Shown here: piece after piece, positions 1 to 64,000 of the stretch | Layout: each line of letters begins with the position of its first letter | How positions within the stretch are numbered: the first letter of the stretch is position 1 | Assembly: GCF_021028975.2 (NCBI RefSeq) | Contig: NC_059434.1 | Location: 68,758,001-68,822,000 of the forward strand | From: Sphaerodactylus townsendi | Lineage: Eukaryota | DNA length: 64,000 nucleotides | Reading direction: 5' to 3' | Program-made: the position numbers and the translations under genes | The notes under the pieces: model-generated | Database searches by the model: none | Seen by the model: the letters and a program-made list of their open reading frames with translations, nothing else | What the model was told of the DNA's origin: nothing

Positions 1-270
1 CCCATTTTTAGAAAACTTTTTTTCCATCTTCTTGAAGATCTCTTTGGCAGCTATTACAGCAGTTATTCTCTGCTGCTGTCCCTTGTAAGGAAAGAACACT
101 CCTTCCCATTTGAGCCAAGAAAAAATCATCTGGTTTTTCTTTAAGATGTCCACAAAAAAGCATATTCTTTCCTTTTCCGTAGAACTTTTAAATGTATCTC
201 TCTCATTATGATGATGTCTACATATCTTCTATCTGGATTGTTGATTTCCTGTAGACTTCCAAAATTTGCT
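1..270 (-). mobile_element. Degenerate L1-like LINE ORF1 fragment
   Basis: Minus-strand translation ...IMREIHLKVLRKRKEYAFL resembles the C-terminus of squamate L1 ORF1; frameshifted. Confidence 0.4.
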
Positions 271-975
271 CTATCATTTCCTTGAAAGAAAAGTAGATAA
301 CAATGGATTCTTTGGAGAGTGGACTTTGAGGCATTGCACTCCTCTGTCCTCTCCAAGCTACATCCCCAAATTTTTCTCAAACTGGATCTGGCAATCCTAC
401 CCCGCGTCCCCCACCTGCGGTCAGGCGAACCTGGCAATGCTAAAACTTACATACACTGATTTGATCTTACTTATTTGGTTGGAGCCTGGATTTGCCTATG
501 CAGCTGTTCCACTGTGTTTACAAATACACACCCATGACTTGACCTTCTAAAAAAGACCCCTTTCACATCTGAAGCTAGATGAGTAGAGACCTTGAGCTGG
601 CAACCTGAAACTGACTTCAGAATTGAACTCAAGTCATGAGCAGAGCTTTGACCGCTATGTGCTACAAAGCTCCTTAAGATCTTGGAGACCCAAGTTCAAA
701 TCCCCACTCTACCATGGAAGCTTACTCTACCTTGGGTCACTCGGGCTAACCTACCTCACAGGGTTATTGTGAGAATAAGATGGTGTATGAGAGAACAAGG
801 CTCTGAGCTGCTTTGCATCCTCACTGGAGAACTAGAAGAAAAAGAAGAATGTGCCATCAAGTCAAAACCAACTCATGGCAACTCAGCCACAGGGTGTTCA
901 AGGACAGATGAACAGAGGTGGTTTGCCATTGCCTTCCTCTGCATAGCAACCAATATTCCTTTCTTGTCTCCCATC

Positions 976-1111
976 CAGTGGTGGGATTCAGCATTTTCGC
1001 ACCACTTCGGCAGAACTGGTTGTTAAAATGGTGCTTGTAAACAATCAGTTGTTAAATTATTTGAATCCCACCACCGGAACCGGTTGTTAAATTATTTGAA
1101 TCCCACCACTG
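976..1111. mobile_element. hAT-type MITE (TIR CAGTGGTGGGATTC) inserted into an older 5S-headed SINE (about 845-1190, minus)
   Basis: TIRs plus perfect 8-bp TSD CTCCCATC at 968-975 and 1112-1119. Confidence 0.85.
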
Positions 1112-2172
1112 CTCCCATCCAAGTTCTGACTGTGGTTAACCCTGCTTAGCTCCCTTGTTCTGACAAATATGAACTAAGCTGGGCTATTCAAGCTGCTATT
1201 GGAGGGAAACGCCAGGTACAAAAAGACGGTTGTAGTCCAGGCACTGTTGCTTGTGAGAATTAGACTTTACTAGTTGAGGCTGAAGAGGGGGGAACCTTTA
1301 CTGATTCTCTTTCTTCTTTATTATTGAACACACAGAGGAAGCAAAAATGTCTGATCGCAAGCCACTGTCTATATGTCCAGATAAATGACAACGGCTCTTT
1401 CCACCCACACCCCATTTGATGTTAACCGATTAAAAGTTCTGTTCAGAGCATGCCGAAAGGATATCCTTGCTAATTGCCCGGCAGTCAGGCACAGCAATTA
1501 AAAGGCTGCACACAGAGTGTCTCCAAATAGCTGGTGTGGTGTTGAAGAATAAATTCATTCTATTATTTGTGTGGCATTTCTCAGTTGATCACCGAAAGCA
1601 TTCCTGGAGTAATTAGAGTGCACAGCATTGACAGGCTTCGGACATATAGTCAATGTTTGGGTCATTAGCATCACTGGCAACTTCAAAATACTTCTGAAAC
1701 AAGCAAAACGTTGTTCTGCATTTAACTTTGCAGAGAAGATGAGGGGAATATTTATTTCGCTTGCTTGCCGACTTGTGTGTGCCAATCCTGCTCCCAACAA
1801 CTATCAGTTGTAAAAAAAAATAATCAACCTGGTATATTATTTATTTATTTAGAGCATGGTCCAGCCACAGTTAGGTGTTTTTCAGTCCAGTTGATTTCAG
1901 TGAGGGAGATCTATGCGCCGGCTTAACTCTCCAGCTGCAATCAATGGGAATTTGGAGTGCTTAACTCTGGATGCATAATGGCCTGATTTATTGATTATTT
2001 GCATTTTCTGCAATTGTCCCCATCCAATTCTGAGATTGCTTCAGTAATCCAGGCAATTTTATCATCCAACTGATTGTCCAAGGTGTAATTGGAAATCATT
2101 GTCAAGGCTGCCAACTTTCATTCACACGCTGTCCTGTGAACAGCGCCGGTGCCCCAGCGGCCTGTGGGGCTT

Positions 2173-2332
2173 CCTTTGGATGGGGCCTTCCTCTTCAGGT
2201 CCCCTCTTACCTTCTCTTGGCAGCCAAGAGAAGGTAAGAGGGGACCTGAAGAGGAAGGCCCCATCCAAAGGCCCCATCCAAAGGCTTTGCAGATGCCCCA
2301 TCCAAAGGCCCCATCCAAAGGCTTTGCAGATG
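2173..2332. repeat. Perfect 99-bp palindrome (2173-2271) overlapping a 37-bp tandem duplication
   Basis: 49-bp arms with 1-nt spacer; CCCCATCCAAAGGCCCCATCCAAAGGCTTTGCAGATG x2. Confidence 0.95.
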
Positions 2333-2787
2333 CCAGGGGACACGCCCCTGTGGCCATGGCGACACCTCCAGGGTTGGAGGTCAGGAGGCGTATCCCCTGG
2401 GCTCTGCAAGGTGACAGCAGTCAAAAGAAGGGAAGAGGGGAACTGAAGCAGTGCGGGGAAAACAGAGGTGTCCACCAAGTGCTGTTCGCTTGGCACCGGG
2501 TGGACACCGCCATTTTTCAAAAGACTCTTTTGTTGAGGGAGTCAGAAAAATGCCATTATGGGGGAGGTGGGCTGTTGTGGCTTTGCTCCAGCTGCGGCTG
2601 CTGTGCGAAGTCCTCCCCCACAACAGTGTTTTTACCGGCCCCATGCCAATCTTTGTGGCCTGTGAGGGACAGGCCCAGGATTGAGAAAGGATGTTCTGAG
2701 AATAAGGAGCCTGGAAAATGTTCTGATACAATATGCCATTAAATACAAGATGTTAGGGAGAGCAATGCCCTCACCTGGATATTTCAG

Positions 2788-2960
2788 GCTAGCCCAGCCC
2801 TAACAGACCTCTGAGGCTAAGCAGGGTTGGCCTTGGTTAGTACTTGGATGGGAGACCACCAAGAAAGTCCAGAGTCGCTATACAGAGGCAGGCAGTGGCA
2901 AACCACATCTGAGCATCTCTTGCCTTGAAAACTCTGTAAGGTGGTCATAAGTCAGTTGCC
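2788..2960 (+). mobile_element. 5S rRNA-derived SINE (5S-Sauria-like); relatives at about 16215-16370 (+), 31195-31375 (-), 55230-55330 (+)
   Basis: GCTAAGCAGGGTTGGCCTTGGTTAGTACTTGGATGGGAGACC matches the 5S internal control region and is followed by an RTE/Sauria-type tail GGCAAACCAC...CTTGCCTTGAAAAC. Confidence 0.75.
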
Positions 2961-3290
2961 CAAGAAACTTAAGCTTCCTTCCCTCTTCTAGTGCAAGGAT
3001 ACCAAGCATTCTGTCTACCAGCCTATAAGCTCAACAAGCTGGGAAGACATCAGGCAGGTCTGGCAATTCTGGTAGCCCACAAATTAAAATACCAGATACC
3101 TGTGCTGCCAGTATGTTTTAATTTGGCTTAGTCTATTTTATGTAAGGGATCGATATTTTCCTTTATTATAGTTAATTCTTTATTATAGTTAATTTCCTTT
3201 ATTATAGTTAATGTCTTTCTCCCTCCTAATGTTGATTGTGAATCCATACAATTGTAATGGTTGCATCTTACAGGATCAGATAGTTGCAGC

Positions 3291-3449
3291 CAGAGGCGTA
3301 GCAAGGGGGGAAAGCGTCCAGTGCACTGGTGCGTCCTCTGCTCCTGCCCCGCCCCAGGTCACCCCCATCCCACCCCAGAATGCCCCCACCATGCCCCCAC
3401 AGGGTGTGTTGCACACACACACACACGCTCCTTTGCAGCTACACCTCTG
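3291..3449. mobile_element. hAT-type MITE (TIR CAGAGGCGTAGC)
   Basis: TIRs, degenerate 8-bp TSD; same family as 16914-17070. Confidence 0.75.
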
Positions 3450-4499
3450 ATTGCAGATTAATGGCACTTTCCAACTCATCAAGGACATAGGAAGTTTTGT
3501 TGAGCTCAGACAAGATGAATCCTTGATGTAATCCAGCATGACTGGGGTAGACCAAACTGAACATGCTTCAAGGAGAAGAGGCAAAAGTCACAAACCCAAT
3601 CATGTGTGCCAAATAAGTTTTCATCAGACTCTGCCATTTTTTCATCAGACAATACAAAAGTATTGCATTGGATTATTCATATCTACTTCATCAACCTTTT
3701 TCTTATCAAAGTGTGAACAACATTACCAGTTCAAGCTGCAAGTAGATAAATATTCTATATGGTTGTTCCATTTTGCAATCTGCTGAGTAAAGAATATTTT
3801 AATTATTCAGCTCAGGAGATTCTTCCAAGGCTGTTATAGTGAGTCCACTTTCATTGATGACCATTTCCCCAGCGGAAAGGATTGGCATCCAAAGTGATCT
3901 GGCAAGTTTTAAGTCAGAGCAGCATTTCTTCTAATATTACTAAAACAGTTCCTTTTAATCATTTGATTATATTATTGGAAAACTGAGAAAACAATGACAA
4001 ATGGGCTGAGAAATACCAAAACATAACACCAGGAGCCAAAACCATTTATTTTAAACACATTTCTTTCAAAATGTCTAGACCACCATTCTCAGCAGAATGT
4101 GCACGCCTCATAAAACAAAGTTGCACTGTTGAGTGTCTTTTGTGTAGATATGCATGGGACTGCGCAAGCTGGCCACAGAGAACTGACCAGAAAGCTCTGA
4201 GAAATTGCAGAGTGCCTGGGGTGGACTCCCAGTCCCCATCCAGAGCTGAGAGTGGGTTTCCTGTCCAAATGGTCACACGAGAGAGGCAGGAGAATGGTCC
4301 TCCCTCAGTTCTCCCTTCGCTATCATAGAAGAGCACCAGGAAGGCAAAAATAGCATTCCACAGCTATTGGAAAGGAGGGAGGGATGTGTGCCTGCACAGA
4401 AGATACTTGATAAACAACAGTTACTGGTAAGGGCAACTTTGTTTTCATTGCCCTGTCTTCAGTGCAGTCCTACATGGGAGAGTAAGATCACTCACCATG

Positions 4500-4870
4500 A
4501 AGGCAACTGTGGGCTGGATTATCATAATTCACTCTATGCTGAGCTTCCCTTGAGACTGCTCCAGAAACTGAAATTGGTCCAGAATGCAGCGGTGAGGGTT
4601 CTTACTGGGCCTCCTGTAAGATCACACATTCACCTATGTTTTGCTTGCTGCACTGCTTACTGGTTGAATTCTGGGTTAAGGTCAAGGTTTTAGCACTAAT
4701 CTTTAAAGCCCTGAATGCTCTTGGACAGTTGAATCTCTTTTGCAGGACAGCATCTCCCAGTACCATCCTGGAGAACACTATGCCCTTCTGGAAGTAACCT
4801 TCTAGAGGTCCCCAGCCCCGAAGAGATTCAACTGGCCTCAACCAGGGCTTTTTCAGCTGTAGTGGCCTTC
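4500..4870 (+). mobile_element. L2 LINE RT 3' fragment
   Basis: LDYHNSLYAELPLRLLQKLKLVQNAAVRVLTG is a typical L2/CR1-group RT C-terminal motif. Confidence 0.75.
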
Positions 4871-4879
4871 TTAATATCA

Positions 4880-5960
4880 AATGATTGTGCTGTATATCCC
4901 TACCTAGACGACCAGTTATTTGTTGCTCCTTCCTATCAATCTTTGGAGTATGATTTGGCCTTTGCTTCCCAAACACTGACTAATCTGAGTTTGGTAATTA
5001 AATACAGAAACGTCCTGTTAATACACTGCACAAATCATTGAGTTTATTGGAGTGGTTTTGGATTCCACTGCACAAAAAGCTTATTTATTTCAGCCCTTGG
5101 TCAGTATTTTTTTCTTTTAATAGATTTCAAAAGGCCATCCAAAAACTCCTGGGATTTATTGCTTCTGCTTCCTCTGAAGTTCCCCACACCAGGTTGATTA
5201 GGAAATTCAAACGTAACATAGATTCCCAGTATTGTAAACTAACCATATCCAGGATAATCAAAGGAAAAATGTCTGCTCGTTGCTGCAGACAGCAAAGTTG
5301 CCAAGTTTTACATCAACAAGCAAGGGGGGACAGGTTCCAAGTCCCTCTGTGCTAAGACTTCCCCATTGTGGCAACAGGCCATTCAATACAACATTTACAT
5401 ATTCAATACAACATTTACATGTCAGCCAACCATGTGACGGAATAGAGCAACATCCTGCAGATGTCCTGAACTGGCAAGTGTTGTCCGCTCACGAATTGTC
5501 CCTCAACCTTGTTCTTTATCCAGTATTTTTCAGTATTGGTTGTACTTAAAAGATACTGGTTAGGTCACTTCTATAAGGTTAACCTTGCTGCAGTTTTTAT
5601 GTTCCTCTTTCCTGCTGGTCCTTGTCTGTTTTCCCAGCACCTGACTCAAAAACTTCTTTGAGAGATCTAACAAACCTCTTCCCTCTGTTTAAATCGCCTC
5701 TCCCTGTTTGGAGTTTGTCTTTGGTCTTATCTCAAATTATGCATAAACCTTTTGAGCCACTGGCAATTTTTGTGATCACTGTGCCATTTTTTAAACCAAA
5801 ACCACTACCTCACCATAACTGCAATTAACCCCAGAAGGGAAAGAAGTTTTTGCCTGTCTTTTTCCTCTGCATTGCTAATTGCATGGGGAGTAATAAACTC
5901 TTGGCAAAATGTACAGGAAGAAGCATTAACACTCTCTCTGCCTGGCACTACTGCCCCGAT
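4880..5960 (+). mobile_element. Degenerate DIRS1-like tyrosine-recombinase retrotransposon; terminal-repeat-like remnants also at about 4130-4480
   Basis: RT motif QIIEFIGVVLDS, RNase H motif DSKVAKFYINKQGGTGSKSLC and YR-associated PVWSLSLVLSQIMHKPFEPL occur in DIRS order, with frameshifts. Confidence 0.7.
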
Positions 5961-6185
5961 CAGATTCCCTCCTCCCATGCACACAAAACTTCTTATTAGG
6001 CTCGAAAATGCACCAGGTGATCCAGCCACAGCTTTCCAATATAATGTAGTTTGGCTACTTTCCCAGAGAAAACAATTCTTGTCTCTCATTGATGAATATT
6101 TGATGCATACATCTTTAAATTTTTCCATTGCCTAATATCAATACCAACCTCAACTAGACAACTAGATTCAAACTTACTGTTGTTA

Positions 6186-6412
6186 GTGGGGTGCTGTGTG
6201 GTTTCCAGGCTGTATGGCCGTGTTCTAGCAGCATTCTCTTCTGATGTTTCTCCTGCATCTGTGGCTGCATCTCCTCTGTGGCTGTATCTCCTCTGAAGAT
6301 GCCAGCCACAGATGCAGGCGAAATGTCAGGAGAGAATGCTGCTAGAACACGGCCATACAGTCTGTAAACCACACAGCACCCCAGTGATTCCGGCCGTGAA
6401 AGCCTTGGACAT
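6186..6412 (+). mobile_element. Penelope-like element terminus forming an inverted repeat (about 100-bp arms); relatives at 45430-45570, 46195-46270, 55090-55200
   Basis: GGGGTGCTGTGTGGTTT...AAACCACACAGCACCCC inversion; tail GGCCGTGAAAGCCTT; contains a hammerhead core. Confidence 0.75.
6287..6333 (+). ncRNA. Minimal hammerhead ribozyme motif (Penelope-associated)
   Basis: Stem I TCTCCT/AGGAGA, CTGAAGA 6293-6299, stem II GCC/GGC, GAAA 6320-6323, then TG and the TC cleavage site at 6326-6327. Confidence 0.7.
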
Positions 6413-7863
6413 TACTGTTGTTACTCCATGAATATCACCACTTCTGAGTTCACCTAACATAGATTTGTAGTCCTATGAGCACTCAGAAGAGCCTAAATGA
6501 TAGCAAATACCCTATATGGCCACCTACCCAATCTAGAATGTTTGCAAGGAAAACCTAGAATGTTTGTCTATTTCTGTGCATTATCAAATATTCAAAAGAA
6601 ATGCACAGCAAAACAATAGATCTTCAGAGAGCATGTAGCAAATTTTATGGCTTTGCAAATTGCCTTGTAGTGATGGGAAGCATAATTTCTTCATTTGAAA
6701 AGAAATAAATTGAGATAAATGAAAAGCAATTCAGGGGAAACTGCTTTCTGGTTTGCCCTGGGTAGTATATATCCTACTACTAGCTGCATCAAGATCCGAT
6801 TGGTTTAAATAGTCTACTAACAAATCAATGGCTTTGATCTCACTGGTTGCTTAGCCATTAACTGACCGTTTCCCTTGTATTTGCTAATGGTCCTACTGGC
6901 AGAATAAGTAAAACATAAGAAGATTGTGTGCATCTCTAAACAAGCTAAAGGATTTCACTGAGGGTTTTATTTAATGCCGACAGCTGTTCCAGGAATATCC
7001 AAATTATTCAACACCAATTACACTATGCAAAGCAAGCAAATGTGTATAATTTATTCTGGGTAAGAGGGAAAGGCCATGGAGATCCAGAGCAGATTTCATG
7101 AAGAGAAACAAAGAAGAGAGATGGGCAGAAAACTGATTTTGGCATTCCACGTTTTTAGCAGGCATTGCTCTTGAGTTTCCAAAACAAAAGAAGTGGAACA
7201 AATTGGATCCTTTTCATTGCTGCCAGTATTGGTATGGAAGAAGTTCCCCAATAAAAGTCCCTTGGTATGGGATTGTGGCTAAATAAATAACCCAGGCTCT
7301 GTCCCTAGGATCTCTTGTTAAGGGATCTCAGATAGTATGTGCCAGGAAACATCTTTGGCTACCTAATGGGAGATGTTGCCAGTCAAATGAAACTATAGTG
7401 AGTTAGACAGAAGAACGATCTGACTTAAGGCAGCTTGGGAAAGTTAAGACTCCTTCCCCCCTTACTAGGGTTGCCAACATTCAGGTTGGGTCTGGAGATC
7501 CCCCAGAATTACAACTGGTCTCTGGACTATGGAGATCAGTTTCCCTTTGTGGCTTAGAAGAAGAGGAGAGGAGGAGGAGGAGTTTGGATTTATATCCCAC
7601 CTTTCTCTTCTGTAAGGTGACTCAAAGTAGCTTACAAGCTCCTTTCCCTTCCTCTCCCCACAACCAGTGGTATAGCTGCAACAGGTGTCAGGCGCATGCC
7701 ATTGGCATCACATGAGGGCAGAAAATTGCCCCCAGAGTTTGTTCATGTACTTCAATTACGGAAATGGCACCCAGCCACAATATCAACAGTATAAATATCT
7801 GTGAGAAAAAGAAAATGGCAGGTGGCACAAAGTATCAAACTGAAGAGGTAGAATGGTTGGCCA

Positions 7864-8200
7864 TGGCCCACTCACCCTAGTGGAGAGAGGGGAGGAGAAG
7901 GGAGGGGTGGCATGAAAGGAAGGGGAGGGAGTGGAAGGAGGCCCAGCATCTGGACACAGCCCACCCACCCTAGTGGGAGGGAGAGAGGGGAAGGGGTGGC
8001 ATACAAGGGAGGGGAGGGAGAGGGAGAGGGTCCAGCATCTGGACATGCCCCACCCACCCTAGTGGAGGGAGGGGAGGAGGAGGGAGGGGTGGCATGCAAG
8101 GGAGGGGAGGAAGTGGAAGGGGGCCCAGCATCTGGACACGGCCCACCCACCCTAGCGGAGGGAGGGGAGGGAGGGGTGGCATGCAAGGGAGGAGAGGGAG
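7864..8200. repeat. G-rich minisatellite, about 90-bp unit, about 3.7 copies
   Basis: CCAGCATCTGGACA...CCCACCCACCCTAG recurs at about 7942, 8031 and 8124; dense GGG tracts. Confidence 0.9.
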
Positions 8201-10769
8201 CAGAGAAGCAGAGAAAAGGAAAGTGAGAGCTCTTTACAGTTGGGTGGTGAAAATAAAGCATTTTCTGCTCTCTGCACAGCATGCAGAAAACATTTTAAAA
8301 ACAGCTTCAGGAAAAAAGACGCTAATTTAGCATTTTCAAAATAAAATGCTTTGAGGGAAAACAAAATATTTTCCAGATGTTTTCAGAAAAAGCTGCATGG
8401 AAATCCTGGAGGAAATGTTTTATTTTCCAACCTCAAAAAGTATTATTTGTGTGGTGCAAAAAGAACCAATTTCTGTGAGACCAATCCACTCTGAAGACTT
8501 CTGTGGCTTGTGGCAGACTTGTAATGATTTGCAGAAAAAAATATCTGGCCTTTTGCACTTTTATGGGCGTGGGGTAGGAACATCATGGATAGAGTGGCCT
8601 ATTATGCCATGCAAAAATAATTGGAAGAGCCCCTAATCAATAGCACAGACTTTTTGATGGAGGAAGTGAGGGGCGGGGTCTGTCTGTGCTGAGGGGAGGG
8701 TTCCTATCTCTGCCAGCAGGGGGTCATCCTCGGTGCCTTTCCGTGCCTTCCTATCTCCACCATTCATAGCCACCCCCTCTGCATCTGTTTCTCACCAGGC
8801 CACTTAGGTCATTGCAGCCAGACTGAGGGGCACATGGAGGAGGTGGAGCAGCGGAAGCACAGGGTGTCGGGGTTCCAGCTCCAAGACCAGTCCAAACAAC
8901 GGAGCAGTCCCAACCACCACCTGCCCCGACCAGCTTCTCCCAACACAGAGGCCCAGGGGCAGAGAGGTGGCAGCAGAGGCAGATGAGAGGGGAAAAGGAA
9001 TGAGGATGAGGATTCGAAGGAGAAAAATGAAGCTCCTGCAGTCAACCTGGGTCAATCCCAAGGGGCAGTGGCTGGGCTATGTGTTTGCCCCAAGGGAATA
9101 CTTTCTTCTGCGGAAGCACCGAAGAACTTCCAACCACATTTTTATCTTTTAGTGTGACAAGGTCTAGGAATCCAGCCAAAGAACTGGCCTCTGAACTGTT
9201 TCATTCCCCTGGATCAATCCAATATAATACCTTTTTAATTGTTCAGCTCAGCAACCCTGCTAGGGCAGGAAAAAACAATCTGAAGGAATCAGGAGTTTGT
9301 TCTTCCCAGAATTATTGAACTCATTTTATCTGGCCTAAGAGGAAATAGCCCAAGAGGTTAATCTCATTAAAACAGGATTTCTCCTGCCTTGGCTAGGATA
9401 CAGTTGTATTTTTCTGAGCCAAGATAGTGTCATGATGAGGAGCCCAAGTGGGAAATATGGCAGAGACCAGTACCATAGCGGCAAAAAAACGCTCCCTAAT
9501 CTTGGACAGAGCCCATTTACGGTGTGTAAAATCAGAGTAATTCACTCGCCGTTTTGGCTTTTGACAGTTAACGTTCTTCAGTTCCACACAGGCCCTCACA
9601 GTCAACCACCTAGACTGATATTTACTTGGGCTGTTAACTGATTAAATATTTTTAGTTGATGAGTCAAGAGAGCCATCTTCATGGATGACTTAACGGATTA
9701 CACTTAAAAGAAATGAGCACATTATCTCAAATCTTCTTCAAGTGTCTTTTGGAGATATTGGAAGAGGAAATATGAGGTCTTTTTCTTTCCTAAGTAACAG
9801 CTGTCGGGTTTTTGGGTAGAATGGCAGTCTTTAATGTTAAATTACAGTAACAACACTAGAACCAAAGCGGTAAAAAAAATAGCATGCATTTAATGTGCAG
9901 CCCTCTGATGAAAAGTAGCCTTCACAACTTAATCAACAAATGGTTTAGTTGGTTAACCTGCAGATTAAACTGATTAACGGTCAAGAATCTTTCCTACGGT
10001 TTCTAGCACTTTGTGTGTTGTATTGATATGCTCACCTTCCATGGGCAAACCATGCATTCCGTTGTAAAATAACTCTCATCTGCTTTCTAAATTTAGGTAA
10101 ACGTTCACATGCGACATATTCTGGAGTACTGGCATTAGTGATGAAAAATCCCAGAGTTATAGAAACCTTGAATTCATTAAACAATTAAAGAAGAAATCAC
10201 AAAGGGGGGGGGGGGACCTGCTATTAAAGTAATGCAAGCAAATATGGATTAATCTCAGAAAATACCTGAGGAATTTGTACAAAGGAAATTGCTTTCCTCA
10301 GAGAAACCATTCTGATCTATAGGGAAAGTGCTGTTTTTTCTCGCTTTTTACATTACTTATATCAATGTTAATATTGTTGGTTTTGCCCCTGGTATTAACT
10401 GGGAGACAGATACAGTGCTGGGGGTGGGGGATGTATACCATTCTGATCTTCAGATAAGAATTAGTCTATCAAAAAAATCATACAATGCATGGGCGACTCC
10501 TAGTGTTCAAAACTAAGAATGTCACCCATTAACATACAAGGCAACCTTAAAAATGAATCAGATAATTCGTCTTTCAGGTCACCGTTGTCCACTCTGATGG
10601 GCAGCACCTTTCAGGATTTCAGGTTGGCCTTTCAAATCACCTGCTATTTGATCCTCGTAAGCCTGTAATGCTGAGAACCAACCCAGCAACCCTTAGCAGA
10701 ATTATACCCTTATAAGCTCCAGCTCAAATCACTGCAGAATCTCTTCCCCCACAGATGTGGTAGTCTGCT

Positions 10770-11170
10770 GAAGCAAAAACAACATGATATTCTGTGACAT
10801 CTTAAAGACTGACAGATTTATTGTGATACAAGCCTCCATGGATTATAAAAATGAATATACAAGGGGGAAATGGTGAATAGTGAAGTTAAAAGGCCATGAA
10901 ATGTAGGCAGTACAGTCTGTTTCTAGGTGAAATTAAAAAATGTCATAAATACATATATATAGTGACTATTCACAGAAACTGTAATTGCTGATAATAACAA
11001 AACTGAACATCAGCAGAAGGTCAGAAATGATTTATATTTAAATCCTAGTTAATATAATGAAACGCATTAAACATTCTAATTCAGCAATTTCACATTAGAG
11101 TCTTCCTTTGAAGTACCTTTGTTGAAGAATATTGACTTTCAGATCAGCAAGGGAGACTGAAATGTTCTTC
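10770..11170 (-). mobile_element. Degenerate Penelope-like element (GIY-YIG C-terminal remnant and 3' end)
   Basis: SLADLKVNILQQRYFKGRL on the minus strand; AATAAA..AGTCTTTAAG..GTCAC tail, with a similar tail at about 25600-25650. Confidence 0.5.
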
Positions 11171-11630
11171 CCATTTTTGGATGTTACCTTTCTGACATCA
11201 AATTTCTGTCCTTTTATTCTTTCGCACTGACATTGACCTGTTTGTCCTAGATCAATATATGTAAGCATTAGATTGAAGTTAGAACTGAGAAATAAAATAA
11301 AACTCCCTTTCTCCTGTGTATTTGTCAAAAGTCAATAACATACCCAAATACTAAGAGCAGTTTTGCACATTAATATTGCACAGAGAAATGCTTCTGCAAC
11401 ACCAGTCTCTCCCTGTATTAAACATGCCAATCATCTGAACACATGAAGCTGCTTTGTACTGTATTGGTGCATTATTACGTCAATATTGCCTATTTTGATT
11501 TGGGGCAGCTCTCCAGTGTCTCAGACAGAGGTCTTGCAACATCACAATTACCTAATCCTTTCAAGATTAGATGCTGGGGATTGAACCTGGGATCTCTGCA
11601 TGCCAAGCAAATGCCCAACCTCTGAGCTAC

Positions 11631-11721
11631 GGTGGTGGGATTCAGCCGGTTTGCACCGCTTCGGCAGAACCGGTTGTTAAAATGGTGATTGCAAACAACC
11701 AGCTGTTAAATCCCACCACTG
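11631..11721. mobile_element. hAT-type MITE (GGTGGTGGGATTC family)
   Basis: Homologous to 976-1111. Confidence 0.75.
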
Positions 11722-11864
11722 GCTCCCCCTCCTCTTTAAATACCTGTGCCCTTTCTCTGAAGTACCTGATTGGGTTAGGATTTCCAGGTGTGCATAGATA
11801 TGTGTTAAAGAAGCATGTACACTCTTAAATGACAATTACATGTTATCTTTTGGTTGATACCATC

Positions 11865-12256
11865 CAGAGGTGGGATCCAGCAGGTTCTCACGGGTTCCCG
11901 AGATTAGGTTACTAATTATTTGTGTGTGCCGAGAGGAGGTTACTAATTGGTGATTTTGCCACGTGATTTTTGCCTTAGTTACGCCCCTCCTCTCAGCAGT
12001 AGCGCGCAGAACTTGAAGCAGTCTAGCAGGAGGTGCACCGGCGTGCGTGGCAGCCTGCGCCTGTGTGCATTTGTTTCCCGCCCAAGGACCGCCGAAGCGG
12101 CTGCATCCTTGCCACAGCCCCGCCCAGGAATACCCTGCCCCCGGAATGCCCAGCCATGCCCCCGTCATGCCCCACCCAGCCCCATTGGCGCTACGCCACA
12201 GTTTGAATCCCACCACCATGGGAACCTGTTACTAAAATTTTTGGATCTCACCACTG
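11865..12256. mobile_element. Non-autonomous hAT element, 392 bp
   Basis: TIRs CAGAGGTGGGATCCA / TGGATCTCACCACTG; perfect 8-bp TSD ATACCATC. Confidence 0.88.
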
Positions 12257-13157
12257 ATACCATCATTGGTGTGACACTGGTTTTCCCTTGAGCAATTGTA
12301 ACACACAGGTACCCACCCAGCCTCCCTTTCTCTCTCTTCTTCCACCTGCCTTCCTCTCTCCAGAGCCTGAATGATAGCAAATGCCCCTTATGGCCAGAAT
12401 TTTTTTGTTAATTACATACAAAGGAATTACACATAATATTCTATCTTCCATCATCGTAACCTATCATTCTCTGAAGCACAACTGTTTCACTAGAGAAGTG
12501 AAAGGATATGATGAAAAGCTCAATGTGTCAGGTGGTTTATATACTAGACTCTTTTATCCCTGTGATTCAAAATTATGGCAAAATGGCAGTTTTTGTGGCT
12601 GGAATCCACCTCATGCTCAAGCCTTTTCATCCCATTTCAAACACTGCGTCAACAACCGGCCTTGGCAGCCTTGTAAATTGGTCCCATGTTGTACTATCAA
12701 TAAAGTTACTGAGTACACATGACAACAATATGAGAGCATGAGGCCCATAACATCTCACAAAACAAATGTTTATTACCACAAAAATCACATATATCTAGGC
12801 ATAGAAACTGTGCCTCCTGTTCGATGTAATTATTCCCTCACTAGCTGGGAAAAGAGGACACCATGAACATGGAAGCATCTTCTGGTCGCTGTAATTATTT
12901 TCTCCTGAAAATGCATTGTGAAAGTGCAGTTTTTAAGAAGAAGCGCATGCAAAATAAAAATAATTTCGATTATAGATTGCGTGGTAAGTAAATAAGCCGC
13001 GTTTACTCCAGTCACAGACAACTATTATGTGGTATAAATAAATTCTATTGCTCAAACAACTGTTTAAAACTCTAAGGCAATTCTGAAATCTGTCATAATA
13101 CCAACATCTGGGACATTTCTTTGTCTTGAATGGAGATGCGGCTAGCTTGTTCTAGAA

Positions 13158-13285
13158 CAGGGGTAGGGAACCTGCGGCTCTCCAGATGTTCAGGAACTAC
13201 AATTCCCACCAGCCCCTACCAGCATGGCCAATTGGCCATGCTGACGAGCTGATGGGGTGTAGTTCCTGAGCTGGAAACCACAGGT
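13158..13285. mobile_element. hAT-type MITE (CAGGGGTAGGGAACC...ACTACAATTCCC family) in the presumptive 3'UTR of the SLR gene
   Basis: Similar to 47142-47279 and to the TIR of 27101-28710. Confidence 0.7.
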
Positions 13286-13436
13286 CTGTTCTAGGCTCCT
13301 CAAATCACACCAATTAACATGGAGCACAAGACAGAAATGGTGGTTTCAAGTTACAACAATGTAGTAGTGAAAAAAACAGGAAAATGTATTTGGAGAGAAG
13401 GAACTTATCCTCTTGTTCTTAAGCAGTGCCAGTTTC

Positions 13437-13530
13437 TCAGGCTTGATTTCTGTTCCTGATGTTCTCTAGGAGATTCTGGGCCTCATGGAGTCCATGACCA
13501 GCAGCTACACTGAGAAGTTTTTCCACTTCC
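13437..13530 (-). CDS. SLR gene last coding exon (EVEKLLSVAAGHGLHEAQNLLENIRNRNQA*)
   Basis: gccttctag acceptor; TGA at 13439-13437; degenerate second Sel1 repeat with capping helix. Confidence 0.88.
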
Positions 13531-16500
13531 CTAGAAGGCAAGCCATGGTTAATACAGCATGGTCTACATATAAGGTGATACTGAGGTGGCAGGATGAGGT
13601 GATGCTGAGGAATGAGGTGATACTGAGGTGGTAAATAGACTGTGCTACTTTAGATTATAGGCGAGGGATTATATTTTTAAAAAATCATCATAATAATTTA
13701 TTCTAATTTTTATGCCAGTTCTCCAAACTGTTCACAATTATCCTTTTCAAACTCAGCCCCTTTCAAAAGTAGATTCCTGCTCTGAAACAACTCATGGCAG
13801 TTTATATGCTGTGAAGCATGTCATTAAAAAAATATACTTTGTGGATACATACATATAATAAACCCAATAATGGCTATTAGTCATTATAATTAAACCAAAC
13901 CTCCATGTTCAGAGGCAGTGTCTCTCTGAATACCAGTATTGGACACAATAATGGTAGCTATTGGCTTCTGTGTCTTGTTTATAGGCCTTACATGGCCACC
14001 GTGTAGAACAGGATGCTAAATTTGATGGACTGTTACTCTGATACAGCATGATTGCTCTTCTGATCTTATCCTCGCAACAACTCTTGAAAATGGCTTGAAA
14101 TCAGTCATTGAGTGCCACAGTTTAGCAAGAAGTGGGATCTATCATACCTATCTCATCTAACTCAAGACATTACATTATACTGGATCTCAACTCTCATATC
14201 CCCAGAGAAGCTCTTGCTATTTTCCTATTAAGTTTCAGTTTCCCTATAACTACCGTGTTTTCCCGAAAATAAGACAGTGTCTTATATTAATTTTTGCTCC
14301 CAAAGATGTGCTATGTCTTATTTTCAGAGGATGTCTTATTTTTCCGCTCCACAGCTGCATGCTCTGGTGTTCTGTTCGACAGGCATGCTTCCAAACAAAA
14401 ACTTTGCTACGTCTTACTTTTGGGGGATGTTTTATATTTAGCACTTCAGCAAAACCTCTACTACGTCTTATTCCCAGGGGATGTCTTATATTCGGGGAAA
14501 CAGGGTAGCATGGGTTTAGTTCCCTGTACAGTATTCTAAGGGAGGGAATTTTAGTCAGCTCCTGTCCCTTTAAGAAATTTCCCTAGAGGCAGTCTTCCTT
14601 AATTACCCAGCAACGCCTCTGTTTAGCTTAGTCAGTTTAAGGTGCCTAGGGAGTTGGAAGGCTGCAATATCTTTAACACCTATGGTGCATAGACTAAAGT
14701 GTATATAATCTAGAGAATGCAAAGTTAAGGTGTCGACAGAAAATAGAATCCAGACAAAAGACTGAAAGAACCAGGAGGAAGTATAGACAAGTGGACTTTC
14801 TTGAAAGGAGTCAAGAATAAAAGTCTACAGCTTCAAGTTTGTTCACCAATCAAGCAAGTTAGATCCTGGGAGGAGTTAGGATCTCATATCTTCTAAGCAA
14901 TAAACCTTGCTTTTGAACTGTTACACCTTGCTTGTGGGTCTCCCATCCTGTTACAGCCAAGAACAGGGCACCTTCATATTGTTTTACTTGGGGAACAGAA
15001 CATCAACTGCTGAGAGAAGAACTTCCACAGCAATCGAAACAACACAACTTACCCTTCTCCAAGATCCATCGTCATATTCTTCAGTTTTCCAACAGCCAAG
15101 TTAAAAGAGGAGTGAGGGTGGCCCTTCTCTGCCGCTTGACTGTGAGAGAAGAAAGGAAAAAATGCCAAATGAGCTCAATAGACAGAAGATGTAATCCATG
15201 CTCACACAGCCTATTACCTACCATGTCAAATGAAGTAACCATCCAAACAGAAAACACTTGGATGGTCACAATCTGTGACTGGTGGGATGCATTTGGCTTT
15301 GAAGTTTCTAAGATATATTGGTTTGATGTAAATAAACACAGATGCACACTGGAATACTGTTGGACTAAAACATTTGCTTTTCTCCTCACAGATATGACAC
15401 AGGTATAGTGACCAAGTAGGGATGCCAGATCCATAGCCACACACACCCCCGGGAGCTGTTTGGGGATGAGGCCTGGCACTTTGGCCATTTCTGCATGGGC
15501 CAAAAAAAGCTGGTAAAACGACAGTTAAAACAGCGTTATGGGTAGGGTGTTCGCACGGCTGCCACTGCAGAAACGACGCAACGATGCAGCAACGCTCCAG
15601 CGGCCCCACAATGGTGTATTCGAAAATCGCTCAACAAGTGAGCCTTTTCAACAATGGCGCTCCACAGCTGGTGTCGTGCAAAGTGCCCTCCAGGAATCAG
15701 TGCTGCAAAGCCCGTCCCCAACAATGGTGGTCCACACTGGTCAATCCTGGCACCAAACACCCATGACATCTACCCTGGGAAAAAAAGAACATAATTTGCA
15801 AAGCACAGCTGTGCGAAGGTCCGCAGTTCAACCAATGCACGACTTGTCCACGGAGTGCCCGCACATGTGAACACTCCGTTACGTTGCTGCAGTGTTGCCA
15901 ATAACACCGATGACACAATGCTGTAATTGGCTGTGCAGAAACGGCCTTTGACATCTCAATCCTTCACTATGCTCTAGGAATTTCTAAAACTCTATGATAA
16001 ATATCTTAACGATCTGGTCTGCTCCCAAAGCAGTGTGGGGGAACAACATCACTTCCAGGTCTTTACTACCACACACCATTCATGATGGGCAGAGGTTCTC
16101 TCACCAGTTGCAACCCTCTATCCTCGGTCATTAAGGAATGAGTACAGCCATTGTAAGAATGTCCCAGGGATTCCTTTAGTAAGTTCTATAGAAGGGCAAG
16201 GAGGAAAGGTGGTATGGTATAGCTTGATCTCATCAGATCTAAAAAGCTATGCATTGTCAGTACTTGGAAGAGAGACCTCCAAGGAAGGCAACAACAAATC
16301 ACCTGTCTCTAACTTGCCTTGAAAGCCCCTTGCTGAGGTCATCATAAGTCATCTGTGACTTGATGGCACTTTTCACACATGCACACACAGAAGGGCATGA
16401 AACAAAATCACAGGTAAAATTAATATTGCCCCTGCCTTACCTGAACCATTGCATAGCTTTTTCTTCATTCTTTTGCACCCCAGCTCCTGGTAATGAGACA

Positions 16501-19500
16501 AAGACTCATCAGTAAAGTTACTAACTATTTCTGACCTCTGCTTCTGTGCATAATAAAAGCTAGAACCATACCATGTCCCTTTAAGGGGTGGGGAGAGACT
16601 ACAAAGCAACAAATTCCACCCATCAACCCTGGGGCACCACTCAGGGATGCAGAGGCAGAGAGAAGAAGGGGCAGTATATTTCAAGGCATTTCCCTGATAA
16701 GGACTAGGAACTCAGCCAGGAGAGCATACACACCCTAGATTTCATGTTAGCTAACCAGTTACAGAGGGGCAGTAGAGGGAGAGAGGGTGCCATTTACCCC
16801 TCCCCTCTCAAGCTTGAGTCCTGTCAAGACCCCCACAAGAAGGGTCTGGAGAGTATGTTGATCTCCCCCACCCCCAATCCTGACAACATGACAAACTCTT
16901 ATTCACACTCCCCCAGAGGCATAGCAAGAGGGAAAAGAACCCAGTGCACTGGTGCGTCCTCCGCCCCCCCCCCCCGGAATGCCCCCCCCTGGAATGCCCT
17001 CGCCACACCCCCACAGGGGGCACGCCCGGTGCATCATGCCCTCCCCCGCGCCCTTGGAACTATGCCTCTGCACTCCCCAAATTCCAGCTTTTGAGGAACC
17101 TATGTAAACAGGAAGGCAGTTTACAATTGATCCCTGTCCAGATTTGTGCATATAGCATAGAAATTTGCACTAGCCTCACAAATTCATAACCTCACCGATA
17201 GCAGTTACACAAAAGTAGATGCTACAGTCATACACAACTGGATTGCTCCAAAGGCACTGAAAGCAACCAAGGGCAAGAAGATATTAGCTTACTTAGATTA
17301 GTCCTACCTGTTAAATATCTCTGTCCCACAATATGCTGGGCGTTGGGATATCCTAGGTGAGCATACATATGAGCCACATGGAAATGGAAGTTTTCGTAAC
17401 ATAGCAAGATGTAGAGCAGGAGAAAGACAGTGCCAAAAATAGTCAGCAACTGAAAGCAGAAAAACAAGAGTGGATATATCCCCGGCAGCAGCCTTCAGTC
17501 TTTGCAGAGGGACCCACATTTTAACTTTAATCTTTTCATTTTTGCATACATCCCACGTTTTCTTTGTTCTTCCATTCTCAATCCCAAAACTTTTAGTTTT
17601 TTGGGTCTTTTTTTCCTTTTCTTAAAAATGCAATGAAAAAAAGAGAATAGTAGAGGTGCCACTAATGTGAAATATCAAAGATGGATCCATGAGCCAGCTG
17701 TGGGTTCTGATCCAGGAACTGATGGCCAATAAAGATTGATCTACACTAGAAATGTGTATACATTAAATAGATTGTTTGCTGTGGCTTTCTCCAAGCAATG
17801 CTGGCACCTATAGTTTGCTGAAGTGCTAAGAGTTCTGTTAAAGATAATTTTCCTTTCCCTTCTCTCGGAATTAGATTTCTCGTGAGTCTTTGGAGAAAAC
17901 GAGCATTAACTTATCTGCAGTGTAGCAATGCTCTTAGAGTAGTGTAGAAGCCTGTCTCCCTCCTTTAGCTATCCTGCTGGCTTTTTCATATCCCACTGTT
18001 AGTAATGCCATTTTTCATTGGCTGAAACAGTTATCTAAGTCTTGGCAGTTTTCATTCGATATGTGCTTGTTAGTTCCTTGGAACTGAACATTTGAATTGA
18101 GAAATATGTCCTTATGCATGATTCGGATAACTTGCCAGCAGACTGTAGAGTTTAAGCAGAGTGAAAGGGGCTATTTCAGTCTCATGCAGTTTTGTATACA
18201 CATCTGTATCCAGGCCCACTATGCTACTGGATATCTCTTTTGAAGACGAAGAAGAGTTTAGATTATAACCCAGTTTCTCAACTATAGCAGCTTACAAACT
18301 CCTTTAGTCTCCCCACAACAGACCTGTTGTGAGGTAGGTGAGGCTGGGAAAGTTCTGAGAGAACTGTGGCAAGTTCAATGTCACCCAGCAGGCTTTATGA
18401 GTCGGAGCGGGGAAACATATCCAGTTCTCCAGATTAGAGTCCACTACACCACGCTTAACCACTACACCACACTTTTGATGCATATGGAAATATGTATCTC
18501 CATCCAAAACCATTAGTCCACAGTTCTGCAATTTTTTGCAGTTAAAGAGCTAAACTTCATCAAAATTCAGAGAATGAGACCAACAAAGAGTCATATAATA
18601 AGCCCATTTGCGCAACTGAAAATATACAGTTTAACACTACTGATAATTGGCAAGTTGGTTAATAATCCAAATTGTTTTCACAGTCCAAACATCACTTGTT
18701 GCAAGTCCTTTAATACAAGGCCTCCCAGTGAGTAAAAAAATGTATACAAGAGCATTCTATAGTAATTGTTTTAGAGTGCTGCTAGCATGAACCTATACAT
18801 TATTCACATTTGGATTACTGCAAATTTTCACTTTTCCTTTCTGTAATGGATAAAATGCCTTTTAGTCACATAAAGCCAGCGTGGTGCAGTGGTTAAGAGC
18901 AAGTGGATTCTAATCTGGAGAACTGGGTTTGATTCCTCACTCCTCCACCTGAGTGGCAGAGGCTTATCTGGTGAACCAGATGTGTTTCCACATGCCTACA
19001 TTCCTGCTGGGTGACCTTTGGCTTGTCACAGTTCTTTGGAACTCTCTCAGCCCCATCTACCTCACAAGGTGTCTGTTGTGGGGAGAAGAAGGTAAAGGAG
19101 TTTGTAAACCCCTTTGAGTCTCCTTACAGGAGAGAAGGTGGGATATAAATCCAAAATCTTCTTCTTCTAAAAATCTTTGCTTGCCATTCCCTTCACACAC
19201 TGATTATTCTAACATCCCTCCTACCCCTCCAATACAGTGTAAAGATTTGATATGGTTTCAAAGTAAGGAGAGTTGGATTTATATTCCCCCTTTCTCTCCT
19301 ATAGGAGACTCAGAGGGATTTACAAACTCCTTTCCCTTCCCCCCTCACAACAAACACTCTGTGAGGTAGGTGGGGCTGAGAGAGCTCAGAAGAACTGTGA
19401 CTAGCCCAACATCACCCAGCTGGCGTGTGTTGGAGTATACAGGCTAATCTGAATTCCCCAGATAAGCCTCCACAGCTCAGGCGGCAGAGCAGGGAATCAA

Positions 19501-22500
19501 ACCCGGTTCTTCCAGATTAGAGTACACCTGCTCTTAACCACTATGCCACTGCTGCTCCACATTTGGCTCTAGAGTCGTAGGTTGCAGACTCCTGCATTAG
19601 TCAATGAACACAGTTAGAGTTACTCTTTTCAGTTCATCATAAGTGAGCCACAACTTCTGCTACAGATTGGTATAGAACTCTGGTTATCATGGAGATCTGG
19701 TTTTAGAAAACAGTTTTCTAATATCCTTGGATCATGGAACAATAGGTGGATGCACACCTCTTTCCTGGACTGGGGAATTGCAATCTGTTTTTCTCTGTTT
19801 GATAAATAGACAGTCTAGACACCTTTTGCATAGGTCACACGGTGGGCCATCTTATCAGCCAACCTGCAGGCAGTGGCTGACAATTTATGCAAAGCAAACA
19901 ATATCAAACAGAAGGAATCTCTCTCTTCTACAATGGGCTCAAACATTCATCAAACAACCTCATAATCGATAAAGCCCTCCTGAGCCTTTTAACCTTGACA
20001 AATGGAGCTTTTATCCTACTACACATGGTTGTTGTTTTCAGAGGCAAGTCATTAGGGAGGAAAACGGATTACTCTGTTCCAAGCAATAGGTGCCATCTTC
20101 AACAATGCTTCAGAAAGTACTCTTGAAATGCTTTGTTATATGATGATTGGTTGCCCTCCTGATGTTGATTTTCCTCCTAAATTTCTTCGATACTTTTAAA
20201 TAAATCTGATTTGGGATGAGACATGCAGTTCACATGCAACTATCGTGTTTTTATTATTATTTTGCCATGAAGTCACATCCTGGGTTGGGGGAAGGTGGAC
20301 AGGGGATGGGATGGAATGTCACCCACCAAAGGACGAGGGTAGAGGGTTCATTGTCACAACATTCCATTGCTTAGGCAGTTATAGATTAGGACAGTTCAAT
20401 GCAATTGATAAGATGAGATGTCTAATAAACAGTGGCCCTTTATGCATGCAGTGCTTACCCTGTAGCCATCCTCTTCACAGTGAGTTTTTCCTGCATTTTT
20501 TGGTTTAAACAGGATTCTCCTGCTGCAAAACGTCCTTAGTCACACATTCTTTTTATGCAACCTCCAGCTGGGAAGGTTGCTCTCTGCTGCATTTGTGTGT
20601 GTGTGTCCTGACATCCTGGGTCTAGAGTTATTTTGCTAGACCATGTAAATTTCATGTAGATTTCACTGGTCTGTTGCTCCAGCAGTAGACCAGCAGTATT
20701 AAAGTATTTTTAATAAGCTGAATTGCTGCCCTGAAGAAGGTGAGGAACAGCTGTTGGGTGGGCAGGGGACAGAAGTGTAGCTGGGCCATACTGTGCCTGG
20801 CCCACTCTGTGTTTTCCGCCACCTACACACTTACCTTAGTTCAGCCTGAAAGTGCAGGCTAGAAAAAGCAGCCTGTTCACTTGAGACTGAAAATGGCCTG
20901 GTGGGAACTACATTTCCCAGGAGATCTTGGGGTTCGCAAGGTCTCCTGGGAAGTGTAGTTCCCACCTGGCAGGCCTGGAAACTCGAAGTGAACGAGGTTC
21001 TGAAACCTTGGCTCAACAGAATGTGAGTGGAGGAGGGGGCACCGTGGGGGGGGCAGGAGGGGATGCGCACCCCCATTCCCGGTAGCTCCACCTCTGGCAA
21101 GGAAAGGAGGGGAGGAGCAAGGAAACCCAATGTAAGCCAAACACATGCTGTCTCCATTTGCTTTCTCTGTGAAGTGAGAGGAAAAGTCACGCTTTCAGAG
21201 GTTTCAGAAACCAGGAGATTTTCTGATCTTAGGCTCATTCCGCACATGCAGAATAAGGCACTTTCAAACTGCTTTCAGTGCTCTTTGAAGCTGTCCGGAA
21301 TAGCAAAATCCACTTGCAAACAGTTGTGAAAGTGGTTTGAAAACGCATTATTTTGCGTGTGCGGAAGGGACCTTATGCATGGTGAGTTTGGGAGATGGGA
21401 AAACTTGTGTGATACAAAGAGTCCAACCCAAAGGGAATGTATGTTCAATGAGACGTAGACCACAGGTGCATAAATGGTCAAAGTAACAATACTGGGGAAA
21501 GCATGTGTCACTTCCGGCGTGACATCTTTTTTGGCTGAGCTTTATAATCTTGCGGGGTCTATTGCAGTGGCTGAGCAAGACAGGTCTGCGGCAGCAGTAA
21601 TGGCATTCAAGTCCTGCTTGTGGAGGCCAGCTCTTCCTTGCCAGATGTTTTGGGCAGTCACACAGCATGAGTGTCCCATGCACAGTGACCAAGTCTAATA
21701 GCAGCTGTGCCAAGGTCTCTTTCGGGGTTGCCTGAAAGTGAGGACCTCAAGTACGCTAACCTATGCCTTACTCTGCCGTCTTTCTTGCACTGGTGAATAG
21801 GGCATCTTTCAACACCAGGGACAATGGAACAGTCCATTTGCCTCATGATCTTGTGTGCCCAGTTTGGCTTGGTGGTTACAGGGCAGCTATTTCCTTGTGT
21901 GCCCAGTTGGCTTGGTGGCTACAGGGCAGCTCTGCAGTGCCTGAGGTACATATTCACCCTGCCTCTTCTTTCTCCTTTATTTATGGACAAAATATACATT
22001 TTGTCTTATCCTTGGGAGCATCCCTCTCTTGGCAGTATTCAAATGATGCCAGCCTGTTTCACACGTGACTGCTTTTCCTCGCTGAGCTTTTGAGAAGCTG
22101 ATAGGAATGCCTTCTGTGAATATGCAGTCGAATGTTCTGTAGTGGGTGTCCTGGTNNNNNNNNNNNNNNNNNNNNNNNNNNNNNNNNNNNNNNNNNNNNN
22201 NNNNNNNNNNNNNNNNNNNNNNNNNNNNNNNNNNNNNNNNNNNNNNNNNNNNNNNNNNNNNNNNNNNNNNNNNNNNNNNNNNNNNNNNNNNNNNNNNNNN
22301 NNNNNNNNNNNNNNNNNNNNNNNNNNNNNNNNNNNNNNNNNNNNNNNNNNNNNNNNNNNNNNNNNNNNNNNNNNNNNNNNNNNNNNNNNNNNNNNNNNNN
22401 NNNNNNNNNNNNNNNNNNNNNNNNNNNNNNNNNNNNNTAGTAGGATATTGGGTTAATATAACAGAGTTTGCCCAGTCTTGAAAGCATGATATTGAATGCA

Positions 22501-25500
22501 ACAAATCAGTCCTCCCAAGAAGTATATTGCAAAATGTAAAGCTTACGTTTATTTAAGTTCCAGTTGAATGATAGAAACCTAATTTAAAGGGTAGAATTGG
22601 TGAGTGCAATATGGGATATACCTGTAGAAATAGATATATACCTACAGAACATATGTGAAGAAACATCTGTCTCCATTGCCATCCATGTAGGAAGAGAGAA
22701 AGAACAATGGGTACTGAGAGAGAAAGAGGAAAGGTCAGAGGACAGCTCCCACGTAAAGAGGAAGGGTCAGAGGACAGCTCCCACGTAAAGAGAGGGGCAT
22801 CCCTTTCAACACTTATACACACCTGGAGTGATTTAGCACCCCCACCCCGACCACCACCATGTCCAGGCAAGCTGAATGTCTCGCTCCAATATAACCTCCC
22901 TTGTACTTGAACTCTTGGCTATTTTCTGCCAAATATGCTGTAGAAGCATCTGGCTTGAGTGGCCATGCTTCCTTCCCTGAAAGCAGGCATATCAAAAGGC
23001 ATGACTGCATGAAGGAATTTAAACTCCTATCTGCAAAGCTTCCTGGAGAATGATAGTAATGGTGCTCCTGGGCACAGCATATAATAAAGGGAAACTGGGT
23101 TACCTTTGTTCCTTCCTATGCTTGGGGACAGGGTGACATCCGGCAAGCAAATACTACTGTACCAGTAAATATTCAAGGTTTAGGATTGAGCTGCCAATCA
23201 CAAAGTATTGACCTCAAACGCACAAAGACACCAGAAGCATACTGTTTATGGACTGCAATGAATTAACTAGGGTGCTGACTGACTGGGAAATATGGCTTCT
23301 CGTTGCTCTTGTGTTTTCAGAAACACATTGATCTACAGAAAGCAGGTAAAGTTTTCTACAGCCTGAATGTAAACATTGTTCCTTGCTAATGTTAAGTTGC
23401 AATTAAAGGCGCCGATAGAGCGGGCTGATGAAAAGATGAGAAGCTGGCCACCTGAGTTCAGTCAACATGTTTCAAAACAAAATGCTAAGAATTGTAACAA
23501 AGGTATGCCAGTTACTGTGCTGCCATGGATATTTTAATACTCTGCTGCTTCAGTGCTCCATGCCAATGTGTTAGATGCCTTGCGGGCAAATAGAGGATCT
23601 ATCAACACGACAGAAAGCAAACAAACACCCCCAATTCCCAGCTCTAGCAACTCACCTCCCATTTACTCCACTCAGAAGGAGGTTTCTTGCCCCTCTGGGA
23701 TATATTTGTCTCCCAGATCTTAGCAGGAGGACATGCTTGGCTCCTTCCCATTTGTTTCCGTTGTACCATGACCAGTTTCGTGTCCCTCCTTGTTCTCTTC
23801 AGCAAGCTTTTTATTCCTGTGAAGCACACCCGCTTTATTCTCTTCCTCTAACTCCCATTCACATTTTATCCAATCCCCAAGCGTTTCTTTTGTTTGCAGT
23901 CCCTGACATTTTTTTCTGTCTCTGATTTATAGGCAGCGAGAAGCAGCTCTGCTGTGCATGGTAGCACAGAGCAAAGACCGTGCTTTTCCTCTGGTTAGTT
24001 TCATCACTTTTTTTTTTTGGCACGGCTTCGGTGGTTGAATTGCTTGATAGACATAATTTCAATGGGGCACAGTGTTGCGTAGAAGTGATGGGGGAAACCC
24101 AGCAGCTCTGGCAAAAAGACGCGAGAGAAGGAGCAACTCTGTTTTCCAATCCAGCTTAGCATCCATTTAATCATTTTAACATTGAACCTATGGCTAAGTT
24201 AGTAAACTATATTACATCGAACCAAAATAACTATTAGTTGGCAGGGAAGAGCAAAGAAAAGAGATGCAACAGGAGCAGCAGTGGCGTAGGAGGTTAAGAG
24301 CTCGTGTATCTAATCTGGACGAACCGGGTTTGATTCCCTGCTCTGCCGCCTGAGCTGTGGAGGCTTATCTGGGGAATTCAGATTAGCCTGTACACTCCCA
24401 CACGCCAGCTGGGTGACCTTGGGCTAGTCACAGCTTCTCGGAGCTCTCTCAGCCCCACCTACCTCACAGGGTGTTTGTTGTGAGGGGGGAAGGGCAAGGA
24501 GATTGTAAGCCCCTTTGAGTCTCCTGCAGGAGAGAAAGGGGGGATATAAATCCAAACTCTTCTTCTTCTCTTCTATATAGTTACAGCTTTATGCTGAACG
24601 ATCCAAAATCAAGATTTTAGATCAAAGTTGCTTCCATACAAAGCTCTTCCCCTGTATTCCCACCCACCCAATTGCAGCACTTCTGAATGGGGCTCCTGCA
24701 CAACATTTTCCCCACATCCAAATTTTAAGCTTTCCTCACCAGGATTGCAGACTTCAAAAACCACATTTGTGAAAGATCTTACCCAAAAGTGTGGGTGGGA
24801 ATGTGTGGATTTCAGTGCCTCTCTGCTCACCTCTGGCACCAAGACGCCACCATTTCCTCTTGTGCCTCTTATTCCCTCCCTGTTTCCTAACATTAAAGCT
24901 CTATTTCTACTACCTTTTTAAAAAAGCTAACAGCCCAGAGGAGGTGAGAGATACAGAAATGATGGGCATGAGGGAAACAATGGCCCTTTCCACACAACCG
25001 AAATAAAACATTTTGAGGCAACTAATAAAATGTTTTCCCCTAACAATTCTTTTTCTGAAAACTTTTTGAAATGTTTTCACTTGCTGTGCATAAGTCCTGA
25101 AGACATTTCCCACGCCTCCCATACTTTTTCCTGAGCACCATTTTCTGAGCTCACGCCAGCCATCTCATGCTGTCAGGTGTTTTTTTTAATTGGGGGTGGT
25201 CATGACTGTAGCTCCGAAGACATGACCCCTAGAGAATTGGAGCATGAGGCTTTGAACCTTCATAGCACTGGATCCACAGATCTTTAAAAAAAAAAAACAA
25301 CCCTGGCATAATCACAAAATGGTAGCCAGGAATTGTTTTGGGGGAATGAGTGGAACAAACTGGGGAGGGAGGGGGGATTGAAAATGTTTTGCAAACACTT
25401 TCAACACATTTTGCAAGCATTTTCAATGACTTGTGCAGAAATGGTCCGTGTGTTCATTTTACAAGCTTCCTACTTGGGATCTTTTAGCAGTTAAGAAAAA

Positions 25501-28500
25501 GGATTTGTAATAACACTACGCAAATTTGCTAAAGAACAGAGAACAACCTCCTCAAACAAGACCAAAATTCAAGAATTCCAGAAACTAGCAGGGACTGACT
25601 TGCTGAAATAAATGTCCCTAGTCTTTAAGGTGCTACCGGACTTCTCTTTTGTTTTACTGGGGAATCAGCCTGTAATCCACCAGTCTAGCCTCTGCTAGTG
25701 CTTCAAGTCAGAATTCATTAAAGATCACCTCTCTATTTTTGCACTATGCTGCCACCACATGGTCAAATCATTTTTAAGGACACACTTCTAGATTAAATTG
25801 TCTTCCCAAAAATCTCATCCTCTAAGAAGTTCAAGTGCTGCACTAAAAGTGCCAGCTGGGCTAGAGAATAATATCCTCCTGACCCTTTAATAGAAGTTTA
25901 ATGGAATGTTATTTGTCAAGTGCTGTTATCATCTCTACACCATGAAAAGCTTCAGAGATCAATTTCCAAGCATTAAAGCTTCTATTAAGGAGAAACATTT
26001 AAAGGGTCATTTGCAAGAATAGGATCTGTTACTACCACGACTTATCTTCAGGTAAGCATTTTGCCTGATGACCTGATCATTGTTAGATTTTCCATTCAGA
26101 ATATGGCACTGTGTTAAGTGGTATGTGCAACCACACTTTTAATTCTGTTTGCAGTTCATGCACAAAGGGTCACCAGTTGGCTTGAAAAATAAAGTTCTGT
26201 CTCTTTAATAGCAGCTTTCTAATAGCGGAAAGTAGCTGTTGAAGCTTTTCATGGGCATGGGCTTAAATAACATCCCTTTAAGGAGGAGGAGGAGGAGAAG
26301 AGTTTAGGGAGAAGAAGAAGAATTTGGATGTATACCCTTCTTTTCTCAGCCATAAGGAGTCTCAAAGCACCTTACAAACTCCTTCCCTTCCTCTCCCCAC
26401 AACAGATACCTTGTGAGGTAGAGCAAGCCACAGAGAGAGAACTGTGGCTAGCTCAGTGTCACCCAGCAGGCTTCATGTGTAGAAGCAAGGTAACAAATCC
26501 AGTTCACCAGATTAGAATCTACCTGCTCTTTACCACTATACCATTATGGCTCTCTCTACTTGTAGGTTAATAAGGAGGAACTGTTGGAAACAATAAATGT
26601 TTTCCACTGTGCATAAATGGTTACCAAGCCAAGTTAACAAAACTGGAGGGTGCAATACAGAACTCCCAACACATTCATAACTGGAAAAAAATAATTTGAC
26701 TGTTTCACTAGGTTTCATCGTACCAAGATGATTGGCAGGATATATCGTATTCCAAGATAGCTATAAACCAGCATTGACGGTCAATCAAGATGTAAACAGG
26801 TTTCATTGCATTTGAGACTAACTGCAAAAATAGCTGTATATAGGTTTGTAGCATAAATTTTGTAAATTAAGCTAATACAGGCTAGTAGTAGGTCCCTAGA
26901 TAGGCAGGGAGAAATAGATCGATTTGTAGTCCTCCTGTTGTTGCAGAAACTTAGCCCATTCATGCAGAGGCGGAGCTACAAGGGGACTAGGGGTGCACAT
27001 TGCGCGAGGCGTGCCCTGAGGGGCAACAAAATTTCAAGGTTTGGTATTTTTTAGTGTTTTTCAGTTTTTGGCCTGCAGGGGGCGCAGTTTTAGGCTAGCA
27101 CAGGGGTACGGAATCTGCGGCTCTTATGCCCTTGCACTGCGGCTCCATGAGCTGAGCCGCTGGCCCCATCCTTGCGCGCCCTGCAGGCAGCAGGGCAGGC
27201 GCACCAACTGCCCGTGGCCGGCTGGGCCGTGCTGTGGGCTTCCCCTCTCGCCTGCCCCGTTCAGGGAAACGAGCCGCTGGCCCCATCCTTGCCCGCCCTG
27301 CAGGCAGCAGAGCGGACGCATCCATGCGCTTCTCAGAATGAGCGGAGTAAAAGGTAAAAAAGTGTTATCTTTATTTTAAATGTCAAAAAAATTATTTGCG
27401 GCTCCAAATGTTTTCTTTTCCCATGGAAAGCGGGTCCAAATGGCTCTTTTGAGTGTTAAAAGGTGTTGGTGTGCTAACCTTCCAAGGCCTTCTTGGCGAC
27501 CTGGGACCTCCGTACCCTCGCGGGGACCGATCTTACCCCCCCCCCATATGTTCCGGGCAGGCCTCTGCGCTCTCAGCAGGGGCCAACTTACCTAGTGATT
27601 CCCAGCCTGAGTGTCACGGCTGGCAGCCTCCCACCGGGCCAGAGCCTTTAGCTCTGGCCCTGCCCACCGGCAGGCAGCTCTTCCATCAGCCAGCCGGGCC
27701 CTGCCGGGGATCTTGCTGAGTCTCGCGAGGGCCTGTAAGTTGAGCTGTTCCACCGGGCCTTTGGGGAGACCAGCTGTTGATAGGGGCCCCCTTCCTCCTT
27801 CTTCCTTCCTCCTCTTTTTTTCTCCATTCTGACATCATGGAGATCCTGCCACCCTTTTTTTTGTTTGGGGTTATGGCAAATTAGTAGAGCCGCCATCCTG
27901 AGTTAATTAATGCTGCATTTTAAATGGGGAAGGGTTTATTTTTATTCTTATTAGAGCTGTTTTAACTTATATTTATCGTATTTAAAATGTTATTGTGCTC
28001 TATCCATGTTGTACACCGCCCTGAGCCCTTTGGGGAGGGCGGTTTATAAACTAAATAATAAATAAATAAAATAACAAATAAAAGGTGTTGGTGTTAACCT
28101 TCCAAGGCCTTCTTGGCGACCTGGGACCTCCGTACCCTCGCGGGGACGATCTTACCCCCCCCCCATATGTTCCGGCCAGGCCTCTGCGCTCTCAGCAGAG
28201 GCCAACTTACCTGGTGATTCCCAGCCCCGAGTGATACGGGTTAGCCTTCCACCCGGCCAGAGCCTTACAGCTCTGCCCCTGCCTGGTGTGAAATCTTCCA
28301 TCAGTTGTCCGGGCCCTATGATCTTGCTGAGTCTCGCGAGGGTCTGTAAGACTGAGCTGTCCCACCGGGCCTTTGACGAGACTAGCTGTTGATAGGGGCC
28401 CCCTTCCTCCTTCTTCCTTCCTCCTCTTTTTTTCTCCATACTGACATCATGGAGATCCTGCCACCCCTTTTGTTTGGGGTTATGGGAATTAGTAGAGGCC

Positions 28501-30103
28501 GCCATCCTGAGTTAATTAATGCTGCATTTTAAATGGGGAAGGGTTTATTTTTATTCTTATTAGAGCTGTTTTAACTTATATTTATCGTATTTAAAATGTT
28601 ATTGTGCTCTATCCATGTTGTACACCGCCCTGAGCCCTTTGGGGGAGGGCGGTTTATAAACCCAAATAATAAATAAATAAAAATAAATAAATAAAGGTTC
28701 CCTACCCCTGGGCTAGCAGAACCAAAATTTCAGGGAGTTTTCGAGGGACTATCCTGATGATACCGCCCAAGTTAGGTGAGGTTTGGTTCAGGGGGGTCCA
28801 AAGTTATGGACTCCCAAAGGGAGCTAGTAGGAGATGGGGGCTACACCTTTGAGAGTCCATAACTTTGGACCCCCTGAACCAAACTTCACCAAACCTGGCT
28901 GGTATCATCAGGATAGTCTCCTAAAGATACCCTGAAATTTTGATGCTGCTAGCCTAAAAACTGCACTCCTTGCAGGCTGAAAACTGAAAAAACACTAAAA
29001 ATACAAAAAACACAAATGAACGGGGGGGCAGATTTTGCACTGGGCTCCATTTTCCCTAGCTACACCTCGGCATTCATGCCCCTCAAAAATGGTGGTGATG
29101 AGATAATGCCATTATTATATCTGCATTGTTTTTCTTCTCCCTAACCTAAATTCAGAGGCGCGTGTTGGATATACTGCTAGTTTTTCCACCCAGCTTGTTT
29201 CAGTGTACAGCCCATTTGCATCCCCTTCATTCACTGGTGGTGCGTGGAAACTCACCCATTCACTCAGGAGAGAGAAACATTTGTATTCTGTTGTAGTTGA
29301 ACTTGAAGGGAGACATTTCTGAAGAGAAAAGAAAATGAGAAATGGATTATAGACCAGTGAGGTGAGGAAAGAGGGGTGTAGTAAGGTGCAAAAATAGAAG
29401 CTGTATATAGAGATGTGAAGTGATGGACGAAGATGCAAAGAGAATGTTGAAGGTGTCAGAAGAATGCATGGACTAGAGATGAACAGAGAAACAAGAGATA
29501 TGGTTGACAAATAAGGCTATGGCAAGAATCAAAGTATGGACAATGGATGTGTAGCATCATAATAAATGCTCTTATTGCAATAAGTATTAACTTAGTAAAC
29601 TTTTAGGAGCTCAAGATAATGACTAACAGAGCAATGCAACCCTTCAGTGAGAAAAAGATATATAATTAGTGATTTGGGTTGTATTACAGTGGTGGGATTC
29701 AAATAATTTAACAACCGGTTCCAGTGGTGGGATTCAAATAATTTAACAACTGGTTGTTTACAAGCAGCATTTTAACAACCGGTTCTGCCGAAGTGGTGCG
29801 AACCTGCTGAATCCCACCACTGGTTGTATACCAGAGTGTGTGGTATGATCAATAAGTTACTCTTTCCTACTGATAGCAAACTCAAGGTCCTTGGTGCAGT
29901 CTGAAATTCATATATACCATGTCCCTGTAGGACAGAAGTTGGGGTAAAGTCTTCAGTGTGTTGAGGGAAGGAAAGACTCCAATAATTGTCCTTGACATAG
30001 TTGAGCATAGTTCCACTGATTTTTACAGACCATTTTCCGGCTTTGTGGCTGCCTTCATCCTCAGCAATGTAAATGTGTGTGCAATTGCAGTCTCTTTTTT
30101 CAT
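13437..30103 (-). CDS. Uncharacterised Sel1-like-repeat (SLR) single-pass membrane protein, 200 aa, 6 coding exons: 30103-30031, 23816-23656, 17449-17308, 16486-16441, 15139-15053, 13530-13437
   Basis: All five introns are GT-AG with matching phases (1,0,1,2,2); the CDS totals 603 nt. Protein: MKKETAIAHTFTLLRMKAATKPENGIKSLLKRTRRDTKLVMVQRKQMGRSQACPPAKIWETNISQRGKKPPSEWSKWELLTIFGTVFLLLYILLCYENFHFHVAHMYAHLGYPNAQHIVGQRYLTGAGVQKNEEKAMQWFSQAAEKGHPHSSFNLAVGKLKNMTMDLGEGEVEKLLSVAAGHGLHEAQNLLENIRNRNQA*. AQHIVGQRYLTGAGVQKNEEKAMQWFSQAAEKGH fits the Sel1 consensus. The start codon and first exon are the least certain part. Confidence 0.85.
14253..14505. mobile_element. Tc1/mariner-pogo type MITE
   Basis: TA-flanked TIR CCGTGTTT..CCGAAAATAAGACA; near-identical copy at 30869-31119. 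Confidence 0.85.
15053..15139 (-). CDS. SLR gene exon (QAAEKGHPHSSFNLAVGKLKNMTMDLGE-G)
   Basis: ttctctcacag acceptor, GG|gtaagt donor, 87 nt. Confidence 0.9.
16441..16486 (-). CDS. SLR gene exon (GAGVQKNEEKAMQWF-S)
   Basis: taccag acceptor, AG|gtaagg donor, 46 nt; core of the Sel1 repeat. Confidence 0.9.
16914..17070. mobile_element. hAT-type MITE
   Basis: TIR CAGAGGCATAG / CTATGCCTCTG; perfect 8-bp TSD CACTCCCC. Confidence 0.88.
17308..17449 (-). CDS. SLR gene exon: TM helix and start of Sel1 repeat (LLTIFGTVFLLLYILLCYENFHFHVAHMYAHLGYPNAQHIVGQRYLT)
   Basis: ctttcag acceptor, G|gtagg donor, 142 nt. Confidence 0.9.
18245..18470 (-). mobile_element. Squam3-type tRNA SINE
   Basis: Homologous to 24272-24575; (GAA)n tail seen on the + strand. 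Confidence 0.75.
18873..19168 (+). mobile_element. Squam3-type tRNA SINE
   Basis: A/B boxes TGGTGCAGTGG and GGTTTGATTCC; L2-like tail; (TTC)n. Confidence 0.85.
19262..19558 (-). mobile_element. Squam3-type tRNA SINE
   Basis: Full-length, closely similar to 24272-24575. Confidence 0.85.
21232..21372. mobile_element. PIF/Harbinger-type MITE; second copy at about 30710-30858
   Basis: TIR ..TTCCGCACATGCAGAATAA; 3-bp TTA duplication. Confidence 0.75.
22156..22437. other. Assembly gap (282 N) inside an intron of the SLR gene
   Basis: Run of N. Confidence 1.
23656..23816 (-). CDS. SLR gene exon (GIKSLLKR...SEWSKWE)
   Basis: cttcacag acceptor, GAG|gtgag donor, 161 nt; lies within ORF 23644..23829. 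Confidence 0.8.
24272..24575 (+). mobile_element. Full-length young Squam3-type (gecko Squam3C-like) SINE
   Basis: GGAGCAGCAGTGGCGTAGGAGGTTAAGAGC head, B box GGTTTGATTCC, CpGs retained, tail ATAAATCCAAACTC(TTC)n. Confidence 0.88.
26310..26550 (-). mobile_element. Squam3-type SINE
   Basis: Homology to the other copies. Confidence 0.75.
27101..28710. mobile_element. Second hAT element nested in the first
   Basis: TIRs CAGGGGTACGGAA / TTCCCTACCCCTG; perfect TSD GGCTAGCA. Confidence 0.85.
27459..28697 (+). mobile_element. Two tandem 5'-truncated L2 LINE copies (about 620 bp each) with (AAAT)n tails, nested in the second hAT element
   Basis: RAFS...RAL...RACK L2 C-terminal motif; CGCCCTGAGCCCTTTGGGGAGGGCGG stem-loop; AAAGGT at all three junctions. 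Confidence 0.85.
29687..29822. mobile_element. hAT-type MITE, same family as 976-1111 in the opposite orientation
   Basis: TIR CAGTGGTGGGATTC; imperfect GTTGTAT(T)A duplication. Confidence 0.85.
30031..30103 (-). CDS. SLR gene, putative first coding exon (MKKETAIAHTFTLLRMKAATKPEN-G); acceptor gives exon start 30169 and the frame is open upstream of the ATG
   Basis: ggattcag acceptor; G|gtctgt phase-1 donor matches the phase-1 acceptor of the next exon. Confidence 0.6.
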
Positions 30104-30868
30104 TATACGGTACTCTTGGGGAATATCCTCTTGGTTCTGCTGCAATTCTGATGCAGCTTTAATTGGAATCTGAATCCAGTGAGAAAAATTAACATAAGAG
30201 AGTGAGAAGCATTGTCTGTAGAATAAAGGCCCAGGCTCAGACCAAGATTCAAGGGGGAGAGAGGTGTCAACTCAAGCTAAAAGGAAAAAAGAATGGTGGG
30301 TAGGGTTAAAACTGCCTAGGGGCAATGATGAAACTGCCTGGGGCCATTAGCAAGATAATTTCAAGCGTTCATATACCCAGCTGTGGGCAGTCAACCCTTT
30401 CTTATTAAGAAAGATAATGGAGGATAACACCCATTGCTTGATCTTTAAAAAGCATCTGCCTTAATTCTCAATTTGATCAAACAGCTTGTAATTTCTCAGT
30501 GCACTAAAGAAAGGCAAAAGAAAGGCAGTGCACAAAAGAAAGGTCATCTCAATGCCTTCTAAGATTCAAGGACTTGGCCTTAGTATTTGAAAGCAAAAGT
30601 AGGTGAAAGACCATCAACTGCATCAAGATAGTACTTTCCTGTGTCATAGTTGTGAACAGGTGTCAAGCCATTAACAGAAATACTGAATGGACAATTTGCT
30701 TGCTGGTTGAGTTTCCGCACATGCAGAATAATGCACTTTCAATCCACTTTCACAATTGTTTGCAAGCGGATTTTGCTATTCCGCACAGTAAAACCCAGCT
30801 GCAAAGTGAATTAAAAGTGGATTGAAAGTGCATTATTCTGCATGTGCAGAAGGGGCCTTTGATACCTA

Positions 30869-31119
30869 CCGTGTTTCCCCGAAAATAATACAGTGTCTTA
30901 TATTAATTTTTGCTCCCAAAGATGTGCTATGTCTTATTTTCAGGGAATGTCTTATTTTTCCGCTCCACAGCTGCATGCTCTGGTGTTCTGTTCAACAGGC
31001 ATGCTTCCCAACAAAAACTTTGCTATGTCTTACTTTTGGGGGATGTTTTATATTTAGCACTTCAGCAAAACCTCTACTACATCTTATTCTCAGGGAATGT
31101 CTTATATTCAGGGAAACGG
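30869..31119. mobile_element. Tc1/mariner-pogo type MITE
   Basis: TA flanks; copy of 14253-14505. Confidence 0.85.
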
Positions 31120-31864
31120 TAATTCAAATGAGAGGCAAAGGGACCTGACTTGCATCCACTCACTTGTATGTGTGTGTGTGGGGGGGGGGGGGGGCTGTCA
31201 GGTCACAGCCAGTTTATGGTGAGCCCATAGGGTTTTCATGGCAAGAGACGTTTGAAGGTAGTTTGCTATTGCCTGCCTCTGCATCACAATCCCGTTATTC
31301 CCTTGGAGGTCTCCCATGCAAATACTTACAATGGTCAACCCTGCTTAGCTTCTGAACTTTGATGAGATCAGGTTAGGGCATTGATTCACTCAGCACCTAC
31401 TTTAAACTGGGGTTTCTGATCTCAATGCAAAAAAGCAGTTTGCACAAGAATGCTTGTGGCTCCCCACCACCAATCTTTGGCATGCTTACTGCTTTTCATG
31501 CTTCATTTAAACAAGGCACTGGGTGATTGCAAACTTGCACGTGTGAGCTGTTTTCTGCACTGTCACTGTCCCACCGAAATCTGTCCTAGATTTAGTGGTT
31601 TGCAAGAAAAACTGTCAGCTTTTGAAACAAGTTTAGCTGATCTGGTGCAATAATGAAGTACATATTACAAGAGCATCCTAAGCTTCCAAGATGCCCAGGC
31701 GGCAAAGCTGCCCCCATTACTTTGCTGGTGGAACTGAATAATATGTCACAATGTCTTATGCTTCCACTTAGTAATATTGCATGTATTCAAATACATTTTA
31801 GGTATATTGTGATCTTAGTAGATGGGGTCATAGCAGAGGGGGACGGAACCATCTGTAATATTTA

Positions 31865-32108
31865 TGCAAAACTAAGGGTGTTTTAGCGGATTTGCTTTCA
31901 AAATGTGTAGAAAACTAGGAGCATTTCAGCGAATTTGCTTTCAAAATGTGTGTTTTAAGCAGATTTGATTTCAAAATGTGTACAAAAATTTGCTTTAAAA
32001 TGTGTATTTATAGCAGATTTGCTTTAAAATGTGTGTAAAGCGGATTTGCTTTAAAAATGTGTGCAAAACTAAGGGTATTTTAGCGGATTTGCTTTAAAAA
32101 TGTGTGTA
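31865..32108. repeat. Irregular tandem array of 7 copies of (GCGG)ATTTGCTTT(C)AAAATGTGT next to the H2AZ1 CpG island
   Basis: Copies at about 31887, 31930, 31960, 31988, 32013, 32040, 32083; linker AAAACTAAGGGT.TTTTA occurs three times. Confidence 0.9.
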
Positions 32109-32149
32109 TTGGGGATGAAATGCTTAAGCTCCGTTCTCTGTTATTTTCT

Positions 32150-33120
32150 GCTCAAATTGAGTCTGCGCGGTTTTTTATTAAGAAACCCAAAATTATTTGG
32201 AGACGGACATTCCATCTGCATTTGTTGATTCGCGACGGATACGGCTCCCATAATGGAGACAAGAGACTAAATGTTGGAATCAGGTCCGGCCGCCCCACGA
32301 GGGGCACGCCCAGTCAAAAATTCGCCTCATGCTGATGAGGCGAGGCTTTAACCGTAGGCGGGACTCCAGAAGGCCGACCAGCAACGCTTCTCCGGGGACA
32401 ACGGAGTCCTCCCCCACCCTGTTCCTGATTGGCCCAATAGGAAGCCAGAGATACCCCCCCCCCCTTCGCTGCGATAGGCTCGCTCGGCGAATCTTGTCCC
32501 CCGGATGTGTGTACGTTAGAACTGGTATAAAAGGTTCCTGAAAGGGCGGGAGCGGAGGCAGTTTTGAATTGCGACGGGGTAAGAAGGAGAGAAGAGGCCC
32601 GTCTTCTGTGGCTTCCCATCTACAAACCGCCTCCCTCCGTAACGACAAGCTCTTCTTCGTAATGGTAAGCAGCTCTCCTGTTGTCTATGGATCGGAGGCA
32701 AGCGTTGAGGAGGAAGGGATGAGCGGCAACGAGGCAATACTTTGTGGAGAACGTTAAAATTACTTATAGAATAGCAAAGAAAGAAGATAAAGCTGAACTG
32801 GAAGGGCGCGGTCAGACTACCGCTATTGCCTGTCGGCGAGCATACCTTCTACGCATGCGCTTTCATAGTGATACCGGGCGCATGCGCTAAGAACGGGAAG
32901 GTGCGGGAGGGGAACTGTGCAGGCATGGTTTTATGTGCGCATGCGTGGACCTTTGTTCTGGCCTCTAAAATGTACATGATGCTTGGGGATGCGAGATGCT
33001 CACTTGCTGCTTTCTTTCCTCTTCGCGTTAGGCTGGGGGCAAAGCCGGGAAGGACTCTGGCAAGACCAAAACTAAGACGGTGTCTCGTTCGCAGAGAGCT
33101 GGCTTACAGGTGAGCATGTG
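32150..33120. promoter_or_regulatory. CpG-island promoter of H2AZ1, probably bidirectional: back-to-back CCAAT boxes (ATTGG 32428-32432, CCAAT 32434-32438), TATAAAA 32526-32532, GC box, TSS near 32558, three NRF1-type GCGCATGCG sites in intron 1
   Basis: High CpG density; motifs read directly; TATA lies about 30 bp before gcagttttgaatt. Confidence 0.85.
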
Positions 33121-34349
33121 GGAGAGGTTCGGGTGGGCCCTTGTTTTTCAGATTTTGTCCTTTCCCTGTTCTGGACGGTGGGCCATTGTGGGCTACAAAA
33201 TGCGACTATGGCTAGTGGTTGCCGCACCACCTACATGTGTTGCATATTTACCTTATAGTTGTATTCCGAAAATTCCCATTTGAAACTTCCTGTTTCAAGA
33301 ATGCTGTGGAAAGTAGAAGCTGAAACTAAAGTTGGCTTGTCCTTGCATTGTAACGATTTCTTCTTCGTGTACAGTTCCCTGTTGGTCGCATTCATCGGCA
33401 TTTAAAGTCAAGGACTACAAGTCATGGACGAGTTGGGGCTACAGCTGCTGTATACAGTGCTGCAATCCTGGAATACCTTACAGCTGAGGTAAGAGCCACT
33501 TCATTTTTATGTATTTATTTCATTTGATAGTTCGCCCTTTGCCATATAGGCGCAGGGCAGTTGACAACAATAAAATTACTTAATTGTATCCTGGCACCAT
33601 AATCTCTACTAAGGAATAAAAATTAAGATTTGAACTCTACCCCTTAAAACAAACATTCACACTAATATGAAGGAAAAGGATGGGGAGGCCAGTACAGGAA
33701 TACCATTGTTGTCTTTGACCCGCTCTGTCTTACAGGCCCCGAGAAATTGTGTCAAGTTTTGCAGGGCCAGGGTATTTTGCCTCTGCTGTTCTCTGTGATG
33801 CCAGAGTTGTGGGAGGCTGTGATTGTGTTGAAACAAGCAGCCAGAAATGATTTGCAGAACTAATCAGAATGTCCATTAATAATAGGAAACTGGTATCTCA
33901 ACAGCTGGTTCATTCTGGTAACTAAAAGCTAGTCAAAGTAATGGTGCATCTCTTTTGAAAACAGTATTTGGTATGTTTGAAGAAATGCTCCCCAACTTAC
34001 AGTAAAATTTTCATTGCAGGTACTTGAGTTAGCAGGAAATGCATCCAAAGACTTGAAAGTGAAGCGAATTACACCCCGTCACTTGCAGCTTGCAATCCGA
34101 GGAGATGAAGAACTTGATTCTCTCATCAAGGCAACAATTGCTGGTGGAGGTATGTATCCACTTGAATAATACAAAGTCTCTTGTCATTGTACAGTAGAGT
34201 AGCTTTATTCTAATGTGATAAAAAATATGGACTGTTAATGATTTTTCATTTCAAAAAATTGATGTAACTTTTTTCTTGCTGCCTTAGGTGTAATTCCACA
34301 TATCCATAAATCTCTCATTGGAAAGAAAGGGCAACAGAAAACGGTTTAA
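32662..34349 (+). CDS. H2AZ1: Histone H2A.Z.1, 128 aa; exons 32662-32664, 33032-33109, 33375-33488, 34020-34149, 34288-34349
   Basis: Spliced CDS of 387 nt: [129 protein letters not shown]14, S38 and V127 are diagnostic of isoform Z.1. ATG-only first coding exon; adjacent to DNAJB14 as in other vertebrates. Confidence 0.98.
33032..33109 (+). CDS. H2AZ1: H2AZ1 exon 2
   Basis: ttag|GCT...CAG|gtgagc, [11 protein letters not shown]...RAGLQ. Confidence 0.97.
33375..33488 (+). CDS. H2AZ1: H2AZ1 exon 3
   Basis: acag|TTC...GAG|gtaaga, FPVGRIHRH...EYLTAE. Confidence 0.97.
34020..34149 (+). CDS. H2AZ1: H2AZ1 exon 4
   Basis: gcag|GTA...G|gtatgt, VLELAGN...TIAGG. Confidence 0.97.
34288..34349 (+). CDS. 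H2AZ1: H2AZ1 exon 5 (coding part)
   Basis: ttag|GT GTA...[26 protein letters not shown]. Confidence 0.97.
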
Positions 34350-34721
34350 AGGATGTCTGAATTCCTTTTTTGGACTCTTAAGTGCTCGGTTGTCCAGTGT
34401 TGGTGGGTTTCCAGTGGACTACATCTGTGAAACACAACTTTGCCTTTCTGTAGCCTTGAAGCTGAAGCTCATTGAGTTTTCTAACAAACCAAAATTCCTC
34501 ATTTGAAGTCTTAACCTTATTTAAGTGTTACATGGCTTCAGAGAAGCTGTTGTCTGTAGTGGTTCCTGACTGTTTTTAGGAATGTTGGATTTTAATGAGA
34601 TTCATTACTGTGTTGCTGATTTTTTTATGCTTCAAGTTCCTTTATTCAAATTTTTGCAGCTGTAAGCTAACATTTAACTACAAGAGACTATGTACACTAA
34701 GAATCCAAGCTGTTGAACAGT

Positions 34722-34783
34722 AATAAAGGAATGTGAAGTACTCAGCCTTGTTGCTGCTGTCAATCTCTTCTAGTTAAAATAAA
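34722..34783 (+). terminator. H2AZ1 polyadenylation signals (AATAAA at 34722 and 34778)
   Basis: Two AATAAA 370-430 nt after the stop, followed by a T/GT-rich tract; H2A.Z mRNAs are polyadenylated. Confidence 0.7.
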
Positions 34784-35319
34784 GGGTTTTAATAAGCAGA
34801 AACTGAAAAACATTTGTTTTCTTTTTTGTGCAGACATTTATGTGACTCCAGTGTATGATTAAATAAGTGTGATCAGTATGAATGTTGTCTGCCTGGTTTA
34901 TTACAATCATGTCTCTAGTAAACTTCTGACAAGTCAAAGCTTGCAACAGTGTTAAAACTATTAGTGTTAACAAAACGCAAAGGAAACAAACATAAATATA
35001 TTTTCTAACTGGCCCTCCAAATGAACATGGACTATTACCCAGGAGGCTGATGGGAACTGTAGTCCATGTACATCTGGAGGTCCAGAGTTTGACACCCCTG
35101 AGTTAGAAGATATATTTATATCAACTGTTCAGTATCAGTTTTTCAAATTGTAAGCTGTCTTGAGCAGAACACTGAGGAAGTGGCATAGAGATATACTAAA
35201 TTAAAAAAATTCCTAATTATACTGTATTTACACAGAAAACATTGCATATTTGTCAGTACTTCTCCCTTGTTTCCACTTTCTTCCTGTATCTTGTTGAAAA
35301 CAAATGGTCTGTGTGTAAG

Positions 35320-35620
35320 AAGAGGAGGAGTTTGGATTTATATCCTGCTTATCTATCCTGTAAGGAGACTCAAGGCAGCTTACAAACTCCTTTCTCTTCC
35401 TCTCTCCCCAACAGACAGCTAACTTTAGAAGACAACACAACAGGTAGGTGGGGTTGAGAGTTTTGAATGAACTGTGACTAGTCTAAGGTCATTCAGCAGG
35501 AATGTAGAACGGGGGAAACAAATCTGATTCACTAGATTAGAGACTGCAGCTCATGTGGAAGAGTAAAGAAAGTTGGTTCTCCAGAGTCCACTTGCTCTTA
35601 ATTGCAACAACCCTTAATCA
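35320..35620 (-). mobile_element. Squam3-type SINE
   Basis: Homology to the other copies. Confidence 0.7.
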
Positions 35621-36829
35621 CTACAGCCTAGTCTAGTGGGAAATACTTGGCAAATCCTTTCAGCCTGGCAAAGGAAGGTGACAATACTGAATTGGCATTC
35701 AAAATGTAGGTGTTGAATTGGCAAAAGCAGTACTGGTAAAGGGTTTTTTAAAACTGTTCTGATACACTCAATACATAATGTAGCAGTTGTAGTTAAATTG
35801 GGGAAATGCTAAACCACTAGATAACATCAACTAATGGGCCTGAAATCAGTTCATATTTCATCACACTGTTGTGAGGTATTTTTATAGATTCATCTTTTAT
35901 GAAGGGAGAAGTGGTGCTTCCGTCTCCCTCAAATTATTTGTATTTAAACTTTCAGTAAAGATGCTGTTGATGTCTCCCAGTTGACCTTGAGAATGACCAA
36001 AAAAACCTTCAAGCTTAAAGAAAGTTTGACTGTAAAAAGTCAACGGTCGCTCGTGTCTTTTTTCTGTAGCTAGGTTTTTAATTGCCAAAGTAATGTAGTT
36101 CAATTTTTTTCCCCTGTCCACTTTGGGGGATATGGCCTGGTTTCTGCCAAGGCACATGTAGAACATAGAGTAAAACTACCAGAAGAAAAAGAAGAATGAG
36201 AGAATGTGTGTAGACCTAGAACAACTGGCATTGCTTTCATTCTGGTCTTGAAAACCTGGTAGGACTATTAAATATGAAATCATGCCCTACAAATTGAACA
36301 CTTGTGTTGTCTTCTAAAGTTAGAACTAGAAGTGGTCTTGCTGCCTGCTGAACTAGAGGCCTCTATATAATACCCAAATTGACATCTCCCAAAAATATGA
36401 AGAGAAAAATGTACTCTTATTAAAAAGTATTCCACTGAGCAACAACCATACCATAGACTAGTGCATAGAAAAAGAAAATCTTGCAGTGGAGAACTCCACC
36501 CTGCAGCATTTAATAGATTTCTTCCAAAGTGTTCATCTTAAACACACGTGTGTTAATCTAAAGCACCTAACTCCCCTGCATTTATTTGTGCAAGGGGTGC
36601 ATAAAAGTCGGGGAAATCCCAAGTGGTCACAGGGTCTGCAGAATAAATCGGGACAGGCAATTTCCATTAAACTGACGGGTGAAAGAACAGATACCTTTGC
36701 CATGTGTAGAGTGCACCGTTTGTAATAGTGTGGGATTAACTTTCTGCAAAGCGCCTGCATTGCCTCTTCTGACGCCACCAAAGGGCATTTCCAAGCGATG
36801 GCGAAACCTGTTCCCATTGTGGACCTTTC

Positions 36830-37520
36830 ATCATCCACGACTTGTCAGCCGAGCAGTCTTGCGCATGCGTAGGGTTTACTTGCCCGCCGAGCCGCCCCGC
36901 GCATGCGTAGAGCCGTCCCGGCCACCGGTTGCAGCCTGTGCCCGGAAGCGAGAGCGGTGGCGGTTCTGCTGGGCCTTGCCGGCCCCGTGTTTCCCGAGGC
37001 GGTCGCGGCCACCATGAAGCGAAGGGGCGGCTGGGACGGCCGCTGCCTGGACGGCACGGAGTGAGCCGGAGGCCGAGAGGTGAGCCGCCGCCGCCCATCC
37101 GAGTCAGCCCTTCCCGGTCCCTTCGGAGGCGCCCGCGGGGTTGGCCGCTCCGCTCTGGCCCCGTCAGGCCCCTTTTCCCTGCGTTGCGGCGGGCGGAGGC
37201 GGAGGCGGGAGAAGCCCATGGAAGGGAACCGCGACGAGGCGGAGAAATGCATCGGCATCGCCCGGGAGGCCCTGGAGGCCGGCGACAGGGAGCGGGCGCT
37301 GCGCTTCCTCCACAAGGCCCAGAAGCTCTACCCGACCGAGACCGCCAAAGGTGAGCAGAGCGGGCGGAGAAGCGCCCTGGTCGCCCTGTGCAGGGGATGG
37401 TGCGGGAGGACGGATGGGGACGCCTCCCTCGATGATCAGCCCCCAGGCTCGTAACCGAGCGCGCAGCCCAAGAGAGCCCAGAGCCTCGGGTGACCTTAAA
37501 GACACTCACCTCTTCATTGT
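36830..37520 (+). promoter_or_regulatory. CpG-island promoter of DNAJB14 with NRF1-type sites (about 36860-36870, 36898-36908) and an ETS CCGGAAG (about 36942)
   Basis: Very high GC and CpG content; motifs read directly. Confidence 0.85.
37218..37350 (+). CDS. DNAJB14: DNAJB14 exon 1 (coding part)
   Basis: [17 protein letters not shown]...TETAK, G|gtgagc. Confidence 0.96.
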
Positions 37521-40500
37521 GAGACTCGGTTGTTTTGCCTGCGCCAGGCCTGACATGGCTCCCACTCCGTGAAATGGTTAAACAGCTTTACTCCTTACCA
37601 CACTGATCCCTAAAGCAGCCTGCCCACTCTGCTAGGTAGGGCCGACTTCTTATCCCCAAACTGTAGATAGAGGACTGAGGCCCAGAGCGAGTAGCTTGCC
37701 TAAAACCGTCTAGTGGGTTTGTGGCTGAAGTGAAATTTGAACCAGTCCAATCCAGGGCAGACTTTTCAAGGTAGGCCCATCTTCTTATCCCCATATTGCA
37801 CACGGGGGAGGCTGAGGCCCAAAGGGAGCAGCTTGCCAAGCCCATATACTGAGTTTGGGACCGAAGTGAAATTTGAACCACCCCGATCCAGTGCAGACCC
37901 ACAGCGCAATCCAGTGGAGATCCACTCCCATTAAAATCAATGTGTTTGGGCTGGCGGGTAACACTGTACAGCACTCCACTGGCAGTGGCTATGTAATGAT
38001 AGTTTCTGACAATAACAATCTACATGTTAGGTTTTTCGGTGAAAATGATACTACAGTGGAACCTCGGTTTTCGTTGGTGATCCGTCCGAAAAGAATCTAT
38101 GAAAACGGAGGCAAACTTTTCCATAGGAATCAATGTAAATCCAATTAATCCGTTCTAGGCACTCCAAAACACATTTTTGGTGAATAAACATAGTGTTTAA
38201 TGCTGAAAACAGTAACAAACAATAACACTAGGACCAGCTTCAGAGCCAGTGGACCAAATGTCGCACCAGAAAGCTGTCCAAAGAGGTCTGTTTCTGACAC
38301 CTCTTTGAGATTTGTCTGAAATGGGGCAAGACATTGTCATTAAACAAGTTGCAGACACGGCCTGCAACAGCTTTGTCCGTGTGATTTTTCTCCACAAACT
38401 CCTGCAACCTTACTGCAAATGGATGAAAACCGAGGCAAATCGATGAAAACCGAGACAAATTTTTCACTGAAAAAATCGATGAAAACCAAAGGCCCACTGT
38501 ACTTAACTTTTAGACAGTTCAGTAGAGTGTTCAAAGCACACACCTTGTCTTGCTGGGGATTATATCAACCCTGTAAGGTATACTGGCACTGTGGTTTCTT
38601 TGTGCAAGTTCAGACCTGGGTTGAGTCTTGCTACTTCAGGGCTTAGTCCCTTGGTTATAACAGCTCTCACCGTTCCTTGATAATGAAACGTTATGTTGCT
38701 GCTTAATTGTGGTAGTGCTAATTAGTATTCTTGCAAAGTGCTTTATTATTCTGGCAGCCTTTTTCATTCTTGCTGTAGATATGGGCTGGATTTTGAGCAA
38801 GTATATTGGGTCAACTATTCTGTATCTTTAGTTTTCTGTTTTAATACCTGAATGCAAAAAGTTTGTAGCTGTTGTGGTAAGATTTAAATTATGATTGTTG
38901 AAATTTTCAAACTTGATTTTGGGGCACAGCGATAATGAAGAAACTAGTTTGTCTGGCTCAGAATTTGTTTTTTTGTGAGGGAATAATGTTTTATAATAAA
39001 TTCATTTAATGATAAATACTTTACATTTTTATCATACTTACATAAGCCAGTATACTACTTGCCATATAGTGAGAGAGCAAGTGAAAAGTAGTAAATTTGA
39101 CTTTGCAATGAGATTTGAACCAGTGACATCACAAATCATTTTCTTAAGTCCTTACCTTGGACCAAGGAAAGGGTTAAACATTTTGGTAGAGATTACCAAC
39201 TTCCTCCAGAGTCTGTAATTAGGAGAGTGTGTGGAAAGAATAGTGGTATCCACCAGCTCACAAGGTACCACTCACTATTCCCCACCAGTGGCAGCTCAAA
39301 TACCTATTAAAATGCTGTTTTTTGGTTGTTCTCTGCCCCCCATTCATAGCATTTAAAGGAGCATTTTGAATACAGCAGGAGAGGGAAGGTTGAAAAGGTG
39401 TGTGACCTGTTTCTGTCTGCAGAAATGCTTTGGTGGATCCAGGGCCATAATTCAGCTAAGGAAGGCCTGTGTAAATTATGCATTTTGGTTAAATTTGTAT
39501 TTATATGCTAAATCATTTTGATTCTGTCTTTATGGGAAAGAACAAGATCCATGCTGAATGCTCTGCTCAACTTGCCATGCATACATTTTCATCCTAGGAC
39601 TAGAAACTTGCTTCTTTAGTGAAAAGTTAAATCCTCAAGATGCTGATTTCACCAGAAATTACTTCCATAGTATGATTGTGGAAATATATATAGCTCTAGT
39701 CTTACAGTTCTTTCCCCAACTTCCATTTTCTGTCTATTTCAGTTCCCTTTCCATTGCTAACTTCCTAATTATTCTAACTTCCTTTTCATTTCTAACTTCC
39801 TAACTCTTTTTAGTTTCTGTATAGTCATCCTATCAATTTAATTTCAAGGTGCTTCTTGAAATACTCTCAGAAGATATTTTTGAAGAAAGGGGCGCTTGTA
39901 ATCCTACTTGTACTGTGGAATCAAAACTTAATGTTGAAATGCACCACTGCATTATATCCGGATATCTTACCTCATTGTATCTCTTTCTGTGTTTGTGTAT
40001 GCGCGAACATGCTGTGTTTGTGTATGCGCGAACATGCTGTCAAGTCACAGTTGACTTGTGGCAGTCTGCCTCAGCATGGACTGAGAGAGTTCTGAGAGAA
40101 CTCTGTCCTGGCCCAGCAGGGAGGAGTGGGGAATCTAATCTGGTCCTCCAGGTTAGAGTCCACTCCTCTTAACCACTGAATCATGCTCTGCATTGTAAAT
40201 CTAGATTAGACCAAAGAGTTACTCAATCTAATTCTCTGCTGCAAAGCAGAACTGCTCATCAACTAGTCTCCCACTCATCAAAATTTGTCAACTAATAAGC
40301 TACTGTCTCGCCCGTCTGCAGGTCTCCATCTTGAATGATCCAATGACCAGTTTATCCAAAAGGAATATAATTGTATGGCATATGTTCCCTTCTGAAAGAC
40401 TGCATTGTAAGCTGACCCAAAGGGCTGATTCTGATCAGTTGCTTTCGTTCTGGTGACGATGCTGTTGGTCGAAACTGCTGTTTACTTTGGTGCATTTTGC

Positions 40501-43500
40501 ATCGCTAGAGCAGTAGACAGTCTTCAGCAGGAAGCGCAACTTTAAATTAAAACCCAAGAGTAATTTTTAAGGTATATTCTTGGTGTTTCTGTTTGATTGT
40601 GTAAAATGATGTAGATAACACCACTAGGCTAATAAATCGGTAGGCACTGGGGTAAAAGGCGCTACCTGTTCTATTAGGTTTGCGAAGAGGCCCTCCAAAG
40701 TTGCCGGCTGGACCAGTGCTTCTTAATCATTTCCCAACTTCTCCTACTACCTAGCATTATTTTCACATGCCCCCTGCAGCCACAATTTAAAAAAAAACAG
40801 GAGGGACTCTAAACAACACAACGTTGTATAGACATGTTTCTGGCATGCATGTGATGCCCAGATCTGAGGCCTACATTCAGTGAGGTGCCTGATGGCCAAC
40901 AGTCACCTCTTTCATATTAATATTGAGTCCTGACTGCGAAAAAAACACTCTGAAAGTATTGATTATAGAAGAGAACAGTAGGCCTGCAGATATCATATTG
41001 CACTGAGTCTGTCTCTACCTTGCTGAAAATGCGACGAGAAATAAGCATTACTAGGTATTGCAGTCACATGATAAACTGAGCTTTCTGCTGGTGAAGTAAA
41101 ATTGCTAAAAAAATTTGAAGCCGTGGGGGATTTTTTAAAATTGCATTATCATCAAGCTAATTAAAGTGGGTTTAATGTTGCCTACATTATTCACATTTAC
41201 AGTATAGTCCTAGTCTTGAAGATATGGTATGTAGATATGAGGCAAAAAAGGAGAATGCTGTAGGTCACTTTGGGTTCCCATTGTGGAGAAAAGTGGAATA
41301 TATAAATGAAGTAAATAAATAAATGTATACGCAGGAATTGCCATTAATGTGGTAGACTGGCTTATATTAACATTTTCATTTTGAATGAATAAAGCCTTGT
41401 CTTAAACGTTTCACTCATTCCAGAAGAAAATGTTTCATAGGAATTTTTTTCAGTGCTCTCCGACATTTTCCAGTTTTTCTACTAGAAAAATTGAAACAAA
41501 ATGAAAAACACAATAGATTTTCCTTTAAAATTTCCAGGTTTTCCCTCTAATGCTTCCCATCTCTTACATTCTTAGAGAATGTTCTGTAAACATTTTACAG
41601 GGGTGGATTTTAATGAACAGTGCAGTTCAAAGCAGAGTTCTAGTCTCCTTAGTCCATTGAAGTCTGCTTAATATTGCACTGCAAAGCTCTTAAAATCTGG
41701 TCCATCAACTTCACACATTGAGGGCTAAAATTGAACCTTGGTTCTTGAAGGCAGTTTGCGTTGCCAATTTTTAGTATCGGAAACATGACTGTTTCTACTC
41801 TTCTAAGCCAGAAATGCTACATCAGTTGGTTGACCACCATTTAGGCAACCTGCTAAAAGAATGGAACCGCCGTTATATTTCATGTGGGTTTTGTGTCACT
41901 GATGACTATAAAATGACTGCCACAGGAGGTTGGAACAAACATACAAACACAAGGAAAGGTGATGAATGTAAACACAAAGAAAAGAAGTCCAAAATGGATA
42001 ACATGCACACAGAGGAAGACGACCAGTGGGAAGAAAGGATTGGTGTAGTCTCCATAGCCGCCACCACCTTACTGCTGATCTGTAGGTCCTGATTATGGGT
42101 TCTTGGCTCCTTCTCCAGTGACCTGTGGGGAGGATACAATTTAAAAGTCCCTGCATTTGTATTCAAGCTCCTTTCATAATGGCCCTACCTAGTTTCCTAA
42201 AGAATGTGGCAGGCATTTGGGGAAGGGAATGCAAATGCCATAGCACCCATGGGCACCATGTTAGGAAACGCTGGCACAAACCTGTTCTCTCTGTTTCCTT
42301 CTGATGTGCCCACTCCACTTTCCAGCAAATCCATTTTGTATTTCATTCTTCACTAAGATTTGAGACACCCCAGATGTTCTCAGTTGTGTTCTTCGGCCTG
42401 CAATCACCATGGCTATAACCATATTTAGCCTGTATTGGGGTGAGGAGGTATGAAGCTCTGGTGTGTAGATTCAGTATAATTCATGATAAAAAGACATATC
42501 TGTGCCTGTGCACTGTTGTAGTTGACATTTCTGATTCATTGGCACAGTGGAGGAGATTTGTTTTTTTCTGTGCCGCTAAAATGGTGAGTGCACATTGAAA
42601 ATTATGGTGAGAAGCCAAGTTTGCCATAAATTTATGTTGTAGCTCCTTTGTGTCACCACCTAAATAATGTACAAATGGCAGATTAAATTCCCATGTCCAT
42701 TGGAGTTGCTTCACATATTCTGGAGTGTACCCCCTTGTTAGGATCCAAACCTTTCACTCTCTCAAATGAGCGCTTTCCCCCAGCAAGGCATGTGGGAGAT
42801 TTTTTTTAATCCTCAGATACGTGTTATTTTGTTGATGTCCTTATATATTTGTGTCTTCCTCACCTCGCAGAAAGCTGCTCCTTAACACATTGTCCTCCCA
42901 CCCCAGACCTTTCCTGGGACAAACTGTGGGCTTTCTGTGGAGGGTGTTGTTTCCTTAGATATATGTGCCGTGGAAGTGTCTGATACGGTCGGTGTAGCTT
43001 TGCTTCTTTCCCTGTGAATCGTTCAGTCACATGGCCACATACAACAAGGCACTTTCCATTGAAGGGAGGACTGTGGCATCCCCAATAAGAGCTAAGGAAG
43101 TATCAGTCCTGGGAGCTTTGAAGATTGATCTTTAAACTTCCCAGGACTAATACTTCCTTAGCTCTTGTTGGGGATGCCACACTCCTCTTTTCAATGGAAA
43201 GTGCTCTGTTGTATGTTTTCCTTCCATTGTTGGCCGGGAGCCTGATGGCATCAGGGAAGTGTGGCAGCCTCCCTGGGCATTGGCTGGCTGCTTCCCTATC
43301 TGCTGGCAGAGGAACACGATGGATAGGCATGACTAGTGGGTTCTAGTGCCGCTCTGAACCGCAGTGCCATTGCCATACTGTCATCTTCCCTGCTCTGCCA
43401 CTTGAGCTGTGGAGGCTTATCTGATGAACCAGATTAGCTCATTCACTCCAACACGTGCCATCTGGGTTAGTCAAAGCTCTTTGGAGCTCTCTCAGCCCCA

Positions 43501-46500
43501 CCTATCTCACAGGTTGTTTGTTATGAGTGGGGGGGAAGGGAAAGGAGATTGTGAGCCCCTTTGAGTCTCCTACAGGAGAGAAAGGGGAATATAAATCCAA
43601 ACTCCTCCTCTTCCTTCTTCAAGCTGAAGTTCTTGTTGCATTTTGTTTCTCTGTTCAGAGAATATAGGGTGAAAACCAGCTGCCCTGGCAGTGCACCGGT
43701 GTCAGTGATACGTCAGCATCCAGGGCTTAGGAATGAGCTGTTCTTCTTGTATTCTCTTCACTGGTGATTGGTCTAATTAAAAAAATGTCCAGTCCCGGCA
43801 CAATAGGTATTATGCACAATAGGTATTAAGTAACAAAGAGAGGACAGAAAGTTGACACAGCTTAATCCATCAGCATAATTCTTTCCTCCTTTTTGTGATG
43901 GAAACAGTTTCAACTTGCTGAGCACGGATGTTCTTTTCTTGGGCACAGCTTAATTCTATTTTATGTCTTTATTTCATTTATTTGTAGTCTGTCTTTCTCA
44001 CTGAGACCATGTCACACAACACAGTATAAGTCAATTGATAGGACTTGATGTCTTAACAAGCAACGCAGTTGGAGCAGGAGTACTGAAATTTGGAAACAAA
44101 ACAAAAAGTATTATAAATATGTTTAAACAGTACAGAACATGGTATTGCATAAGTAGAAGACAGTGCATGAGAGCAGGATAAATTATATATTAAGTAGCTG
44201 CAAAAATTTGCTGGGGATATCACATTTTCCCCTATGGATCAGTTGCATGGAACCGGCTGCCAGATTTGGACCCAGTTGTATGGTGAGGAACCTGCGAGGG
44301 GACCCTTTCTCCAAACTATTTCCTCTTTCCCTTCTCCAGGCAGCCCCCATATTTTCAAGCTTTCTCGCTTCCTTCTCTCCGTTCCATCCACCAAACAACC
44401 TTCCTCTTCTGCCCACCATCTCCAACTAAGTGTCTTCAACTTTCTTCAGAGCCAAACTAGTACTGGAAAGAACTTTGCTTGCTCCCCCTGCCTTTCACTG
44501 GCAGAAACCAAGTCTTGAGAGTTGGCAATACCTGGGGTATATTTTCGCTTCATAGAAACCTCTGTCTTGTCTGTTCGTTGCCCCAGCATCTGGATTTAAG
44601 TATCCACATTGAGAATCAGATATTTTGACATCCTTCTGAACCACTCTTTCACAGCATATCTAAGATACAAATATCAGCAGTTGTTTATCATTATCTTGAT
44701 TATATCCTGGCAATATTATGGAAATGCTCTGATTGGTTTGGTTTAAACAGCAGAAGTGGAACTGAGTTGAAAAGAGTTGTCATGCCTGAAGCAGACCTCA
44801 TTCCCAGTCTCGGGTACCATTATCCTTCTGAGTACAGATCTCTCCAACCCATCTGAGCAGCACTTTCTACAGGTGCCAACTTACAAATGGACAAGATCTC
44901 AACAATTGCCTGTACATGTGCCTTGCATCTTTTTATCACCACCAGAACAGTAAATTTCAGTGTAGGCCAAATGTGCCGTTGTTTGTTTGTTTGTTTGTTA
45001 TTAAATTTATATACTGCCCCTCCCCCGAAGGGCTCTGGGTGGTGCACAACAGCTAAACAACAAACAATAAAATACACAAAATACAGAATAAATAGAATAT
45101 TAACTATATAATAATATAGTTAGGAAATGTCTGCGGACTGCAAAATAATAATAATGTTAGGAAATGACTGCAAACTGTGTAAGTACAATTTTCTTGTGTG
45201 ATGGGACCTGTGCTTTCTTTCCTTGTACCTCCGCTGAAATGATGTACTTTTATGATTAAGACCTTTCACGTGGCTTTTCCACAGCATACATTCTATGAAT
45301 GTAAAACATAAGTCTAGTGGCACCTGAAAGATTCCAGTATAAGTTTCTGGGTTTGTTTGTTTTTAACCAAACTGAAATAAAATAATTTTCCTATAAGGTG
45401 AAATAATTTGTGTTAGTTGTTGCCAGAGGCTTTAATGGCCAGAATCAACTGGCTGTTGTGGGTTTTCAGGACTGTGTGGTTGCAGTCTGGTGGTTTCAGT
45501 ACCTAACATTTCACCCACATCTGCGGGCAAAACATTAGGAGCTGCAACTACCAGACCATGGCCCCAACAGCCAATTTGTGTTAGTCCTTGCCATTAGATT
45601 TTTAGTTTGCTGCAACAGACTATCAACGGCTACCCCTTATGTATGTATGATTATGTATGAACGGCTACCCCTTATGTATGATTATGTATGAATATGTAAC
45701 TTATGCCCTTTTTCTTTGCAGTGTTGTTGGAAGCAATCATAAAGAATGGGAGTGCAGCTGGGGGCGGCGCTTACTGTCGCAAGCCAGCGAGTGGCAACGA
45801 TCAGAGTAAACCCAATGGCATGAAGGACAGTAGTGCATCCGCTGCGGGTGAAATTGGGAAGACTTACACCAAAGATCAAGTGGAAGGCGTGCAGAGGTAT
45901 TGCTTTAAGTAAACTGCTCATTCCTTTGATAGGACCAATGTTGTAGCCTGGGAATCCAGGAAAGCAGATACAAAGAAGCACCCACTCTGACGTGATGCAG
46001 TTCAGTGCTTTAAGGATTTAGGTTAGAATGTCAAGTCAGTTCCCTTGAGAAGACATTAGGCCAATCACTGGGACGATACGGCAGCAACCGAAATGTTTGA
46101 AACGAGAGCTAGATTTTTGAATGCCGTATTAGAAACTCCTTTGAGCTGAACCCGCTGCTTTTCTTTTGACAATATCTCTTGGGAATAGTAGATCTACCAG
46201 ACCACAGCCACACAGCCCGGAAAACCCACCACAACTAGTTGAATCCAGCCGTGAAAGCCTTCAACAATACATTAAACTTACATTGTTTTCACATTAATAT
46301 CTGGATTCAGGTTATCCCATGGTAAATAAGTTATAGTAATGTATAGATTCCAGTAATTTTATAATCTTACATCTTGACCCCCTAAACTAGTCAACCAAAT
46401 AACAATAATAAAAGGGAGATAGAGATCACTGTAGGGGTTAAAAGAAAAACCCCTCCCCCCTGCCCTCCATCAGATTCCCTCTTTAGACTTCCCCAACCTT

Positions 46501-49500
46501 ATTTGTACTGATATAAACTCTTGTGTGCTAGAGAGAAATAATAAACAAGCACCCTGCTATACACAAGAGATTCTGCTCACCAGCAAGCTATCAGACTACT
46601 GCAGTAGAGTGTTGCTCAGTGACAGTTTGTCTCTGTTGGGACCACGGCAAGTTGCAATAATTCTATACTGGTTGCATAAGTACCTAGTGATCACGCAGGA
46701 GTTGTGTGAGAGGCAAAGCAGAAGGTTGCTCATTTTGTTGAGCAGAGGGGTCTGGCAGGGGTGGGGTGGGGAGCGTACCAGCAGATGTGAAAACTTTGCT
46801 GTGATGCTGGTGGTCCCAGCTGCATCTACAACTTCATCTTGTTAAAGAGAAACACAGAGTCTTCTTTAATTTTGCACAGCTGCTGATGTGAGGGAGAATA
46901 AGCCACAGCATCTTCCTGCATTACAGCTGTGCTTGTTCGAAGTCTTAGAGCTGCTGGGCTTGCTTGTTTGCTGCAAAATATTCAGACTCATTCCATGATA
47001 GATCCCAAATCTGTGGATCCAAATGAACTAGCTTGACAAATTGACTAGTTCTTCCCCCCAATCAGTAAGTAATTCCATTTTATTTTTCCTTTATGATTTT
47101 CATCCAAAAAGCAATTTACTTCCAAAGCCATTTAGCTAAGTCAGGGGTCTTCAAACTATGGCCCTCCAGGTATTCATAGACTACAATTCCCATGAGCCCT
47201 ACCACTTGGCCATGCTGGCGGGGGCTGATGGGAATTGTAGTCCATGAACATCTGGAGGGCCATAGTTTGAAGACCCCTGACCTAAGTGGTCTGCACCTAC
47301 TAGTTACTGATCTCTTCCAGTTTCCTTTTTGCAAAGGAAAGCTCTGGTGATTTTTCCACTGTAGCAGGTATCGTATCTTCGACTGGGACACCTCAGTGAT
47401 CTCTTGTTTTATTAATCAACATTGCGTTTGCCAAAGTATGTGGCTGTGAGATAAGAAATGCTGGCTTAAATTGCAGAACTGTCTATGAATTAAAAGGAAA
47501 CGGTGGTTTAGAGGAAGATTTGAGAGTCTGGCTTGTGATCAGCCATGATTTTTGATAAGTACAATTGTGCCCTCTGTCCCTGGAGCTTTTCCTTGGAATT
47601 CTCAAGTGTCTAAAGCCATCTCTTTCTTAATTGTTACATCATTGACCTGGCATTACCTTGAATCTATTAGTTTTGAAGCACTTTAATTTTAGTGGATGTT
47701 AGGAGATAATATATTGATCAACATACACACAGTTAAACGTGTTTTCAATTACCAGTTATTGCAGAAAGTAAGAGTGGTTTCTTCCCTCATCACTGGTATT
47801 CAGATCCACTTAGCTCTTTTAAAAAATGGTTAATTTTTTAAGACTGTTATTCTTTTGCATATTAATAATGAAGATTTTGTGAAGAGTTCTGCTGAACTGG
47901 AAAGATGTTTGATACAATGGGCAAAATATGCATGAAGAGTAAAATAGTGGTACTAACTCTATTAGGTAGAGTGTAAGATTGAGCCCTTTTTCATATGTTT
48001 GAAAATCATAACCAATGAACTTCATTAATGCCATTCACCCAAGTTCCCTTATTCTCCCTTGCAGTATAAAGAAATGTAAAAATTACTATGAAGTCCTTGG
48101 AGTGTCCAAAGATGCTTGTGAAGAAGACTTGAAGAAATCTTATCGAAAGCTTGCTCTGAAGTTTCATCCTGATAAAAATCATGCCCCAGGAGCAACAGAA
48201 GCTTTTAAAAGTAATATTTTATACTTCTCTTGTAGGGGAGAAAATGTGCGCTGTCCAACTTGTCTTGATTCTCATCACTGTAACAACAAATTGAGTCTAA
48301 GATTACTCCTGTGAACACTTTGATATCCAACTGTTAATATGAATCATAAAACAACTTGAAGCCTGAACAAAAGAAACCGCACCTGCAGTTTTTCTTCCCA
48401 AAGTCTTACTAGTGTCCTCGTATAGAGGGATTAATGGTTCCCATCCCTATTAAGACTGTATGGTGATCCAGTACCATTCAGAATAGTTCTACATGCACAG
48501 GGAAGGTTTGAAATTTTGTTTTGAATAGCAGCATTCCTCCTCCCATGCATATTGTTTCCTGCCTGAGGGGAAATTCTTGAGGGGAATTTCAAAAGTAAAT
48601 TGAGCTGTGGCAGGTCGGATATCGCAGGCACACTGTGATAGAAAAAATAACTCAAGTATCCTTGAGAGCCAGCGTGGTGTAGTGGTTAAGAGCAGGTGGA
48701 CTCTAATCTGGAGAACCGGTTTTGATTCTCCACTCCTTCACATGAGCAGCAGACTCTTATCTGGTAAACAAATTTTGTTTCCCTACTCCTACATTCTTGC
48801 TCAGTGACCTTAGGCTAGTCACATTTCTTTCAGAATTCTCTCTCAAGGTGTCTGTTGTGGGAAGAGGAAGGGAAAGGAGCTTGTATGCCCCTTTGAGTCT
48901 CCTTACAGGAGAGAAAGGGGTATAAATCCAAATGATTTTTCTTCCTTGTGTTGTGATACCTGTTTGCCTTATTACCAAGGTAATAAGTATTTTATATATT
49001 CATGTGTGACAAGGAAGGGATAGAAGGTAATAACTGGTTCCTTTCAAGCAAATATAGCATGCAGTCCCACACTACCATTTTTTGATATGATGGCTAATGT
49101 CATTTTAGATGTGCGGCTCAGTGCATATTACGTAGCCCCGATGCATGTCTGTGGACTAATGCTACTGTGTATTGCTTGTTTACTTTATATTTGCTACTAC
49201 CATATACATACCTCAAGTGATTATTTTTCTCTTCTCTCCCCTCCACCCTGCATTTCAGAGATTGGAAACGCATATGCTGTGTTAAGTAATCCAGAAAAAC
49301 GGAAACAGTATGAACTCACAGGTAGTGAAGAGCCCTGCAGTCATCCCAGCAATGGTAGATTTAATTTCCACAGGGGTTGTGAAGCAGACATTACTCCAGA
49401 GGACCTATTCAACATGTTTTTTGGAGGAGCATTTCCAACAGGTATTCATCAGCTGAAGCAACTAACCCTTATCGTTTGTAACAGAATCCCCTTATTCCCT

Positions 49501-52500
49501 TGTCATCCCACCATTTACTACTTAGTTCCCTTCTTCTGTCCTTAATATGTCCTAATATTTATTGAAGAGCTCATTTTGAAATCCCTACTACATTTGTATT
49601 CTAATGCAAAACACATTTGTATTCTAATGCAAAACACATGCCAGCTTCGTTTGTTAATATTGTTGATATACATATAAATATGGTAACAATACCTATTGTT
49701 TGCTCCCTTCCAGGTATTTAACAGTGCCAGTAGAACTCTGCTGAGCCATTTAATGATACTGTGTATATATATTGTTCAGAATTAGGTTGTCAGCTAGTCT
49801 GGAGAAAATGTCCCTTTACAGCGGTTTAAAGTGTGGAAATGTGCAATTGAATAGTTCACAGCACGGAGGCAAACAACATCCCACTAAGCCTCTATTAAAG
49901 AGGCAGGACATTTTTCTCCAGGTCTGTTGGCAGCTATAATTGGAATTGGTTTTCCTATTCCAGACTTGAAGGACAGGTTTGCGAAGCTTGAAAGTTTATC
50001 TCCATCCGCAGCCAATAATCTAATAAAAGGTTTTGCCTGAATGATTGGCATATAGCTGACATGTGAATAAGGCCAAGGGTCGATTTTGTTTGTTTTTAAA
50101 AGGCAAGATATTATTTGTACCACTCTGTGGGATGTATTGTATATTTGATGGTCTCCACCTGAGCATCAGGGTTCCTCTTCCATATTTTCTACATGTGTAT
50201 TTTCAATATACCTTTAGAATACTCTTCTCTTCTCCTCCCCGTTTTCTGTAGGTAACGTGCATTCATTTTCTAACGGGCGGTCTGGCTACAGTCATCAGAA
50301 TCAGCATCGTCATAGCGGACATGAGAGAGAGGAAGAGAGGGGTGATGTATGTTTGTCCTCACCAAAACTTACTTGGGTTTATGTTTTCTGGCAGAGAGTA
50401 GTATTCCCTGACATAAAACTAATCAATCAACGGGTCCTGCTGTTGGGTAGCTCCAGTCAAATGACCGTAGCCAGTGATAAAATGCCAGCTTCGTTTGTTA
50501 ATATTGTTGATATTTCACACTCTTGGCATGTTCCACTTTCAATCAGGGACTGGATTCTGTCATTCCACTCCTCACTACAACTCTCATTTGGCCTGAAAGA
50601 ACGATCTTGGTAGAGCTGAACTGGTTAAATAGTCATGGCCCTGTTCAAAAAGAACAGCAATATTAGTGTATGGTATAGTGGTTAAGAGTAGGTGGACTCT
50701 AATCTGAAGAACTGGGTTTGATTTCCCCACTGCTCCACATGAGCAGCCGACTCTTATCTGGTGAACTGGATTTGTTTTCCCACTCCTACATACCTGCTGG
50801 ATGACCTTGGGCTAGTCACAGTTCGTTCAGAACTTTCTTAGCTCCATCTCCCTCACAAGGTAAGTGTGGGGAAAGGAAGGGAAAGGAGTTTGTAAGCCAA
50901 CTTGAGTCTCCTTCCAGGAGAGAAAGGTGGGGTATAAATTCAAACTCTTCTCTTTTTTTCATTGAAGATAAAACACAAAGCAATGAGAGAACCAGAGACT
51001 GTATGTATTCCGGTGAGACTGTGGGATTAGGATAGAAGAGGCTTGGGTCCAAATCCCTGCTTTCACATAAAACTGTGGGTGAACATGGACCACACCCACT
51101 CAGCCTCACAGGATTCTTGCGAGGATGAAATGTGGAAAGAGTAAAGATGCATGCTGCCTGGAGCTTCTTGCAGGAGGTGTAAGATAGACATGTTATTAGA
51201 TAGTCAGAATGGGTTTAAACTGTAAGCACTACGAGAGAGCAGAAAATAAATGGAATAAGTTGACTCAAAGAGTTTTCAGAATCTTTCTTTGAAAGCTTCC
51301 AAGGAGAAAAGAAGAAGAGTTGGTTTTCATACTCCACTTTTCTCTATCTTAAGGAGACTCAGAGCAGCTTACAGTCACAGTCTCTTTCTCTTCCTACAAC
51401 AAGCACCTTGTGAGGTAGGTGGGGCTGAGAGAGTTCTGAGAGAACTATGACTGGCCTAAGGTCACCCATCAAGCTTCATGTGGAGGTAGAAACCCAACTT
51501 TTCCAGATTAGAGTCTACTGCTTTTAATCGCTATACTACTGTGGCTTTCCAAACAGAGTGGATGGATGTCTATCAGAGATTGCTTAGATTCCAATCTTTC
51601 TTGCTTGAGGGCAGCAGGGGATACCTAGATGTTTTCTAACCAAAACTTTATGATTTCATGTCCGGTTAATGTTTCATTCTCCAGGGCGGCTTCTCTATGT
51701 TTATTCAGCTGATGCCAATCATTGTGTTGATTCTCGTCTCTTTGTTGAGCCAGCTGATGGTGTCTAACCCTCCATATTCCTTATACCCAAGATCGTAAGT
51801 ACAGTGGTCTTAGTTACATGTGTTTAATGAACTCTGACATTTTTTGAAAATACCTCTGTAGTTTCTGCATTTTCAGTCTTGTGTATTGTAGAAACTTCAT
51901 TTTGCTTCCATCAGGCTAGACTTTGAATAATTTCCCCTTATCCACATTTTCGACATGAAAAAATCCAAAAGGAAGACATGCTCTTGTATTGTGTACCTGA
52001 TCCTAAGTACTGGATTGTTATTCAAGTTTATTCCTGTTGAATTACAACTCTTGACTTCGGTTCTGCCAAGAATTTCTGTTCTCTAATTTCTAACCTTCGG
52101 GCATACCTCCATTTCTTTACAAAAGAGTTCTTAATTACTATGACTCGTAACATGCCTATAAGAATGCAGATGCAGGAAGAGATTTTAAAAAACACATTTG
52201 ATTCTAGTTTATTTTGTGTTTATTTTGGCCTGGTCTACATTTTTCTTTCTATAGAGATAAATGTCTCAAGGCAGTGTACAAAATAAAGAGAAAATAAACA
52301 TAAAAACAATTAGACAAGTGACCATCACTAACATTAAAATGACAAAATGCCTTTGAAAGTGTGTCGAATGGTTCAATTTAGCAGCATATAAATATAACCA
52401 GATAAAAATACGTCGTTTTAATTTAGCAGCGATGAGACCTGAACAATTTAAACAAGGAAGTGAAACTAGCAATACTTTTTCTAATCCCCCAAGGATTACA

Positions 52501-55500
52501 GAGTCTTATTTAAAAGGTATTCTAAATATAAATTCTGAAAATGGAGATGTGGGGAGAAAACAAAGGTCGAAACAGCACTATTTGTTTGCCTCAAGCTAGT
52601 GGTTACTTGTTCTGTGCTGTAGTGACTGCTAGATTATCGATGCATGCTAGGGCAGTGTAGCATGGCTCCTGAACTGTCTTAGATAACTTCAGACTGCAAT
52701 AGATAACTTCAGACTGCCTTCAAGGCTACCCAGAAGTGATAAATTGGCATTATGGCAGTGATTAGTCAGACAATCTGATCCTAGCTAATACAGCAAATAA
52801 AATATTGATTGTCATCTACCTACAACTATCTGATATTGCCAGAAATAGAGCTAGATTAATATTTGTTCTGTGGACCTCCAGGATATTGAAAGTTTAATTA
52901 GTAGTAGCTATTCAGACACATCCAATACCTGCTTCATTGAGATAAGGGAAACCAAGTCATATGGCAAGCTAGTTACATGAAAGGCTTTACTGGAAGTCAG
53001 TCACAGAAGCCACAAGGAGACAGTTGCTTTTGCAGCTAGTGTGGCAGCATTTTGGAAAATGCATATTATGTTTATTTATTTACAGTATATAGTGGAGTAT
53101 AAGCCAACTTTTTCAGCACATTTTTAATGCTGAAAAAGCCCCCCTCGGCTTATACTCGAGTTTATACAGTAATTCCAAGATGGCGGCCAGAGCTGGGGCT
53201 GCTGTGGGGATCTGGTAAGCATGTTGCTGCTTTTTTTCTAACTCACCAGAGAGCCGTAAAAACAAGCTATAAGGACAGCATGCATAGCATTGCAACTAGG
53301 TTGTGTGTGTGTGTGTGTTAAAAGAAACCGAGGCATTTCTCTTCTAAGGGTTATTGGTGCGTTGCATTCTAGATTAATAAAGTTCTTCATACAGTAGTTT
53401 ACTGCCAAATACTGATGTTGCTGAAGACAAAGTTTAGGTTGGCATGGATATGAATCCCAGAACATTTGGAGGAAAACAGTGGTTCATTTGTGTTCCTAGA
53501 GTGCTGGAAAGCTGCTCATCCCTAATGCAAGCTCTGTTAAGCAACTCTATCTCATCTTGCTCCCAAATCTTCTGTTTTTAGTTGCTACCGAGTCAAGCTC
53601 GAAGGCTTATACTCTAGTCAATGAGTTTCCCAGGTTTGTGTGGTAATTATGTGCCTCGGCTTATATCCAGGTTGGCTTATACTCGAGTATATACGGTATA
53701 TATCTCTAACATTTCATAGCCAGAGTTTAGTATAAGAAGCAATGAACTGTGAATATACTTTCCCCTTTCTCCTAGTAAGTAAAGATACTAGCAAACAGCT
53801 ACTGTACTAAGACTACCTATCGTGGCAAATGTCATGAATGCGCGATAGGGGAGCGGGAGGAAGAAACTGCATTCATCATAACTTCTCAAAAATGTTTTGG
53901 GAATGTTTGGATATGCTACTTTCTCTCCTCCCCACCTTTTCCTAGAGCCATTGATAAAGAGAGAAGGATGATATATAATGTGATTTGTTATTCTTTATGG
54001 TTACTGGCTTAGCATATCAGAAGACAGCACGAGATACATGGGATAAGGTGACCTAACGTTAAAATAATAAATTTTCTTCCTTAAAGTCCCAACTTCTTTT
54101 TTAGTCATGCAGTGTATGATTTGGATTTTACATGTTTTGCATGAGCTGGGAAGAGCCCTAAAAGGATGTAATCAATGATGTATTTTTGTCTTTCTGTAAA
54201 CTACTACTGAAGATGAAAACTTATTTTTGCTCATTGCTTCTGACCTTCTGAATTGCTACGGTTGTTATTTTGCTGCCGCTAAATAAACCCTATATTTATT
54301 CGTACCTCTTACATCTAAAAGTTTTTATTAGCAACGGAACTTTGGGTTCTAATATCCGACACTACTAACATGCTGTATTGGATTTAATGGTGACCGTGGC
54401 ATTTTCCTGACTCTCGTGGCTGTATGGTTGAAGAAGCGTGCCGTGAGCCTGTTTGCTCAGCTCCACCATCCAGGGACACCCATGGTAGATGCAGCAGCAT
54501 TGTCCTTAACAAACTTGCCAGAAGCAAGATGTACTAGCTTTGCCGAGGTCACCTTGTTTTTCCCTGCTTTTCCTTTCCAAGTCAGGTTTTCAAAAGGAAA
54601 CCTTTTGCTGTTTTTGCCAAAAGAAACTGACTCTCCAGGTTTTGTGCTGCTCCCCCTCCCCTTACGTCTTGGTGGTAAAAAAGAGAAATGTTTATTCTTC
54701 TTCCTGTGTGGCATAGATAAAGCTCCTAATAAGAACTACATTGCTGCAAGCTTGTTTTTACTGACTGACTGCACCACTGGGATATTCCCAAAGGCTGACA
54801 AAGCACCTGTGTCTCTTTGCAGGAGTTCGGGTCAGACCATTCAGATGCAGACAGAAAATCTGGGTGTCGCTTATTATGTCAACAAGGACTTTAAAAGTGA
54901 ATACAAAGGAGCATCGCTACAAAAAGTGGAAAAGGGTGTGGAAGAGGACTACGTGTCCAATATTCGAAATAACTGTTGGAAAGAGAGGCAACAAAGTAAG
55001 TTAAATTGATGAGTGGTGTCGAGAGCTTTTGCAGATATAAGTGAAAAGGTTCTGGATTATTGGGGGGATTTTAATGTAATTTTTAAACTGGTTGTGGTGG
55101 GTTTTCCGGGCTGTGTGGCCGTGGTCTGGTAGATCTTGTTCCTAACGTTTTGCCTGCATCTGTGGCTGGCATCTTCAGAGGTGTATCACAGAGGGAAGTC
55201 TGTTACACACTGTCACACACACTCTCAACCCTGACCCTGGCTAGTATTTGGATGGGCGACTTCCAAGGAATACCAGGGTGATGCAGAGGCAGGCAAAGGC
55301 AAACCACCTCCAAGTGTTTCGTGCCATGAAAACTCTACAGCATTTGCTGGCAGAGGCTGATGGGAATTGTAGTCCATAACATCTGGAGTGCCAAAGGTTC
55401 GCCACCACTGCTCTACAGGGTCAGCATAACTCAGCTGTAATTTTGATGGTATTAAAAAGGTTGTTTCAATCCTCCTGCCCTGCCCCTCCCATCCTGTGAT

Positions 55501-55990
55501 TTGAATTATTGAAGTGCACCCTAGAAATGTTATTTATTGTTACAAAAAAAAGAGTGAAAGCCACATGGCATCTCTGGAATGGTGAAGATGTGGGTGCATC
55601 TAAATGTGTCTATGTGTGTTATTCTGGGTAGGTGGCCAGGCACCCCGGTAGCACCGTGCTTGATGAAAAGGGACATGGGGTGGCAAAGTTTACACCACGG
55701 CAGAATCACAGTTTTGAATTATTTACAACTTACTGTTGTAGGTGGCGGTCCAGTGGGGAAAATCTAGCAGAAGCATTGTAATTAAAGTACTGGCATACCT
55801 TGAAAGCTATAGGTTACCAGCGTGAGTTACTGTTAGTCTCTAACACTTTGTTTTTGTTTTTAAAGAAACAGATTTATTATATGCGGCAAAAGTGTACCGG
55901 GATGAACGTCTTCGGAGGAAAGCAGAAGCCATTTCCATGGACAACTGCAAAGAGCTGGAACGATTGACCAGTATCTATCGAGGAGGATGA
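37218..55990 (+). CDS. DNAJB14: DnaJ homolog subfamily B member 14, 379 aa; exons 37218-37350, 45722-45896, 48065-48210, 49259-49441, 50252-50346, 51685-51794, 54823-54995, 55866-55990
   Basis: CDS of 1140 nt with all GT-AG phases consistent. N-terminus [11 protein letters not shown]; J-domain NYYEVLGV...KFHPDKN; G/F region; [18 protein letters not shown]; lumenal DUF1977-type C-terminus ending IYRGG*. Synteny with H2AZ1 separates it from DNAJB12. Confidence 0.97.
38054..38499 (-). mobile_element. Internally deleted Tigger/pogo DNA transposon
   Basis: TA|CAGTGGAACCTCGGTTTTC...GAAAACCAAAGGCCCACTG|TA; minus strand encodes a transposase C-terminal remnant [13 protein letters not shown]. Confidence 0.8.
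43037..43216. repeat. Imperfect inverted repeat, about 88-bp arms, in DNAJB14 intron 1
   Basis: TGTGGCATCCCCAATAAGAGCTAAGGAAGTAT pairs with ATACTTCCTTAGCTCTTGTTGGGGATGCCACA. Confidence 0.85.
43385..43620 (+). mobile_element. 5'-truncated Squam3-type SINE
   Basis: Homology to 24272-24575. Confidence 0.75.
45722..45896 (+). CDS. DNAJB14: DNAJB14 exon 2
   Basis: tttgcag|TG...AG|gtattg, [10 protein letters not shown]...DQVEGVQ. Confidence 0.95.
47142..47279. mobile_element. hAT-type MITE
   Basis: Long perfect TIR CAGGGGTCTTCAAACTATGGCCCTCCAG; TSD AGCTAAGT/ACCTAAGT. Confidence 0.88.
48065..48210 (+). CDS. DNAJB14: DNAJB14 exon 3 (J-domain, HPD motif)
   Basis: [13 protein letters not shown]...[16 protein letters not shown]. 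Confidence 0.97.
48665..48945 (+). mobile_element. Squam3-type SINE in DNAJB14 intron 3
   Basis: tRNA head and L2-like tail. Confidence 0.8.
49259..49441 (+). CDS. DNAJB14: DNAJB14 exon 4
   Basis: [18 protein letters not shown]...[10 protein letters not shown]. Confidence 0.96.
50252..50346 (+). CDS. DNAJB14: DNAJB14 exon 5
   Basis: [10 protein letters not shown]...EEERGD|gtatgt. Confidence 0.95.
50668..50960 (+). mobile_element. Squam3-type SINE in DNAJB14 intron 5
   Basis: tRNA head and L2-like tail. Confidence 0.8.
51310..51545 (-). mobile_element. Squam3-type SINE in DNAJB14 intron 5, inverted relative to the previous copy
   Basis: Homology to the other copies. Confidence 0.75.
51685..51794 (+). 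CDS. DNAJB14: DNAJB14 exon 6 (TM helix)
   Basis: [36 protein letters not shown]. Confidence 0.96.
53082..53170. mobile_element. Short Tc1/pogo-type MITE; related TIR fragment at about 53655-53697
   Basis: TA-flanked ..GAGTATAAGCC / GGCTTATACTCGAG. Confidence 0.65.
54823..54995 (+). CDS. DNAJB14: DNAJB14 exon 7
   Basis: [15 protein letters not shown]...NNCWKERQQ. Confidence 0.96.
55866..55990 (+). CDS. DNAJB14: DNAJB14 exon 8 (coding part)
   Basis: [17 protein letters not shown]...IYRGG*. Confidence 0.96.
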
Positions 55991-58900
55991 GCAACAATTT
56001 TTGCCTGTCCTGCTTGAAGTACCTGCTTCCTCTATGTATAAAAACAAATCTGTACACTGAGAAAATACTATTCAGTCATAAAATCTGAAAAGAGAGGGGG
56101 ATGTAAAACTCTACTGTGTAGCTGTTTCCAAAAACCGTATGCTGAAATACTGGTATCATTAATAGCCTCTTTACTTAGTCTAAAATGTAGGACATGGTTT
56201 GTTTACATCACTGAATTGTCATTTTAAGTTTTACTCCCCAAGCTTCTGTGAACTTTTTCTGCAGGGAAGAAGCCATTCAGATGGGCTGCTACCCTTGTAG
56301 AGATGTAGACGTAGCAATTCTCCTTCTGAAATACTTGCCATGTAAATACTTGTGGGGGGAATGGAACCTTTTGTGTACATAAAAATGTTTAAAGAAATCT
56401 CAAAGGCATTCAGATGCATTAAACCTTTTAATCTCATGGGTGGAATGAATACTATGACTACATCGTTCCGTATTTAGATGTCATCTGTGTGGAATGGAAA
56501 GGAAAAAGTAACAGTTTTATCACTTCCACATAAAAGCTTGAGGGAACTTGGTATTTTTCAAAAAAATGACTTGGCTAGGTAGATTCCTGATAAAGTATGT
56601 TTGGATAAAGAAGTCTGGCACCAGAGGATCAGCGTTCCTATTATGGCATTAATATATTATATCAAAGCAGTGAGGAAAATTGACAACTGTACCAGTCCTA
56701 ACAAATTAAACATTGGCTCTAAATGAATTATGTTGTATACATAATGCATTTAATACTTGGGATATTTCCTAGCATTCTGTTGTTTTGGTACTTCAGAAGA
56801 GTACCCAAAGTAATTAAGCAACTGAAGCTGCTGTAGAGTCCTGGATTCATTTAATGTGATTCAGCGTCTCGCACACATCCTTTAAAAATTGAAGGACGAG
56901 TGTGAAACTTACAGAATTGTGCTCAGTATATATTTAAAGAATATTTCTGTTTTACTGGCTAAGCAGAGTGTTGGTTATTTTGAGAGAGGAGCAATTGTGT
57001 TAACTTTCAATGCTGCTGCCTGTGCAGGTGGATCAGGGAAACCCTCCTGAAGGTTAAGTCTTGTGCCTTTGAATTTTTTTGCTGACTGGTTGGTCAGTGA
57101 ATTGCAGCTGTGAACTACGGTTGGAATGGTGCAATACTGTCTAGGAGGGACAAGAGTTAAGAGGCTGGAGATCTCCTGTTCCAGGCCAGATGCATGAGAG
57201 GTAGATTTTGGAAAGAAGAACATTGGAACAGAAGGGATCTTATTTTAGGGGACCATACATAAAAATGCATATGGGCACTTTTGAGGATCGAAATTTAATA
57301 GGGAGTTCTGAGAAATGGTATGCTTGGTTCCTGGGAAGTGTTTGGTTTGACTTCAGTAGATCTGTGATAGATATTTAATATTTAATAATAACATGGGAAA
57401 GGGTGCTATCCCATATGCTTTGCAGTATACAATAATATCAGTCTCCCAGGGGGTAAATCATGTCATCCCATTGAATGCCACTTTCAAGTATAATAGGATG
57501 CCTCACCTGATCTTTTCAGCAAAGCAACTTACTGTGGTAAAAGGTATGGAATTTGGTTTTACAAATAGTGTAATCCTCTGCAGAGTTACTCCAGTCTAAG
57601 GCCATTGAAATCACTGGGCTTGGACTGGTGTAACTGCATAGGATTGCATAGTAAAAGTTTCTGTAGTGACTTTGTGATCCATTATCCTTGATTCAAAAAT
57701 CCACAGTGCAGAATTTTGATGCCTCTGAAACACAATGCCCTGCAACTGCTTAAAGAGTCTTTCCCTAGCTGACCATAGGAAAACCTTCTCTGTGCTTGAG
57801 AATCTGGTTCTCTGGGTATGGCTGTTTCGTGTGCAACTTTTCACTTAATTTTTGTGTAACCTGTACTTAGCGGTTGTGTGATGCATGTGAAAAGGAATCA
57901 TGAAACTGATAGGCTTGTGAGTCATGCAACTGGCACCAGTTGGAGGAGGCTGTTCTATATCTTTTCAGATCAGATCCAAATCACGTTTCTAGGATAAGCT
58001 CCAACTTGAGAGAATCTAGTAATTTCTGTGCTTAAATCCCATGCCAATACAGTCAAAAGAACGGTCAGTTAGCAGTTTTTGAGTATTGTGTGAGGTCCTT
58101 CCTAATAGGCTGTTTCCATTATTATTTTAAGCAGTAACTTATTTAAGTACTGTTTACGGTATAAAATCTAATGAATACATAAACCCTGTGAGTATAGGTT
58201 ATTTTGAAGGTTATCCAATCTGCTGATATTGGAGAATTAACTTTATGTGCATTCTAGTACATTAAAATTACAGGCAGAATCACAGCTTTACATTTTTCCT
58301 AAATTTCCTATAGGAGCAAAATAATTTAGACAAATCTTTACAGCAGACAAAACAGATGTGAAGATGAGACAGTTATTGACTTCATATGCTCGTAGTGACA
58401 TTATGGTTCTGGTATTTAATAATTTTGACTGCATCTGAAATATGCTAAATTGGGTATCTAACATTTGATAAATAATCCTGAATGTTTGCTCTTGGAATTG
58501 AATTCCACATTCCCTAATAAGTATGCTTAGGATGGCAGCTTTAAATACATTGTCACTTTCAGCCTCCTCTACGTTACCTTGTTTGCCAGGATTCCGTGGT
58601 AGCTGATGTTTCCTTGAATCTGGGACTCTATTCCATTTTCTTCAGTGAAGGAAGCACGTAACATTTACTTTCTGAAGACAAAAGGGCTGCCTTAGATGGA
58701 GTTTCCTGAGTGAGCAAAATGCTATTTCAAGAATCATTAAGCAAATGTTGAGAAATCCAGTGGTGATCCACAGTTTAAAAACACTTATATGGACCTTAGT
58801 TGTTGTTCCTTGGAGGATGAACCTTCCCACTGATTCTGATGTCCCCCTGCCATGTGTAGCTATACTGAAGTTGTGGGCAGTTCCAGGCATGCTCTCAATT

Positions 58901-61182
58901 TGCACAGAGCTATGGCAGCAAATAGCAGCCCTAGCAGGCATTGAAAATCCACCCTCGATGGTGGATCATCCCAGCATTCGGAAGGAAGTGCCCTTTTGAA
59001 TTCTGTGATTTCACCCATATTTAAATGAACATTGTTTAAAAGGTGCTTCTGTGGGTGTCAGAAAATACTCTCAGCTTATTTGTATCTCCTGTGGGCGTCC
59101 TCGTTATTGTCAGTTTCTTAGGTTCCTTGGTAGTGAATCCCAGGTTTGGTCTCAGGGAATTTGAGGTAGTTAGGAAATGGCAACCTGGAAGAGAAAACCG
59201 ATATCTCGAGATAATCTTATGTGATGTTTTCTTTTCTGATTTATACAATATCAGTCTTCTAGAACCTCAACTATGTCACTTCTTGGTTTGAAAAAAAAAT
59301 TCAATCTGTGTGGACCAAGCCTTATTTATGGAGTGAAACTCATTCTGAGGGAGAAGATATGTTTGCTTCCAAAATCAAGCTGTCCTCCTTGCCTGCATCC
59401 CCATCCCACAAACCCAAGCAGTGTCGGCATTCCCTGATAAGCTGGACTATATACAATCTTAGAAGCACCAACGTGGTGTTTGTCAAGGCATCGTTTTTTG
59501 GAACTTCCCTGTATATCAGTTGTAAGGGAAGAAGTATGATGGCAAAGTGCTAGGTCATGCTACATTACCCTGGGAGCATTATGGATTATAATTCACTGAG
59601 CCATCAGAGGGCATGACCTGGATTCAGAAGCAAAAATGTGCTGCGTTCCTTGGCGTAAGCATTAGTTAAGCTTTTACTTGTCAACAGGCAGAGGAAGAGT
59701 GTAATTACTGCAGTTCTTTTATATAGTGTTGGAAGGAAACACGGGCTCTCTGCTTATTATTAGGGTTCCCATGCAAGCCACACTGAAATGAACAAAGATT
59801 TTTCCATTAAAATCACTCGTGAATTAAGGTTCTTGTGTTTAAGCTATATGTGGCCCATTTGTTTAACCTATGAATACTTTTTCTTGATTTGCAAGACAGT
59901 TAAGTATTTCAACACCACTGGATTGGATACAGGCTTGTGGGTTTTTTAAAAAAATCTTCTTTTCAAGCATATTAAATAGAACCATATACCTTATATTAAG
60001 GATTATTTTGAAACTGCAGACTTGGTTTATTTTGTAAAGCTTGTTGATGTGTTTTGTCCTTTGTTTATTCTCACTTTACACCCATCTGTCAGTTTGAGGA
60101 TTGATCAGTTTGTAAATTGATTGCATGCACGTCTGTATGCATAGATGTATATATTTCTTTTACAGCTCCGTACCTCAAAAGTTGTGGTTGTGTAATATAT
60201 TACCCCAGTATGTTTGCACAGAATACCATTAACAATGGAGTTTTTCATGTTACATGGAAGGAGCATTTGGGGGTTACATTTCCCCACTCCATTCCCTATT
60301 CCATTGTGGCCTAGTACAGTCAAAATGCTCAACTATGGTTAGCATTAACTACTGTCTAGTTAAGATCACAGGCAAGTAAAACCATGATACAACATACCAT
60401 GCTTAGCTCTGTCCAATTAGGGTGTGTGTCTAAGGCAGATACCAACAACACCTGTAGGTCACCTTGCAAATGGAAAGGAGGGAAACCGCTATGACAGTGG
60501 TTTGAGTGGGTAGTTTCATAAACCAATGACCAAGTAAGGTTTTGCATCCTGCTTTGCAGCTAGCCCTTGACCATGGTTTTGTTCAGATGTAATATTCAAC
60601 CATGGCTGAGGGAATACAGAGAGCCTATGTAGGAAAATTCAGGTTTTTAATAGGGTCAGACCTTTCCAAAAAATCCCACGCACATCCGATTTTGCCAAGA
60701 ACATTCCTCCACTGTGAAATATGTTTGAAAATGTTTTACAAACCAACTGACACTCCCTAATTGGTTGCTGCCCTTGGTATTTTTTTTTCTGATATGAATC
60801 TGTGATTTGACATTGGGGTTTTATAAACAGGTCAAGAGCCTACAATCTTAACTTGGATGTCAGCTCTGTGGACATCAGTCAGAGTTTATTTTTAAATCCA
60901 ACGTGTCTCAGATGAGCTGCCAGACTTGCATCCCCTTGCCGGCTTTAAAAGTTGGAAGGGGCTTCAGTGTTAGTTTTTGAAGGGCTTGTGGGATGAGAGT
61001 TCTGCTGTGTGCAAGTCATGCTGACGAAGCCTATAGTGGAAGCCTTGCAAAGGAAAGTGCAGTGAAACTTAAGGCAGCATCTTAATGAAGATCTTATTTT
61101 ATTTAACTAAAGATTTAACGGTTAAGTTTAAAAAAGAAATCTTATTTGTAATGTACCTAATGTAATATCAGACTTATATCAA

Positions 61183-61188
61183 AATAAA
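61183..61188 (+). terminator. Probable distal DNAJB14 polyadenylation signal (implies about 5.2 kb 3'UTR)
   Basis: AATAAA with upstream TGTA elements and downstream ttttctgtgtg; 56-61 kb is AT-rich and nearly free of recognisable repeats. Confidence 0.55.
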
Positions 61189-61439
61189 CTTATTTTCTGT
61201 GTGAATTCAAGCTGGTGTCACCTCATTTGAAATGCCAGGGTCTGGAAACAAGGCAGGACTTCATCCTCCTTTTACAAACCGAGAATCCAATGCAGCCTAT
61301 ATTGCACATGGATCACCAAGCTACCCACAGTGCCTTGTAAATTCTGTATTAGGATGCCAACAGTGATTTTTTGAAATACACTATACAAGAAACTGTGGAT
61401 CTCTGGTATTCTTGTAAATGAAAACAAACTGGCACATAT

Positions 61440-61870
61440 CAGTATGATCATGACTATGCAACATCTGATTAGAAGGCCTTTATGAGCCCTCAAGCACTGC
61501 GTTCATCATGGCAGGGCAAGGGTGCTGGTTGTCCCTATGCCAAGGGAGGTGAGGATTGTTTCTGCGTGTACTTAGGCTTTTTTCTGTCAGCCCCAATCTG
61601 TGGGAATGGGCTACCAGAAGAAGTACAAGCGGAGTCATCGCTTTCAGAGTTTAGAAAAAACTGCAAGGCTGTTCAGAAGGACCTCAGCATAGTTTGCTAT
61701 TTTTCTTCTTTGCTGGTCCTGATAATTATGGTTTCTGTTGTGCTATGTATTTACTGATTGTGATGATTTTACTCTCTCTTGGTGTTTACGTAGCATATGC
61801 ATTGAAACTGTTTTTCAGTGATTCCTGTTGTCAGAAAAAGTGGAATATAAATATTTTAAATAAAAGCACT
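61440..61870 (+). mobile_element. Old L2 LINE 3' fragment
   Basis: RLFSVSPNLWEWLPEEVQAESSLSEFRKNCK-like motif; AATAAA-rich tail. Confidence 0.55.
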
Positions 61871-63839
61871 TTTAAAAGTGCCATCCCTTAAAATGAAGGA
61901 TATCTGAACAACAAAAGTAGTGGTGAGTTTCCCAAGTCAGAGGTCTTCTCAGATATTAAGAGAAAAATCAAGAACATGAACAAAGTACTGTTAGTGGTTT
62001 TATTAGCTGGATTTGTAGACCATTGAACTGTGATAATGGATGAATTTGTGTTCATTATTTGCTCAGTTTTAATAGCAGCAGTTCACCTGCGTTATCAAAA
62101 AGGTGACTTGTAAAGATTCCTCCTATGAAAATGTTGGTTAGTAGATTTTCACTACTTACACCTTATGTAAAATCCAGAAACCTTTGCTGTACAAGCTCCA
62201 GAAAAAAAAATGTTTCTACATTTCTACTCCCATTTTTTTAAAATGCGACATTTTAAACAAGGTAGATTTTTTTGAAGGGGAGATTTAAAATAGATGGGAA
62301 CACAGAGAAACACTGGACAACAATAACCTTCGGAGTATTGTTGCATTATCTCATAAAAGTTAATGACTGTAGATCCTTGTAGTAGCCTGCCAGATCAATA
62401 GCAGAGCACAGCATTAGTTTTAGCATTGCTGATGTTGCCTTGTTCAACCTGACTGGGGCTCCTCCCAATGCACTGTAACTGCACCAGATGCAGATGTTTG
62501 CATTTGAGTTGGTGCACATTTACTGCAGCCAAATAATTCCTGTAATGGATTAGCCAGGCAGACTCATGGGTACAGAGCGAGATGGGGTTTTAAAAGTTTG
62601 TTTTGTGCTTTGCATATGTGTTAATGCTTGAAATGAGGAGGTCTGAAAGGCTACAGAAACGAATTCCATGATTAGAAGATGAAATTCGTTTTGTAGCTTA
62701 CTTTTGGGCTGAGGTGTGACCAAGATGACAGTGGAAGGAATATCCCACACATTAGTCCTCCACTCTCATCTGCACTTGCTGGTACCTTCTAATGGTCCAT
62801 GTTAGGCACACTTGTTATGTGTATGTTGAGGGGTTCTCAAGTTACACTCAATACATGTTCAGTTGAACATGTGATAGAAACCACATTTATCCAGATACTA
62901 GTCTCTAGTTTCTTTTGTAAAGTGAACATACCTACATCTGCTGGTTCTTGCAGATGTAACCACATATATAAAGAATGTGTGTGATCAGGGGTGCTGTTGA
63001 GCTCTTATGATAACATTTTCCCTCCTGAAAGTGAAGCTTAATGCAAATAAATGGGCAGTAAAATGATCTTTCTTAGAGATATCCAGTAAATAGTTAAGGT
63101 TTGGCAGTTCACTGATAAAAAGGAGCAAACAAACAGGCTGCAGACTAGCTTTTGAATCAACCCAGCGTTAAAATTTTCCTTTCCCTCCTTTTTTTACATT
63201 CAAGAACAAGCTGAGTTTTCTGGTGAGTGCAAAACTCAATTTTATTATGACCCCTAACAAAAAAGTGGTGTAGCTTCTGGACTCCTCATCCAAAAGGACT
63301 CCGATGTTCTTCTCTAATTGCTTTCCTGTTCTTTTCCCCTCTCTGTAAATCAACTATCCTCCCTGCAGAGAAACTAATCATAGAGATAGAAGAAGAAAAG
63401 CAATAAGCGCCTTCATTTCAGGTCCAAATACAGACAAAATTATGTAGGTGTAGCACAGAGTACACTGTACAAATCCACCTTCACGTTTGTGGAGTCTGTA
63501 GCTTCTTAGTTATGCATGCCAATCAGAAACCCAGGCATGTTTAGATCATGCGTTCTTTAAACAGGTATTGAGCAGCTGCCCATGGAGGAAAAACATTCTC
63601 TTCGAATAAAAAACTAGCACATCAGAGCCTATAGTGCTAGTTTTCGACCTACAAGCCAGGGAAGCCAGGGAAACATTTTTATAAAACTAGTATCTTACCA
63701 AGGGTAGATAATATGCATAGTGTGTGAGGGGAAGAAATGGACGTTACACACCATCTCAGTCATAGACTATCTTATCCACTTCTGCTCTAATATTCTTCAC
63801 TTGAATTGAATCCACTTCTGGTCTAATATTCTTCACCAT

Positions 63840-64000
63840 AGACATGCCACGGCCTAGAACGGCACGATTCGCCCGAAGACAGATGGCTGGCTTCCCGTTT
63901 TCACAGGAAGTTCTGCCCCTAGGGTGGCGCTTTTTTATGACGACAAAGCGGCAGCCAAGGCCAGGAAGAAAAGGAAGAGGTCCCCTCGGAGCTGTTTGAC
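63840..64000. promoter_or_regulatory. Start of a CpG-rich promoter region of the next gene (LAMTOR3 expected by vertebrate synteny; no coding sequence visible)
   Basis: CpG density rises at the window edge; CAGGAAGT ETS motif; gene identity is inference only. Confidence 0.35.

Follow-up and report, generated by a model that had tools for sequence, protein, structure and literature searches.

Gene structure at the locus

The window, by which we mean the whole stretch of 64,000 nucleotides that was analysed, contains a conserved gene, very probably of Seldom type, with five minus-strand coding exons, running from 23769 to 13437 and predicted to encode a protein of about 160 amino acids. The features of the locus are as follows.

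12361..13436, minus strand: probable 3' UTR, matching both gecko loci at 72-79% identity across 0.5-0.8 kb
13437..13530, minus strand: last coding exon, with helix B of repeat 2, a capping helix and the stop TGA at 13439-13437
15053..15139, minus strand: repeat exon, which completes repeat 1 and carries helix A of repeat 2 as well as an N-M-T sequon
16441..16486, minus strand: 46-nt exon, with the loop and helix B of Sel1 repeat 1 (AGVQKNEEKAMQWF)
17308..17449, minus strand: transmembrane (TM) exon, encoding the membrane helix LLTIFGTVFLLLYILLC, the juxtamembrane motif FHFHV and, from Sel1 repeat 1, helix A
22156..22437, no strand: assembly gap (N) within intron 1, between 23656 and 17449
23656..23769, minus strand: first coding exon, 38 codons for a basic, predicted cytosolic tail (MVQRKQMGRSQ...SKWE)
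23770..23816, minus strand: upstream part of the first exon, more likely 5' UTR than coding from alignments to orthologs
30031..30103, minus strand: exon 1 of the preliminary description (ATG...AATG/GTCTGT), not supported as coding
32001..33000, no strand: CpG island upstream of H2AZ1 (CpG o/e 0.91-0.99)
33038..34331, plus strand: coding exons of H2AZ1, the divergent neighbour, located by a local peptide scan

The first coding exon opens with the ATG at 23769-23767 and ends at the donor GTGAGT at 23655, while exon 17308..17449 is entered in phase 0 and left in phase 1 (borders tttcag/ ... /gtagga). Each of the four coding introns has canonical splice sites at both ends, eight in total, and the reading frame contains no stops and no frameshifts. 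The encoded protein consists of a 38-residue Lys/Arg-rich tail, one strongly hydrophobic helix, an FHFHV helix that abuts this membrane helix with no linker in between, and two pairs of Sel1-like helices followed by a capping helix.

Intron 1 spans 6.2 kb in the window, compared with 3.2-4.7 kb in Heteronotia and Paroedura. Because both flanks of the assembly gap are collinear with Paroedura intron 1 and ortholog proteins pass directly from the exon ending at 23656 to the exon starting at 17449, the gap hits no coding sequence. A scan for polyadenylation signals found a sole AATAAA in the probable 3' UTR, at 12774, 662 nt beyond the stop.

Conservation in squamates and the H2AZ1 neighbourhood

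The five-exon layout is common to the window, Pogona, Heteronotia and Paroedura. In the two geckos the orthologs, both of 164 amino acids, are annotated as 'sel1-repeat-containing protein YbeT-like' (Heteronotia binoei) and LOC143819910 (Paroedura picta), and their RefSeq models are 76-100% identical per exon to the window at the amino acid level. For the first coding exon, identity is 76-79%, ungapped, to the gecko orthologs and 46% to residues 19-65 of the Pogona ortholog P0002. The other exons are similarly traceable: 91-96% to geckos for 17308..17449, 13 of 14 residues shared with Pogona and 100% with Heteronotia for 16441..16486, 86% to Pogona for 15053..15139, and 81% to Pogona and 93% to Heteronotia for 13437..13530. 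The dN/dS comparison across squamates, which the preliminary description had proposed as a check, gave 0.19-0.20 at dS 0.28-0.40 between the window and gecko orthologs, with no stops or frameshifts in the window; by this sequence measure the gene is under purifying selection.

The head-to-head arrangement with H2AZ1 was also borne out. A 128-aa histone H2A gene adjoins the ortholog divergently in Pogona, Paroedura and ostrich, and DNAJB14 lies beyond the H2A.Z gene in both ostrich and the window. The CpG island at 32001..33000 is a candidate shared (bidirectional) promoter. The ostrich ortholog has an alternative first exon inside the H2A.Z CpG island; a minus-strand scan of the window's H2AZ1 CpG island revealed no coding first exon of this kind, and its only minus-strand GTRAG donor, at 33003, comes without an open reading frame. 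Transcription probably starts further upstream of the coding exons, perhaps in this CpG island by analogy with ostrich, and would proceed through a non-coding first exon.

Start codon and extent of the coding sequence

The preliminary description proposed six minus-strand exons (30103-30031, 23816-23656, 17449-17308, 16486-16441, 15139-15053 and 13530-13437) encoding 200 amino acids. These segments do join in phase into 603 nt, that is 200 codons and a stop, with AG/GT at every border; the junction codons checked by hand read G/GA (Gly), AG/T (Ser) and GG/G (Gly). The match to squamate exons is far beyond chance for exons 3-6 and for two thirds of 'exon 2', at its 3' side, and these are retained; exon 1 and the opening 47 nt of 'exon 2' lack such support. 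The proposed 78-residue N-terminus is accordingly unsupported, as orthologs begin inside 'exon 2' and the upstream exon is not conserved; nor does the model reach 30169, its ATG actually lying at 30103. The gene model is thereby corrected from 200 amino acids in six coding exons to about 160 in five.

At 23781-23779 the window reads ACG at the position of the start ATG in geckos, turtles, crocodilians and birds, including the gecko RefSeq models. Both this ACG and the CAG acceptor letters upstream are matched in DNA contigs of the same species. Four codons past the ACG, in frame, the ATG at 23769-23767 is conserved in both geckos and ostrich. Because the start codon of close relatives is ACG here, the true start is one that we infer, and the product is probably 4 residues shorter than in geckos (160 vs 164 aa). 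The start ATG of Pogona corresponds to ATA in the window (23838-23836), followed by 1-nt and 11-nt indels. The first coding exon is identical in the same-species DNA contigs, and in two related organisms it differs by one conservative change (Ile to Val) among the matches listed.

Two other readings of this region were weighed. Exon 30103-30031 might indeed be coding and splice to 23816, in which case the protein of the window species would have 200 aa and begin with a basic region of 78 aa; its frame is open and in phase with AG/GT borders, its CAG acceptor is confirmed by same-species DNA, and an upstream start could compensate for the lost ATG. We nevertheless regard this as very doubtful, given that the exon has no match in the Pogona locus at the protein or DNA level and that in Paroedura its ATG is AGG, with additional 24-, 8- and 2-nt indels that break the frame. 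The proposed acceptor CAG (23818-23817 site) is CTG in both Heteronotia and Paroedura and follows a purine-rich tract, and the exon's donor, GTCTGT, is weak. Ortholog proteins of gecko, turtle, crocodilian and bird all start within 'exon 2', and an in-phase ATG...GT easily arises by chance in 6 kb of repeat-rich DNA. The loss of the ancestral start from ATG to ACG, confirmed in independent DNA contigs, could also mean that the gene is decaying or a non-functional relic in the window species, and lineage losses may have occurred elsewhere in a family of which no human or mouse member has been found and whose matches include no teleost. Decay is, however, extremely unlikely in view of the conserved in-frame ATG four codons downstream, the intact frame, the eight canonical coding-intron splice sites, the low dN/dS and the single Ile to Val change among the matches listed for the first coding exon in two related organisms.

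Sel1-like repeats and predicted fold

The preliminary description had correctly placed the hydrophobic helix, the His-rich stretch and the sequence of Sel1 type, and except for the 78-aa N-terminus its picture holds: a small protein anchored in the membrane, with two Sel1-like repeats, the first canonical and the second degenerate. Pfam and AlphaFold results refer to database orthologs, the window itself being compared exon by exon. The Pfam Sel1 profile (PF08238), suggested at the outset as a check, matched six of eight orthologs at 35.8-45.2 bits (Pogona 43) against a gathering cut-off of 30.7; goose (28.6 bits) and octopus (23.1 bits) fell below it. The single exon pieces of the window gave no Pfam match, as the repeat is split over three exons. 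Across the repeat, the window exons are 86-100% identical to the gecko and Pogona orthologs.

The structural check was carried out on the gecko ortholog P0079, whose AlphaFold model has a pLDDT of 84, exceeding 90 over residues 41-160. Its helices (40-58, 60-73, 77-89, 97-109, 113-124, 133-145 and 149-160) comprise the membrane helix and six helices after it, forming two helix pairs plus caps. The model fits the Sel1 fold, in which antiparallel pairs of helices stack as a right-handed superhelix. The top 20 Foldseek matches to P0079 are all Sel1-like-repeat (SLR) proteins, with rmsd 1.3-2.7 over 85-103 columns, and the family profile matches SLR structures with a best E of 5.8e-59.

Membership in the Seldom family

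A phmmer search with exon 17308..17449 returned 66 family clusters; names and taxa were obtained for 110 family matches. Predicted orthologs occur in reptiles, birds, many mammals, amphibians, lungfish, bichir, shark, tunicates, annelids and octopus; the mammals include cow, pig, camel, koala, platypus, elephant, sloth, carnivores, squirrels and gelada. Teleost members were absent from the family matches. RefSeq auto-names are 'EsiB-like', 'YbeT-like' or 'uncharacterized LOC', with 'DELE1-like' in lungfish, and a literature search on 'LOC511175', 'EsiB-like' and 'YbeT-like' yielded nothing relevant.

One member has been studied experimentally. Ciona KH.C4.78 (Cirobu.g00006902), named Seldom, is expressed in neurons in dependence on Pou4; its function is unknown, no ortholog has been reported from mouse or human, and its authors predict an extracellular repeat (PMC10962819; bioRxiv 10.1101/2024.01.15.575616). 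The tunicate protein P0042, which exon 17308..17449 retrieves at E 2.4e-06, is near-identical to the KH.C4.78 sequence that PMC10962819 gives in its S1 File. Ciona Seldom is about 37% identical to squamate orthologs over its full length and, like the window protein, has a predicted cytosolic tail, one membrane helix, an H-F-H motif, an AQHxVGQRYL Sel1 repeat and a degenerate second repeat. The features that define the family (tail, single helix, H-F-H, AQHxVGQRYL and a length of about 160-220 aa) are all found in the window protein. Orthology extends beyond repeat similarity, the exon layout being kept in Pogona and the two geckos and the H2A.Z neighbour in Pogona, Paroedura and ostrich. Family-invariant positions include H64, Y71, G75, A79, Q80, G84, R86, Y87 and L88. 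We therefore consider it highly probable that the gene is a gecko-type ortholog of the bilaterian Seldom family.

This family is already known: it is predicted across bilaterians and is not confined to non-mammals. The preliminary description, which spoke of an adaptor of non-mammalian vertebrates and of an undescribed system, is supported on neither count, since mammals, tunicates, annelids and octopus have predicted orthologs, close relatives have RefSeq predictions, and the Ciona member has been published and named. The claim of novelty falls with the finding of Seldom; the description 'functionally uncharacterised' holds, as the published Ciona member is itself of unknown function. That no member has turned up in human or mouse, the two best-studied mammals, probably accounts for the lack of an assigned function. 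What the analysis adds is a tie between the anonymous tetrapod 'EsiB-like', 'YbeT-like' and 'LOC' predictions and the sole experimentally studied member. The family is that of a small, strongly conserved, bilaterian-wide protein, probably of type II topology and with two Sel1-like repeats, whose gene is paired with H2AZ1 in sauropsids.

Topology and location

Among 69 members, the mean number of flanking Lys and Arg residues is 2.2 on the N side of the helix and 0.5 on the C side. An N-x-T sequon in the repeat-2 loop is present in 50 of the 69, among them nearly all well-predicted vertebrate members, although the sequon Asn is also a common Sel1 consensus residue. Tunicate, annelid and octopus members have a C-terminal CxxxxC and lack the sequon, whereas vertebrate members show the reverse; the CxxxxC is found in 8 of 8 full-length tunicate, annelid and metagenome-derived members scored and in the shorter octopus protein. 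On these sequence features, a type II topology with the repeat domain outside the cytosol is likely. In this arrangement the helix would serve as a signal anchor: the basic tail would lie in the cytosol, and the repeat domain would be pressed to the membrane on its outer or luminal side.

We also considered a mitochondrial location, in which the repeat domain would reside in the intermembrane space, the basic N-terminus serving as presequence and the helix as stop-transfer anchor, as in mitochondrial SLR proteins of the COA7/DELE1 type; as an extension, the His-rich interface might be a site for metal or haem. Vertebrate tails are rich in Arg and Lys with few acidic residues, DELE1 and COA7 are among the structure and sequence matches, and the membrane-adjacent histidines are conserved, all of which fit. 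Unlike presequences, however, invertebrate tails combine basic with acidic residues (Ridgeia 14+/13-, Styela 15+/11-), and the high hydrophobicity of the helix is that of an ER signal anchor. The sequon, moreover, is kept by nearly all vertebrate members that are well predicted, and the Ciona authors predict an extracellular repeat. We judge the mitochondrial location improbable and retain the type II topology.

Proposed role

By analogy with other SLR domains, the repeat domain would lack catalytic residues and act by binding. Its binding surface is likely formed by the family-invariant polar residues H64, H66, Q80, H81, Q85, R86, H112, S116 and N118 (gecko numbering), and the partner is likely the membrane-proximal part of another membrane protein, for which Seldom would serve as an accessory subunit or chaperone. 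Expression in Pou4-type neurons may be supposed from Ciona; neuronal, Pou4-dependent expression has been shown in Ciona only and may not carry over to vertebrates. As a whole, the picture of an ancient membrane-complex subunit or chaperone of Pou4-type sensory neurons, kept flat against the outer or luminal side of the membrane by its linker-less anchor and binding through an invariant His/Gln/Arg surface, with human H2AZ1-DT as a possible remnant of its gene, is a speculation with a small chance of being right. The H2AZ1-DT literature is silent on the origin of this divergent transcript.

Comparison with other Sel1-like-repeat proteins

Bacterial SLR proteins (EsiB/c5321, YbeT/YbeQ, HcpC, LpnE, LceB and Oxalobacter SLRs) are the best sequence and fold matches, which explains the 'EsiB-like' and 'YbeT-like' auto-names. 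They are secreted or periplasmic, with many repeats and no membrane helix, and only the repeat is shared with the window protein. The window gene is spliced, animal and in conserved synteny, so that it is not of EsiB/YbeT type and IgA binding is not implied. Bacterial contamination is excluded by the introns, the conserved synteny and the bilaterian distribution of this animal family.

The mitochondrial proteins DELE1 and COA7 have the repeat fold in common with the window protein, DELE1 aligning over both repeats at E 1.8e-11, but they differ in repeat number, share no N-terminal region and lack the combination of anchor and FHFHV motif.

SEL1L/Hrd3, the ERAD adaptor of HRD1, is likewise membrane-anchored with luminal Sel1-like repeats, and these align at E about 1e-25. 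With about 790 aa, however, SEL1L is much longer than the window protein of about 160 aa; it begins with a signal peptide, contains an FN2 domain and 11-12 repeats in three clusters, and is anchored at its C-terminus, whereas the window protein is anchored N-terminally, has only two repeats and shows no similarity outside them; the window protein is thus not a member of the SEL1L/Hrd3 group. SEL1L/Hrd3 nonetheless provides the model for a repeat domain that serves as the adaptor of a membrane complex.

A conserved gene head-to-head with H2AZ1

Six minus-strand segments proposed to form a 200-aa ORF are reproduced in the window:

30103-30031, minus: segment 1, 73 nt, ATG ... AATG/gtctgt
23816-23656, minus: segment 2, 161 nt, cacag/GA ... 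GAG/gtgagt
17449-17308, minus: segment 3, 142 nt, tttcag/TTG ... CAG/gtagga
16486-16441, minus: segment 4, 46 nt, accag/GA ... CAG/gtaagg
15139-15053, minus: segment 5, 87 nt, cacag/T ... AGG/gtaagt
13530-13437, minus: segment 6, 94 nt, tctag/G ... TGA

They total 603 nt, that is 200 codons and a stop, and the codons split by junctions (Gly, Gly, Ser, Gly) are in phase; the ORF therefore exists, with its ATG at 30103 and not at the upper limit of 30169 given for it. None of these exons (numbered as the segments) has a repeat copy elsewhere in the window.

Homology searches of the window sequence were run exon by exon. Exon 3 alone (47 aa) matched 66 clusters at E <= 1e-3 among 1.84 billion representatives. 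The exons align in order along the full-length ortholog from Pogona (P0002, LOC110085350), with identities of 46% for exon 2, 13 of 14 residues for exon 4, 86% for exon 5 and 81% for exon 6, and a layout of five coding exons is common to the Pogona, Heteronotia and Paroedura loci. The dN/dS comparison proposed in the preliminary description was run against two geckos, the group of the nearest relatives: Heteronotia binoei and Paroedura picta. Counted codon by codon inside exons, with exons kept separate, dN/dS comes to 0.19 at a dS of 0.28 for Heteronotia and to 0.20 at a dS of 0.40 for Paroedura, and no gaps, stops or frameshifts were found in the window exons in either comparison. DNA identity is about 70-80% in introns and 80-100% in exons. 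Judged from sequence comparison, the window gene is real and under purifying selection.

The surroundings of the gene comprise:

32.0-33.0 kb: CpG island at H2AZ1
33038-34331, plus: H2AZ1
36500-37500: second CpG island, maximum GC 0.72
~48080-48250 (~48.1 kb), plus: J-domain exon of DNAJB14 type, beyond the second CpG island

In both Pogona and Paroedura, the first coding exon of the ortholog has a divergently oriented 128-aa H2A gene 6.5-6.9 kb away. In ostrich the gene order is DNAJB14, H2A.Z, ortholog, matched in the window by the DNAJB14-type gene downstream of H2AZ1, and the ortholog's range overlaps the 5' end of H2A.Z. The head-to-head arrangement claimed for the gene and H2AZ1 therefore holds, and a common promoter is plausible.

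Three stretches between the two genes (24100-24700, 26300-26700 and 26900-27500) consist of high-copy interspersed repeats that occupy the interval: each of the four DNA runs shows extremely high summed contig depths there (1e5-1e7), with many joints. Separately, an element of ~93 nt is found in two window copies (14251-14343 and 30867-30959), each 79% identical to a site at the Pogona locus (L001 7620-7713), and is probably an old dispersed repeat common to squamates.

The start of the coding sequence

In Pogona, the entire N-terminal tail, including its ATG, lies inside the exon homologous to exon 2; this ATG reads ATA in the window and is followed by indels of 1 and 11 nt. Proteins of geckos, turtles, crocodilians and birds start with 'MK[SP]...MVQRK', and where these orthologs have their start ATG the window has ACG (23781-23779). 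The exon is identical, ACG included, in same-species contigs from two samples. Among the differences listed for two related organisms, 23703 T>C (Ile to Val) is the only coding one in the first coding exon, and none falls at 23779-23781. The next ATG, at 23769, four codons downstream, is conserved.

Translation could still begin at the ACG itself, the position used by the relatives, or, improbably, in the upstream exon (30103-30031), which is in frame with the remainder of the ORF. This exon has no match in Pogona; in Paroedura its identity is at background level, AGG replaces its ATG, and three indels (24, 8 and 2 nt) interrupt it. The acceptor joining it to exon 2 (CAG, 23819-23817), preceded by a purine-rich tract, is CTG in both geckos. 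Given the ACG, the conserved next ATG and the lack of conservation of exon 1 and its acceptor, the likely product has about 160 aa and starts at the ATG at 23769, with five coding exons down to 13437 and a tail of 38 aa in place of the described 78-aa N-terminus. Coding exon 1 and the long N-terminus are accordingly dropped.

Ostrich isoform X2 has an Arg-rich first coding exon (L005 10001-10081, at the ostrich locus) inside the H2A.Z CpG island, spliced directly to the membrane-helix exon with the usual tail exon skipped, so by this annotation the cytosolic tail of the ortholog is replaceable. No equivalent coding exon was found in the H2AZ1 CpG island of the window.

The only N run in the window (22156-22437) is intronic: it lies between the exons bordered by 23656 and 17449, and the closer of the two is 1.2 kb away. 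Its flanks align to the same intron of Paroedura (locus L003), collinear and in the same orientation:

23227-23083: aligned to L003 10442-10579
22142-21933: aligned to L003 11124-11334

Because of this collinearity, and because no additional residues separate '...SKWE' from the membrane helix in the ortholog proteins, the gap leaves the coding model unaffected.

This intron, the first of the five-exon gene, also contains a conserved block (19557-20277, minus strand) with 77-79% identity to both gecko loci; its core (19845-20025) is still 70% identical to Pogona. The block is as well conserved as the exons, but the lengths of its indels are not divisible by three, which marks it as non-coding. 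It includes TTTGCATAAATTG, a POU/octamer-like sequence common to the geckos and altered in Pogona, and is a candidate intronic enhancer.

Fold, topology and possible action

The description of one canonical and one degenerate Sel1-like repeat (SLR) is borne out: Pfam Sel1 scores above cut-off in 6/8 orthologs tested, Pogona included, and two helix pairs are predicted. More specifically, for the gecko ortholog P0079 the AlphaFold model (mean pLDDT 84; above 90 over residues 41-160) shows residues 1-39 as disordered and 40-58 as the membrane helix. Nearly continuous with this helix is a second one, 60-73, which is the FHFHV segment; the two helix pairs (77-89/97-109 and 113-124/133-145) follow, and 149-160 forms a cap. 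Foldseek with this model returned SLR and TPR folds only. A family profile of 43 sequences matched solved structures of an Oxalobacter SLR protein (5.8e-59), EsiB/c5321 (8.5e-52), SEL1L (~1e-25) and DELE1 (1.8e-11). Beyond the generic repeat consensus, H64, H66, Y71, Q80, H81, Q85, R86, M101, H112, S116 and N118 are (near-)invariant and family-specific.

Topology was scored in 69 reasonably complete members. Lys plus Arg average 2.2 in the 15 residues before the helix and 0.5 after it. An N-x-T sequon occupies the exposed repeat-2 loop in 50 of the 69, including nearly all well-predicted vertebrates, with the caveat that its Asn falls at a common Sel1 consensus position. A C-terminal CxxxxC is found in all eight full-length tunicate, annelid and metagenome-derived members scored and in a shorter octopus protein. 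Together, these features favor a type II orientation, and we consider it likely that the tail is cytosolic and the repeats lie outside; the main rival, a location in the mitochondrial intermembrane space, appears improbable.

Sel1-like repeats lack catalytic residues and serve for binding, as established for SEL1L/Hrd3, Hcp proteins and others. Since a linker is absent, the repeat domain would have to lie on the membrane surface, and from these two properties the likeliest action would be to bind another membrane protein in its membrane-proximal region. Such a role, as accessory subunit or chaperone, is suggested tentatively.

An already named family

The gene had been proposed as the best candidate for an undescribed system, found in non-mammalian vertebrates; neither point stands. 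RefSeq/UniProt predictions cover sauropsids (Crotalus, Anolis, Podarcis, Varanus, geckos, turtles, crocodilians, many birds), mammals (cow LOC511175, pig, camel, deer, koala, platypus, elephant, sloth, manatee, carnivores, squirrels, gelada), other vertebrates (caecilians, frogs, lungfish, bichir, a sawshark) and invertebrates (Ciona, Styela, two tubeworms, octopus); no teleost, mouse or human entries were seen among them. The database names 'EsiB-like', 'YbeT-like', 'DELE1-like' and 'SEL1L2' were assigned automatically and mislead.

In Ciona the family is represented by P0042, whose sequence almost matches that of the KH.C4.78 protein (S1 File, PMC10962819), named Seldom (bioRxiv 10.1101/2024.01.15.575616); papers after this naming use its promoter only. 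By homology, the window gene is thus a real, constrained ortholog, and its family had been both predicted and named before. For Seldom, the Ciona authors predict an extracellular repeat, which agrees with the type II reading.
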